DNA of 64,000 bases from Haplodiscus bocki. Lineage: Eukaryota. The position numbers were made by a program, and so were the translations under genes. The notes under the pieces are model-generated. The model made no database searches, was not told the DNA's origin, and was given only the letters and a program-made list of their open reading frames with translations. Shown here piece by piece: positions 1 through 64,000 of the stretch. Position 1 is the stretch's first letter; the number at the start of each line of letters is the position of its first letter. The stretch spans positions 84,568,001 through 84,632,000 of the forward strand of contig OZ296656.1 of the NCBI GenBank assembly GCA_965655095.1, read 5' to 3'.

Positions 1-3000
1 GCAATTAATCTTAATATCACCACTCATACTCGTAGAGCAGTGAGTTGACCTCATGTCAGTGAGGACAGTAATCAACATCACTTCAATAATGAACGCTCAC
101 CCTGGCAAGAAGCAACCAAAGAGGAACTCCGACCTCTTGAAAACAAATAGAAACGCCCAATTCCAGACAAAACATTCAACAAAAAAAGATCAGCTAACCA
201 ACACGGTAACGAAAAACTGTCTGCAATTAATCTTAATATCATCACTCAAACTCGTAGAGCTCCTGACAGCAAGGACAGTATTTTACTTCACCTGAATGAT
301 GAGAGCGAAACATGGCCAGAGACAATCACAGAGCACTCGGAACTCTTGCAAAAACTCAGAAATACGCCCGACAAATTGCAGACAAAAAATCCAACAAGAA
401 AAAGGTCAATTCAGTCAACACACGGAAAAGAAGGTAAAATATACCCTGGGTATCGAAGGGAAGCGACAGCAACTTGAACAGAAAAGTACCACAGTTCAAC
501 CTTATTATCATCACTAACTCGTAGAGCAGTGATTAAAACCCCTGACAGTCAGGACAGTATTTACCTTCGATTCAAAAATGAGAGCTCAGCAAGGCGAAAC
601 AACCACAGAGGACTCAGACCTCTTGCAAAAAATCGGAAATACGCCAGTCAACTTCCATACGAAACAATCATTAGAAAAAAGATCAATAGAGCCAACTAAA
701 ACAGAATCTGCTGGTGATATCGAATGGAAGGGAGAGCAACATAAACAAAAAACTGCATCAATTAAAAATGAAAAACATCACCAAACTCTTAGATCAGTGA
801 GTTGAGCTAATGTCAATGAAGACAGTAGTTAACATTAGCTCAATGATGAGAGCTCGACTTGGCAATAAAAACCTAAAAGCAACTCAGAGACCTTTTTGAA
901 ACCAATAGAAATTCGTCCTACCAAGATCCACACCAAGCATTCAACCAAAAAAACTAACCAGCCAACACAAGGCAAAGAAAACAAAATCTGCTGAGAGTAT
1001 CGAAGGGAAGCGAGACCAACTCTAACAAATAAAGTGGTCAGTTAAAACTTAATATCACCACTCAAACTCGTAGAGCACTGAGTTGAACTCATGTCAGTTA
1101 GGACAGTAATCAACATCACTTCAATAATGAACGCTCATCCTGGCAAGAAGCAACCAAAGAGGAACTCCAACCTCTTGAAAACAAACAGAAACGCCCAATT
1201 CCAGATGAAACATTCAACAAAAAATGATCAGCTAACCAACACGGTAACGAAAACAACTCTGCAATTAATCTTAATATCACCACTCAAACTCGTAGAGCAG
1301 TGAGTAAATTTCCTAATAGTCAGGACAGTATTTAGCTCCACCTCAATGATGAAAGATCAACATGGCCAGAAACAACCACAGAGGACTCAGACATGTTGCA
1401 ACAAAAAAAAACAGAAATCCGCCGGCCAGAATCCAGTCGAAACATTCAACAGGAACAAGATCAATTGAGCCAAAACACGGCTACGAAAACATAATCTGGT
1501 GGAGATATCGAATGCAAGCAAGAGTATCATAAACAGAAAACTGCATCAATTAAAAATGAAAAACATCACCACACTCTTAGATCAGTGAGTTGCGCTAATG
1601 TCAGTGAAGACAGTAGTTAACATCACCTCAATGATGAGAGCTCACACTGGCAGGAAAAACCTAAAAGCAACTCAGAGACCTTTTGGAAACATGTAGAAAT
1701 TCGTCTTACCAAGATCCACACCAAGCATTCAACCAAACAAACTAACCAGCCAACACACGGCAAAGAAAACAGAATCTGCTGAGAGTATCGAAGGGAAGTG
1801 AGACCAACTCAAACAAATAAAGTGGTCAGTTAAAAATTAATATCACCATTCAAACTCGTAGAGCAGTGAGTTGAGCTCATGTCAGTGAGGACAGTAATCA
1901 ACATAACTTCAATAATGAACGCTCATTCTGGCAAGAAGCAACCAAAGAGGAACTCCAACCTCTTGAAAACAAATAGAAACGCCCAATTCCAGATAAAACA
2001 CTCAACAAAAAATGATCAGCTAACCAACACGGTAACGAAAACAACTGTCTGCAATTAATCTTAATATCACCACTCATAATCGTAGAGCAGTGAGTTGAGC
2101 TCATGTCAGTGAGGACAGTAATCAAAATCACTTCAATAATGAACGCTCATCCTGGCAAGAAGCAACCAAAGAGGAACTCCGACCTCTTGAAAACAAATAG
2201 AAATGCCCAATTCCATATGAAACATTCAACAAAAAATTATCAACTAATCAACACGGTAACGAAAACAACTGTCTGCAATTAATCATAATATCATCACTCA
2301 AACTCGTAGAGCTCCTGACAGCAAGGACGGTATTTTACTTCACCTGAATGATGAGAGCGAAACATGGCCAGAGACAATCACAGAGCACTCGGAACTCTTG
2401 CAAAAACTCAGAAATACGCCGGACAAATTGCAGACAAAAAAGCCAACAAGAAAAAGGTCAATTCAGTCAACACACGGAAAAGAAGGTAAAATATACCCTG
2501 GGTATCGAAGGGAAGCGACAGCAACTTGAACAGAAAAGTACCACAGTTCAACCTTATTATCATCACTAACTCGTAGAGCAGTGATTAAAACCCCTGACAG
2601 TCAGGACAGTATTTAGCTTCAACTCAAAAATGAGAGCTCAGCAAGGCGAAACAACCACAGAGGACTCAGACCTCTTGCAAAAAATTGGAAAAACGCCAGT
2701 CAACTTCCAGACAAAACAATCATTAGGAAAAAGATCAATCGAGCCAACTAAAACAGAATCTGCTGGAGATATCGAATGCAAAGGAGAGCAACATAAACAA
2801 AAAACCGCATCAATTAAAAATGAAAAACATCACCAAACTCTTAGATCAGTGAGTTGAGCTAATGTCAATGAAGACAGTAGTTAACATCACCTCAATGACG
2901 AGAGCTCGATCTGGCAAGAAAAACCTAAAAGCAACTCAGAGACCTTTTGGAAACCAATAGAAATTCGTCACACCAAGATCCACACCAAGCATTCAACCAA

Positions 3001-6000
3001 AAAAACTAACCAGCCAACACAAGGCAAAGAAAACAAAATCTGCTGAGAGTATCGAAGGGAAGCGAGACCAACTCAAACAAATAAAGTGGTCAGTTAAAAT
3101 TTAATATCACCACTCAAACTCGTAAAGCAGTGAGTTGAGCTCATATCAGTGAGGACAGTAATCAACATCACTTCAATAATGAACGCTCACCCTGGCAAGA
3201 AGCAACCAAAGAGGAACTCCGACCTCTTGAAAACAAATAGAAACGCCCAATTCCAGACAAAACATTCAACAAAAAAAGATCAGCTAACCAACACGGTAAC
3301 GAAAAACTGTCTGCAATTAATCTTAATATCATCACTCAAACTCGTAGAGCTCCTGACAGCAAGGACAGTATTTTACTTCACCTGAATGATGAGAGCGAAA
3401 CATGGCCAGAGACAATCACAGAGCACTCGGAACTCTTGCAAAAACTCAGAAATACGCCCGACAAATTGCAGACAAAAAATCCAACAAGAAAAAGGTCAAT
3501 TCAGTCAACACACGGAAAAGAAGGTAAAATATACCCTGGGTATCAAAGGGAAGCGACAGCAACTTGAACAGAAAAGTACCACAGTTCAACCTTATTATCA
3601 TCACTAACTCGTAGAGCAGTGATTAAAACCCCTGACAGTCAGGACAGTATTTACCTTCGACTCAAAAATGAGAGCTCAGCAAGGCGAAACAACCACAGAG
3701 GACTCAGACCTCTTGCAAAAAATTGGAAAAACGCCAGTCAACTTCCAGACAAAACAATCATTAGGAAAAAGATCAATCGAGCCAACTAAAACAGAATCTG
3801 CTGGAGATATCGAATGGAAAGGAGAGCAACATAAACAAAAAACCGCATCAATTAAAAATGAAAAACATCACCAAACTCTTAGATCAGTGAGTTGAGCTAA
3901 TGTCAATGAAGACAGTAGTTAACATCACCTCAATGACGAGAGCTCGATCTGGCAAGAAAAACCTAAAAGCAACTCAGAGACCTTTTGGAAACCAAAAGAA
4001 ATTCGTCCCACCAAGATCCACACCAAGCATTCAACCAAAAAAACTAACCAGCCAACACAAGGCAAAGAAAACAAAATCTGCTGAGAGTATCGAAGGGAAG
4101 CGAGACCAACTCAAACAAATAAAGTGGTCAGTTAAAATTTAATATCACCACTCAAACTCGTAAAGCAGTGAGTTGAGCTCATATCAGTGAGGACAGTAAT
4201 CAACATCACTTCAATAATGAACGCTCACCCTGGCAAGAAGCAACCAAAGAGGAACTCCGACCTCTTGAAAACAAATAGAAACGCCCAATTCCAGACAAAA
4301 CATTCAACAAAAAAAGATCAGCTAACCAACACGGTAACGAAAAACTGTCTGCAATTAATCTTAATATCATCACTCAAACTCGTAGAGCTCCTGACAGCAA
4401 GGACAGTATTTTACTTCACCTGAATGATGAGAGCGAAACATGGCCAGAGACAATCACAGAGCACTCGGAACTCTTGCAAAAACTCAGAAATACGCCCGAC
4501 AAATTGCAGACAAAAAATCCAACAAGAAAAAGGTCAATTCAGTCAACACACGGAAAAGAAGGTAAAATATACCCTGGGTATCGAAGGGAAGCGACAGCAA
4601 CTTGAACAGAAAAGTACCACAGTTCAACCTTATTATCATCACTAACTCGTAGAGCAGTGATTAAAACCCCTGACAGTCAGGACAGTATTTACCTTCGACT
4701 CAAAAATGAGAGCTCAGCAAGGCGAAACAACCACAGAGGACTCAGACCTCTTGCAAAAAATTGGAAAAACGCCAGTCAACTTCCAGACGAAACAATCATT
4801 AGGAAAAAGATCAATCGAGCCAACTAAAACAGAATCTGCTGGAGGTATCGAATGGAAGGGAGAGCAACATAAACAAAAAACCGCATCAATTAAAAATGAA
4901 AAACATCACCAAACTCTTAGATCAGTGAGTTGAGCTAATGTCAATGAAGACAGTAGTTAACATCACCTCAATGACGAGAGCTCGATCTGGCAAGAAAAAC
5001 CTAAAAGCAACTCAGAGATCTTTTGGAAACCAATAGAAATTCGTCCTACCAAGATCCACATCAAGCAATCAACCAAAAAAACGAACCAGCCAACACAAGG
5101 CAAAGAAAACAAAATCTGCTGAGAGTATCGAAGGGAAGCGAGACCAACTCAAACAAATAAAGTGGTCAGTTAAAATTTAATATCACCACTCAAACTCGTA
5201 GAGCAGTGAGTTGAGCTCATGTCAGTGAGGACAGTAATCAACATCACTTCAATAATGAACGCTCATCCTGGCAAGAAGCAACCAAAGAGGAACTCCAACC
5301 TCTTGAAAACAAACAGAAACGCCCAATTCCAGATAAAACATTCAACAAAAAATGATCAGCTAACCAACACGGTAACGAAAACAACTGTCTGCAATTAATC
5401 TTAATATCACCACTCATACTCGTAGAGCAGTGAGTTGAGCTCATGTCAGTGAGGACAGTAATCAACATCACTTCAATAATGAACGCTCATCCTGGCAAGA
5501 AGCAACCAAAGAGGAACTCCAACCTCTTGAAAACAAACAGAAACGCCCAATTCCAGATAAAACATTCAACAAAAATGATCAGCTAACCAACACGGTAACG
5601 AAAACAACTGTCTGCAATTAATCTTAATATCACCACTCATACTCGTAGAGCAGTGAGTTGACCTCATGTCAGTGAGGACAGTAACCAACATCACTTCAAC
5701 AATGAACGCTCATCCTGGCAAGAAGCAAGCAAAGAGGAACTCCGACCTCTAGAAAACAAATAGAAATACCCAATTCCAGAAGAAACATTCAACAAAAAAT
5801 GATCAGCTAACCAACACGGTAACGAAAACAACTATCTACAGTTAATGTCAATATCATCACTGTAACTCGTAGAGCAGTGAGTAAATTTCCTAATAGTCAG
5901 GACAGTATTTAGCTTCACCTCAATGATGAAAGATCAACATGGCCAGAAACAACCACAGAGGACTCAGACATTGTGCAACAAAAAAAAAACAGAAATCGCC

Positions 6001-9000
6001 GGCCAGAATCCAGTTGAAACATTCAACAGGAACAAGATCAATTGAGCCAAAACACGGCTACGAAAACATAATCTGCTGGAGACATCGAATGCAAGCAAGA
6101 GTAACATAAACAGAAACTGCATCAATTAAAAATGAAAAGCATCACCAAACTCTTAGATCAGTGAGTTGAGCTAATGTCAAAGAAGACAGTAGTTAACATC
6201 ACCTCAATGATGAGAGCTCACATTGGCAGGAAAAACCTAAAAGCAACTCAGAGACCTTTTGGAAACCAATAGAAACTCGTCTTAACAAGATCCACACCAA
6301 GCATTCAACCAAAAAAACACACGGCCAACACACGGCAAAGAAAACAAAATCTGTTGAGAGTATCGAAGGGAAGCGAGACCAACGCAAACAAATAAAGTGG
6401 TCAGTTAAAATTTAATATCACCACTCAAACTCGTAGAGCAGTGAGTTGAGCTCATGTCAGTGAGGACAGTAATCAACATCACTTCGATAATGAACGCTCA
6501 TCCTGGCAAGAAGCAACCAAAGAGGAACTCCAACCTCTTGAAAACAAATAGAAACGCCCAATTCCAGATAAAACACTCAACAAAAAATGATCAGCTAACC
6601 AACACGGTAACGAAAACAACTGTCTGCAATTAATCTTAGTATCACCACTCATACTCGTAGAGCAGTGAGTTGAGCTCATGTCAGTGAGGACAGTAATCAA
6701 CATCACTTCAATAATCAACGCTCATCCTGGCAAGAATCAACCAAAGAGGAACTCCGACCTCTTGAAAACAAATAATAGAAATGCCCAATTCCAGATGAAA
6801 CATTCAACAAAAAATGATCAGCTAACCAACACGGTAACGAAAACAACTGTCTGCAATTAATCTTAATATCATCACTCAAACTCGTAGAGCTCCTGACAGT
6901 AAGGACAGTATTTTACTTCACCTGAATGATGAGAGCGAAACATGGCCAGAGACAATCACAGAACACTCGGAACTCTTGCAAAAACTCAGAAATACGCCCG
7001 ACAAATTGCAGACATAAAATCCAACAAGAAAAATATCAATTCAGTCAACACACCGAAAAGAAGGTAAAATATACCCGGGGTATCGTAAGGAAGCGACAGC
7101 AACTTGAACAGAAAAGTACCACAGTTCAACCTTATTATCATCACTAACTCGTAGAGCAGTGATTAAAACCCCCGACAGTCAGGACAGTATTTACCTTCAA
7201 CTCAAAAATGAGAGCTCAGCAAGGCGAAACAACCACAGAGGACTCAGACCTCTTGCAAAAAAATGGAAAAACGCCAGTCAACTTGCAGACGAAACAATCA
7301 TTAGGAAAAAGATCAATCGACCCAACTAAAACAGAATCTGCCGGAGATATCGAATGGAAGGGAGAGCAACATAAACAAAAAACTGCATCAATTAAAAATG
7401 AAAAACATCACCAAACACTTAGATCAGTGAGTTGAGCTAATGTCAATGAAGACAGTAGTTAACATCACCTCAATGATTAGAGCTCGACCCGGCAAGAAAA
7501 ACCTTAAAGCAACTCAGAGACCTTTTGGAAACCAATAGAAATTCGTCCCACCAAAATCCACACCAAACATTCAAACAAAAAAACTAACCAGCCAACAAAA
7601 GGCAAAGAAAACAAAATCTGCTGAGAGTATCGAAGGGAAGCGATACCAACTCAAACAAATAAAGTGGTCAGTTAAAACTTATTATCACCACTCAAACTCG
7701 TAGAGCAGTGAGTTGAGCTCATGTCAGTGAGGACAGTAATCAACATCACTTCAATAATGAAAGCTCATCCTGGCAAGAAGCAACCAAAGAGGATCTCCAA
7801 CCTCTTGAAAACAAATGGACACGCCCGATTCCAGATGACACAATCAACAAAAAATGATCAGCTAACCAACACGGTAACGAAAACAACTGTCTGCAATTAA
7901 TCTTAATATCACCACTCATACTCGTAGAGCAGTGAGTTGAGCTCATGTCAGTGAGGACAGTCATCAACATCACTTCGATAATGAACGCTCATCCTGGCAA
8001 GAAGCAATCAAAGAGGAACTCCGACCTCTTGAAAACAAATAGAAATGCCCAATTCCAGATGAAACATTCAACAAAAAATGATCAGCTAACCAACACGGTA
8101 ACGAAAACAACTCTCTGCAATTAATCTTAATATCATCACTCAAACTCGTAGAGCTCCTGACAGCAAGGACAGTATTTTACTTCACCTGAATGATGAGAGC
8201 GAAACATGGCCAGAGACAATCACAGAGCACTCGGAACTCTTGCAAAAACTCAGAAATACGCCCGACAAATTGCAGACAAAAAATCCAACAAGAAAAAGGT
8301 CAATTCAGTCAGCACACGGAAAAGAAGGTAAAATATACCCTGGGTATCGAAGGGAAGCGACAGCAACTTGAACAGAAAAGTACCACAGTTCAACCTTATT
8401 ATCATCACTAACTCGTAGAGCAGTGATTAAAACCCCTGACAGTCAGGACAGTATTTACCTTCGACTCAAAAATGAGAGCTCAGCAAGGCGAAACAACCAC
8501 AGAGGACTCAGACCTCTTGCAAAAAATTGGAAAAACGCCAGTCAACTTCCAGACGAAACAATCATTAGGAAAAAGATCAATCGAGCCAACTAAAACAGAA
8601 TCTGCTGGAGGTATCGAATGGAAGGGAGAGCAACATAAACAAAAAACCGCATCAATTAAAAATGAAAAACATCACCAAACTCTTAGATCAGTGAGTTGAG
8701 CTAAGGTCAATGAAGACAGTAGTTAACATCACCTCAATGACGAGAGCTCGATCTGGCAAGAAAAACCTAAAAGCAACTCAGAGATCTTTTGGAAACCAAT
8801 AGAAATTCGTCCTACCAAGATCCACATCAAGCAATCAACCAAAAAAACGAACCAGCCAACACAAGGCAAAGAAAACAAAATCTGCTGAGAGTATCGAAGG
8901 GAAGCGAGACCAACTCAAACAAATAAAGTGGTCAGTTAAAATTTAATATCACCACTCAAACTCGTAGAGCAGTGAGTTGAGCTCATGTCAGTGAGGACAG

Positions 9001-12000
9001 TAATCAACATCACTTCAATAATGAACGCTCATCCTGGCAAGAAGCAACCAAAGAGGAACTCCAACCTCTTGAAAACAAACGGAAACGCCCAATTCCAGAT
9101 AAAACATTCAACAAAAAATGATCAGCTAACCAACACGGTAACGAAAACAACTGTCTGCAATTAATCTTAATATCACCACTCATACTCGTAGAGCAGTGAG
9201 TTGAGCTCATGTCAGTGAGGACAGTAATCAACATCACTTCAATAATGAACGCTCATCCTGGCAAGAAGCAACCAAAGAGGAACTCCAACCTCTTGAAAAC
9301 AAACAGAAACGCCCAATTCCAGATAAAACATTCAACAAAAATGATCAGCTAACCAACACGGTAACGAAAACAACTGTCTGCAATTAATCTTAATATCACC
9401 ACTCATACTCGTAGAGCAGTGAGTTGACCTCATGTCAGTGAGGACAGTAACCAACATCACTTCAACAATGAACGCTCATCCTGGCAAGAAGCAAGCAAAG
9501 AGGAACTCCGACCTCTAGAAAACAAATAGAAATACCCAATTCCAGATAAAACATTCAACAAAAAATGATCAGCTAACCAACACGGTAACGAAAACAACTA
9601 TCTACAGTTAATGTCAATATCATCACTGTAACTCGTAGAGCAGTGAGTAAATTTCCTAATAGTCAGGACAGTATTTAGCTTCACCTCAATGATGAAAGAT
9701 CAACATGGCCAGAAACAACCACAGAGGACTCAGACATTGTGCAACAAAAAAAACAGAAATCGCCGGCCAAAATCCAGTCGAAACATTCAACAGGAACAAG
9801 ATCAATTGAGCCAAAACACGGCTACGAAAACATAATCTGCTGGAGACATCGAATGCAAGCAAGAGTAACATAAACAGAAACTGCATCAATTAAAAATGAA
9901 AAGCATCACCAAACTCTTAGATCAGTGAGTTGAGCTAATGTCAAAGAAGACAGTAGTTAACATCACCTCACTGATGAGAGCTCACATTGGCAGGAAAAAC
10001 CTAAAAGCAACTCAGAGACCTTTTGGAAACCAATAGAAACTCGTCTTAACAAGATCCACACCAAGCATTCAACCAAAAAAACACACGGCCAACACACGGC
10101 AAAGAAAACAAAATCTGTTGAGAGTATCGAAGGGAAGCGAGACCAACGCAAACAAATAAAGTGGTCAGTTAAAATTTAATATCACCACTCAAACTCGTAG
10201 AGCAGTGAGTTGAGCTCATGTCAGTGAGGACAGTAATCAACATCACTTCGATAATGAACGCTCATCCTGGCAAGAAGCAACCAAAGAGGAACTCCAACCT
10301 CTTGAAAACAAATAGAAACGCCCAATTCCAGATAAAACACTCAACAAAAAATGATCAGCTAACCAACACGGTAACGAAAACAACTGTCTGCAATTAATCT
10401 TAATATCACCACTCATACTCGTAGAGCAGTGAGTTGAGCTCATGTCAGTGAGGACAGTAATCAACATCACTTCAATAATCAACGCTCATCCTGGCAAGAA
10501 TCAACCAAAGAGGAACTCCGACCTCTTGAAAACAAATAATAGAAATGCCCAATTCCAGATGAAACATTCAACAAAAAATGATCAGCTAACCAACACGGTA
10601 ACGAAAACAACTGTCTGCAATTAATCTTAATATCATCACTCAAACTCGTAGAGCTCCTGACAGTAAGGACAGTATTTTACTTCACCTGAATGATGAGAGC
10701 GAAACATGGCCAGAGACAATCACAGAACACTCGGAACTCTTGCAAAAACTCAGAAATACGCCCGACAAATTGCAGACATAAAATCCAACAAGAAAAATAT
10801 CAATTCAGTCAACACACCGAAAAGAAGGTAAAATATACCCGGGGTATCGTAAGGAAGCGACAGCAACTTGAACAGAAAAGTACCACAGTTCAACCTTATT
10901 ATCATCACTAACTCGTAGAGCAGTGATTAAAACCCCCGACAGTCAGGACAGTATTTACCTTCAACTCAAAAATGAGAGCTCAGCAAGGCGAAACAACCAC
11001 AGAGGACTCAGACCTCTTGCAAAAAAATGGAAAAACGCCAGTCAACTTGCAGACGAAACAATCATTAGGAAAAAGATCAATCGACCCAACTAAAACAGAA
11101 TCTGCCGGAGATATCGAATGGAAGGGAGAGCAACATAAACAAAAAACTGCATCAATTAAAAATGAAAAACATCACCAAACACTTAGATCAGTGAGTTGAG
11201 CTAATGTCAATGAAGACAGTAGTTAACATCACCTCAATGATTAGAGCTCGACCCGGCAAGAAAAACCTTAAAGCAACTCAGAGACCTTTTGGAAACCAAT
11301 AGAAATTCGTCCCACCAAGATCCACACCAAACATTCAACCAAAAAAACTAACCAGCCAACAAAAGGCAAAGAAAACAAAATCTGCTGAGAGTATCGAAGG
11401 GAAGCGATACCAACTCAAACAAATAAAGTGGTCAGTTAAAACTTATTATCACCACTCAAACTCGTAGAGCAGTGAGTTGAGCTCATGTCAGTGAGGACAG
11501 TAATCAACATCACTTCAATAATGAAAGCTCATCCTGGCAAGAAGCAACCAAAGAGGAACTCCAACCTCTTGAAAACAAATGGACACGCCCGATTCCAGAT
11601 GACACAATCAACAAAAAATGATCAGCTAACCAACACGGTAACGAAAACAACTGTCTGCAATTAATCTTAATATCACCACTCATACTCGTAGAGCAGTGAG
11701 TTGAGCTCATGTCAGTGAGGACAGTCATCAACATCACTTCGATAATGAACGCTCATCCTGGCAAGAAGCAATCAAAGAGGAACTCCGACCTCTTGAAAAC
11801 AAATAGAAATGCCCAATTCCAGATGAAACATTCAACAAAAAATGATCAGCTAACCAACACGGTAACGAAAACAACTGTCTGCAATTAATCTTAATATCAT
11901 CACTCAAACTCGTAGAGCTCCTGACAGTAAGGACAGTATTTTACTTCACCTGAATGATGAGAGCGAAACATGGCCAGAGACAATCACAGAGCACTCGGAA

Positions 12001-15000
12001 CTCTTGCAAAAACTCAGAAATACGCCCGACAAATTGCAGACAAAAAAATCCAACAAGAAAGTTATCAATTCAGTCAACACACGGAAAAGAAGGTAAAACA
12101 TACCCGGGGTATCGAAGGGAAGCGAGAGCAACTTGAACAGAAAAGTACCACAGTTCAACCTTATTATTATCACTAACTCGTAGAGCAGTGATTAAAATCC
12201 CTGACAGTCAGGACAGTATTTACCTTCAACTCAAAAATGAGAACCCAGCAAGGCGAAACAACCACAGAGGACTCAGACCTCTCGCAAAAAATTGGAAATA
12301 CGCCAGTCAACTTCCAGACGAAACAATCATTAGGAAAAAGATCAAGCGAGCCAACACACGCCAACTACAACACAATCTGCTGGAGATATCGAATGGAAGG
12401 CAGAGCAACATAAACAAAAAACTGCACCAATTAAAAATGAAAAACATCACCAAACTTAGATGAGTGAGTTGAGCTAAAGTCAGTGAAGACAGTAGTTAAC
12501 ATCACCTCAAGGATGAGCGCTCAACCTGGCAAGAAAAACCTAAAAGCAACTCAGAGACCTTTTGGAAACCAATAGAAATTCGTCCTACCAAGATCCACAC
12601 CACGCATTCAACAAAAAAACTAACCAGCCAGCACACGGCAAAGAAAACAAAATCTGCTGAGAGTATCGAAGGGAAGCGAGACCAACTCAAACAAATAAAG
12701 TGGTCAGTTAAAATTTAATATCACCACTCAAACTCGTAGAGCAGTGAGTTGAGCTCATGTCAGTGAGGACAGTAATCAACATCACTTCAACAATGAACGC
12801 TCATCCTGGCAAGAAGCAACCAAAGAGGAACTCCGACCTCTTGAAAGCAAATAGAAACACCCAATTCCAGATAAAACATTCAACAAAGAAAGATCAGCTA
12901 ACCAACAAGGTAACGAAAACAACTGCCTGCAATTAATCTTAATATCATCACTCAAACTCGTAGAGCAGTGAGTTGAGCTCATGTCAGTGAGGACAGTAAT
13001 CAACATCACTTCCTTAACGAACGCTCATCCTGGCAAGAAGCAACCAAAGAGGAACTCCGACCTCTTGAAAACAAATAGAAATGCCCAATTCCATATAGAA
13101 CATTCAACAAAAAAAGATCAGCTAACCAACACGGCAACGAAAACAACTGTCTGCAATTAATGTTAATATCATCACTCAAACTCGTAGAGCTCCTGACAGT
13201 AAGGACAGTATTTAACTTCACCTGAATGATGAGAGCTCAACATGGCCAGAGACAATCACAAAGCAGTCGGAACTCTTGCAAAAACTCAGAAATACGCCCG
13301 ACAAATTGCAGACAAAAAAATCCAACACGAAAAAGATCAATTGATTGAACACACGGAAAAGAAGGTAAAATATACCCGGGGTATCGTAGGGAAGCGACAG
13401 CAACTTGAACAGAAAAGTGCCACAGTTCAACATTATTATCATCACTAACTCGTAGAGCAGTGATTAAAACCCCTGACAGTCAGGACAGTATTAACCTTCA
13501 ACTCAAAAATGAGAGCTCAGCAAGGCGAAACAACCACAGAGGACTCAGACCTCTTGCAAAAAATTGGAAAAACGCCAGTCAACTTCCAGACGAAACAATC
13601 ATTAGGAAAAAGATCAATCGAGCCAACTAAAACAGAATCTGCTGGAGATATCGAATGGAAGGGAGAGCAACATAAACAAAAAACCGCATCAATTAAAAAT
13701 GAAAAACATCACCAAACTCTTAGATCAGTGAGTTGAGCTCATGTCAGTGAGGACAGTAATCAACATAACTTCAACAACGAACGCTCATCCTGGCAAGAAG
13801 CAACCAAAGAGGAACTCCGACCTCTTGAAAGCAAATAGAAACACCCAATTCCAGATAAAACATTCAGCGAAAAAAGATCAGCTAACCAACACGGTAACGA
13901 AAACAACTGTCTGCAATTAATCTTAATATCATCACTCAAAGTCGTAGAGCTCCTGACAGAGGACAGTATTTAACTTCACCTGAATGGTGAGAGCTCAACA
14001 TGGCCAGAGACAATCACAGAACACTCGGAACTCTTGCAAAAAATCAAGAAAAACGCAGGCCAAACTGCAGACAAAAAACAAAACCAGAAAAAGATCAATT
14101 GAGTCAACACACGGAAAAGAAGGTAAAATATACCCGGGGTATCGTAGGGAAGCGACAGCAACTTGAACAGAAAAGTACCACAGTTCAACCTTATTATCAT
14201 CACTAACTCGTAGAGCAGTGATTAAAACCCCTGACAGTCAGGACAGTATTTACCTTCAACTCAAAAATGAGAGCTCAGCAAGGCGAAACAACCACAGGAA
14301 CTCAGACCTCTTGCAAAAAATTGGAAAAACGCCAGTCAACTTCCAGACGAAACAATCATTAGGAAAAAGATCCATCGAGCCAACTAAACCAGAATCTGCT
14401 GGAGATATCGAATGGAAGGGAGAGCAACATAAACAAAAAACTGCATCAATTAAAAATGAAAAACATCACCAAACTCTTAGATCAGTGAGTTGAGCTAATG
14501 TCAGTGAAGACAGTAGTAAACATCACCTCAATGATGAGAGCTCACCCTGGCAGGAAAAACCTAAAAGCAACTCAGAGACCTTTTGGAAACCAATAGAAAG
14601 TCGTCTTACCAAGATCCACACCAAGCATTCAACCAAAAAAAACTAACCAGCCAACACACGCCAAAGAAAACAAAATCTGCTGAGAGTATCGAAGGGAAGC
14701 GAGACCAACTCAAACAAATAAAGTGGTCAGTTAAAATTTAATATCACCACTCAAACTCGTAGAGCAGTGAGTTGAGCTCATGTCAGTGAGGACAGTAATC
14801 AACATCACTTGAACAATGAACGGTCATCCTGGCACGAAGCAAACAAAGAGGAACTCCGACCTCTTGAAAACAAATAGAAATGCCCAATTCCAGACAAAAC
14901 ATTCAACGAAAAAAGATCAGCTAACCAACACGGTAACGAAAACAACTGTCTGCAATTAATCTTAATATCACCACTCAAATTCGTAGAGCAGTGAGTTGAG

Positions 15001-16200
15001 CTCATGTCAGTGAGGACAATACTTGGTTTCACCTCAATGAAGAGAGCTCACCCGATCTAGAAACAACCAAAGAGACACAAGGACCTTTTGCGAACAAATA
15101 GAAACGCAACTACCAGGATCCAGACTAAGCAGTCAACAAAACATGATAAAGTCAGCCAACACACGGCAAAGAAAATGAAACCTGCCCGGGCTACAGGAGA
15201 GAAACGAGAGCAACTTGAACAAAAAACAGCATCAGTTACAACTTGATATCATCACACAAACTCGTAGAGCAGTTAGTTGAGCTTATGTCAGTGACGACAA
15301 TATCTAACATCAGCTCAACTATGAGAGATCACCCTGGCAGAGAACAACCGAGCAGGAACTCAAACCTTTGCGAACACGAAAGGAAAGCACCTACCAAGAT
15401 CCAGACAAAACATTCAACGAAACAGACAAATTCAGCCAACACACGGCAACGAAAACAGAATCTGCCGGAGTTATCGGGTGGAAAAGAGAGCACCTCAAAC
15501 AAAAAACTGTATCAGTTCAAATTTAATATCATCACCCAAACTCGTAGAAAAGTGAGTTGAGCTAAGGTCTGTGAGTGCAGAAAGCAACATCACCTCAATG
15601 ATGAGAGTTCGTATTGGCAAGAAACCACCACGAAGGAACTGACCTTCAGGAAACAAAAACATAAATGCTCCTACGAAAATCCACACCAAGCATTCAACAT
15701 TGTAGAATCAAAAAAAGCCAACACACGGTAAAGAAAAAAAATTTGCTGAGGGTATCGGAGAGAACCGAGATTAACCTAAAAAAACTACATCATGGAAAAT
15801 TCAATAGTACCAACCGAACTCGTAGAGCAGTCAGTTGAGCTCATATCGGTGCCGACAAGAATTAACATCAACTCAATGAAGAGAGCTCATAATGGCAAGA
15901 AACAACCACGAAGTAACTCAGACCCTACGGAAACAAAAAGAAATGCGCCTACAAATATCCACACCAAGCCTTCAACAAAACATGATAAAGTCAGCCAACA
16001 CAAGGCAAATAAAATCTGCCTGGGGTACAGGAGGGAAGCGAGAGCAACTTCAACAAAAAAGTGGATCAGATCAAACTTAATATCATCACTCGCAAACTCG
16101 TTGAGAAGCGAGTTGAGCTCATGTCAGTGAGGGCAGTAATTAACATCATCTCAATGATAAGAGACAACTCTGGCAAGAAACAACGAAAGAGGAATACTCC
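1..16200. repeat. Satellite array of ~64 related monomers (variants of ~224, ~267, ~268 and ~281 bp) with higher-order repeats; runs off the left edge
   Basis: The anchor CTCGTAGAG/CTCTTAGAT...GACAGTA recurs every 222-285 bp. Near-identical short ORFs recur at 1038-bp spacing (2348/3386/4424) and 3764-3766-bp spacing (4424/8190, 6926/10690). Monomers from 14980 to 16200 are more diverged. The + strand is strongly A-rich. Confidence 0.97.
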
Positions 16201-16832
16201 GAAAAAGGACCGTTTGGAAACGATAGAAATGATTGATAAGGACTTATCCTAGCAGGACGCACGCCATCAAAAATACGAAAATACTATTGCAAAAGTACGA
16301 CACGGATAAACAACCCGATAAGTAAATTAAATGTTGCTATTCTACAACATTTTTCATTGAGGAATCAAACGAACGAGAGAGCAGAAGACATACTTCTTCA
16401 CATATAGGAGGAAATGATTTGTTCGGTTTTCGAAGAGAGATGATGTCATATTCAGCAGCATTTGAGAAGACGCACAATTATTGGACCATCTTCTCCATTT
16501 TGGAAATTAATCGCAGTCAGAAAATTTAATTTCAAGATGGAAAAACTCAGAATATTTCAGATGTCAAGGATCAAACGCTAAGACGCTATGCGTGATCTCA
16601 TATCAAAGTGAAGATTTTTGGCATCACATTCAAAATCGAAAGTTAAAAACTGCAGAAGCATCAAACAATTTGATAAGATGTGGCATCTCCACACCTCTTT
16701 CCAAAGGGTATGTAACCAAAGAGAATTGGATAGTTCTGCAATAACAAAGTAGCCTGAAACCGTTCGTGTATTTTTGAAAATAAGTATTTTACCCATCAAA
16801 GGCCAGCATTAAAATGATATCGGCTGATGTTA

Positions 16833-17082
16833 TCTACATAGATTTGACAGTTCTACAAACAGTCCCTTGAATAATTTTACATCTGTTTCCGAGCTATCCA
16901 TTATATCACAACAGCTTCTACATTGACAGAAATCATACAAGTTTATTTAGGGTAAATACCCATCATTTTTTTTCTAAAAATCTAAATTTTGTACGTTTTG
17001 AGAAATATTACTTCCGTGGCGCTCTACGGATGAGAAACTTTCAAATTCAAACGCGGACACTAGCGTCAAGTCGGGCATTATC
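16833..17082 (+). repeat. ~250-bp dispersed repeat, copy 1 (inverted relative to 21329-21581)
   Basis: TCTACATAGATTTGACAGTTCTACAAAC...CAAACGCGGACACTAGCGTCAAGTCGGGCATTATC aligns along its length to the reverse complement of 21329-21581. Confidence 0.85.
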
Positions 17083-17159
17083 AATTAGCAAAACGCTCAT
17101 TTTCAACGTTTTGAGGGGATGATACCCTTCCATATTTAAAATTGCGCGGAAAAAAAGTT

Positions 17160-19450
17160 TGAGCGAGTGCAAAAACTGCGATGAGCAACGTTAATCTTAC
17201 AATGCCTACAACCAAAAGACATTCTGAAAAGCCGTGGTTTAGCAAACTCACATCAGAAGGGATAATTCTGGAACTCCGAAACCAGTTAAACATTTGATGC
17301 ATAACTGTGGGCGAGTCCAAAACCATAATGCAAAACAATTAACTGGCAGTCTCACAATGTTCAAAACCCAGAAACTCCGAAATTAAATTAAAATGACCTA
17401 ACCAAACTAAACGTTTCATGAATAAAAGTGGGTGAGTCCGAAAGCATACTGGAAAAACAATTAAACTTTACTGTCAAAACTCCCAACCAAAAGACTTTTT
17501 GAAAAAGCCGCCCCTCCACACACTCATCAAAAAATTGCTTCAAAAACTCCGAAACTATCTGAAGGTTTGTGGTGAGTCCAAAAACTGCAAAACGATTGAA
17601 GTCCGGACTCAATTATACTTGTATTGTATTGGCTTGGGGAATCCCAAAAGCCAATTGGTCGCAATCAAACGTTAATATAAAACGAAAAATAGATATCTGT
17701 CTGAAAATGCCTCAATTCGCAAATTGATAAAATTGATGTCTGAAAGGTTGTGCTTGACCTGCAACTAAACGTTTGATATACTAGTCTTGGGGAGCAAAAA
17801 AAGCCATCTTCTGGGATAATTCAACGCAACTCTCAATGCCGATGATCCAAATGGTTGTTGAAAAATGCACCGTCTTTTCCTATTCACAACAAGAAACCTG
17901 GTTCCAGGCAGTTGAACCAAACATTTCATGCATTAGATTAACGAATCGAAAACTATATTGAAAAACAACTGAACGTTGGTATCACATAACATGAAACCAA
18001 AACACTTGCATGAAACCAAAAATGCTGTTCCCTAGCAAAGTTATTGACAAATTATGGCTGCACTCCCGCGAATAGTACTGCACTGTTCGATAGCTTTGTT
18101 CAAGCCCATAAGCGATTTTAAACCAATTAAAAATTACTACTATATTATGGAAAACCCAAAGTCTGTCTGAAAATCAAAGGCTTTGAAGAATTCATCACAA
18201 AAAGGTTATTCTACCTATTCGGTCTCAACTAAACAAGTACGTACAAGATGTACAAGTACTGGTTATAGCAAAACCATATTGGAAAACAATTGACAGCCAG
18301 CTGCATATCATATAAAAACAAACTTCCGTCAGAAAACGCCATGCTTCAGCAGAATCCCAATCGAGTTGTTTCTAGTCGTCTGAACTAAACTGAACTTTCA
18401 ATGTACAGCTTTGCAAAAGGCCACAAAGTAGATTGAAAGCAATGAAAGGTTACTCATTAATTGCCGAAAACACAATGTGTCTCAAAATGCCTTTCAGCAA
18501 ATATACATTAAAAGGTTGTTTAAGAGCTCTGAAATTACGTAAACAATTGAACTAAAAATCTGAATCAGCCTACAACCCATACTGGAAGATAATTAAGCAC
18601 AAGTGCAACAACCCCGAAAACCAAAGTCCTGAAAATGGTGCCTAATCGCAAGCTCACATGAAAAGCACATTTTAGGTTAAAACAAACGTACATTTCGAGG
18701 TGAGCTCAAAACCATGTTATGGAACACTAGCGTTAGTCTCAAACTACTTCAAACCCAAAGTCTCTCTCTAAATTCCGCTTCTCACGCATTGTGAATCAGA
18801 AATACTTAGTCCTGCTAGCATAACTAAAGATTCCAGGTAAAGTCTTGGGCAAGTCCAGAAACCACGTTGGAAAAACAATCGAACGGATATTGGGCATCGA
18901 ATTGAACCAAAAGACTTTGAAAAAACCTGCGACTTCATGAAATTGACGTCAAAAACATTGCACTCAAATATCCAAACATAATTGAACTAAGATACTGCCT
19001 TCTCGATCGAGCCCTAACAGCACAGTGACAGCAATCTAACAAAAATTTGACGTTAGCTAACAGCAAGATTTTCTGAAAAAGCCATTCTGTTGCAAGCTCA
19101 CGAAAATTATGTTTCAGGTTTCCTAACGGTTATAACGTCCAATGTACAATTCTTTAGCATTCCAACAACCAGCATCAAAACAGTGAAAGGTTCTCTGACA
19201 ACTGCTGTATCATTCAGGATGTACCTTTGTTCTTCAAAACGACATCAAAAACGGTGGTTGTACACATCCGTTATCAACTGAACATTTGATGTACAAAACA
19301 GTACGAGCTTGGAAACAAAAATTCAATTAGCAAAACGAATATCTAACTCAGCCAATTCTTGTTCAGAAGTCTATTCTCGCAAATGTTTACAACCAGCGAA
19401 CGATGAAATTCAGGAAGTGATGTTTGCATCTAAAAACAAAAGAGTAGGCA
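17160..19450. repeat. Old, highly diverged tandem repeat with ~150-bp period
   Basis: Variants of GAGTCCAAAACCATAYTGGAAAAACAATTRAAC recur at about 17165, 17313, 17433, 17943, 18270, 18575, 18703 and 18851. Confidence 0.65.
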
Positions 19451-21328
19451 TCCCAAGAAAATCGAGTTTAAGTTTTTTGGCAATTTCGCATTGTATTCAT
19501 GACAAAGTCTTCTCAGCAAAGTACCATAAAAGTGTCAAGAGGCCTAGAAAACTCTAAAACAAAAACAGGAGCTTGAACAAAGTTTATTTCCACGAAGCAA
19601 GATTTTCCAGCAGTCACGAACAATCAAAGTTCAAACAGCCATTTTCTGAAAATTCGCTCTTACATTCTCAACACTATTCGAATCTGAGAATCAGGTGGGT
19701 GAAAAGAATATTCAAAACTTTTGCCACCAAAGAAACCTGCTGTTTTATTTTAATAAGACACTTTGATGAAACTGAAATGTATGATACTATTAACAACACG
19801 TTTTCTTGATTTGAGTGAAAAAAAATAGCGCATATTGAACTTCTGGAAGTTTGCCCACTTTGTTCTTAGTTTTATATCAATCAAATCAATTATTCAATTT
19901 GACTAAAGGATCCACAAATTTCAGTTCAAAAATTGAAACTGTTGATGCCTTGGAGCAAAATACTAAATATGCTTCTGAAGAGTTCTCGTCTCCAATTCAG
20001 TTTCCAAATATCAATAAGTTTTTCGGCCTGTTTCTAATTTCAACTCTAATCTTCGACATCAGAGCTAATAAAAAAAGCACACCTGAAGTTCTTGGTGCTG
20101 AATAGCGATGTAAGGAATGAAAATAGAAAATATTTGACTTCCAGAAACCATAAATCAAGAACCATGAAAATACCCGTTCCATTTGAAACGCCACATATTG
20201 ATATTATGCGTTAATTGTTTGTATGGATGCTTCAATCAGCGGAATTTTAAGCTTCAGTTGGAACATTGAACAGTCTGGACTTTCTCGTTCGCTTTCTGCG
20301 TTCCAACACCAAGGGGAGAGGAGCTTCTTGATTCTGTTGAGGGTTGAAGTCCCCAGTGCTTGTTAAACTGGAAAGCTCTTCCAACTTTCAAACGGTAAGG
20401 TACTTCAGGCAGTAACAAAGGGCTATGCAATTTTTGGGCAAGGCAACGAGCGGATCCCATAACTCTTAGTTTGCGATGATCTTTGCCAACCTCTGAATTA
20501 TAGTACACTAAAAAGAATGCGCAGTCTCCTACAAGGAAACATTGACTTTAGCCTAGTTCTGCTTTGTCAACTTCTTTGTGGTAGATGTGTTTTATGCTAT
20601 ATTAGCATTCGCTGTAGTGCAGCTGGCTAGTTTTTTGTTTTCTTTCAAAATACGTTTCGGGCAACTTCTAATACCTTTTAACAATGCGCCTCATAGATTT
20701 TTTCCTTTTGAAATTAAATCAAATTCAAGTTTGAACTGAGTGAGTAAAATACAACCTGAATCAGTGGAGTTTTTCACTGGAGACAATTGTTGTCTTTTTC
20801 AATAACTTTCCAATCATTTCTGATGATTTTAAAACTGTGTAGAAACAACATGAGCAGATACTTATAAGCCTCAGCGAGCTAAAAATCAACAGTTTGGCCA
20901 CAAGGGATCGTCTCATGCCAGCTTTCTAAAAGGCTTTACTGAAGCTTTAGATTGAAACACTGTTCCTTTCTTTTAGTCCGAGACGGTTTAATTGCTTGAT
21001 ATTTAGTAGATAGTAAGGCATAAGTGCTCAAGCCCACAAAAGGTGTGCCTTAGTCGAAATGATCGAGGCTCCCTAAAAATCACTCGCGTTTCAATGGCAT
21101 TTTCTCTCAAATTCACAGTTGCTGTTATGTGGGAATTTCGGTCCCTCAGCATTTTTCCATCTTGAATATTCCGTACTGAAGAAGCACCTTCTACATAAAG
21201 TACAAATTTTTTCTTTGCCCTCCATTCATAATGTAATCAAGTGTAGATCTTTGCTCCTGCGTTAACTTATAACCAAAATTTTTCCCACAGAACAGAAATT
21301 GTGAATATGCGAGAAAATGCCACTCGCG

Positions 21329-21581
21329 GATAATGCCCGACTTGACGCTAGTGTCCGCGTTTGAATTTGAAAGTTTCTTATCCGTAGAGTGCGACGGAAA
21401 TAGTAAGATTTCTCAAAACGTACAAGAATTGGGTTTTTTTTCGAAAAAAAAAGATGGTTCTTTACCCAAAACGTGTATGATTTCTGTCAATGTAGAAGCT
21501 ATTGTGATATAATGGATAGCTCGCAAACAGATGTCGAAATTGTTCAAGGGAACGTTTGTAGAACTGTCAAATCTACGTAGA
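21329..21581 (-). repeat. ~250-bp dispersed repeat, copy 2
   Basis: Reverse-complement match to 16833-17082. Confidence 0.85.
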
Positions 21582-23379
21582 AAATTTGCATTGTCAAGGA
21601 ATTTTGACAGTTGGTCTACTTACCGTGTACTCAGGCAACAAAATACGGTTTCGGTTGAATTTGTACTTTGAACGTTTTGACTTGCAAAACTTTCGGTTTG
21701 GGAATTCAAAATTGCATTTAACCCCCTTTGCTTACTACTGCTATTCTCAAAGATATTTTTTTAAAATATGAAAAATTTTAGACCAAACCGTCTCCCAAAA
21801 ATAGTCATCAGAACAGATTGATATCAGTGATCTAACACATGTAGGTTGATCTCAGGTCAAAGTGAAGACTTTTACATCATGAAGCAACAACAAAATGCAA
21901 AAAAATTGGTCAAAAACTGTCATAACAAAGCATCCATTAAAAATCATTAACTCCACAATAACCAAAGCAGCTGTCCATACCATGAACTAGTTTTGCGATT
22001 TTATGCTGAGAAATAATATTTCTTAAGCATGCGATGAATTGAGCAGCAACAAAATCGATTTTGCGAAATACTACCAAATAAAGCGATCGTTAAAGAGCAG
22101 CAAGTCATCTTAACAAAACAGCTGTTATCAGAACATTTCATGTCAATGATCAAGGCTGATCTCATATCAAAGTGAAGAATATCGCATCACGTGAAAAATA
22201 ACATTTGATAGAAGGCGAGACAAAACGATCTAAACCATAAAGCGCTGCCAACAATTACCAATACAATGCAGTCATGTACAACCCAGGTGTTAAACACCTC
22301 TCTCACCTTCCCCGAAAGAAATAGGCTGACTTTATTCAGAGTGGACGAAGCACAGCATCTAATCAGGTTTCCATTTCATTAAAGAAGTTTCTTGTTTCAG
22401 AGAAGCAGCTCTCAATACTTATGAGCAGAACAGCTTCATAAACTATTGATAAAACTTGAAAAACAAGAGCTAAGAAATTACCATAGTCGCAAGAATTAGG
22501 AGGCGAACCAACTCACATAAACGGACGGATAAAGTTGAAAAGAAAGATCTAAAAGGTGAAAATTTCAATACATACAATGCCACTTTCTCACCAATAGCTA
22601 AAAGCAGCGAGCAGTTGAATCAGCACTGCCTGAACCGAATACTACCATTATTTATTCAGAAAAGCACTTTGACGAACGACCAAGTTCAAAACATCGCTGA
22701 TTTTTCAATTCTAAGCAAGAAAATTACGTCAGAAACTTATGAAACAGCTACTACCTGCCACTCCAAAGGACCTTTAGTTAGTGGAAAATCGATTAACTGG
22801 TTGATGAACTCAATTCCATCACTAGCTTTCAAAAAATTCACTTTTGACGAAAGACAACTAAAAAAACTTTCTACTGTACTATTATATAATCTCCCGAGGA
22901 AGTTTCAAATGAACCGTTTAATTCTTTCAAAAGGAAGTTGATATAAGCCACGAAGAAATTCTGACACTGCATAAACAACAATCAACACTAGCGGAAACGC
23001 ATACATTGCAGGCGAGAACGCACAGTTTGCCAGTTGGATATGCACGAAAACGAAAGTCACCCGTAATACACTTCGCTTCGCTTGTGCCTCTCCCAAAAAC
23101 TTCGCCATAACTTTGCCGATGGTGTAAATCTTAGGAGAATAAGATTAACTAACCCGTGGATTACACCAACAATTTCCGCTCCTGGTGAAACTCCTGAAAT
23201 GCTTCCAAAAATTGATTCCGGGTTACATAATTGAGTTTTAAACAGGCATCAAGGATGCTAGGCATTAGCGCTAAAAAAAATTAAAATTGACGAGACCAGA
23301 AAAACTCACAGTCGGCGCTACCCATCTGTTGGTCGTCAAAATTTTGTTTAAAAATAGAAGCCGTACCACAGGGAAAAAT

Positions 23380-23560
23380 GTCGAAAACCTTTTGTCTCGC
23401 AGTACCAAAAAATCGTGAGCCCGGCCCTTATGGTGTTTCTGAAAATTTCTGGAATCGAAGAACTTTTTGAATAATGGGGGCTATCAAGATTTTTCACAGA
23501 GAATTTTTTTGCACCACAGTTCCGAAAAGTTTCATGAAAATGGACCCTTTGGTGTTTTCA
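23380..23560 (+). repeat. About 1.5 copies of a ~120-bp repeat unit
   Basis: TTTTGTCTCGCAGTACCAAAAAA...CCCTTATGGTGTTT at ~23390 and TTTTGCACCACAGTTCCGAAAAG...CCCTTTTGGTGTTT at ~23507. Confidence 0.5.
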
Positions 23561-23726
23561 TGTGCTTGCTGTAGATTGTACTAGCATGCTTTAAAATAAC
23601 GTGAAAGGAACAAAATAGACAAATCTTTGTGATCTCAAACAAAGTGACAAGCGTCGGCTTTTTTTACTAAAATTGAGAGCGACTTAAATTGGAACTTGGC
23701 GAATTCAGCGAAAAGTGACTTATAAT

Positions 23727-24392
23727 TAGGAAGAATTTTTTCCGGCATTATTTCTGGAAATCTGGCAGGCATTTTGTCTTTATTCCTGGCATTTTTTTCA
23801 GTAATCTGGCAAAAACATTATTGGCTTCACAATGTTAATTTCTTACAGTTACAAATCAAATATGTTGGTTGTAACGTACAAACATAAGCTTATCAACAGT
23901 TTTTTCAAGAATGCAAGGCCGATCTTCCAGAAAAGCCTTCAGAACCGAGAAAAACCGTTCAACATCTATTGAAGTAGCAGGAGCAAAAGCATAGATTGCC
24001 ATTTCCGAAGGCTCCTCGATATTTTCCCCAGTCGCCTTTAGTTTCACATCTGTAAAAAGTGTCCAATTTTGGAAAATTTAGTAAGCGCGACGTCTGCTGT
24101 TTTATTTCCGGTCTCCTTAAGATCAACCAGTTTTTCAACGATTGTTTCAATTTGCTTAACAGCTTTAACAATAGTAAAGTCCCTCGCTTCGCTCACAGAA
24201 ATAAGGTTAACGAGAAATTCAAGGCTCGCAACTTCGGCAACTTCATTAAGTGTATTTTGCGACTTCATGAATCGTAGAGCATTTTTGGCTGCATTCGAAT
24301 CTTTGATGGTCTCCAAGTATGCAAAACGGCATTCTATTGGCCAATACGGCATTAACGGCATTCTCCGGCAATGCCGGAAATAATTCTTCCTA
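23727..24392 (-). mobile_element. Internally deleted non-autonomous hAT-type DNA transposon (666 bp) retaining the transposase 3' end
   Basis: TIRs TAGGAAGAATT(T/A)TTTCCGGCATT at both ends. Perfect 8-bp TSD CTTATAAT (23719-23726 and 24393-24400). Frameshifted ORFs 24044-24361 and 23856-24047 carry APATSIDVERFFS, the hAT catalytic-Glu/dimerisation motif. Confidence 0.9.
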
Positions 24393-25677
24393 CTTATAAT
24401 TTTGCAAACATGGAAAATTCGACGTAAATTGACAACTTTCAGAGAATACGTGAATCAATTACAACACGTACTTGAAAATGGAGAGTAAATAGTGACGTTC
24501 GTTCTAGCTAGAAGCTATGAAAGAGAAGACACATCAATGAAAGTAATGAAGTAGAAATAATTTTGCTCCACTTTTATCTCTCAGCCGCCCTGTCACGCCG
24601 ACTTCAGAAAATGAGCAAGAGAGTCACGAAGATGCGCTAAAAAAGACGAAAGTAAAATCTATATGCCTTTTAAGCAAAGCTTAATATCTAAAAATAGCCA
24701 AAAAAATGGAGATACTCGATATTGCTTCCATATTACCAGTCTTTTCCTGGCTTATTAAATTTGAATTGGATACATGTAACTACTGGAGTTACGTACTGAG
24801 TTTTACAACTACAATTTTAACTTATATGGCGGATAACTGAGTGGCAATTAAACGGAAGTAAGGTTTACATGTAACAGAATACAAGTATCCAAGCAATCAA
24901 CCAATGTAGATGACGTGAGCAAAGCCGAGCTTACGTACATGACTTGACAATTTAGACGTTTTACAATTTAACAAATAGATGTCTCAAAAAAGTCATGGAA
25001 TGTCCCTATAATATCGTCGTATACCTCGGCTTCGATTTTAAAAACGACTAAAGTATGAATTATCAACCACAACATAGGCTGATTTTTATAGGAGGACAAC
25101 TTATATTCCATGAAATTCGGCAAACTAACTTCAATTCATACACACAGGCGAAGCGGAACTTCGCAACACATTCTGACATGTCAGTAGAGATCAAAAAACA
25201 AAATTTGCTCATCAGAGGTCCCCAGAGATCTTCGGAACCATGATCGGAAATTTGATCGCCACTTTGAGGAATACAATACCAGCTGTCAATCAAGAGTTTG
25301 CTCGAAAAAAGTCGAATTGAGACAAGCACCTGCCAGAAAGCCTCATACTTTAGGTTTTGCCATTTTGCACCCCTGTTTAACATTTGTACAGTAAACAACG
25401 CCCAAATGAACAATATTTATCACCAACAGTGTTTAAAATTGAAGACATTGATTTGTAAAACATGACTTTTGAGGATCCTGTTGTTGTTCATTTTTTTACA
25501 TCCTACGTTTACAAAATTAGCACATTTTACAACGCGAAAACAAACAACTACCTGCCAGATGCCTCAAAGATGTCGTTATTGAACATGTAAACTACGTTTT
25601 TAATCATGAAAAGTAGTGCTCACTATATAAATTCAGTTCTGTGTCCTTTTATGTTGATTAAATTATTGCTTGCTTAC

Positions 25678-26044
25678 CTGTGGTTTCTGTTCAAGCTCGT
25701 CATCATCAACTATCACCGGAGGCGGTCTAAGTTCCTCAAGCTCTTCATCAGAGCTGAATCCCTCTTGATTACCAGAGCCGCCGATTCTGCCACTGGCACC
25801 ACACTCCGGACCTGAATCTAAGCCACTGTCGTAAGAAACTCCGCCAGATGGCGACGACCCCGGATCAACAGCTCCCCTGGAAGTTTGTAGCAATGACTGG
25901 TTGGAACTGGGCCCGATTTCCTCCAAAAGTGCCTCTGCAACTTTTGTGTGGTCCGTAGGGGGCGGAGGAGGAAGATTGAGGATTCCGCCAGGACCCGGAA
26001 GGGGAACTTCGAGGAAGTCTCCGAAACTTGTTTTGATTAAACTC
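25678..26044 (-). CDS. INTS3: Integrator complex subunit 3, coding exon 4 (Pro-rich/acidic linker)
   Basis: Acceptor TTTTTCGTAG in phase 2 matches exon 3. Reads (K)SLIKTSFGDFLEVPLPGPGG...EGFSSDEELEEL...KPQ (compare human AAFSDDEEDL). Ends at donor CAG|GTAAGC. Confidence 0.85.
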
Positions 26045-26475
26045 CTACGAAAAAAAAATAATTTTCCCAGAGGTACTTCCCAACGTCATTTACCACATCG
26101 TCGCTTTTTAGCTTTCGAACATATTAAGTTTAACGACGAGAATCTTTGAAGCTGGCATTAAGATAAGGTCATTAAACTTGAAATCTATTCATATTAGACA
26201 TTTTGATTTAACAGATCAAAGATTTAACAAAATCCGATGGAGACCTTTTTCCGAATAGGAAAACTGAACGGAAAAAAATTCATTTTTTAGCATATCGGAG
26301 AAAACTTCGCATTGCTTTTTACTAGTTGTTCTTTAAAATGCTTCAAATGTACAAGAAGTTATATATCAACCAACTTCGCTCAACTTGGAAGATAATTAAT
26401 TCTACACGAATTATGGAATTAAATCCAAAAACGAGTTAAAAGCTAATAATCATCACTTCGAGAAGCTACTCTCAC

Positions 26476-27073
26476 TTGAGATCAGCATCGAGCTTGTTGC
26501 TTTCGAAGATAGGTGTCAATGATGGCAGTACTCTTTTCTCCAGCACCAGTTTGAACGAATTGTGGACCCCTTGCTTGATCGCTTGCTCCAAAGGGGGGTA
26601 AAACTGTGTTTGGATTCGACACAAAAAGTCAAGCAGTGTAATTGAAGTGGCCGGGTGATGTTTCAAGTTATGATACATAACTAAAATGGCTGGCTCTATA
26701 TTCATGATGTTATCTTTATCCAACTGAAACGTCAGCCAATCAAAAAAGAGAGCGAGTTTACACTCAGCTGCGATCGAATTGGATTTGCATTGGAGGAGAA
26801 GCCAGCCAATCACAGCCCAGCGAGGAATTACTTCGCTACAAAGAATCTCATTGGTTGGATGGATGACGCAGCAGATGTAGCGAATCAAATCAGGACAGAG
26901 GTTTTGTGACTCGGCAGTTGAAAGGTAAGATTTGTGGAACCAGTCCTGGTATCGTTTCTGGTTGCCAAATTTGACCTTGGACATGAGAAAGTTTAACTTG
27001 TTCTCCATTTCTGGAGTGAGACGAGCCGCTATGAATTTTCGCTGGCTTCTTGTTTGCAGCAAATTCAGCATTC
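26476..27073 (-). CDS. INTS3: Integrator complex subunit 3, coding exon 3
   Basis: [55 protein letters not shown] and [11 protein letters not shown] are INTS3/SOSS-A N-terminal-domain motifs. Acceptor TTTTAG, donor AA|GTGAGA. Confidence 0.96.
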
Positions 27074-27199
27074 CTAAAACATTTGCAAAGTTTTCAACCT
27101 GAACTTCGAATTAAAAGCGCACACGAACTTTTCAAGTACACTTATGATTTTGAACAGTAAGAAATTAAAGCACGATTTGTAGTTGTAAAAAATGCCATT

Positions 27200-30060
27200 T
27201 TAAACCTGCAGTAAACTCTTGGGTGAATTATTTCTACTTCAGACGAAGTCGCAAAAGGCGGCAAAACAGTTCTTTTCAAACATATTAACAAGCAGAGTAA
27301 ATCTTCATATTTCACAGAAATTACCGGTAATTTAGCGTTATAAGAATTAAATTTCGCTAAAAAGAATACAAAATATTTTTGATAAACTACTCATTCGATA
27401 TCTTCAAATGATAGGGATCGTTCAAATGATCAGCAATTGGCTCACTACTATTTCTGATCCGCTCTTTCGGCGAATTTTTTATAAAAAATCAGTGGTCTTA
27501 GTGAAATGAATTAACCCAAGTATTTTTCTTCTTCGCATTGACAGAAATGGTTCAAGTAGTGAATGAAGTACATCAATAAACCAGTATGCCGTATTGAACA
27601 ATTGGTTTCACATTACAAAAATAATACTTCAACAAAACTCTTCGCGGGACGTAATGTCGTATTTTAGATATCACGCCTGAATGCCTGGAAAGTTAGAATC
27701 TTCTATCTCTGACATGTTCACAAAACTTCAGATTTCCATCGACCAAAACTCCTAAATACTTACAATAATCATTTAATAAAGACTCATTTATTTCAACCAG
27801 CAGAGTTGAAGCACTCCTCTTTCTGTTAAAACAAAGTAAACTCGACTTGTCAACATTTACAGATAACTTATTGGAAAGGAACCAGTCACATATATTGGAG
27901 AGATCGTTTTAAAAACTTGCGGGAGACAAACAAACACTTGTAATGTTGGAATCGTCTGCAAATAGATACTTGCGAGAACTGAACTGTTTTAGTAATGTCA
28001 TTGATGTAAACCAGGAACAAAAGTGATTCTGAAACAGAACCCTGCGGAACTCCTGTTGTTATATTTGCCCATACGGCTGGACCTTTACCTTCTACAAACT
28101 GCATTCTATTTGATAGATAACTTTAAAACCATTTGTTTCCGATTCCTCTAACGCCGTGAGCCTCTAATTTGTCTAGCAAAATCGAGTGGTCTAGAGTGTC
28201 AAAAGCTTTTTGAGCTCGATAATGCACTGATATTATGAGTCTCTTTAGAGCCCATACGAATAATTTCCGTTAATTTAGCCAGTGAATCTATAGTGCAATG
28301 TTTCTTACGGAAACCAAAGTGTTTGTCGTACAGAAGATTATATTTTTCCAAATAGTTATTGAAACGTCTCATCACCCGCTGATAAATTTTACTTATCGAC
28401 AATACAAGAGAAATAGGTCTGTAGTTATTCATATCCTTGAAGCACCCAGATTTATAAAGGGGTATAACTTTAGCATTCTTTAGCATGTCATGATACACTC
28501 CAGATTCCAAAGAAATGTTAACAAGTTCTGCAATGAAAGGAGCAATTGCCCTTGCACAACTTTTGAGCACTACTTTAATAATGTCTGGACCAGATAAATG
28601 TTTGCTTTTGAGCTGTTGAATTACTTTTAGGCATTCGTTTTCGTTTGTTCTGAAAGAGTACATTGATTGATGTGCACGCTGGTCTGTTTTCGGTGAGTTC
28701 TTCACAGGAAGAGACTGAGCTAAATTCGGTCCAACAAACAAAATGATGATTGAAAGCATTGGCAATCTCCGTGTAGTCATATACTTCATACCTGTCTACA
28801 TCTAAGCTACTCAATTGCCTTGACTGAAACCTGTTACCAGTAACTTCTTTTAGTACTTGAAAAACTTGCCTCGAGTCTCCAATAAAGCTCGCGAATTTCT
28901 TGTAGTAGAAACTTTTCTCGGCAAATCTTATCGGTTGATCAACTTTTATTCTTTGCATCAAGAAAGAGTCTGTTTTCCGCGCATTTTCCTTAGCTTTTAT
29001 CCACAGTCGGTGCAACTTGTTTCTTTTATTTATCAAAGTCTTCAACTCTTTATTAAACCAGTCAGCAATAATTTTCGATCGAGATAACTTTTTTCTAAGC
29101 GGTACGAGTTTATCAAAAACCTCAGTAAACGCGCAAAGAAACCTATTGTAAGCCAAATTTGCGTCAAGATTCTACGCATTGATAACATTTATTAGGTTCA
29201 GCTATCAGCTTGTTTTCGAACTCAATTGAATTTTCCGACCTGAATCATTGACCCCTCCCCTTCGATTGATTCGACAACTAGTAATGACTCCATTGTATGC
29301 TGGTATTAGATATGGAACATTGTTATCACTATTTTCCAACCAGGTTTCAGAAAAGCACAAGATGCGAGGCGGGAGACCCGAGGCAACTGAAGTGCTTCTT
29401 CATCTGCATAATGTTTTTTAATGACCGTACATTCAACGAAAGCACCTTGACTGATAATAAAGAGGGATTGGAGGGTTTCACAAATTCATTTAAATTTTTT
29501 CTTTTGCCCTTCTCATGTTTACGTTCCTTCTTGTTGCTGTGCCCCACCGAAAACTCAAGTAAAACATTTCATCACGTTGGTCAAAGAATAGTCCATGAAG
29601 GACCCGCCCTCAAATAGTCGTCCAATTTTGTAAATCTTTTTGTCTTGTTTCTACACAAAAAAGATTGTGCCATCCCTTGTCCATACAGATTCTACCATGT
29701 CGTCACTTCTCATCAGTTTGATGAAATTCATTCATGGTCTCGTAATGCCTTCGTAAATCTTGACATTTAATCCACTCAAACTCACTAGTTTCTTGTTCTG
29801 TAACAACGTTATTTTCGCAACTAATCGGGAAAAACGCACTATGACTGGTTTCAGATGAATTCGCGAGGGTTACAACACTACGTCGGGTATTGTTTGGCAT
29901 ATCCATTATGGTGTGTGTGGGTGGGGTGGGTTAAATCAACGGTCTTATTCCAAATTTTTTTCAAGACTTGCAGCTTGAACACCGGAAAATCATCTTATTT
30001 CGCTTCTCAACACACCGGAACCCCGTCTGAACAACACACAAACGCCTATCACGCGAAATG
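27200..30060 (-). mobile_element. Decayed APE-RT LINE (CR1/L2/Jockey group) in INTS3 intron 2; boundaries approximate
   Basis: Fragments VLSLNVRSL (APE start), AKVIPLYKSG...NYRPISL...FGFRKK, GVPQGSVSESLLFLVYIND and PIVQYGILVY, with many frameshifts. Confidence 0.88.
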
Positions 30061-32282
30061 AAAATTGTAAGAAGCCAAGACGTCCACAAGTCTTCAATAA
30101 CTTTTTGTTTTACAAGAACTTAAATTTCGACTTCTGCAGCTAATTTTATATTTTTCAAAAGAATTATATTGACCAAACGATCTATCGACCACAATTTTGA
30201 GTTAACACCTCAACAGAATTACACTGACTCCTTTTCGATGTTTCAACGTAGTTGTAGTAGTTTTTCATCAAAGTCTCCGAAAGAAAACATCCGAAAACTT
30301 CCAGGACTTGGTGTAAGTTTGTTGCTCAAAAACAGTATATCATCTCAACCCAGTCTGCGAAGAACTGAATTCTCGTCTTGAAAAGATAAAGCCAAGCAAG
30401 CCAAAGGACTCCAACGTAAACTTTGAGAGCGATCAGAGACAATCCTAGAATTAACTATTTTTCTACTTAAGCAAGGGGCTGTGATCTTTACGGCTTTGCC
30501 AATTTCAAAACGTTTCATCCGAACAATTTAGCACTCAATCAACATCAATTTGTTGAAGCTGTTCCACATAAATAACTTCAAAAAAAGATCACGTTTCGCT
30601 AGATTTTGTTCATTTAAAACGAAAAAGTAAAAAGTTTTTTTCTCTGAAATCAATTCATTCTGCTCCCTTTAGAACCCCAGATCATCTGCCATCAATTTCC
30701 AATGAAATCGATATTAGAGTCAAACGAAGGAGCCCAACATGAAACTTGAGATAGGTTAGACAATCAAACACCTACAGGATATGCAACCTAAATTTCGAAA
30801 CTTCGACATTCCTTATTATTTTGCTCCTTTCGAAACGGCAAATCTTAAAACCCCAGCGTTCAATCGGCCTTAAATGTGCTTTCATTTTCTAAACGCTAGT
30901 ATTGAACTTTATAGGGTTTCTGTAGGGCTCTGCCACTTCTCATCGGTGTCTTGAAAATACTATGTCCGAAAGAAAAACATCGGCATCAAGGATGCTGGGC
31001 ATTAAGCGCTAAGAATTTAAAATATTAAAATGGATTTCAGCAATTTTAGCATGAAAGGGTGGATGACTTTGAGAAAAAAGAATATGCTAACTAACAAATT
31101 TGAGAACACTTGAATCAAATACCTGTCCTTAAGTCGAAGATTGAATAGATTAAATAATCAGTTCGCTTTAGCTCAAGAAAGAGATGAAAATAAATGTGTA
31201 TGGAATAAGAAGCAAGAAATTTTCCAAGTCACTGTATCAGCCGGCCAGTCACGTGGATTTGCAAAGTGCTAAGAAAAAAGTAAAGCCTACAGGCCTTTCG
31301 CTTATGATCTTCATGCCTAAAAACAAATTTCCGAACTTTGATTCTGTTTTGTTCAATTAAAAATCTCATTACTACTACTCGTTTATTAACGACCTCAATT
31401 CTTGTGTGAATCACTTCAAAAAGACCCGATTCAAAGCTTTGTGGTATCACATAGGATCCAATAAATTTTCTCACTCAATTACGTAGAATAATTGTTACTT
31501 ATACCATAAATTTGCTATTTTCCAAAGCGGCATAATATTGGCAACTGAATGTTCAATAGACCTGCATTATGTTAGCTCGTTAGAAAGGTCTGTACTCCTG
31601 TCGGGTGTCTAGGGCCTTCGATTAGTTTTAATGGAGAGAATATTTCAGAAAAAAAGCACGTTTTCCAAAATTTGTGTGGTGCTTCAATGTTCTCAGAACC
31701 ATATATTTTCTCAATTCGGTTATCAACAAAAATTAGTCGCATGGTCAAAATAAGAAGAAAAACGATTAATAGCTTTGTGAATAATTTTCTGAATCTTTGT
31801 TTAATAGATTAAGGCATCAAAAAACTTCTAAATATGACCTGTTTGAATATTTATATGAATCAAATGTCAACGTAGATGAAATATGGACAAAAACTGGCGG
31901 ATAACTGAAGGATTTCACGAAAGTTCGAAAATGTAGAGGGAAGCCGAAAACTCAAAACATAGTAAGCTGGCACAATTAGCGGATACATGACGGATTAACA
32001 GTGGCTGCTAAAAGAGGGATAAATAGAAAAACGGATAATCGAGAGATAAATCGGAGATATCACGAAATTTGCCTCTCAAAAAAGTTTGTCATATGCAACA
32101 CTTTCAAATTTGCTATGATATCTTACTTTTGAAAATATATATACTCATACTTTGCCAATAATGCTACACGTTTTTCCATTTTTTAAGCAGCTGTTTTCGC
32201 AAAATATCGCAGTGCAACTGAGCCTCTTATTTCAATTTTCCAGGTTCCAGAACCAATCTCCGATTCAAAAGAAAAGTCTTAC

Positions 32283-32740
32283 CGTTAAACTTCGGGCTGA
32301 GTAAATGAGGTTGATAAAGAATGTCTCTCCAAAGTGTTTGGAAGTCCGGTATTGTGGCTACGTTCTGCAGAAGTCTCAATAAATCACGTCCAATGATGCA
32401 ACAGTCCATAAACTTGTCTCGAAGCAACGAAACGCAAAATTTGATTTCCTTTTGTCTCAGAGATTCAAACCTATTGGTACCACGATGATCGCATATTAGT
32501 CTGAGATACGTGTACAAAAAGATGCCCAGAATGAAGGAATCCGTTTCGTACAAGAGTGTCATTTTGTTCTCGATGAAGATGTCAAGTAATTTGTCTGCTA
32601 GCCAAACATTTTTGGCCGAAACGTCGCCACCTACAATGTTTTTCATGAGGCAGATGCAACATTGGTTTGCCCCAATGCATCGGCTTTTGACAAGTTGGTT
32701 CACAAACCAAACGAGTTGCTCACGCGCCGTGTCTGTCAAT
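32283..32740 (-). CDS. INTS3: Integrator complex subunit 3, coding exon 2
   Basis: QLVWFV...GGDVSAKNVWLA...YTYLRLICDH...LRQKEIKFC...IGRDLLRLLQNVA. Acceptor TTTCAG and donor G|GTAAGA; phases match the neighbouring exons. Confidence 0.96.
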
Positions 32741-33014
32741 CTGAAACAGAATTAAGTTAACGTGAAGTTTCTAGTTTCAATTTTTTCCATAAAATTTGAT
32801 TTTTAGTTCCATCAGCAAAACGCATTGGCACTATACCATAAGTATCCTCAGGCACTTGAATTTTACAGCCTGCAATTTCTGAAGTTTTTCGGTAGTTCCC
32901 AAATTTCTCCAAATGTCAACAGATATTTTTCGAAACTCTAAACCAACAAGAAAATAACTCAAAATATCTCAACTGGCTATGTTGAAATCGTACTCGAGTC
33001 AAATCTCCACTAAC

Positions 33015-33361
33015 CTGAAATAGAACTCCATGATAATCACGTTGAGCTTAGCCAGAATTGATCCAAAATGGTCTCTTGTAATGAGAGCGAGATCCTGGAA
33101 TGCCCGATTACTTGAGTCAGCATCCATCAAAATGAGGTAAAACAATCCAAGGCATACTTTTTCATGATTCTCGCTATTCGCATTGGCAGTTGATGTCAAA
33201 ATGTCGTGAATTTCTTGGTTTGATTTGCCAGGTTGATCAGGAGGTTGAACAACTAATTGACGAACGAAAGTTCCAAATGACTCGAGTTCGTCTTCTAAAC
33301 GCTCTTTCGGTTCAAGCTTCGTTACAACAAACAAGCCGGAACAACTGGTTTGACCCACCAT
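33015..33361 (-). CDS. INTS3: Integrator complex subunit 3, first coding exon (probable ATG at 33361)
   Basis: HEKVCLGLFYLIL...FQDLALITRD...KLNVIIMEFYFR matches the INTS3 N-terminus. Donor AG|GTTAGT. Confidence 0.92.
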
Positions 33362-34277
33362 ATTGCTTCCTTCTATCCAGACTTCACATTTCAAGCTGAA
33401 CTGAAAAGTACTGTTGATTATTCCAGACGCAAAGCCTACTCATGCAGCGCCTATCACCAAACATTTAGGCACGAAAATTTTGGTGACCAACAGAGACCAT
33501 GATTCAATGTAAGTAATCATATAATCGTACTTTCAGTGGTTCCTGGCAACTTTGAATTTTATGCCGCAAGTGTTTTACAGCATTCCCGAAAAAAAAGTAT
33601 TTGCGAGAGCACTCTCTCCTGTGGGAGCCCCTAGTTCGGGGTAAAAACTTAGCTGCTTTCATTGTCTCGTTTGATTTCGTGTATTCTAAGTTTGAGATAA
33701 CTCTGGAACATCTTCACTGGTTCTCTAATTCCCACGTTCCATAGCTTCAGATGTCCTTTGTGCTACACACTTCAATGCAGTTTTCCAATCCTAGACTTAT
33801 CAAGGAAGTGGTTTATTTTTTGTCACTTTGCTACTCTCAATTGAATTTGCGTGATGATCGAGTTCTGATCCTAGTTGCCAAGAAAAAAGCCTTCTTGCTC
33901 GTCGCCAATTAGAATATTAGATACAAGCTGTTAGGCGCCAGTGGATGATTCGCTCAAGAACTTTCCGTACATGACATACCTGGGATGTCTTCAATCAAAT
34001 TAAACAATCAAATATCTTCACACTCGATTTCATAGATGGTGTCAAGTTGATCGAATGCATCGAATCAGACGAGGAGTCAATCACAAAAATGAGTTAGAAA
34101 AAACAGGTTTGACAAATTACTGATTCGCTCAATTCAGGAAAAAGGATGAATTACATGACACTCCTCAACTTCCGACAACATTACCACAGCTGCATTTTAT
34201 GGAAATCGTATTAAAAATAAACTATTAATCGTTGATGCATACAAACACAAGATCCTTATGATTAATACCAGGGATTG

Positions 34278-34430
34278 CAATACCAATACCAATACCAATA
34301 CCAAAAGTCAATACTTGGGCCCTCAATACCAATACCAATACCAATACTATCAAAATTTTGACCCTCAATACCAATACCAATACCTAGACCCCTCAATACC
34401 AATACCAGAGGGCTCAATACCACAAAAGTG
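34278..34430 (+). repeat. Subterminal (CAATAC)n array, left end of hAT; a similar array lies at 36780-36896
   Basis: More than ten CAATAC/AATACC hexamers directly visible; probable transposase-binding sites. Confidence 0.85.
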
Positions 34431-34587
34431 GTATTGAATTTGAATTTTTCAAACTCCGCATTACAAATTTTCGAAGCTGATTTTACGAAAATAAAAAATA
34501 TTTTTAGATTTTATTTTATTTTGCTTGATTTTAAAACCAAATTCTACTTTGGAAAATTAATATTTTTTGCGTTTTAGATGAGTTTTG

Positions 34588-36273
34588 ATGAGTTCCAGTA
34601 CTAGCGTTCAATCGATTTCTGATGAAATTACGGTAATTGAAAATCCAAAACTTCCAGTCGTTGAATATAGAGTCAATAAGAAGACTTCAAGCAATGTGTG
34701 CAAGTTATTTTTGCTGGAATTTAAGGACGATGTACAGACTGAGTGGCGAAAATGCATTAAATGTGATGCTTTGGTCAAGGCCCCGAATTCCGGAACAAGT
34801 GGTCTTTCAAAACATGCGGATTCCTGTGCAAAATCCAATAAGCGGAAAGCACCTACAAATCAGCCCAAGATTGGTTTTGAAAAATGTCCCAAGCTTAATT
34901 TGCCTAAAGGAATGGACACTGTTTCTAAGCTTGTGTATAAGGACAACATTCCTATTACAGCTGTTGCCAAAAGCGAAGCTTTACAAAGTATGTTTCGTGA
35001 ATTAGGATTTGGAAGCGTTACTTATCACTCTATGAACAAAGCATTAGATGAGAAATATCATTGCATTGTTTCAAAATTGAAATCAATTATTGAGTCGCGA
35101 AACAAGGAACAGCTTTTAACAATTACGTTTGACAAGTGGACCTCACAGGATGGGAAGAAGTTTATTGGTATATATTTATACGTTGATTTGCACGACATTT
35201 GTCTTGGTTTAATTCCTTATAAACACTTCTGTGGAGCGGAAGAAATTGCAACCTATCTTCGGAAACAATTAGCACTTTTTGGCCTTACCCCTAGTGACAT
35301 AAAAATTTCGGTTACTGATTGTGGAGCTGACGTACAGGCCGTTTCTGAGTTATTTGGTTGGTATTCATTTCCTTGTTTGGCGCATGTAGTTAATTTATGT
35401 GTTAAAAGAATTATTTGCGCAAACCCAGAATCGGATTTAATTTTTGACGAAAATGATGAAGACGATGAAGATCAAGATCAGGAGCGTGAAGTTGCTGTAG
35501 GCCAATTTCGCCATGTCATTGAGATTGTTCGGAACCTTTGCAAGAAGGTACATAGTTCAACAAAAAACGCCGAAGCCCTTGAAAAAGCACAGCTGGAATT
35601 TTTAAATAGTCAGAATGATGAACAAACAGACGGAGAGGTTGTCAGAAAATCACCATTAAAGATTATTTGCAGTAATGCGACGAGATGGAATTCAGTATTT
35701 GACATGTTGGTTCGCTTTCGAGATCTTAAACGATATATGCAAATTATGTTTGAAAATGATTTGCGAAACTACGACTGGGCAGCATTAGATAATATTATTG
35801 AGCTCCTTCTGCCCTTTAAGGAATGCACAATGCGGCTACAAGCAAAGGATGCATCTGTTCATACGGCTAAAAACATAATTTTATATCTTCAAGCACGGGT
35901 AAGAAATTTGTCAATTGATGCTCAGTTAGTCTTGGATAAATGGCTAAATAGAAATGATATCGTTGAAGCTCTTCTGAAGAAGCGTGGAAGTTTCTTCGAC
36001 AAGGTAAAGGAGAAATTTATATACGAAGAGAACGCTCAAAACGATCATGGTTACAATCTTGGGACAGAAATAACATTAGCTGATTTTGAACGTCGAATAT
36101 GTGCAGATGACTTTAGAGTTGAAGCCTATATGATTACATTTAAACCCGCCAGTGTTGACCCAGAACGCCTATTTTCATTGTGTAGATATTCTAAGAATTA
36201 TTTACAATGTCGTATGACTGCTGCACATCACGCCAGAAACGTTTTCTTGAAGAAAAATGAAAAGTTTCTCTAA
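34588..36273 (+). CDS. hAT transposase with BED zinc finger
   Basis: CIKC...GTSGLSKH (BED finger), TFDKWTS and VTDCGAD (catalytic Asp residues), CLAH (CxxH), TRWNS and PASVDPERLFS (catalytic Glu). The true start could involve a 5' intron, since a TTTTAG acceptor lies at ~34577. Confidence 0.93.
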   Translation: MSSSTSVQSISDEITVIENPKLPVVEYRVNKKTSSNVCKLFLLEFKDDVQTEWRKCIKCDALVKAPNSGTSGLSKHADSCAKSNKRKAPTNQPKIGFEKCPKLNLPKGMDTVSKLVYKDNIPITAVAKSEALQSMFRELGFGSVTYHSMNKALDEKYHCIVSKLKSIIESRNKEQLLTITFDKWTSQDGKKFIGIYLYVDLHDICLGLIPYKHFCGAEEIATYLRKQLALFGLTPSDIKISVTDCGADVQAVSELFGWYSFPCLAHVVNLCVKRIICANPESDLIFDENDEDDEDQDQEREVAVGQFRHVIEIVRNLCKKVHSSTKNAEALEKAQLEFLNSQNDEQTDGEVVRKSPLKIICSNATRWNSVFDMLVRFRDLKRYMQIMFENDLRNYDWAALDNIIELLLPFKECTMRLQAKDASVHTAKNIILYLQARVRNLSIDAQLVLDKWLNRNDIVEALLKKRGSFFDKVKEKFIYEENAQNDHGYNLGTEITLADFERRICADDFRVEAYMITFKPASVDPERLFSLCRYSKNYLQCRMTAAHHARNVFLKKNEKFL

Positions 36274-36443
36274 TTGAATGTTTAAGCATAAATATGTTTT
36301 CAGCAGTGGGAAGTTTGAAGCTCTAAGCATTTGCGTTACATTCACCAAAAAATTCTGAACAAAAGATATTTTCTTCATATTCAGCGTAAATTTTCGATTA
36401 AATAACATATTAGGTCATTTTGGCGATACACGCTTCGTTTGGT

Positions 36444-36710
36444 CGTAATCACTGAAAAATTTTAATTAAAATCGATACAAGTCAATTTTTCATGTACATG
36501 CTTATTTCCATCGTAATCACTGAAAAATTTTAATTAAAATCGATACAAGTCAATTTTTCATGTACATGCTTATTTCCATCGTAATCAGTAAGAATTTTAA
36601 TTAAAATCGATACAGGTCAATTTTTGATGCACATGCTTATTTCTATCGTAATCAGCAAAAAATTTTAATAAAAATCGATTTTACTCATTTTTTCATGTTC
36701 ATGCTTATTT
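36444..36710 (+). repeat. 68-bp minisatellite, 4 copies, in the hAT 3' region
   Basis: CGTAATCA...AAAATCGAT...CATGCTTATTT begins at 36444, 36512, 36580 and 36647. Confidence 0.9.
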
Positions 36711-36994
36711 TGGCTGTTTAGAGCACAAATCCTTCATTAGGGGTAAGATAAGACCATTTTTGATGTACATGCGTATTTTCAATACCAGTTCACGATTGGG
36801 TCAATACCATTCACTAACCCAGGTATTGACTCAATACCAATACCAATTCCAATACCAAAAGTGCTCAATACCAATACCAAAAATCTCAAGTATTGAATTC
36901 CCTGATTAATACTACTACTACTAACTACTACTACTACTACTAAAAGACTTAAATTATGAGTAATCATAAATGAAAAGACACCAATAACTTAATT

Positions 36995-39000
36995 ATTTAC
37001 AGATGACAGCAATAGCATTGAATGAAAGAAGCACATGATTTCCTTTCATAAGAATTAAGGAAATAATTCCAAAAAAGAGATTTCAACAGGGGTTTGACTT
37101 TTTCACATGGATCATAGAAATTTATATTGTGTTTCATTGAAACGAAGTTCGCAAGTCTCGTTGCTCGATGGATGAAATTTGAATCTGTCAGTTTGTTTTG
37201 TTTTTTGGAGCTTGAAAGGAGGAAAACTAGTTTCGCGGAGGTTTTGTCGAGGTGCTTTAGAAGGCTCTATCAGGGACCGAACTTCAGGGCCAAGCTTTCC
37301 ATTCAGAACCTTGTTGAAGGTTAGTAGATCCTCTAACTGAAACAGAAGAGACAGTGGCAGAATGTTGCTTTGAATAAGACGCTCTTTATACGTGTCATAT
37401 GAAGTTATCCAACGCGTGACTCTACTTTGGAAACTTTCCAACTTTTCCAAATTAGTTCTGTTTGCGAACCAGAAAGTGGTTCCATTTAAAATCAAGGGCC
37501 TTAAATAAAGAACATATACTGAAGCTTTCTGACTGGTGGATAGATTATTTGGCAAGTTTCTTTTGATGGAGATGAATCTACCATGAGCTTTACAAACTTC
37601 CGACTTGATATGCTCAGTCCAGGACAGATTATAACAAAAACTTATTCCCAAATCAAAAACTGGCTTTCGAGTAAAAGAAATGTATTCTCCACCAAAAACA
37701 CATAGAGGTTGTTCTTTAATGTCCTTTCTCTTCAGTGTGAACCATATTAAACTTGTTTTGCTGAAATTGAACTGCATTTTATTTTCCAAGGACCATTGAT
37801 GTAGTCTAAGAAGATCATTCTGAAGCAAGGCTGGATCTGTATTGTTGATTTTTGTGTCATCGGCAAAGAGATAAGCAATAGAGGTTTCAAGCACATCCGG
37901 AAGGTCATTAATAAAAACCAAAAACAGCAGAGGCCCAAGCACAGAACCCTGTGGAACTCCACTGTTTATAGGCAAATACTCGGAATAGATGTTATTTATG
38001 ACCGTCCGCTGAGATCGATCTTCTAGATAGGATGATAGAAGTTGCAAAAGTTTCCCACCAATGCCGAAAGTTTTAAATTTTTCAATTAGCAGGTAATGAT
38101 TCACTTTATCGAAAGCTTTGCAGAAATCGATATATAGTGTAAAAACTTCTTCGCCTATGTCAAGAGAGTCGTGTAGTAACTTTAAATGCAATAGTAGTTG
38201 ACTAGTTGTTGAGCGGTTCTTCATAAATCCATGCTGTGAAGAGTTTATTTTCGGTGCAATAAATTTATATAGGTGCTTGAAAAGAAGCCTCTCAAAGCTC
38301 AATGATAGCCTCGAGACTGGCAACAGGCCAATAATTGGATATAATGTTCTTTGCTCCATTTTTATGCAGAGGCTTCATATCAACTAATTTCCAGTTATCA
38401 GGATATTTCGCAGTTTCCAAGATACTTCTGGCCAAGCCAAAGAAATGTATACTCAATGGAGTTGCAAGTTTCCGAACGGTTGCGCCTGACATGTTGTCAG
38501 AACCCATACCATCACTTGTTTGAAGAAGCGTTTCAATGACTTCTTCAAGTGAGAATTCAATTTCGTTCAGAACAGAAGGAGGGAAGTCTCTGTATTGTCT
38601 ATCGCATGTTGTGAACTGACTTAGGAAGAAAGTATTGAATTCTTGCGCAATTTCCGAAGGTCCAATAAACTGGTTATTGTTATGAAACATTTCATTCGGG
38701 AACTGATCTTCCATCCGAAAAGATTCGATAAGTTTGTAAATATCGTTCACTTTGGTATTAAATTTGAGGAAATTTTCGAAAAACAGTTGTACGTCCAGTT
38801 CAATTGACTGCAAAAGAGTTCTCTTAATCACGAGGTACTTTGATTTGACAAACTCCCTTCGCATCAAGGTTAAAAAGCAATTCATGAGGTGAGTCGTATG
38901 TGACGAGAAATAATTTGGTAAAGACTGGCGATATAATTTTTTGTTTCTGATATAAACCAGCAAAATTTGATGCAAATTCCGAAACCAATTCTGAGAATAG
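36995..39000 (-). pseudogene. LINE A ORF2, 3' part (linker, reverse transcriptase, C-terminal Cys cluster); frameshifted
   Basis: ORFs 38292-39020 and 37112-38359 carry RT motifs; frameshifts at ~38335 and ~37180. Confidence 0.9.
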
Positions 39001-39064
39001 CAAGTTGATGTTTTTGACATTTCAATCGGAAACTATTTAACTTATTAAATAGTTTCCGATTGAA

Positions 39065-39949
39065 ATGTCAAAAACATCAACTTCGACGTCGAAATGTGGA
39101 TCTTGCAAAAGAGTGGTGAAAGGTGGCGACCCCTCTGGCATTGCCTGTGACAATTGTAGTGTCTGGTATCATGGATATTCATGTGCTCGGCTCTCACAAA
39201 AAGATGTCACTGTGATGGGCAGAGTTAGTGGTTGTCTCTGGATCTGTAGCTCTTGCAGAGACAATGATGCCTTCAAATCCGAAGCTAAGTTCAATTCCTT
39301 ACTTGCTATCAAAGAGCTGAAAACTTCGATGAATTCAGTACAAAACTCTCTTACTGAAATTAAGACGAAACTCGAGCCTGCGCGCGAAATAAATAAGCCA
39401 AAATATATTGAAACAGATCTTGTAAAAGACAATAAGTTACCCCCAAATGCTCCTTTTCAACTAAAATTTGACAATTTAGCTGAAGCAAACGTTGAGCAAG
39501 TTTCGCCTGAAAATCGAGCTTCTGCGATATTGAATCATGAAATGGATGCTGTAAATGAAGTCTTAACTCACCTTGAAGAATCCCCGCAAATAATGGACAT
39601 AAAGCGCCTAGGAAAATTTGTAAGAAATAAAGAAAGACCGCGCGCAGTTATACTCACCTTATCATCAGCTTGGGATGTTCGGAAAATTTTATCAAAGGCT
39701 CCAAAAATAAAAAACTTTCACAAACCAATTTTCATTAATAGGATGCTATCCCCAGAAGAAAAATTGAATGAAAATCGCATTCTGCAAATACGCAGAGATC
39801 TGCTAAACCAAGGCATTGAAAGAAGTTTAATCAAAATTAGAGATCTTAAACTTTTTGTTGACGGCAAAGAAATTGACCTATCTGATTATGCAATTCTGAA
39901 AAACCAAGCAGCTGTTTCTGCAACAAACCAGCTACCTGAGAAAAACTGA
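39065..39949 (+). CDS. LINE B ORF1 protein (PHD finger, coiled coil, RRM-like region)
   Basis: CGSC...CDNC..WYHGYSC...WICSSC is a PHD finger; IKRLGK...RPRAVILTL...IFINRML is typical of L2/CR1-type ORF1. Confidence 0.9.
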   Translation: MSKTSTSTSKCGSCKRVVKGGDPSGIACDNCSVWYHGYSCARLSQKDVTVMGRVSGCLWICSSCRDNDAFKSEAKFNSLLAIKELKTSMNSVQNSLTEIKTKLEPAREINKPKYIETDLVKDNKLPPNAPFQLKFDNLAEANVEQVSPENRASAILNHEMDAVNEVLTHLEESPQIMDIKRLGKFVRNKERPRAVILTLSSAWDVRKILSKAPKIKNFHKPIFINRMLSPEEKLNENRILQIRRDLLNQGIERSLIKIRDLKLFVDGKEIDLSDYAILKNQAAVSATNQLPEKN

Positions 39950-42854
39950 CTATTTCAGTATGATGTATTTCTATTCAACTGCCAAAGTCTGATTAATCTT
40001 GACAAACGACATCAGTTATCAAACCTAACAGCAAGAGAAGATTTCGATATTCTCATGCTTACCGAAACCTGGACAACAACTGACTTTGCTGATGCTGAAT
40101 TCTTCCTTCCAAAATATGCCATCTACAGAGCAGAAAGAGATATACCGGATAATTTAAAAAAAAAAGATAGAGAGTCAGCCTACATGGTGGATCAGCAATC
40201 GCTATCAAAAGAAATATTCCTCACACAAATATTCCTTTTACTTCGGATTATCTGCGACAATCAGCTGTTTTTGTCCTTATTGACGCTGGATCATGCTCAA
40301 TTGCGTTGATTGTAGTCTATAACCCTCCCTCAAATAGTAAATATCGAGCATCTATTAATGAGTGGATCACGCTTCTTAATTTTATAGAAAATCACAAAAC
40401 TGACTACCATATACTAGGTGGTGATATGAATCTTCTAAAAACCAATTGGAATATCAATGAATCTGCTGATGAATATGAAAGATTATTCATCAATGAATTT
40501 GAGCAACGAAACTATATTCAATTGGTAAACCTTAATACCACCAGAAGCAGTATTCTTGATCTCATATTGACCAAAGATCCTGAAATCTTGCAGTCTATAA
40601 TTGAATGCAACTCTGTCATGTCAAACGGTCCCAGCTCAAATCACTCTTCTATCCGATTTAGTGTTTGCATTAAAAGCAATCATAAATACTACAAGAATAT
40701 CACTAATCACAGGAAAGTGTATAGTTTCTCTAAATGTGATTTTAATGCTTTGGCTTCCCTCATGATAGAAACTCCATTCGTACCTAAGTGTTTTAGTAAT
40801 TGTGACAAAAATATCGAAGAATTTTACTCTTGGATATATCAACTTATTGAACAGGTTACGCCAGTAGGAACATTGCATCGTTCGTCCTTAGCACCTTGGG
40901 TCAGCAGTTCTACATCACATCTAATCAAAAAATTTAATACAGTTGTGAAACGTCTGAAAACTAAACCGTGCAACACTCTTTTGATTAAAAAATGTAGCTT
41001 ACAGGCCACATTATCCGATGAATTACGCAAAGATCTGTGTGAATATCAGCAAACTATTTTTGCTACCAAAAAAACTCAAGCAAAATGTTTCGCCACTTTT
41101 GACAACTTAAACGTGAAGAAATATCTCCAGGTATTTACAGAGATATCCCGAATGACAGGAAATGGGCTGAGGATGATAAAGATCGAGCTAATTTGTTTTG
41201 TGAATATTTCAGCAGTGTTAACAAAACTGATAGAATGACTAAAACTCCTGAATATAGCAACCCTGGGAATACAGTAATCAGGATCACAAAGACTGAAATC
41301 TATAAAACATTAAAAAAACTCAATGTGAATAAAGCAAAAGGTCCTGATGAACTTCCAGTCGCATTGTTCAAAAACACCGCAGATGCTATTCAACACCCAT
41401 TGTATAGCATCTATCGAAATGTAGCCGGTCTGGGAGTTTACCCAGAAACGTGGAAGCTTACATTAGTAGTTCCCGTATTCAAAAAAGGTGATAAAAAATT
41501 TGTTGAAAATTATCGCCCTATTAGCCTGCCGAACACCACTTCAAAAATTTTTGAAATAAAGGTATACAACCAGCTGTTAGCAACGTATTCCCCACATTCA
41601 AACGACTTACAGTATGGCTTTAGAGCGAAACGATCACCTGTGCTAAGATTACTGAAGACTTTATCCCATATATATGAGAAATGGACAAAATCTGAATGCA
41701 TTGCGCTCTTCCTGTTTGATTTTAAACGAGCTTTTGATAGCATAGACCACGTAATTCTGATGAAAAAGCTCCAGCGACTTGGGTTATCCTCAAAATTTTA
41801 CTCACTGCCTACATCATACATCACAGACAGGAAAATAATGGTGAAAATCAATAACGCCGCTTCAAAAGTGGAAAAAATCAACTGCGGTGTAGCACAAGGT
41901 ACCCTTATTGGTCTTCTTTGCTTCATTATCTACATCGATGACTTACCAAATGAATTGCTCTATTTATATGCATATCTTTTTGCCGACGACCTATCTGGTC
42001 TATATATCGGATCCTGCTCTCAATCATTTCTTCTCAAAAACGACCTCATGAGCTTGCAAATTTGGAGTGAAACCCGCTTTTTACTTTTCAACTCAAGGAA
42101 ATGTCACTATCTCTTGCTCAAGGGACAGCTAAATTTTTCACCTGAAATATACTCTGAGGAAATTGCTGAGTGTACTCGAAATACTGACCTGGGTCTGGTG
42201 GTAAGTAACAACCTCAAATGGACTGCTCATATAGAAACTAAGCTTGCAAAGGCAAACAAAACATTCCATATGTTGAAGAGAAATGTCAGCAAATCTATTT
42301 CGCAATATTCAAAACTTCTCTTGTACAAGAGTACAATTATCCCCCAACTTCTCTATGCATCAGAGTGTTATTCCTTATCAAGAATGGATGTCAGAGCTCT
42401 AGAGGCCTTCAACAAGAAAATCACCAAATGGATGTGCTATTTAGATTCCTACAAAGACAGATTATCTCACCTGCAAATTTTGCCTTTGACATATTTCATG
42501 GAGATGAAAGAAATTATTCTGTTATCGGGTATTGTTACACACAAATATGATGTATATTTTGATTCCAATATCGTTATGAAATATGGGCGAAATGAAATAC
42601 AGTTCTACTTACCTCAAATATCCTGTGAATTATTGCGTGACAATTTCTTTTATCGTGCCTGTTATCGAGCTAATGTCCTTTCCAAACCCTTGAACATCAC
42701 CGACAATGAAAATATCAAAAAGAAATTACTTAACCAAATGTGGAAAAAATTTGTTGAACAATATCAAGAAAACAACATCTGCTCATGGTACTTTGTTTGC
42801 CTATGTGTAACGTGTAGGAGCATCCACAGAAGACAGATGATCATGAATGCATAA
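39950..42854 (+). pseudogene. LINE B ORF2 (APE endonuclease and reverse transcriptase), two frameshifts
   Basis: LFNCQSL, LTETW, VYNPP, GGDMN, ILDLIL, NYRPISL, FDFKRAFD, GVAQGT, LFADD and C-terminal CLCVTC. Frameshifts fall in A-runs at ~40160 and ~41070. Confidence 0.92.
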
Positions 42855-42977
42855 ACTATTGAAGCCTGATTCGACAGATATTTCAAGAGCAACAACAACG
42901 GAAACTGTTATCAATGAACTCATTTAATGGGAGCAGTCCCCTCGCTTTGGGCGTAAATTCAGTATATATATATATAT

Positions 42978-43803
42978 AATAGAAAAGATCAGCTGTTGCA
43001 TCTTGAAAAGAAAAAAGACTGGTTGAAAGATCGAGTTTCAAATACTCAAGCCTCTCTGGACTCAGGACGAGCCTACTTCTGGAATTACGCATCATACCAT
43101 CGACCGGAAGTAAATGTTGTGTTGAGAGTGTGAAGTGCAGCAAAGCATGATCAGAGTGGTCACAAAACTCTGACTCGATGGAGACACAAACTTGAAAGTT
43201 GCAAAGAAAAACGTCCAGGGTATTCCCAGACTTATGAGTAACAATGTCTACATATTGGCTAAAGCCATTTGTCAATAGAAAGGAGGATAAAATAGGATAA
43301 TTGGGAATATCATGGAATGGTAAAGATGACCAATCAAATCCAGGAAAATTGAAGTCGCCAATCAGAAATATTTTGTCGTCAGTTGACCAGGAGTATTGCC
43401 GGAGAGATTCTTGTATGAAATTCGTCAGCCGGACATCAGAGATCCGGTATTCACTGCTAATTGGCGGGTTGTATATCAGCAAGAATAGAATACCTTCAAT
43501 TACTGTAGAGCAACCACAGTCAAACTGAGATGTTAACGTAGTAGACTTGCTTGGATCCCAACCAAACGCTGCTGTACCACCATGTATTCGCAAGCTTCTA
43601 TCGGAACGACAAATTTGAGCTGGAGTGTTGTTGGGGAAAACCACTGAACTTGTTTGACTATCGAACCACGTTTCAGTAACGAACAGGTAGCTACAAGTAC
43701 TCAACAAAAATTTATTGAGAACTTTCAGTCGTCTCTCAAGTAATAGAAGGCCTTGAGAATTTAGGTAAAATAGATTCAATGATAATTTGCAGAGAGTTGG
43801 TTG
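42978..43803 (-). pseudogene. LINE A ORF2, APE endonuclease domain
   Basis: YLNSQGL, VTETW, HGG, IYNPP, IGDFNFP, THKSGNTLDV and SDH motifs. Confidence 0.92.
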
Positions 43804-44615
43804 TCAATCAAGCTTCACCTCTATCTCGCCTGAAGACGTGGATTGGTAAAGCCTGAACTTTTGTATCCGAAGGTCTTCTTTCCTTATTCCAGAATTCATT
43901 AACTCCCATCGTTTTTCAATACTACTTGTTCTTTTCTCACGTCTGCCTCTGACAGGCCAGGCGTGATTAGAATACGTGAGTTTTTGTACAATTCCTTTTC
44001 AGAAGCCTTTGCTACCAGCGCTCTGGCATCCCAGACAGAATTAAAGGTAACGAGCAGTTTTCTGGTTCTGCCATCAACAAATTTCCCAATGCGTCTGCAT
44101 TCCTTAATCGGATATGTACATCCGATTGACGAGCAGACGTTCTCAACTTCTTCTTTATCTTTGAACTGACGTTTGATTCGACTTGCTTCATTGTTTTCTG
44201 GAATCCCACTTACTCGGACCTCGTATTGGTATTCTTCAATATTTTTTGATGGAGATACCTTTTCTACATTTTGTATTCCTTTTTTAGCGGACAGTTCGAT
44301 AGGCGGAATTTTCATAATGGAGGTTTGTAAGTCATTAGCAATAGAACTTAGCTTTCGAGTTTGTTTGGCCAGTTCCTCGACTGCTTTCGTCTGTGGAAGA
44401 CAAGAATCGCAGAACCAGCGGCAGTTTGATATCCTCCCCAGCACGCTGATGTCATCGGAAGAAAGAGACACGCAGGCGCCATGGAACCATCTGCTGCATT
44501 CATCGCACATGATACAAGGATCCACGTGCTCTGCTATTTCCCCCTCACATTGGCCACATCTTGAGTGTTTTGCTTTGTCATCAGAGACACTCGCTTTTGC
44601 TCGTTTTGGAGGCAT
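43804..44615 (-). pseudogene. LINE A ORF1 (PHD finger), one frameshift at ~43912
   Basis: CGQC...CDEC..WFHGAC...WFCDSC. The post-shift frame RWELMNSGIRKEDLRIQKFRLY aligns with LINE B ORF1 RRDLLNQGIERSLIKIRDLKLF. Confidence 0.88.
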
Positions 44616-45599
44616 CGAAAGATCTGAAGTTGACTTATTAAACAGCCGAAGCTATTTAATAAGTTTATCACAACAATTAGGCTAAGCACTACACCTAAGC
44701 ACAACATCTAAGTGGACCCTCCAAAGCTTAAGCAGCCTGTCAAGGAGAGCCCCAAAAACAACACTTTCTAATTTTCTGTCCCGCAAAGGTTTTTCTCCGA
44801 AAACAAAGATAATCATAGTTTTTCTGACCAATGTTTGAACATTTTGGTGTTTTGTTCTGCGTTCCGGTATTGCACGTTGGCCTGATGAAAAATTGATTGG
44901 AAGTACTCCCCGGCATGTCAAGAAGTTATCTGGAGAATATGTTATTTGAGGGACTTGCACTTTGCCTATACATTAACACCCGAGTAAAAGTAGAGATTTC
45001 AGTAATCATTCACGGAAAAATATTCAAACGACCATTTGAGTACAACTCATTGACAAAGTCCGAAACGATTTTCAAAAAGTCCCTAACATTAACTTGAAGG
45101 ACAGTCAGTCCATTTTTTATAACGATGAGGAAGTTAGTATTATCAGTTTTCTTCGAAACAAAAATTTCGCAAAAATTTTTCATGCGGGTTGAAAACTGAA
45201 TAAAGGTTATTGCAGGAAAAGCTTCTGTAGATTAAAGTCTGTAAGATAACTCGGGTTCTAAAAAGTTTAATACGAATATTCAAAAAAGCACGTATCACAT
45301 AATAACGCATTGTGGAATGTACATGAATTTGTGGGGGCAATTTTTTAACACTTTCGCAATTATAGAAATTAAATTTACAACCTGTGACAACTTTCACGTT
45401 CATTCATTTGACAGTTTCGGGGTCCGTGAGTATTTTTTCGTCTGAAAAAAAAACTTTCAAAGTTTGAGTGTGACTAATTGTGTCTGGGTAAAATTTGAAA
45501 GCAGCTTGTTCTAAGCATACCAGGAGATAAATTTAGTTGGTTCGTCAATTAAAAATTTAAAAACAGTTATTGTAATCGGACAAAAAATTGTATCATCCG

Positions 45600-48480
45600 A
45601 AAAAAGTAAGGTATGATGCGTTCACATTTGTTTGGCAGACCATTGATGTAAAAGAGACAATCAAGGGCCGAGTAATGACCCTTGTCGAGTTCCGCATACA
45701 ATAGAAGCCCAACAAGGGAACCTAACCCCAAATTTTACTCTGTGATACCAATTGGAGAGAAAAGAGAAGAACCATTCCCAGGACAACACATCTTTTGACG
45801 TATTGTTCTACTTTGGCAGAAATCGTTCAAGGTCATTCTTATCAAAAACTTTCTTGATGTCAACAGGGAGACACCAACGCACATGTTTTTTTTTTAATCG
45901 AAACCTGATTTTTCACGTTTATCAATGAGAATATCAGTGGTAGGAACTTAGGGGCAAAACACGGAGTGCTTAATACTTCAATTTTTTTGACTCTAAGGCA
46001 GCTATACATAACTCTCCCGCAAACTTTTCTGGCAGATGGAAAAAAATAGCCAGGCCTATAATATCCAGGCTTTTGTTTTCATCCAGCTTTATTTATTGGT
46101 GTCAATTTAGCAATTATAAAGCAGACTGGGAAAACGCATTGGAAAATTGAATTTTTACTTACAACTAACATGGGATTTGCTGAAACATGTGCTGAAACTT
46201 TCAATACTAAAATTGAATTCTCATCAATGACAGTTGTTTTTCCACTAGCAAGCTTTGTTTCCAGATCATCTTTCTCTACAGCAGTGCAACCATCCAAAAA
46301 AACGATTTTTCATGATTTGGTATGTTCGCTGTAAACGTTTTTTGACACAAGCACCAAACAGATGATTGTATTTCAGCGTCTACAGCGGAGATATAAGCAT
46401 CGAGAATTTTAGCGCAATATGTTTCAATTTTTTTTGAACACCCGAACTATTTTGCTAAATTGGACTAGCAGTTGATGAATCTCGTCCACTCTTTTTTGAT
46501 TGTTGTTTGAGAAACAAAAGTTTGTTTCTCAACAATGTAGTCCAGTTTTAAGAATAATGCACCCTCCTCCTGAATTGCTTCGTATAATTAACCGTATTTG
46601 CCATTTTTTGGTTTTCGAAAAATAAAAGTTCCGTTGTAAAAAAAGATTAGTTCAGGTTCTAGAATTTTTCTCTTTTTGAGTAAGTGTTTGACACAACATC
46701 AAAACAAGAACACCTTCTCTGATGATTTTTTTGCCCGAGTACTTTGTTTACTCATGAAGTGTTTGTTTGAAAATTTTCACTGATTGATTGACCTCGTCGT
46801 TAAGACAATCATTCGGGAAGAAAGGTAGTAACTTTGTTCAAGGCTTTCTTAACCTTTAGAGTTCTCAGCAGAGTTGTAGAGTAACAAAAACCTTTTTTGG
46901 CTTCCGTAGCGGGTTCTTCTAAAAAGAGTGTACGAGATTTGTATAGCAAAATGATCGGTATTGCCTAAAATTTCATTTGACAAATCAATTTCGACAGCTT
47001 TCACTGAGTGCCAGTTGATCAATTAGAGTTTATGGACTAGTTTTACGAGTTGGCGTATCTATCATTTGTGCACATCCATTTAATGTCAGAGCAAGATTAT
47101 AGGACTCCACTATTTTAGAATTTTGTAGAAGAAAAAAGTTCAAATTTCCAACCATTTTATATTGACAATTCAGTTCTTGCAAACGTTGCAGGTAATCATC
47201 GAAATGCAGGTAATTTTCGCTGTTTGATTTTCGAAGACACGTATAAAAACAATTTACCTAAGTGTTTCGTTCCTGAAAACAACTGACTGTCAAATTACTG
47301 AATGTGCTATACTCGTGTTCAACTACCGCGAAAAGCCTTGATAGCAACTCCGTTACATTTGTTAGAATTACCAGAAATACCTGCTTGTAATCATTAAAAC
47401 TAAACTACTCGAGTGGTTGATCACCAGAGAATTGGGTCTCTGGAAAAGATAGTTTGCTTGGTTCAAATTGATTGGTTTTCGACTAATTGTTTTAGTTCAT
47501 CAAAATGTTTACTTAGTGAACGAATGTACATATGAAGTATATATGCTTCACATTTCACCTTCAATAACTTCATTTGTCAAAATTGTTTTGTTGTTGAAAA
47601 GTTTATAGTTTTGAGAGGTCGAATTCTAAAGAAGACGACTCACAAAGGCGTTAAACAACGACTTGTCCTAAACATGGATTGTAAACTAACAATCAAATAC
47701 TTGTTTACACTCATCATTCATAGACATTAAAACTTTTCATTCACCAAATTTGCGTTTGCCACAACCTTTCTTTGTCTAAGTAAAAAGAAGAACTTAACTT
47801 TGAGTGGTGTAACGTCGTCAACAATGATTCCCTTTTCCCTTTTGATCATTTTTTCATGTTTTGTGTGACGCTCAAAAACTTTTCAGTGATGGTTTCCGGC
47901 CCCAGTTTTTTAGTCGTTAGTTTGTGACACAAGATGATTTCTTCCATCGCAAAAGCAAAACCTTCTTGTTTCCCAACCGCTTTTTGATTGACATCTTCTT
48001 CAGACACTTGAATCACACCGACAATCCTCAAATTGTCTCGGCTTCCATTATGTTCGATAGCTTCCACTTCTGTAGTCTCGTTGAGAAAAATTTCCCGGAT
48101 TACATCGCTCTTTGGAAGTTCATCCATTGCTTTTGCAGCACAACAGAACCGCACATTAGTGGCATTGATTGGAGTCTCTTGGGAATTTTCCTCGCATATC
48201 TTACTTGGGAACACACAGGGCGAGACCTGCCGTCATCGCCAGTACAATGACACTTCTTCAGTTTGTCAGGTGAAATTTGCCGTCCTCGACATTGGGTTTT
48301 ATTTGAGACAGAAGCCCTCTTCGGCCCACCAAGCTTGGAACAATCTAATGAATAGGTTTATTACAACAATTAATCAAGTTATAAACAGTAGTGGGAGCGA
48401 CCAAAATCCAAGCAAAAAAATCAAAAAAAGGTACAATCTAACAAACGAAATCTTCAGAAACCGAAAAATTGACAATAACA
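45600..48480 (-). mobile_element. Heavily decayed LINE (ORF1 remnant and ORF2 remnant); boundaries approximate
   Basis: ORF1-like SRDNLRIVGV...EDVNQK...CHKL (47846-48214) and RT-proximal CVFPVCFIIAKLTPINKAG (46079-46297). Confidence 0.7.
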
Positions 48481-48559
48481 AGACACAATAACACCACGCG
48501 CTTGTTCATTTAACACAAGATGATGGAACAAACTTGCTGTCGTCAAAGTAAGTCGCCGA

Positions 48560-49900
48560 TAAATCAAAGAAACCTCCGTAGGCATTGAAAAGATTGTCGC
48601 GAAAAAAAAAACGAATGTAGATATACTGCAGCACCATGTTTTGAAATGATTTGAAGCTTCCTGTTTCCATTAGTCGTCACAGCAGAAGAAATCGAACTAT
48701 TAAAGAAAAAATTTTGTGAAAACAGGGCAAAAAACGACAAATTCTCCACGAAATACTTAGTCTCGCTTCCCACTGTTTGTGCACCACCCAACTCGAATCT
48801 ACGGATTTTTTGTATAAATTGTCTTGCGTCATGGTTTCTGTTTAGCTCATTTAACAATCGTTTCCATGACAGAAACAAAAAAGACAGAGAAGTGCAATAA
48901 AAGTTTTTGAACTACCTCAGTTCGCCCAGTTTTCAGTAGAGATTTAGTTGAAGCGTTTTTTGAAGTGCTCTACAAGTTTTTTGGTAAGAGCGAAGTCACC
49001 AAACTATTACAAAAAAAGTTTAGGTTGAAACAATCCATCATAAACTGGCCAGCGGAAATCACAGGGGAAGTTTGAAATTCGAAGGAAACTTTAGATTAAT
49101 GTTCTGTCGTTTTGATTTGCAAAAGGCTTTCGACAAAGAAATCACAAACGATTGCGTATGAAGTCGGATCTCTATGGTGTCGTTAGAATTGTACTGAGGC
49201 GGCTATCATTTTTCATTAAGGTTGTTGTCAAGGTGTTTTGAATGATTGCATTATGTGCACTCTGAAAAACGTGGTTATACTGTATCGGATGGCTCCAATT
49301 CTTGACTTCTGCTGTTCATCAATAATATAAGGGTGCTTGCATGTATTTGTCGGACTGCTGAACCAAATGTGTTTGCACATGACACAAATTTGTTGTTGCA
49401 AAAAGCGATTGGGATGTGTTTCAGATTGGCCAAATCCGAGTTAAAAAGCTGTCAAAGTAGCTGAAGATCAGCAAACTAGCGCAAAGTTTTGACAAATATA
49501 ATGTTTTAATTCAGAAAAGAATGGATTATGTTCTTCACTTTCACTGGAGAAATATTTGGACAAGTCAGTCTTTTAACAATTTCTGAATACATGTTGATGC
49601 CAAATTGCAATTTGTCAAAGTCATTTTCTGTTTCGTGAATTGATTGTTGAAGCACATCTCTTCAACTGCCATGCTGTGTCGGAAACTGATAAATAGAAAG
49701 CTTTTAAAATATATATGAAACCTACGTCCAGGTGGTTTATTGATTTACAGCTGCAACATTAAAAAAAGACTTGTGCCCATTTTACAAATTCAGGAACACA
49801 ACTTCCGGCCATACCTTTTCTAGGAACAAGAAATTCCCCAGTACCATTTTTTTCAACTTGTCGGAATGCTAAAGGTAACAATTGAAGACAAATGCTGTGG
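48560..49900 (+). mobile_element. Heavily decayed LINE reverse-transcriptase remnant
   Basis: TTTGATTTGCAAAAGGCTTTCGAC reads FDLQKAFD at ~49111. LLLFI-like segment at ~49305. TTTGCACATGACACA reads FAHDT, a degenerate FADDT, at ~49372. Confidence 0.7.
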
Positions 49901-52900
49901 TAGAAAATTCACAAAGTACAGTTGAAGATTGAACATTCAAATTTTTGATTGTTGAAGAGGAAACGTTTTTTATAGTCAATTTCATGTCTACTTATACTTG
50001 ACGAATGTTTTATGGAGATCTGAGAAGCAAACACCCGTGTCGAACATTTGCTGAAATTTTGTTCTCTTGAAGTACTGTGGTTCCCTTCACTTGCCTGATG
50101 ATCTCACTTTGAGAAGTCATTTTGAGTTTTTGGAGGGTCCCGTTGATGGTTTTTTCAAACAATTCGAACATGATGTTCTATGAGGCAAAACACACTAGAA
50201 AAGTTTTTTCTTCTTCTATTTGGGTACTGTTCGATTTAAGTCCAAATGCTGAAGGCTTGTATAATCCAATTTGTTGCATGAGACTGGCCGTGAAAGTATT
50301 GACCTTCGAAACTTCAGTGGATGAACACCCTCTCTTAAAGAAGTAAGGCGATTACCAGGTTTGTAACTAAATCTAAACAGGTTGCCTGGATCGAAATCCG
50401 TGCTCCAAAAAAAGGCAAACGCGCCGAGTTGCGATTTGGAAAAGGACTTTTTTCTATTAAGCCCTAACTCCACGCTATAGTGTTTAGATTTCTCAATGTG
50501 TTACTAGAGTGGTACATTTGTTCCAGTGGCTGTCCTCGATTTGTAAAAACAAGGTCGAGAGCTCCTTTGACAAGAAAGTAATGTAGCAAGAGTTGAAAAT
50601 GCATTGAAGTTTGACAGGTTGCTTAGCATTAGGGACTAGAGAGTATAGGTCAGCAAGCTAAGTCGCGACATGGAAGTGTGAGTGCGACTTTTTCTCAGCA
50701 GTAACTGTTCTCTTTGACGTCTAGATAGTGTTGAGTTATGCTATTGTGCGGAGTTTAGCGATGTCAAAGAGGAGAGTTCAACGATGTTGAACTGAAAACG
50801 AGTGTAGGTTGGTTCGCAAACAATTCCACGAGCGGTAATTTTATGTGTGTTTCAAACATCAATAGCTTGGCTCAAGCTGGTTGGCATACAAATAATTTGC
50901 AACAGAGAATAAAGTTAATTGTTGCTATGCTGGATGGCAAACGAAACTGCATAAAAAACTTGTGAAGAAAATATTACTAGTCACTCTTCTGCGCTGTTTG
51001 ATCAGAGTTTTCTTCGCTGTCCCGAGCCAAATAGATTTCAGCCATTTTAAAAATTGAGGTGTACGCCTACGTAGCTAGTAGATTTGGCCGTACTCGAAAC
51101 GTCTAGGTCTAAGTCGATTCTGCAAGAAAAGCTCAAAGTTAGAAACATGCTGAGACTATAACACTTGGAAGCATCCCTGAAAAGGGTTTCAAAAGTCGAA
51201 ACCTGCCTCACCATCAAATGGGTGGCAAAAATGGAAAGTGGAAAGTAACAGTAAATATACGCTCCAAACGCACTCAATTTTGCGGTCTTGTGATACCTTT
51301 GTTTCAAAAAACTACCTAATGGGCAAAAATTTGACTAATAAGTCGAACTTGGGATGGCACGGCTAACGGAGACGCTTTGTACCCTGTTCAACACTTAGCA
51401 CAAGTTTGGTTGGCAAGAGCAAGCATAGCTGCACATAAGCTTCATGCTTTTTGAGAATGATAGAAAGGCGAGAAAAAAGACTGTTGTAACGGGCATAAAT
51501 CGCACTTTCCAGTCAAATCTTAGTTCCTGAACTGATTGGCCAGGCACAATATCCGTGTGTACAAGCAGCTACTGCTTTTGTAAAAACACTTGCTTTTATT
51601 CAATAGTCAATTTTGAGACTTTATTCTCGTATTACGCCCTTGAAAAACCAAGGAAGGGAATCAAGGCCGTAGAACGACGGTTTCGTATGAAATACTATAG
51701 CAACTCATCAAACCATTCTGAATCCATGATTGCTCTCCTCGGGCTCTCCTTTGGCAAGTTCCCGGTAGTTTACTGTACGTAGAAATAACATATCCCTCCA
51801 ATTTTCTGGAAAAAGCTTCAGCCAACGTTAATACCACGTGAAAACCTTTTAACAGTAATTAAAATCAAGGCAAATTCCACAAGTTGCACAATGATTCCTT
51901 TGTCCAGAAAGGACAATTCCCCGTATGATGGTTCCTGACCGAGTGATGTAAAATGGATTAGCCTGAAAACAACAAAAACTTGCCACATAACAATTAGGGC
52001 ATGGGGAACGTTTCTGCTTCCCACGTACTACCAACTACACCTAAATTTTGTGGTGAAGTCATCAAATTTTTGAAACAACGAAAACAGAAAGACCTTCAAC
52101 ATTTAGGGGGTAAAGATCGCGATCCCAAATTTATACCACATGTGAGCTCATTTTTGATTATACAATAGTTGTTTTTCACACACATGCGCTCCGTTCAGTA
52201 AATTCCATCGAAAACCAAGTGGCCCTATAACAAGAACCCTTCCCGAGAGGGCAAGAGGATTGAGAGCAAAAATATTGCGAAAACATTCAAAAACGTATAA
52301 AGCAAAAGGATCTTTCACTCACGGCAAAATTCAAGGATTACCGATAGAAGGTGTCAAAGTCGAGTTTTTTGTTGAAAATGAAAAGAAAGAAAAAAATTGT
52401 TCTTTTTTGAGTAAATCCATAACTCTGGATTCCGAACGAAAATTCAGCCACAATAATGCCGCTGAATGATAACGTTTTTTGCCAGAACGACTAAAGGCTA
52501 AAATTTCAGCGCAGATCAGATAGACTTTTTTGATATCGCAGCTTTCCTGAGTCCGTATCACAGGTAAAAAAATAGGTTTATTTTTCGCGCATTAAATGGA
52601 TCCGACTCATTTTGCGTCTTTAACTGATTAGCCTAATAAACTCAGGCACTTAGCAGAAGTCAGTCAAATAAAAAGGCCAAGGACGTTAGAAAACGATGTT
52701 GATAGTGATACGGAAAATCAAGAGATTCATATTGTTCAAGAAGTTTTAGAAATAACATTTTTTGGTATACGAAAATTTTGAATTGTTCAAAAATATGTGC
52801 ACAGCGATAACAAAAGAATGCTTTCTTGAGTACGTGTACTACGTACTTGAAATCTATACAAGACATTCGAAAGTGGCTCCAGCACTGTTCACTGTAGTGA

Positions 52901-54531
52901 GACGTAATTCTGGACATCGAGGCTGGCTCCAACAGACACAATAGGCCGCACAAAAACCAAAGCGGTGATGGCCATTTCTCCAACCCATTTTATATGATTC
53001 GACAGCAGTTGGAAAACCAGAGACGAAATTTGAAGTATTGAGAGAACAAATGAAAACCATTGAGTTCCACATTAATGTCGGGACCGACGATAAACACCTC
53101 TGAGCTCAGGAGGTAGAATTTGTTGCAGGAAATCAAAAAATCAAAACCGACAGTTAGTTGAAGACTAGGAGAAGCAGCTTTGTTAAAGAAAAAGTGAAAC
53201 GAACAATGCCAGGGTCACGGAGACAGCAATACAGCAGCAAGATCAAAACAGGCTGTTTCAATGATTGTTCATCTTCTCAGAGATTCTATCAGTCTACGAA
53301 AGTGCTGACTTGGAGTCCGTTTTACTAAAATAGAATATGTTCGTTGCCTCATTTGGTCTAGACTTTCAAAGCTGTACACCTCGCCACTTTGATATTGAAC
53401 GATGAAGGGACCGGAGAAACCTACAAAACAAAGCGTCTTGGGAAAGCTAAGAACGAATTCTGGAAACAAAATACCTGGTGTGTGTGCAGATGAAATAATA
53501 TTTTTTTATAAACGAGGTTTTTCAGGTGGAAATCACATTCCTCAGAGTCAAAACAAATGTAATCACATTTTTAATATTTAAGAAAGTGGGCTTCACTTAT
53601 TCGAAGTGATTCTTTTGAAGTGATTTAAGTAAAAACAAAACAATGTATGTTTGGATTTTGACAGCACCTGCTAGAAAACGAGGTTCGCACAGGGAAGAGA
53701 TGAATTTCGTCTTCTCATTTATTCGAAGAAAATCATTTACAACGAACGCATGGCGGTTGATGTTTCTGTACTCTTATTTGATCTGTGACGTTTTCGTTGT
53801 TACTTCCGTTTACACATTTAGTTTTTTATCGGACATGGCTTTCCTGGGCTTCGAAAGTTCTTTTTGATGAAGTATCTTCTTCAAGCAATAGCCCATCGAA
53901 TGGAGTGGGTAATCGATAAAACACAAAAAGTAATTCCTTCCGACACTCTTCATCCATTGCCCTTGGTTGGGAGAACCAATATCGATCAGACGGGGCTGGC
54001 TGGAATCTCAGATTGAAACAAAGCCCTTAGAACGTAAGGATGCAGCACAATAGCCTCCACTAACAGATGCGAGCCAGCAAAAGTGAAACAAGGGCCCGAA
54101 AAAGGGAAAGAATTCATAAGTTGCGAGCCTCGGCAGTGAAGACACTCGGCCAAAGTATATGAAAAAATGGAATACGGGGACAGACCTACGGCAAAATCAA
54201 TAAAAATATGCAGTAAAAATCACCAAAAAATTGCAAAATCAACTAAATAATCATGTTATTTTGTACTATATCAGTGGGACTACCTTTCAAATTATGCAAA
54301 TGAGGACACCTGCCGTACAACCCCCCATATATGTGAAAAATCAAATAAAAATATACTACATCAAAGGGGGTATGAAAATTTAATTTTGTAAAAACTTTTT
54401 GCATGGTATTATCAGTGGATACCCTCAAACATGGTATGTCAATGAAAACTTTTTCAATATTTATGACGTATTATATATCTTTGAAAAGGTCTTGAAAATG
54501 CTATTCAATGGTAATATTTTCGGAACCGTTG

Positions 54532-57500
54532 ATGAATACATGTGAATATAAAATTAAAGTTTTACAATTGAATAAAAACATTTCAATAAATTAATGCTAT
54601 AAAATTTGCAATATAAACGGAATAATAAATATAACCATGACTTAACCAACACACATCTTGCAACAAATAACCAATATTATTGTCAACAGTGTAAAAAAGT
54701 AATAAACCTAGCAGATAAAAGATTTCATTTACAATCAAATGAACACAAAAACAGTAAAAGAATGTGGTATTGTGAGGTATGTAAAAAGGATATAATTATT
54801 AATACCAAATCTTCTCACATCAAATCTGCAGCACATATAGAAAATGAAGTTATTTCTAGAATAAATATTAATCTTACAGATAAAACATATACATATATCA
54901 ATCCAGATTTTGAAAAAGTAGATAATTTAGTTAAAACAGCTATTGATGATTGTACAAAATACTTTCATAGATTTAAACATAAATGTGTATTTATTGTGAA
55001 ATTTTATCATGCAACACATGGTACTACAAACTATTTTACAATAACAAATAAGTTTAAAAATCAATATGAAAAATTAAATGAAGCAAATGAATTAGATCAC
55101 CAAATAGATGAATTCGAACAAGGAGAAAGTGGTTATATATTTGATAGCATAAAAACATTAACATTAAAAATGTTTAAATACCATGATATAAGAGCATCTA
55201 GCTATTGTAAATTACCTAAATCGTTTTGTAATTCAAAATCTATAGTAAACATACAAAACAAGGACAACTATTGCTTTCTATGGTCTATTTTAGCTCATAA
55301 ATATAAGGTAGATAATCATCGCGAAAGAGTGTCACATTTTGAAAATCATTTTCATGAACTAAATCAAGGTGATATTCAATTTCCTATGAAAATAAAAGAT
55401 ATACCAACATTCGAAATATTAAACAACTTAAACATAAATGTCTTTGAATTATCAGCTAATGACAAATCTCTTTCACCCAAATATGTTATCAAAAACTATT
55501 ATGATGAACAGATAGATCTACTACTTTATGAAAACCACTACTGTTTAATAACTAATTTACATAACTTTTGTAGGAATAATGAAAACTATACACATTTATG
55601 TAGAAGATGTTTAAACACATATGGAGACCAAACAAAACTTGAAGAACATGTGTTAAGATGTATTGAGCAAAAAGTTTGTAATATATCATATATGCAACCC
55701 AATCAAAAGATAAAATTTAATGACTGGTATATGAAAATAGACCCACCAAAGTGGATTGCGGTTGATTTTGAATGTATGAATATCCCTATTAACAATAACA
55801 ATAACAATAACGATAATGTTAATGTTATTGATCACAATAACAATGGTGTTACAGTTAAGATGTTTGTAAACAAACCAGTTGCAATAGGTTATAATATAGT
55901 CAAAAATTCTGATTATGATAACTTAAATTTGGAAAAAGATGGCTATATCAAATGTTTTGTTGAAGATTGTGTTGAATGGTTTATAAATGAGATGTTGGAA
56001 ATGGAAAGCTATATGAAAATTTATTTTAAAAATGAACTCGAAATTAATCTTGATACAATTCCGGAAAATTATGATCAAACTACTTGTTGGTTATGTGAAA
56101 AAGAATTTAAACCTAAAGATATAAAAGAAAATCCAATTGTTAGAGATCATTGCCATTTAACAGGTAGATTTAGAGGCTTAGCTCATAATAATTGTAATCT
56201 GAATACACGAAAAGCACATACTTCATTTGTACCAATATTATTTCATAATTTTTCAGGATATGATTGTCATCTAATCTTTGAGAAATTAGTTAATATGGCC
56301 ACCGCAAAAAACATTAAAATGAATGAGAATGATATTAAAGCTAAATCATCAGAAAATTATATATCTGTTAAACTAGGATGCTTAAAATTTTTCGATAGTT
56401 ATAGATTTTTAGATGCTAGTCTGGACAAATTGTCTCTAACGCTAACATATTTTCTATCTCTAGATAAAAACGATATGGAAGATGATTTGTTCAAACGAAA
56501 ACTTGCTTATCCATATGAAAAAGGTAAAACCATTGAATCATATTACAAACCATTGAAATTAGGTAGAGAACACTACTTTTCCACTTTAAAACAATCATAT
56601 CCAGATTTCGAGGAAATAATAAGAACACAAGCTATTATTGTAAAAAATAAGATAACTAATTTAAAAGAATTAACAATGTTATATCTGAAAAATGATGTGT
56701 TATTAGTAACAGATTTTTTTCCAAAATTATATAGACACATGTAAAAAAGCCCATGGTATTAATCCATTATATTCTTATTATACACCATCATTTACATGGA
56801 AAGCTGGCTTGAAAATGACTGGAGTATAATTAGATTATATAACTGATGATAAACTCAGATTATTACTTGAAAACAATATGAGAGGAGGACCAAGTGCTTG
56901 TATGGGTAATCGCTATGTAAAAAGAGGAGAAAGAAAGATATTGTACGAAGACTTAAACAATCTTTATGGATGGAGTATGTCTCAATATTTACCAACTGGA
57001 GATTTTCATGAAATAAAAGTTACAAGAAGCAGTTTAAAAACAATTTTAAGAACTCCAGATAAGGACGAACATGGATTTTTAATAGAATGTGATCTAGAAT
57101 ATCCATCTAGCACACATGAAAATACAAAACTTTTTCCATTTTTACCTGAGAAAAAAACAATAAAAGTAGAAGATTTTTCACCTTATATGACGATAAACAA
57201 ACCAGAAAAAATTAAACCTACAGAAAAACTGATTTTGGATCAAACAAACAAACAGAGATATTTTATACATTATAGAGATTTAAAATTTTATTGTAAGACA
57301 TGGAATTAGAATTTTAAATTTACACACTGTTTATAAATTTAAACAATCTTCTTTGCTAGCAAAATATATTAAATATAATAGAGAACAAAGAGAAAAAGCA
57401 AAAACCGAATTTGAAAAACATTTTTACAAATTAATGAACAACATCTTTTACGGAAAAACGATTGAAAAAATCAGAAGACGATTGAACCTCGATTTGATAG

Positions 57501-58204
57501 ATAAATCAGATATCCCCAAAATATTAAATCGACAACCAAAGTTATCTTTCGATGACAAAATTGCCGAATATGATAAATTTAATTTGTACACATTTAATAA
57601 GGAAACTATCAAATTTACAAAACCTATTTATGTTGGATTTTGTGTATTAGAATTATCAAAACTCTTAAAGTATGAATGGTAATATGACAAAATGCAACCA
57701 TTTTTTGGAGAAGATAATCTGGAATTACATTATTTAGATACTGATTCCTTCATATTTTCTTTCAAACCAATTAAAAGCTTGATTGAAGATCTAAAATATT
57801 TTAAAGAGGATTTCGATTTTAGTGATTTGGATCCATCTCATGAACTATATTCAGAAGCTAATGAGCAAGTTATTGGCAAAATGAAGCTTGAAACAGCTCC
57901 AGAGTTAGATTTAGATGAAGGAGTATTTTTAAGGAGTAAATCTTTTTCTCTTAATATTAAACAAAACAGTTCACATTGTAAAAACAAAGGCGTCCAAGAT
58001 CATAATAAATACACTTTAGAAGATTATAAATATTGTTTAGAGAATAATGAAATTAAATATGGTGTTAACTATTCTTTTAGGAGTAATAAACATGAAATTA
58101 CATTGGTAAAACAAAAAAAGATAGCATTAAATACATTTGATGATAGAAGATGTTATATTGATATATATAATAGCATACCATGGGGTCATAATCCTACCTC
58201 ATAA
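54532..58204 (+). pseudogene. Protein-primed family B DNA polymerase with N-terminal zinc fingers and an endonuclease VII-like insert; disrupted
   Basis: DNYCFLWSIL, VRDHCHLTGRFRGLAHNNCN, FHNFSGYD, YPYE, RGG, DLNNLYGWSM, KLMNNIFYGKT and YLDTDSF. Frameshifts at ~54610, ~56720 and ~57295; stops at ~56827 and 57680. Confidence 0.93.
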
Positions 58205-58242
58205 CTGAGTTAAAAATTGAATAAATTTATAATAATTTGTAG

Positions 58243-58848
58243 ATGGCACTCTTTAACGATGTGTTTTGTCAAATCTGTGATAGATTCTATACAAAAGAAC
58301 GATGGAATAAACATCTCTATTCTAGTAGACATTTACGTAGAGAAATCAATGGATATTGGCCAGCATTTTTTCCACAACGAAAGCTAACTAGAGACGAAGG
58401 TATTAAACTTGAGAAAGCTTTTTGGGAAGTGATTCTCACCAGCAATGGCAATGATTTAGCATTGTTTGATTTTTTAAAATTATATTTTAGAATGTGTACT
58501 AATATAACAAACCATGTTCCAATTCGTTATTGGGATTATTATGATGATGGAAATGAAGAAAAACAGTGGGGTTATCGATACAAAGATGATATGATAGCTC
58601 AATTTAAACAAGATATATATAACAAAAATTACACTCTTCAAGATCAAGGCAAAGATGACCCAATTGATACTCTCGAGAACAGAATTAAATTTTGGATTAT
58701 TATTATTACCAACGATCAAGGTCCAGTACCTGATAACCTTTATGACTATGATTATAACGATGAAGGATTGGATTCAACTGTTCGTGGTTGGGAAATATTT
58801 CCTGAGATTGGAGAATTAAAAAAATTATTGGATATACTCAAAAAATGA
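58243..58848 (+). CDS. Polinton accessory protein with an N-terminal C2H2 (U1/matrin-like) zinc finger; function unknown
   Basis: Intact 201-aa ORF between polB and integrase; CQICDRFYTKERWNKHLYSSRH. Confidence 0.75.
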   Translation: MALFNDVFCQICDRFYTKERWNKHLYSSRHLRREINGYWPAFFPQRKLTRDEGIKLEKAFWEVILTSNGNDLALFDFLKLYFRMCTNITNHVPIRYWDYYDDGNEEKQWGYRYKDDMIAQFKQDIYNKNYTLQDQGKDDPIDTLENRIKFWIIIITNDQGPVPDNLYDYDYNDEGLDSTVRGWEIFPEIGELKKLLDILKK

Positions 58849-59012
58849 ATAAGTATATTCACACATATTAATGTATGTATGCACTATAATTACTCATATA
58901 ATTGTATGAATACACAGTTATAAATGTATGTGTGTGCAATCAAAATTACTCGTATATTTGTATGTATTCACAGTTATATTTACTCATGTAATTGTACGTT
59001 TACAAAATACAA

Positions 59013-59870
59013 ATGACTCAGAAAAACATTAAAATATTTATAAACGAAATCTATTCAAAAGGACCGAAACGAAACTATGCTACAAATAAAACAGACGTTT
59101 ATCATATCGATGACACCTGGTCTCTTGATATATTAGACCTCAAAGATTATGTTCCTGAAAACAACAGAGGATACAGATACGTTATAGTAATCATAGACAA
59201 TTTTTCAGAATTTGGTTGGACATTTCCTCTCAAAAATAAAAATACTCAAACAATAAAAGACTCTTTCGAAACTATTTTAATAGGCTCAAAAAGAAAACCA
59301 AATTTAATCGAAAGCGATCGTGGTAAAGAATTTTATAATAATATTTTTCAAGACTTCTTAAATAAAAACAACATTAAACTCTATTCTAGAAATAGTTCAT
59401 ATGGTGCTGTTTTTGCAGAAAGATTTAATCGTACTATCAGAGACCTTCTTAAAAAACCTGTTTTCGAAAAAGGTGATGTTAATTGGATTGATGTATTACC
59501 TACAATAACGAAACAATACAATAATAGAACACATTCATCGACTAAGTTGACGCCAATTCTAGCTAGTGTAAAAAAGAATGAAGGTTATGTTTACAAAAAC
59601 TTATTAGACAAACGAAAGAAAATTGAACCAAAGTTTCAGATAAACGATCTCGTTAGAACAGCAGATTTAAAGAAAACGTTTTCAAAAGGAGATACGACTA
59701 ATTGGTCTTATAAATTGTATAAAATTACAGAAATAATTAATGATACAATACCAAGTTATAAGATAGATAATTTAAAAGAAAGGTATAATGAATCGTTATT
59801 AAAAAAGACTGATTTAACCTTAAAAGAGAACAAAGATGTTATGAAAAAATTAAAAATTGATATTGTATAA
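59013..59870 (+). CDS. Retroviral-like (rve) DDE integrase of the Polinton
   Basis: WSLDILD / IESDRGKEFYN / FAERFNRT catalytic triad, YNNRTHSST and FSKGDTTNWS; open frame. Confidence 0.95.
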   Translation: MTQKNIKIFINEIYSKGPKRNYATNKTDVYHIDDTWSLDILDLKDYVPENNRGYRYVIVIIDNFSEFGWTFPLKNKNTQTIKDSFETILIGSKRKPNLIESDRGKEFYNNIFQDFLNKNNIKLYSRNSSYGAVFAERFNRTIRDLLKKPVFEKGDVNWIDVLPTITKQYNNRTHSSTKLTPILASVKKNEGYVYKNLLDKRKKIEPKFQINDLVRTADLKKTFSKGDTTNWSYKLYKITEIINDTIPSYKIDNLKERYNESLLKKTDLTLKENKDVMKKLKIDIV

Positions 59871-60034
59871 TTACACTTATTCAAAAATGAATAAACATAT
59901 AATTATAATTATATTTGTATGAATAATTTAACTTATTTGCGATTGTAATTGATCAATATAGTATAAATACACTTATTCAAATATGAATATTAGTATAAAT
60001 ATAATTATACTTGAATGAATACAATTTTTATCAC

Positions 60035-61286
60035 TTAAATTAAATCAAAATGACGTTGTCCATTGCTAGAAATTGATATTTTTTTATTAGTTAACACCAA
60101 AGCATAACCGTATATGCCTGCTGGAACAACTCCATCAAATTTAAATTCTAATTTTATCGGTTGTGAATTTTCAAAATCTTTCTGATATCGTATATCAAAA
60201 ACATACAAATTATAACCAATATTATTATTATTATTAGATGACCTAAAATCACCATCAGATATATATGGTTGGAGTATATCATCTTTTGTTAGAGCTCTGA
60301 AAGCTTCTTTGATTTGTCCATATCCTTGATTATAATCATCGTCGTTGTAATTTAATAAAATACTAGAATCAGGATACTTTTCTGTCCCGATAATACATTG
60401 TGCAGATATTACAGATGGTCTATAAAACGCATCATTATTTTCCTTTTGTGAATTTTGTCGGTCTCTTTGTTGAAAACCTATTATTATCCAAATAGGGACG
60501 TTTATACCCTCCTGTGTTCCTAATTCAAAATTCCAAAGATTCTGTGTATTTACTTCTTTCATGAAAACAGATCTCTCTATATATTGTAATTCTGTAGGTA
60601 TCTTATCTACAATTTGATTAGATAATAAAGATTGTTGTGACATACTAGCGGTATAATGAGGTACATACCATTCAATAGCGTTAATTTTGACTTTACCAAG
60701 GATTGTTGCATCAGCTTTATTCAAAACAGCATTATCACTGTTTCTTGTTAATGTCAATTTATATCCTAATCCGTAAGTAGCTTTTTCTTCGTGTTCGGCA
60801 AATCCAAACACATCTTTTAGATAAATTCTGACATGATATTTTCCTTTTATATTTTTGTTATTAGTCAATTCATTTCTCCTGCTCGTGCGGCCTCTATCGA
60901 ATCCGATAGATAAATCATCACATCGTTTAGCTGTTGTTTTTAATTTATACATTAAACTAACAATATGAGCGTGACTAACGTCCTCTAAGTGCTTTCCTGA
61001 ACTAGTTGCCAACTTATAATTACTAAATAAAGCACCAGGACCTAAATTAACTAATCTAATACCATTATTATCTTTCTTATCTGTTATTGGTAGCAGCATG
61101 AACCACATCAAAATTTAAATAAAGATAACTATTTAAGAGACTAATAATAGAACCTTCTCTTGGTATATTTATATATATCTGAGAATTAGCAGTATTGATT
61201 GTGGATATTTCACTTGGACTATAACGTATATAATCACATTTTAAAATTCTTCGATCAACTTTATAATTTTCACAAAGATTAAACAT
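60035..61286 (-). pseudogene. Double jelly-roll major capsid protein (hexon-like); one frameshift at ~61080
   Basis: ORFs 61077-61286 and 60035-61111 join. Motifs IYINIP...SLLNSYL, LKDVFGFAE, LTLTRNSDN, IEWYVPH, PIWIIIGFQ, EKYP and LYVFD fit the Polinton/adintovirus capsid pattern. Confidence 0.85.
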
Positions 61287-61341
61287 TTATATATAAAAAA
61301 ATCATAATAGCACATACTTACAATTATATTTGTGTACACTT

Positions 61342-62193
61342 TTATTTGTTTAATAGATTACATTTAATTAAAATTTGCTTATGTTGTTTCTTAGATAAGC
61401 ATTTGTATTCTAAAAATTTGTCAACTATAGCAACTATTTCATCGTTAATTATATCAGAATTATTACCAGCATGTTTTTCTTGTATTAATAATTTCAACCT
61501 GTCACAAAGTTCATTAGGATCAGAAGATAGAATTATTGTTTTTGAGATACCAGAAGCCACGATAGCTGGCGATCCAAGTATTTTTATAATAGAATTATGT
61601 CTAGTACTCGGTTGGCATGTGCTTTTGGTGTCATAGTTCATTTGTTTTGCAAACTCATAATATACTTTTTTATCCTGTGGACTAGAATGATCCGCATTGA
61701 ATTTATAATTTGTTATCAGTTTCAAAAGATCTCCTTCCAGTCTGAAAGATTTATTAGTATCTCTAAAAGTTATCATATTACTAAATAAAGTGACTGGTAT
61801 ATTCCCATGTATTAAAAAATCATTGATTTTAGTTGAATTATGGTCTTTCCTTAATCTAAATAGACTTTTGTTTTCAGGTTTAAAAAGATTAACTAATGAA
61901 GAAGCTAGATATGGAGCTATCAAACCTTTATCATTCATCAATTCTAAAATTTTTTCATTTATATTCTCTATTGCTTTGTTGTTATTATTAGAATTTTCTG
62001 TAATAGTTTTTGTTATATCTTCAGAGGTTTTCTTGAGTGTATCAGTAAGTGGTTCGAATACTTTGTTCATATCTTCGTGAAAGTTCTGTTTACCTAATTT
62101 ATCTTGTAATTTAACAACTTTTACTTGATTTTCCAATGAAACTAATTCTTCTAATTTTTCTAAATCTTTCCTGTTTTTAATTGGAAGCAACAT
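61342..62193 (-). CDS. Conserved Polinton protein of unknown function
   Basis: Intact 283-aa ORF. FEPLT near the N-terminus and C-terminal SG...DPNELCDRLKLL...AGNN...EI are motifs recurrent in Polinton ORFs. Confidence 0.75.
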   Translation of the reverse strand: MLLPIKNRKDLEKLEELVSLENQVKVVKLQDKLGKQNFHEDMNKVFEPLTDTLKKTSEDITKTITENSNNNNKAIENINEKILELMNDKGLIAPYLASSLVNLFKPENKSLFRLRKDHNSTKINDFLIHGNIPVTLFSNMITFRDTNKSFRLEGDLLKLITNYKFNADHSSPQDKKVYYEFAKQMNYDTKSTCQPSTRHNSIIKILGSPAIVASGISKTIILSSDPNELCDRLKLLIQEKHAGNNSDIINDEIVAIVDKFLEYKCLSKKQHKQILIKCNLLNK

Positions 62194-62532
62194 TTAAAGC
62201 ACTTAAATTTTTATAAATACACTTATTCAAATACGAATAATAGTATAAATATTGTTATACTTGTATGAATAAATCGACTCACTTGTGATTGTGATTAGTT
62301 TGCTTAGTATAAAAACACCTATTCATACACGGATAATAAAATACGCATAAGTACTCATATGCTAGTAAGTATATCTCTGGTATACGTACAAATATAATTG
62401 TATCAAGTAATTATAAATAATGATCGATATTGTATAATTACACTTATTCGAATATAAATATTATTATAATTGTATGAATAATTTAACTTATTTTAATTAA
62501 TATTATAAGTGTATAACTTTTATTTTGTATGT

Positions 62533-63281
62533 TTAAAAAGCTTCATTTTCACAAATAAATTCTATGTACGTGTTTTTGCTTTCGTTGAAAATACGATATT
62601 TACCAGTATCTCTATTTTTAGTCATATCAATACAAAGATAGTTATATTTTTCACTCCAAGCAACTCGACACATTTCCTTAAATTCATCATATATCATATC
62701 AAAAGCTCCAATATCATGATACATACTTTGAACATCACGTAATGTTTGTTTAAACAGTATCAGTCTATCACTGTTATTTCTAATGCTTTGTCTCGGTAAA
62801 GCAAAATAGTTTTGACTAATGTAATAAACATCTAAATCTTCGTGTCTACCTCTAGTAAAAAATACATCTATTTGAGAACAGTTTTTAGCTCCCAACATAT
62901 CGTCAAAAATTACAACTGATCCTTTGTATTTGTTTATTGGTTTAATTTCATTGCTTGTTTTATAATTTGGACATTGATTGGGTGATCTTGTTATTAAATA
63001 AATTGGTCTTTTGTTACCTATTTTTTCAAGTACTTTGAGCATGTAATAGGTCTTTCCAACGTTTCGGGGTCCGATAATAACATTAGCACGATTTTCATAT
63101 GCTGGAACACTAATATTAATATCATTGTTTTTGTTATTATTAGCGTGTTCGATTTTGGTCGATGACTTTGCTTGTTGTTATTTCTTCTATTTTCATTGTA
63201 ACAACTTCTGCAAATAGTTCTATCTTTCATGTAATTATTTTCATCTATTTCTATGTTACAACTATTACAAATTCGATTCAT
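62533..63281 (-). pseudogene. A32/FtsK-type DNA packaging ATPase, probably with an N-terminal Cys4 zinc ribbon; one frameshift at ~63175
   Basis: Walker A IIGPRNVGKT lies just upstream of and in frame with ORF 62533-63042. Walker B VVIFDD, RGRH and ISQNYF..PR..IRNN follow. The upstream frame has CNSC...CRSC. Confidence 0.88.
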
Positions 63282-63299
63282 TTAATAAACAAAACAATT

Positions 63300-63490
63300 G
63301 AACAGAACAGAACAGAACAATTCACTTATACACTGAACAGAACAATCCATATTAAACAGATCAGAACAGAACAGAACAGATCATAATAAACAGAACAGAT
63401 CATAATAAACAGAACAGTTCACATTAAACAGAACAGAACAGTTAACAGCTATTTGTAACAGAACAGAACAGAACAGTTAATATTGAACAT
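63300..63490 (+). repeat. Imperfect (AACAG)n microsatellite in a Polinton intergenic region
   Basis: About 20 AACAG/AGAAC units directly visible. Confidence 0.9.
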
Positions 63491-63567
63491 AAACGATTTT
63501 TAAGTTCTAGGTTGTAATTTTAATTTATTATGACTAAAAAAGTTTATTTTTATTCTTATGTTCATAT

Positions 63568-64000
63568 TCATAAAAAAGATTCATTTTTATTTTCATCAAC
63601 ATATTTAGTAAAAATATTACACAAACTATCAAATTCAGTTTTATCGATTACATTATCTTGTAATGTTTTCCTGTATAATTTATCAAAAGATTTAATAGTA
63701 TTTTGATCTCTTTCATATTGTTTTTTATATTTATAGTATCTGTTTATGATTAATTTATGTAATATTTTGTTACCTAATGATAAAGTACAGGCAATACCAG
63801 CTGATTTTGGTAAAATGATCAAACCAACATCAGTAAATGATAGAGTTATCGAAGTTGATGTTGCTCCGATGTTAACGATACTGTCTACTGATTCTAGTAC
63901 TATGTTTAGAGTTTTAAAATTTTTTTATCTCTTTTTTGATTTATTGCTTTTGTCTTTGAAGTATGCAATCATTTCTTTAATGTTGTTGATATGGTTATTA
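63568..64000 (-). CDS. Polinton predicted membrane protein (5' end beyond the window)
   Basis: Frame open from the window edge: YFKDKSNKSKKRYKNFK, then hydrophobic TLNIVLESVDSIVNIGATSTSITLSFTDVGLIILPKSAGIACTLSLG, then a charged helix. Confidence 0.7.

Follow-up and report, generated by a model that had tools for sequence, protein, structure and literature searches.

Copying of leader-capped retrotransposon RNA back into the genome has been observed before, in animals other than acoels. In parasitic flatworms, partial spliced leaders (SLs) occur at LINE and LTR loci, which the authors credited to integrated trans-spliced retrotransposon transcripts (Calvelo et al. 2025, PMC12582326), and in Hydra about 30% of the transposable element (TE) Iso-Seq reads bear the host leader, and therefore TEs are held to exploit host trans-splicing (PMC12220107). 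In dinoflagellates, a DNA-encoded 5′ leader is reported to mark retroposed trans-spliced mRNA (PMC12014239, PMC5585692). Two further systems bear on LINE 5′ ends or on SL sequence: HDV-like ribozymes are located at the 5′ ends of the LINEs R2, RTE and L1Tc (PMC3185411, PMC4035085), and SLACS, CZAR, CRE and NeSL-1 are LINEs that insert into the SL exon with a restriction-like endonuclease (PMC4640811).

Here we describe two LINEs, LINE A and LINE B, in a 64,000-nucleotide stretch of Haplodiscus bocki DNA, the whole of which is called the window below, and compare their leader sequences with these systems. As at the flatworm loci, the leader adjoins retrotransposons without the remainder of the SL RNA. 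However, the flatworm loci belong to Platyhelminthes, carry partial leaders only and were a by-product of SL gene candidate filtering (PMC12582326), whereas the acoel has full leaders that coincide precisely with the 5′ limit of LINEs from many families, with 5′ UTRs almost absent. The Hydra evidence is at the RNA level and from a cnidarian, while that from the acoel is a genomic footprint, which points to the spliced RNA as the transposing template. The dinoflagellate cases are reported to be host retrogenes, often with tandem truncated relics from re-splicing inside a relic; in the acoel leader the only AG is formed by the last two bases, and therefore re-splicing would restore the same sequence and produce no tandem relic. 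As with the HDV-like ribozymes, promoter-poor LINEs would release RNA with a defined 5′ end from host co-transcripts, but the ribozyme leaves an uncapped 5′ OH and trans-splicing a capped leader. LINE A and LINE B resemble SLACS, CZAR, CRE and NeSL-1 in being physically tied to SL sequence, but differ from them in being dispersed and APE-type, and in having RNA that itself includes the leader. In the literature, no description of leader-headed LINEs in acoels was found.

Leader sequences in two nested LINEs

The first-pass annotation had reported an identical 14-nt block ahead of two LINEs whose ORF1 proteins are only distantly similar. The 14-mer is indeed exact at 39039-39052 (+) and 44652-44665 (−), with a spacing of 12 nt to the LINE B ORF1 (ATG 39065) and 36 nt to the LINE A ORF1 (ATG 44615), and the two ORF1 proteins, each with a PHD finger, are ~30% identical; both ORF2 proteins contain APE and RT domains. 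The window holds these two exact copies and no third, and a chance origin of the shared block was ruled out by dinucleotide shuffles, which gave ~0.01 matches on average and two or more in 0 of 100. The 14-mer corresponds to nt 18-31, that is the 3′ end, of the published Symsagittifera roscoffensis SL, and the leader is not 14 nt long, as had been suggested, but 31 nt and probably 38 nt. The window has a GC content of 36.3%, and the literature value for the S. roscoffensis genome is 36.7%; leader and GC content fit DNA from S. roscoffensis or a species very closely related to it. The weak similarity that had been seen to continue for ~8 nt beyond the block does exist, as a recurrent TTTC motif, but is not leader sequence. 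A scan of bacterial and archaeal genomes gave 33 matches to the 14-mer plus TTTC, which were rejected as chance matches because none of them extends the leader match.

LINE A comprises the following features:

44683..44687, − strand: GCTTA, probably what is left of GCTTTTA, the 7 additional leader bases found in mRNAs and SL RNA genes
44652..44682, − strand: complete 31-nt host SL at the LINE A 5′ end, identical at 31/31 positions to the S. roscoffensis leader as published
44652..44665, − strand: the 14-mer, leader nt 18-31, exact match
44633..44664, − strand: hairpin, leader nt 19-31 plus C against 14 nt of the 5′ UTR, UUCG loop
43899..44615, − strand: ORF1 with PHD finger (domain match)
42978..44682, − strand: 5′ part with leader, ORF1 and APE endonuclease, 96% identical to L004 5932-7636 (Pfam Exo_endo_phos_2)
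36905..39003 (3′ end approximate), − strand: 3′ part with RT and (TAG)n tail, aligning to L004 7629-9706 (RVT_1)

The identity of LINE A to the leader continues for 17 nt upstream of the 14-mer, to 44682, which the first-pass annotation had missed, and the LINE A 5′ end lies 17-22 nt further upstream than the 14-mer at which it had been placed. No chance match to the 31-nt leader was obtained in the shuffles, and the same 31-nt block heads the LINE A copies L004 and L005, the upstream flanks of which are unrelated. The hairpin, which is similar to stem I of the SL RNA, reaches fold z-scores between -3.5 and -5.2 across the three copies, and the sequence changes on L004 and L005 preserve or lengthen its pairing; within the leader, L004 has C at nt 29 and L005 has T at nt 20. 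By the duplex energy between the leader and the 5′ region, LINEs could not be separated from host mRNAs, only the contiguous LINE A helix standing out; this energy is uninformative because LINEs and host mRNAs are all AU-rich. The 5′ part of LINE A ends where the LINE B insertion interrupts it, and no target-site duplication of LINE A was found in the window.

LINE B comprises the following features:

38996..39003, no strand: left 8-bp target-site duplication, AATAGCAA; on L004 and L005, the alignments of the two LINE A halves share 8 nt
39004..42977, + strand: LINE B insertion, nested in LINE A ORF2 and antisense to it, sharing 96-98% identity with L001-L003 at least as far as 42952
39002..39083, no strand: fold-back, arm 39002-39040 being the reverse complement of 39045-39083
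39039..39052, + strand: incomplete leader with nt 18-31 only, exact match, forming the 5′ end of LINE B
39065-39949, + strand: ORF1 (domain matches)
40306-41238 and 41193-42854, + strand: ORF2, broken in two (domain matches)
42978..42985, no strand: right target-site duplication, AATAGAAA, adjoining the end of the (TA)n tail at 42963-42977

The nesting of LINE B inside LINE A ORF2 had also gone unnoticed; L004 and L005 represent the empty site for this insertion. The LINE B copy in the window is 5′-shortened. The snap-back geometry that had been proposed for it is real, with perfect arms (39/39 complementary) on either side of a 4-nt spacer, the right arm consisting of the last 8 leader nt and the first 31 nt of LINE B, and the fold-back is placed inside the target-site duplication. 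It is private to the copy in the window, because the other LINE B copies lack it. The 5′ end at the AA of the motif, which had been read from this geometry, holds for LINE B as a family: leader nt 1-15 are absent from 7/7 copies, which start at or near nt 16-18, and the junction of ...ATAG with TTTCCGATTG is invariant across all seven. Some of the LINE B leaders contain small internal duplications, and two rearranged short leaders are each common to at least two copies, with variants shared between L001 and L003 and with the unit-length Logan contig L027; on L002, a second LINE family has the same short-leader start. As judged from these sequences, the shared rearranged leaders look inherited rather than renewed.

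By their APE and RT domains and simple-repeat tails, and by the 8-bp duplication in LINE B, LINE A and LINE B are APE-type LINEs. An assignment of the two to the CRE or NeSL type was rejected, as SL gene flanks are absent and APE stands in place of the restriction-like endonuclease.

The spliced leader of the host and of other LINE families

Both host signatures for which the first-pass annotation had proposed to look, an SL RNA gene and the leader on unrelated host mRNAs, were found. On L019 and L025, the leader is followed by a GTAAGT donor, stem I, an Sm-like AUUUG site and a terminal hairpin, and a tandem SL-5S rRNA array has a repeat unit of 906-907 bp, with four intact units and one broken after 15 intron nt; Rfam recognised the 5S genes and returned no matching family for the SL RNA. 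The leader is also at the 5′ end of eight unrelated transcript contigs, the products of which are a kinase, a TXNL1-like protein, an epimerase, a TSG101-like protein, a mitochondrial carrier, CCDC113, a nucleoplasmin-like protein and DnaJ. The block is thus an SL exon in that it is identical to a transcript-derived leader, belongs to a small RNA gene with a GT donor and an Sm-type site, and heads unrelated mRNAs. GCTTTTA precedes the 31-mer in the mRNA contigs and in the intact SL genes, and at minimum the A at -1 is present in 10/10 leader-headed LINE copies; the S. roscoffensis leader as published appears to lack 7 nt at the 5′ end and to include one base too many at the 3′ end. The same genome also contains an APE-type LINE whose insertions are specific to the SL exon, with leader nt 1-17 on both sides of the junction.

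The motif had been expected in other full-length LINE copies, and there too the leader is carried. At least eight LINE families start exactly with it; their proteins are ~25-43% identical and their UTRs unalignable, while the leader itself is identical. At these insertion boundaries the genomic marks of retroposed trans-spliced RNA are present: the leader ends exactly at the SL exon end, this joint is constant within each family, and the upstream flanks are unrelated between copies, diverging within 0-7 nt. The leader-to-ATG distance is 5-36 nt in seven families, the exception being the family L018, in which the first long ORF lies 316 nt downstream of the leader. The copies of LINE A and of a third family, LINE C, were reached by protein searches, independently of the leader, and carry it in full (3/3 and 1/1, respectively). 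Five further leader-headed families were found through an exact 31-mer search, and because this 31-mer was the query, their perfect leaders are partly ascertained. LINE C sits within a copia-like pol ORF, with an ambiguous target-site duplication of at most 1-3 nt.

Proposed origin of the LINE-borne leader

Based on these findings, we propose, with a probability of about 85%, that the 14-mer is the tail of the host SL, written into the genome by reverse transcription of trans-spliced LINE RNA. Between the trans-splicing and promoter models put forward in the first-pass annotation, the published leader, the host mRNAs, the SL genes and the LINE copies support the former, the LINE evidence being entirely genomic sequence. 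The LINE pre-RNA would probably arise from read-through transcription, and SL trans-splicing would add the capped leader at an AG located shortly upstream of ORF1, so that target-primed reverse transcription could use the mature mRNA of leader and LINE as its template. A cDNA extended to the 5′ end of this RNA would give a new copy whose first bases are the leader, as in LINE A; a cDNA that ends prematurely would retain no more than the 3′ part of the leader, as in the LINE B of the window, with fold-back of the cDNA. Leader trans-splicing may be repeated every generation, with the integrated leader, by its terminal AG and its CUAAU at nt 3-7, probably providing the acceptor for the next round, and the LINEs would therefore need no promoter of their own. 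Among the points that speak against this explanation are that pyrimidines are only moderately frequent before the leader AG when set beside the two cis 3′ splice sites read in the window, and that the LINE B copies uniformly lack the leader 5′ half and share rearranged short leaders.

The latter observation, together with the small internal duplications, the variants common to L001, L003 and L027 and the like start of the second family on L002, would fit a leader that was acquired once and is now inherited as an initiator or core promoter, at least in LINE B, with the start at AACTT and without fresh trans-splicing. We regard such a relic as unlikely, given that the conserved block stops exactly at the SL exon boundary, that upstream sequence is not shared between copies, that by eye no Inr or DPE match was seen at the expected positions, and that LINE A, LINE C and five other families have the full leader; the slippage and fold-back structures at the LINE B ends could also be explained by a short-form leader or an RT stop. 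For LINE A and LINE C, an internal promoter is disfavoured because the block borders coincide with the SL exon, whereas the short leader of LINE B is still compatible with the promoter reading.

Chimeric retrocopies, in which the RT jumped from LINE RNA onto SL RNA or a leader-bearing mRNA as in the U6/L1 chimeras, would accord with known LINE behaviour at RNA 5′ ends and with the slippage visible in the LINE B leader duplications. However, a jump onto SL RNA would import part of the SL intron, which was never seen, and the joint falls on the same LINE nucleotide within each family and on the exact leader exon end across families; because of these constant joints and the absent intron, template switching was rejected as highly improbable. 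Site-specific insertion into SL RNA genes, by which the leader would be target DNA, has a real example in the SL-exon-specific LINE of this genome, but its junction, with leader nt 1-17 on both sides, differs from those described here. The flanks of LINE A, LINE B, LINE C and the other families are unlike SL gene flanks and unlike one another, no SL intron or 5S gene follows the LINE 3′ ends, and LINE B in LINE A and LINE C in the copia-like ORF each have their own tail and short duplication, which leaves this reading a negligible probability.

Under the favoured origin by retrocopying of trans-spliced LINE RNA, a wider picture is conceivable, though we hold it as tentative and somewhat doubtful: the acoel LINE families may form a guild that lacks promoters and long 5′ UTRs and depends on host SL trans-splicing, in which the integrated leader, with its branch-point-like CUAAU and single terminal AG, would be a portable and self-renewing 3′ splice site through which any co-transcribed copy regains a cap and an unmutated leader, joined at an unchanged position. 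The leader-complementary segment of LINE A might in addition dock the SL RNA, rebuilding a stem-I-like hairpin after splicing.

In practice, LINE-borne leaders need to be filtered out in the annotation of SL RNA genes or trans-splice sites, and genomic leader sequences flag the true full-length 5′ ends of LINEs and date their insertions. How LINEs lacking promoters gain a defined, capped and translatable 5′ end is an old question, for which these copies would provide a genomic record that the transposing RNA carries the host leader, in many families simultaneously, and which becomes testable in one animal.

The leader shared by two nested LINEs

The first-pass annotation had placed an identical 14-mer before the start codons of two LINEs, and this is confirmed: exact matches lie at 39039-39052 (+) and 44652-44665 (-), 12 nt (LINE B) and 36 nt (LINE A) upstream of the ORF1 ATGs, where shuffles of the window predict 0.01 matches. 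The ORF1 proteins were rightly called distant (~30% identity), and the snap-back described around the LINE B copy is indeed a 39-nt perfect inverted repeat. A full-text search found the 14-mer inside the leader GCCTAATTGTTGTGATAAACTTATTAAATAGA reported for Symsagittifera roscoffensis, in which 30% of genes are SL trans-spliced, and LINE A 44682-44652 matches the first 31 bases of that leader without mismatch. The GC content of the window (36.3%) is consistent with the published 36.7%.

Features of the window
~44687-42978, (-), LINE A, 5' part
39003 to ~36905, (-), LINE A, 3' part, ending in a (TAG)n tail
39004-42977, (+), LINE B, antisense in LINE A ORF2, with a (TA)n tail and an 8-bp duplication
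26472-27071, 32227-32739 and about 33013-33352, (-), INTS3 exons
27700-28700, (-), third LINE RT fragment, in an INTS3 intron and in the same orientation
36387-36778; 34264-34417; 36824-36889, 68-nt tandem repeat (5 units) and CAATAC-type microsatellites
54606-63042, Maverick/Polinton-like element with an rve integrase ORF and a double-jelly-roll capsid-like ORF

Both ORF1s share a PHD finger and are followed by APE and RT domains. In two further LINE A copies (L004, L005) the element runs on uninterrupted at this point, and when aligned to them the two LINE A halves share 8 nt; LINE B is therefore nested, inserted antisense into LINE A ORF2. The inverted segment sits within the 8-bp duplication, is absent from other LINE B copies, and was formed during this insertion. 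LINE A, oriented like INTS3, lies ~3.5 kb upstream of it; ~50 nt before the INTS3 ATG stands a possible acceptor, ...acttttcag, and the tandem repeat and microsatellites adjoin the LINE A tail. The third RT fragment is 33-40% identical to LINEs A and B, and an endonuclease VII-like motif occurs in a further ORF, of 712 aa, of the Maverick/Polinton-like element.

SL RNA genes and a LINE within their exon

Scanning metagenome and metatranscriptome contigs with the 31-mer located it at 17 loci, and the two finds proposed as checks of a spliced leader, its presence on unrelated host mRNAs and an SL RNA gene with a GT donor and an Sm site, were both made. Eight loci are transcript-like, begin with the leader and encode eight unrelated proteins; three are SL RNA genes, in which a donor directly follows the leader (GTAAGT, or GCAAGT in one gene), leader nt 17-31 pair with the intron, and an AUUUG Sm-like site and a terminal hairpin are present. 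A fourth SL locus holds a tandem array of 906-907-bp units in which SL RNA and 5S rRNA genes alternate; this linkage is placed at L025:7443-11114 and L019:531-800, and the final unit observed breaks off after 15 nt of SL intron.

Since the genes read ATAG|GTAAGT, the SL exon ends in ...ATAG and the terminal A of the published leader is not part of it; A is also the commonest first base of the acceptor exons. The leader is probably 38 nt long, because GCTTTTA precedes the 31-mer in mRNA contigs and intact SL genes (L008, L010, L017, L019:524-561, L025:8342-8379). A divergent SL-like gene with the exon end ...GATAAACTTAAG|GTGATATC (L024:1935-2051 and 7410-7530) is likewise linked to 5S and has also been a target of the SL-specific LINE; it may represent a second class of leader or else a pseudogene.

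That LINE, with APE, RT and zf-RVT domains, lies inside the SL exon (L025:1560-7473; L024:2340-7420; L014; L016), flanked on both sides by leader nt 1-17, a 17-bp duplication, with its A-rich tail (...AAAA) abutting leader nt 1. Its place in L025 is unit one of an SL-5S array, immediately downstream of another tail, and subfamilies 69-90% identical use the common site. It looks L1/Tx1-like, as its distant relatives are labelled LIN1. The SL-exon-specific LINEs described so far cut with a restriction-like endonuclease (PMC4640811); this one has an APE domain and is probably the first of its kind with that enzyme type. One LINE ORF2 relative (P0090), whose label assigns it to a cyanobacterial MAG, is probably misbinned animal DNA.

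Leaders at the heads of LINE families

ORF1 protein searches, a leader-independent route, led to the full leader in three of three LINE A copies and in the single copy of LINE C, a family 43% identical to LINE B and here interrupting a copia-like pol ORF; the DNA upstream of these leaders is unrelated. The 31-mer scan added five more families. The A at -1 is kept in 10/10 leader-headed copies, and as many as 4-5 of the seven additional bases can remain, the expected remnant of cDNAs stopping a few bases before the cap. In seven families 5-36 nt separate the leader from ORF1; on L018 the distance to the first long ORF is 316 nt.

The proteins of these families are far diverged, their UTRs are unalignable, and the borders of the shared block are exactly those of the SL exon, which we read as the mark of trans-splicing with subsequent reverse transcription. 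Except in LINE B, these borders and the otherwise unalignable UTRs speak against a conserved promoter as its source; a site-specific target was rejected because the upstream flanks are unrelated and the junction differs from that of the SL-specific LINE, and a template jump because the joint is constant and SL intron sequence is absent. Of the two models first offered, the spliced leader therefore holds for the leader-headed families, and the promoter survives for LINE B only. The weak similarity noticed beyond the 14-mer corresponds to a recurrent TTTC directly after the leader (six of nine families; window 39053-39056 in LINE B). Two other families read CTTC or TCTC there, and TTTC is absent from this place in all eight host mRNAs. 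In LINE A only, 14 nt directly behind the leader can pair back onto leader nt 19-31. The resulting 14-bp hairpin has UUCG as its loop and a z of -3.5 to -5.2, mimics SL RNA stem I, and is kept or lengthened by the changes in L004 and L005. One complex 5' junction (L020, oriented, 35-110) repeats leader pieces and a 12-nt flank motif before a full leader.

Leader remnants in LINE B copies
window 39039; L029:1475, leader nt 18-31
L027:1-20; L001:2966-2988; L003, leader nt 16-31 after re-copied AACT or A(A)CTTAT
L028:1461-1488, 10-11 nt of leader and another fold-back
L002, 5 nt of leader

In LINE B the joint ...ATAG|TTTCCGATTG is present in 7/7 copies and leader nt 1-15 in none. Events such as slippage, fold-back and short duplication are typical of the end of a template. 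In LINE B, therefore, either the template seems to finish at nt 16-18 or the enzyme seems to halt there, and the fold-back in the window is consistent with a cDNA that reached 39039-39041 and self-primed through a 2-bp AA/TT contact. Reverse transcriptase stopping, a short-form leader, or transcription starting inside an inherited relic may account for such an end. Leader nt 1-15 are also missing in one other family, on L002; the ends of LINE B and this family, L002:2289-2304 (-) among those listed, cluster at nt 16-18. The SL-specific LINE likewise breaks the top strand at nt 17/18.

Possible regeneration of the leader, and precedents for leader-bearing elements

The leader holds a single AG, at its end, and CUAAU at nt 3-7; therefore an integrated leader could act as acceptor for the next round of trans-splicing and would thereby regenerate itself. 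Judged by sequence, its tail looks a weaker splice site than the two INTS3 cis 3' splice sites, which read ...tgtttcag and ...gttttag.

Partial leaders beside LINE and LTR elements have been given the same explanation in parasitic flatworms (PMC12582326), Hydra TE transcripts bear leaders (PMC12220107), and leader relics are described on dinoflagellate retrogenes (PMC12014239, PMC5585692); literature searches found no report of leader-headed LINEs in acoels. Therefore, the acoel LINE leaders are a clear fresh case of an already known phenomenon, with an unusually clean anatomy.

Follow-up and report, generated by a model that had tools for sequence, protein, structure and literature searches.

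Two divergent LINEs were found in the analysed window, the whole 64,000-nucleotide stretch of contig OZ296656.1, with LINE B on the plus strand nested in LINE A on the minus strand. ORF1 of LINE A (43807..44615, minus strand) is open for 270 aa in intact copies and encodes a PHD finger (PF00628, E 3.5e-6) and a C-terminal half that we take to be RRM-like, a label with no Pfam match behind it. The junction TGA CAA CCA (43798..43806, minus strand) is followed in the ORF1 frame by the 5′ part of ORF2, encoding the APE endonuclease (PF14529; 42980..43803, minus strand, lower limit approximate). The LINE B insertion splits this part from the 3′ part, encoding the reverse transcriptase (RT; PF00078; 37112..39003, minus strand), which matches sequence just downstream of the family A junction loci.

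LINE B consists of the 3′ tail of the spliced leader (39040..39052, plus strand), an ORF1 of 294 aa with a PHD finger and 30% identity to LINE A ORF1 (39065..39946, plus strand, ATG at 39065), the junction TGA CTA TTT (39947..39955, plus strand), an ORF2 encoding APE and RT in the ORF1 frame (39950..42854, plus strand), and a short 3′ UTR with a (CAA)n tail (42855..42899, plus strand). An inverted short copy of the LINE B 5′ end (39005..39037, minus strand, limits approximate) was seen at locus L001 and was not present at the other B loci displayed. LINE B ORF2 is open for 967 aa in intact copies; the window copy is broken by a 1-nt deletion at ~40162 and a second frame break near 41100-41240, and ORF1 of the LINE A window copy carries a 1-nt deletion at ~43916. 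Both window copies are dead.

The elements begin with the published acoel spliced leader (PMC9911081), and the leader sequence at the LINE A 5′ end (44652..44682, minus strand) is identical to it over 31 nt. In family A, 24 of 30 loci carried at least 20 nt of the leader; a leader tail of at least 10 nt was found in 16 of 26 LINE B loci and one of at least 20 nt in a single locus. The host uses leader trans-splicing.

The ORF2 domain order, APE endonuclease followed by RT, is that of APE-type two-ORF LINEs; the endonuclease matches the L1 endonuclease 1vyb (E 2.4e-15), and copies are dispersed, without LTRs, and end in short repeats, for example (CAA)n, (TAC)n or (TAA)n. The PF00628 match in ORF1 was over the cut-off for LINE A and under it for LINE B. 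A PHD ORF1 is named as typical of the CR1/L2/Crack clades in PMC3708506, and by this feature the elements are predicted to belong to the CR1 group (CR1/L2/Crack), the RT tree being built from unnamed relatives only. A quick tree allowed one origin of the families with a support of only 13; its long branches come from broken copies, L263 and L280 were left out, and one clade is not established by it. Five weak RT matches were noted in viral contigs.

According to the original prediction, each LINE joins ORF1 to ORF2 through one in-frame UGA, and this was confirmed in both elements. LINE B ORF1 ends AAC TGA CTA TTT (stop 39947-39949) and its frame runs on into the APE domain, the first in-frame ATG (40055) being codon 36 past the stop and beyond the Asn motif at codon 10; out-of-frame ATGs at 39960 and 39963, to which that prediction did not refer, open a short frame only. 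LINE A reads GAT TGA CAA CCA on the minus strand (stop 43806-43804), with ORF2 in frame and its first in-frame Met only at codon 237. The frameshift repair previously assumed for LINE A ORF1 was justified, the shift being private to the window copy and absent in 29/29 other copies, which have one extra base at 43911-43917. The in-frame TGA was kept in 26/26 LINE B loci (29 rows, of which 2 did not reach the junction and L026 = L028, giving 26 distinct loci; CTA next in 25/26) and in 30/30 LINE A loci (30 of the 40 listed matches taken; CAA next in all), indicating that a single in-frame TGA is not due to chance.

The same junction was observed across 24 families. ORF2 is in phase 0 relative to ORF1 in intact copies, not in the -1 frame, and TGA-C is the commonest junction in 23/24 families. 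The 24 representatives read TGA CTA (20), TGA CAA (3) and TGA CTC (1); by position, +1 to +4 are TGAC in 24/24 (unbiased count 23/24, as representative L238 was chosen by hand among 3 decayed copies), T stands at +5 in 21 and A in the other 3, and +6 is A in 23, counts that are not independent draws because the families are related by descent. Only this hexamer is constrained, no conservation being seen among the representatives at -9 to -1 or +7 to +21, and APE identity among 22 families was 17-59% (median 29%). Of the 607 Leu codons in the family ORF2s, no more than 17% are CTA, indicating that the constraint is on the bases and not on the amino acid. As background, 820 out-of-frame TGA triplets were followed by CTA in 1.5% and by CAA in 3.8%, and the stops at 15 ORF2 ends included 4 TGA and no TGA-C. 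A leader-anchored, homology-independent sample (30 loci examined) gave TGA CTA or CAA in 17 of the 19 loci with an APE match and added three families to the 24. The hexamer mismatch rate within families (15/1098 = 1.4%) was modestly below that of the flanks (2.1% and 2.9%), a comparison that counts for little, since copies decay neutrally once inserted and those compared had been selected on score. A genome search with the Pfam APE profile mainly returned elements of other kinds, with a single ORF or decayed: this applied to the top 30 loci and to most of a further 20. Some of these elements carried 2A-like peptides, one locus (L097) fell in the group with the in-frame TGA, and 9 had no motif.

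The spacer from the stop to the Asn of ORF2, which with the Glu aligns to L1 endonuclease N14 and E43, takes ten lengths of 9-26 codons, every one in frame and stop-free. Two of the 24 families (L155 and L208) have an in-frame Met ahead of the Asn, by 1-3 codons, and 8/24 have one ahead of the Glu; some near-cognate start codon lies ahead of the Asn in 22/24, with none in LINE B and family L248. The original prediction had named a different ORF2 frame, an own AUG, a sense codon at the stop position and a random context as contrary findings; what was observed is one frame across families, no usable ORF2 AUG in most of them (22/24 without an AUG before the Asn), a stop kept in nearly all copies, and non-random bases at +4 to +6. 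No SART1-type stop-start was seen, since no ORF2-frame AUG overlaps the stop and the overlapping ATGs of 6 families are in another frame. Downstream of the stop, no general 3′ RNA structure was found in the local windows folded: the mean folding z was -0.04 (+4..+103) and 0.31 (+4..+203), and z was below -2 in 2/24 and 1/24, respectively (control windows 0-3/24), so the 3′ stem-loop from about +8 that is common, not universal, in type II readthrough was not a shared feature.

The best reading of these junctions is that type II programmed readthrough of the UGA probably yields an ORF1p-ORF2p fusion. Type II sites have CUA or CGG after UGA, as in the 20/24 representatives with TGA CTA, and an in-frame downstream ORF without its own start, as in the phase 0 ORF2s with no Met before the Asn. 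The element RNA would acquire the host spliced leader, ribosomes would initiate at the ORF1 AUG, and most would terminate at the UGA to give ORF1p. At a presumed rate of a few per cent, others would read the UGA with a near-cognate tRNA, owing to the CUA or CAA after it, would insert a residue there and would stay in frame through the endonuclease and RT. The ORF2 product would then be an ORF1p-ORF2p fusion, presumably left uncut, at a low fixed ratio comparable to gammaretroviral Gag-Pol or alphavirus P1234. PMC3542737 gives UGA-CUA as the type II motif and CARYYA as also effective after UGA, and PMC4132726 reports 1.5% readthrough in human cells for UGA-CUA alone and up to 31% for UGA-CUAG; this leakiness was measured in mammals, plants and yeast and may not be that of the acoel host.

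Several observations count against readthrough. A general 3′ RNA structure is lacking, though most type II viral sites have one, and a Met shortly before the Asn (L155, L208) or a near-cognate codon there (22/24) is present. In Candida Tca2, an element with in-frame gag-UGA-pol, the sequence around the stop was unable to direct readthrough in yeast (PMC2194720), and Odon et al. (PMC3708506) argued that ORF1 functions need a separate product.

Searches for natural ORF1-ORF2 fusions among longer proteins gave two family A proteins only, or nothing. No ORF1 relative among the best 150 was longer than 456 aa, and four of them run into an APE start.

In the main rival, which is unlikely, the ribosome would terminate and then restart without an AUG, either on the stop itself or immediately past it (L1-like or stop-carry-on-like); the weak terminator would help to keep the ribosome on the RNA, and free ORF2p would be made. 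L1 ORF2 is thought to use such unconventional restart (PMC5972666, PMC5009743), a start exactly at +4 would likewise hold the frame, and the near-cognate codons ahead of the Asn in 22/24 families fit this scheme. However, neither CUA nor CAA is near-cognate to AUG, yet both are known readthrough stimulators, the start position is not conserved and is absent altogether in LINE B and L248, the ten spacer lengths need not keep frame with the stop if restart lay further down, and neither a conserved ORF2-frame stop-start AUG nor a conserved hairpin as in SART1 is present. Tca2 also offers a precedent for two further routes, transcription from an internal promoter and a non-canonical bypass that depends on structure. 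Both are very improbable here: in 22/24 families a transcript from such a promoter would have no AUG ahead of the Asn, and only the hexamer, with no shared structure, is conserved.

Just as improbable is that TGAC(T/A)A serves as a splice branch point, with cis- or trans-splicing dropping the stop or making a separate ORF2 message. The host does trans-splice its leader, LINE B reads CTGAC and then TTTCAG, and a pyrimidine precedes the TGA in 16/24 families. In 8 families, however, the first AG lies at +6, too near for the hexamer to be a branch point, and in 7 others, LINE A among them, it comes only past the Asn codon. An ORF2 RNA made by trans-splicing would again be without an AUG, and splicing leaves unexplained why the TGA is the in-frame ORF1 stop in all families. 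Neither joints nor indels were seen over a family B copy in four contig sets whose type is unrecorded, and these sets can show neither splicing nor its absence. Recoding of UGA as selenocysteine, or a host that reads UGA as an amino acid, is the least credible explanation. The stop is always UGA, and library proteins P0001, P0102 and P0114 show Trp at the junction; P0102, however, is locus L145 read with NCBI table 4, which makes its Trp a gene-calling artefact. Because one of the four APE-reaching relatives is a locus that carries the stop and was translated under table 4, a Trp at this position was rejected as a sign of natural fusion. Against recoding also stand the 4/15 ORF2s that end at TGA, the position of the UGA in a variable linker, and 3′ UTRs that run for only ~25-65 nt up to the repeat tail, which is little room for a SECIS element.

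How ORF2p is produced from a two-gene RNA is described as unresolved outside L1 and SART1 in PMC3708506. A six-base signal kept in about two dozen deeply diverged families makes the question reducible to a reporter test with the natural variants CUAG, CUAU, CUAA, CUAC and CAA. If readthrough is true, ORF2p would have ORF1p at its N-terminus, changing models of particle assembly and cis preference; annotation that begins such ORF2s at their first Met would be wrong, and an early-branching animal would supply a large natural collection of readthrough contexts. We would give even chances to a broader picture, a protease-less retrovirus-like plan in a whole animal LINE radiation: in these promoterless, leader-capped elements, UGA-CUA readthrough would be the sole source of endonuclease-RT, in the form of an uncut ORF1p-ORF2p fusion, so that the enzyme sits in the ORF1p particle on its own RNA, and the CR1 group would switch between -1 frameshift, readthrough and 2A for one junction.

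Among the closest known systems is the Paramecium tetraurelia non-LTR Group 3 (Guerin et al. 2017, PMC5405496), APE-RT LINEs whose ORF1 and ORF2 share a reading frame interrupted by a stop, for which readthrough was proposed from consensus sequences. The novelty suggested in the original prediction therefore does not extend to LINEs as a class; for animal CR1-group LINEs, our literature searches, which can overlook relevant work, found no paper about stop readthrough. Group 3 belongs to a ciliate clade with differing reading of stops, whereas the acoel set is of the animal CR1 group, with a PHD ORF1 and a UGA C(U/A)A hexamer that is fixed in 24-27 families. For type II viral readthrough (alphavirus UGA-CUA/CGG) and vertebrate UGA-CUAG genes (PMC3542737, PMC4132726, PMC13517186), the likeness lies in the hexamer and in a polymerase downstream of a leaky UGA; the acoel junctions, with readthrough as a prediction, sit in retrotransposons and showed no general 3′ stem-loop. 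The original assignment of contexts stood for the UGA C(U/A)A hexamer, but the full tobamovirus-type stop-CAR-YYA is not general, being found in LINE A (CAA CCA in 28/30 loci) and L155 and not in the third CAA family (CAA TCG); the tobamovirus stop is moreover UAG.

Gammaretrovirus gag-pol and Candida Tca2 are alike in having a structural gene, one in-frame stop and an enzyme gene, but are LTR elements with a protease that cuts the polyprotein, and MLV uses UAG and a pseudoknot. Human L1 and silkworm SART1 are, as described in PMC5972666, PMC5009743 and PMC3708506, likewise bicistronic APE-type LINE RNAs with low ORF2, but in L1 the spacer is 63 nt long and ORF2 has an AUG, SART1 has UAAUG and a downstream structure, and both yield free ORF2p. 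CR1-like LINEs in metagenome contigs of other organisms, with RTs 34-47% identical, often lack an early ORF2 AUG; their ORF2 overlaps ORF1 in the -1 frame in 17/27, and one such relative, L333, has an in-frame TAG CAA.

Both LINEs of the window, two-ORF APE-type elements probably of the CR1 group, join ORF1 to ORF2 across an in-frame TGA, as the original prediction had stated. In LINE B, on the plus strand, ORF1 runs from 39065 to the stop TGA at 39947-39949. CTA TTT comes next, and translation in frame would run on into the APE endonuclease, where the first in-frame ATG is that at 40055. In LINE A, on the minus strand, the junction is TGA CAA CCA (TGA at 43806-43804), and the 236 codons after the stop hold no in-frame Met. 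The frameshift repair assumed for the LINE A ORF1 was correct, all 29 other A copies carrying one extra base at 43911-43917, and the LINE B copy lacks a base at about 40162 that is present in 23 other B loci. Pfam identified PHD in both ORF1s (for LINE B with a score below the curated cut-off) and APE and RT in both ORF2s, and identity between the two elements was 30% for the ORF1s and 27% for the APE regions. LINE B is inserted within LINE A in the opposite orientation, separating the remainder of LINE A with its RT (37112-39003, minus strand) from the 5' part. An inverted duplication (39005-39069) at the 5' end of the LINE B copy is of the kind that twin priming or fold-back would produce. 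Between the LINE B tail and the resumed LINE A lie 80 nt that include a run of TA (about 42900-42980).

For family B (29 rows, two without the junction and two representing one place, leaving 26 loci), the in-frame TGA was present in 26 of 26 loci and CTA came next in 25. For family A, 30 loci were fetched among 40 matches listed; TGA CAA was found in all 30, with CCA next in 28. Family B copies L010-L012 and L027 stand in tandem on contig C11 with a period of about 3.6 kb. Further families were collected by protein searches with the ORF1 and the APE of LINE B as queries (150 matches listed per query), from which 80 and 60 non-B matches, chosen against repeats of one family and blind to the junction, were fetched. 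Together with 6 earlier loci, 146 were pooled, and the 143 with an APE N-terminus formed 25 clusters, or 24 families after L165 was merged into L155.

The family-level tabulation of phase, stop and context proposed with the original prediction gave a single TGA followed by C as the most frequent junction in 23 of 24 families; the 24th comprised three decayed copies, of which the one with TGA CTA was hand-picked as representative. The nearest in-frame stop was TGACTA or TGACAA in 116 of 143 copies, another TGAC in 2 and something else in 25, which were shifted, truncated or mutated. Most copies do not carry a sense codon at the site, as either hexamer was present in 154 of 166 aligned copies and the other 12 were 12 distinct single variants. 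In family L203 the ORF1 C-terminus differs and TGA CTA is nonetheless identical. The in-frame TGA junction is a real and strongly conserved feature; the families share common ancestors, so these counts reflect retention and not independent events.

Conservation among the 24 representatives is limited to six bases, with TGAC in all 24 (C at +4, not a random base), T or A at +5 and A at +6 in 23. The APE regions of 22 families are 17-59% identical to one another (median 29%). Of the Leu codons in the same frames, 17% are CTA, and CTA or CAA follows 5.3% of 820 out-of-frame TGAs. As an internal control, the 15 ORF2 end stops found were TAA (7), TAG (4) and TGA (4), none of them TGA-C. The distance from the stop to the invariant APE Asn takes ten values (9 to 26 codons), all of which keep ORF2 in frame. 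In alignment with the L1 endonuclease, Asn corresponds to N14 and Glu to E43, which we take to be catalytic residues. Nor does ORF2 generally have its own AUG, Met preceding Asn in just 2 of 24 families (1-3 codons before) and being absent before Glu in 16.

LINEs require far more ORF1p than ORF2p. These junctions make it probable that ORF2 is produced by UGA readthrough as an ORF1p-ORF2p fusion: ribosomes would enter at the cap and translate ORF1, and a few per cent would pass the UGA into ORF2, a level that suits a LINE because ORF1p is needed in large excess. UGA-CUA defines type II readthrough, and CARYYA is likewise active behind UGA (PMC3542737, PMC13517186); in human cells, UGA-CUA alone gave 1.5% readthrough (PMC4132726). 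It counts against readthrough that no 3' RNA structure common to the junctions was found, and Candida Tca2 shows that local context does not always make an in-frame UGA leaky (PMC2194720). AUG-independent restart at +4 is unlikely, since the conserved bases are those of the readthrough signal, which restart leaves unexplained. The spliced leader on the elements also raised splicing at the junction as a rival, but the scatter of AG positions among families speaks against it.

LINE A begins with this 31-nt leader (44652-44682, minus strand), which matches the acoel leader of PMC9911081 and makes an acoel the most likely host; LINE B begins with the leader's 3' tail (39040-39052, plus strand). 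The 1.5-Gb assembly holds 1021 exact copies and none of the reversed control, and the leader heads at least 10 families, at distances from ORF1 that range from a few bases up to a few hundred. Among the first 30 exact matches on contig C1, 19 had an APE hit, with TGA CTA or TGA CAA in 17 and frame-shifts in 2; this sample adds three families, as judged by junction peptide. At least 19 of the first 30 exact copies (L282-L311) head LINEs of the TGA-C group. The leader fits cap-dependent entry at ORF1 and suggests that the elements are promoterless, that they depend on trans-splicing and that they bring the leader back into DNA by copying it; leader-carrying CR1 transcripts were already reported in Hydra (bioRxiv 10.1101/2024.03.13.584568). 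At L199, L218, L292 and L295 a T-rich stretch ending in CAG, resembling a second splice acceptor, directly follows the leader. Leader-headed elements at L309-L311, L287 and L293 (protein P0035) have an additional short ORF ahead of the PHD ORF1, at L309 upstream of a family L203 element, and its opening motif presumably resembles an SGNH esterase.

Scanning metagenomes for RT left 80 loci, of which 51 lacked an APE start, 2 ran off the contig and 27 were scorable. Of these 27, 17 have an upstream frame of 120 aa or longer and carry ORF2 in the -1 frame, making them candidates for -1 frameshifting; in these related LINEs of other organisms (within L315-L388) ORF2 overlaps ORF1 and an early AUG is often absent. 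L322 (TGA CTAG) is not independent, because it is 98.7% identical to a family of this genome and has the leader tail. L333, a CR1-like LINE of another organism, has its two ORFs in one frame, joined through TAG CAA TAT, with the first Met 118 codons past the TAG, possibly a separate, independent case of readthrough. In a quick tree the TGA-C families fall to one side of a branch whose support is weak.

Elsewhere in the window, a strong AT skew (about 0.39) extends over the long stretch 1-16000, which looks like a tandem array, and 28199-29171 (minus strand) is a further decayed LINE fragment with the RT region. An intact ORF of 563 aa (34582-36273), which we take to resemble a hAT transposase, apparently lies within or beside a host gene with exons at 26472-32751 (minus strand). 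The low-GC region 54600-64000 contains a candidate DNA polymerase ORF in pieces, and its ORFs presumably resemble Polinton/Maverick-type genes for a protein-primed DNA polymerase, an integrase, a capsid protein and an ATPase.

Readthrough of a stop between in-frame ORF1 and ORF2 had already been proposed, on the basis of consensus sequences, for the Group 3 non-LTR elements of Paramecium tetraurelia (Guerin et al. 2017, PMC5405496). For CR1-group LINEs of animals no publication describing readthrough was found, most subscription literature and Repbase notes lying outside the search. This genome also contains single-ORF LINEs of a different clade (L067, L069, L104, L107 and L108) with 2A-like peptides, ending NPGP, ahead of PHD and APE. 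The modes described for LINEs in PMC5972666, PMC5009743 and PMC3708506 are restart (L1, SART1), frameshift and 2A.
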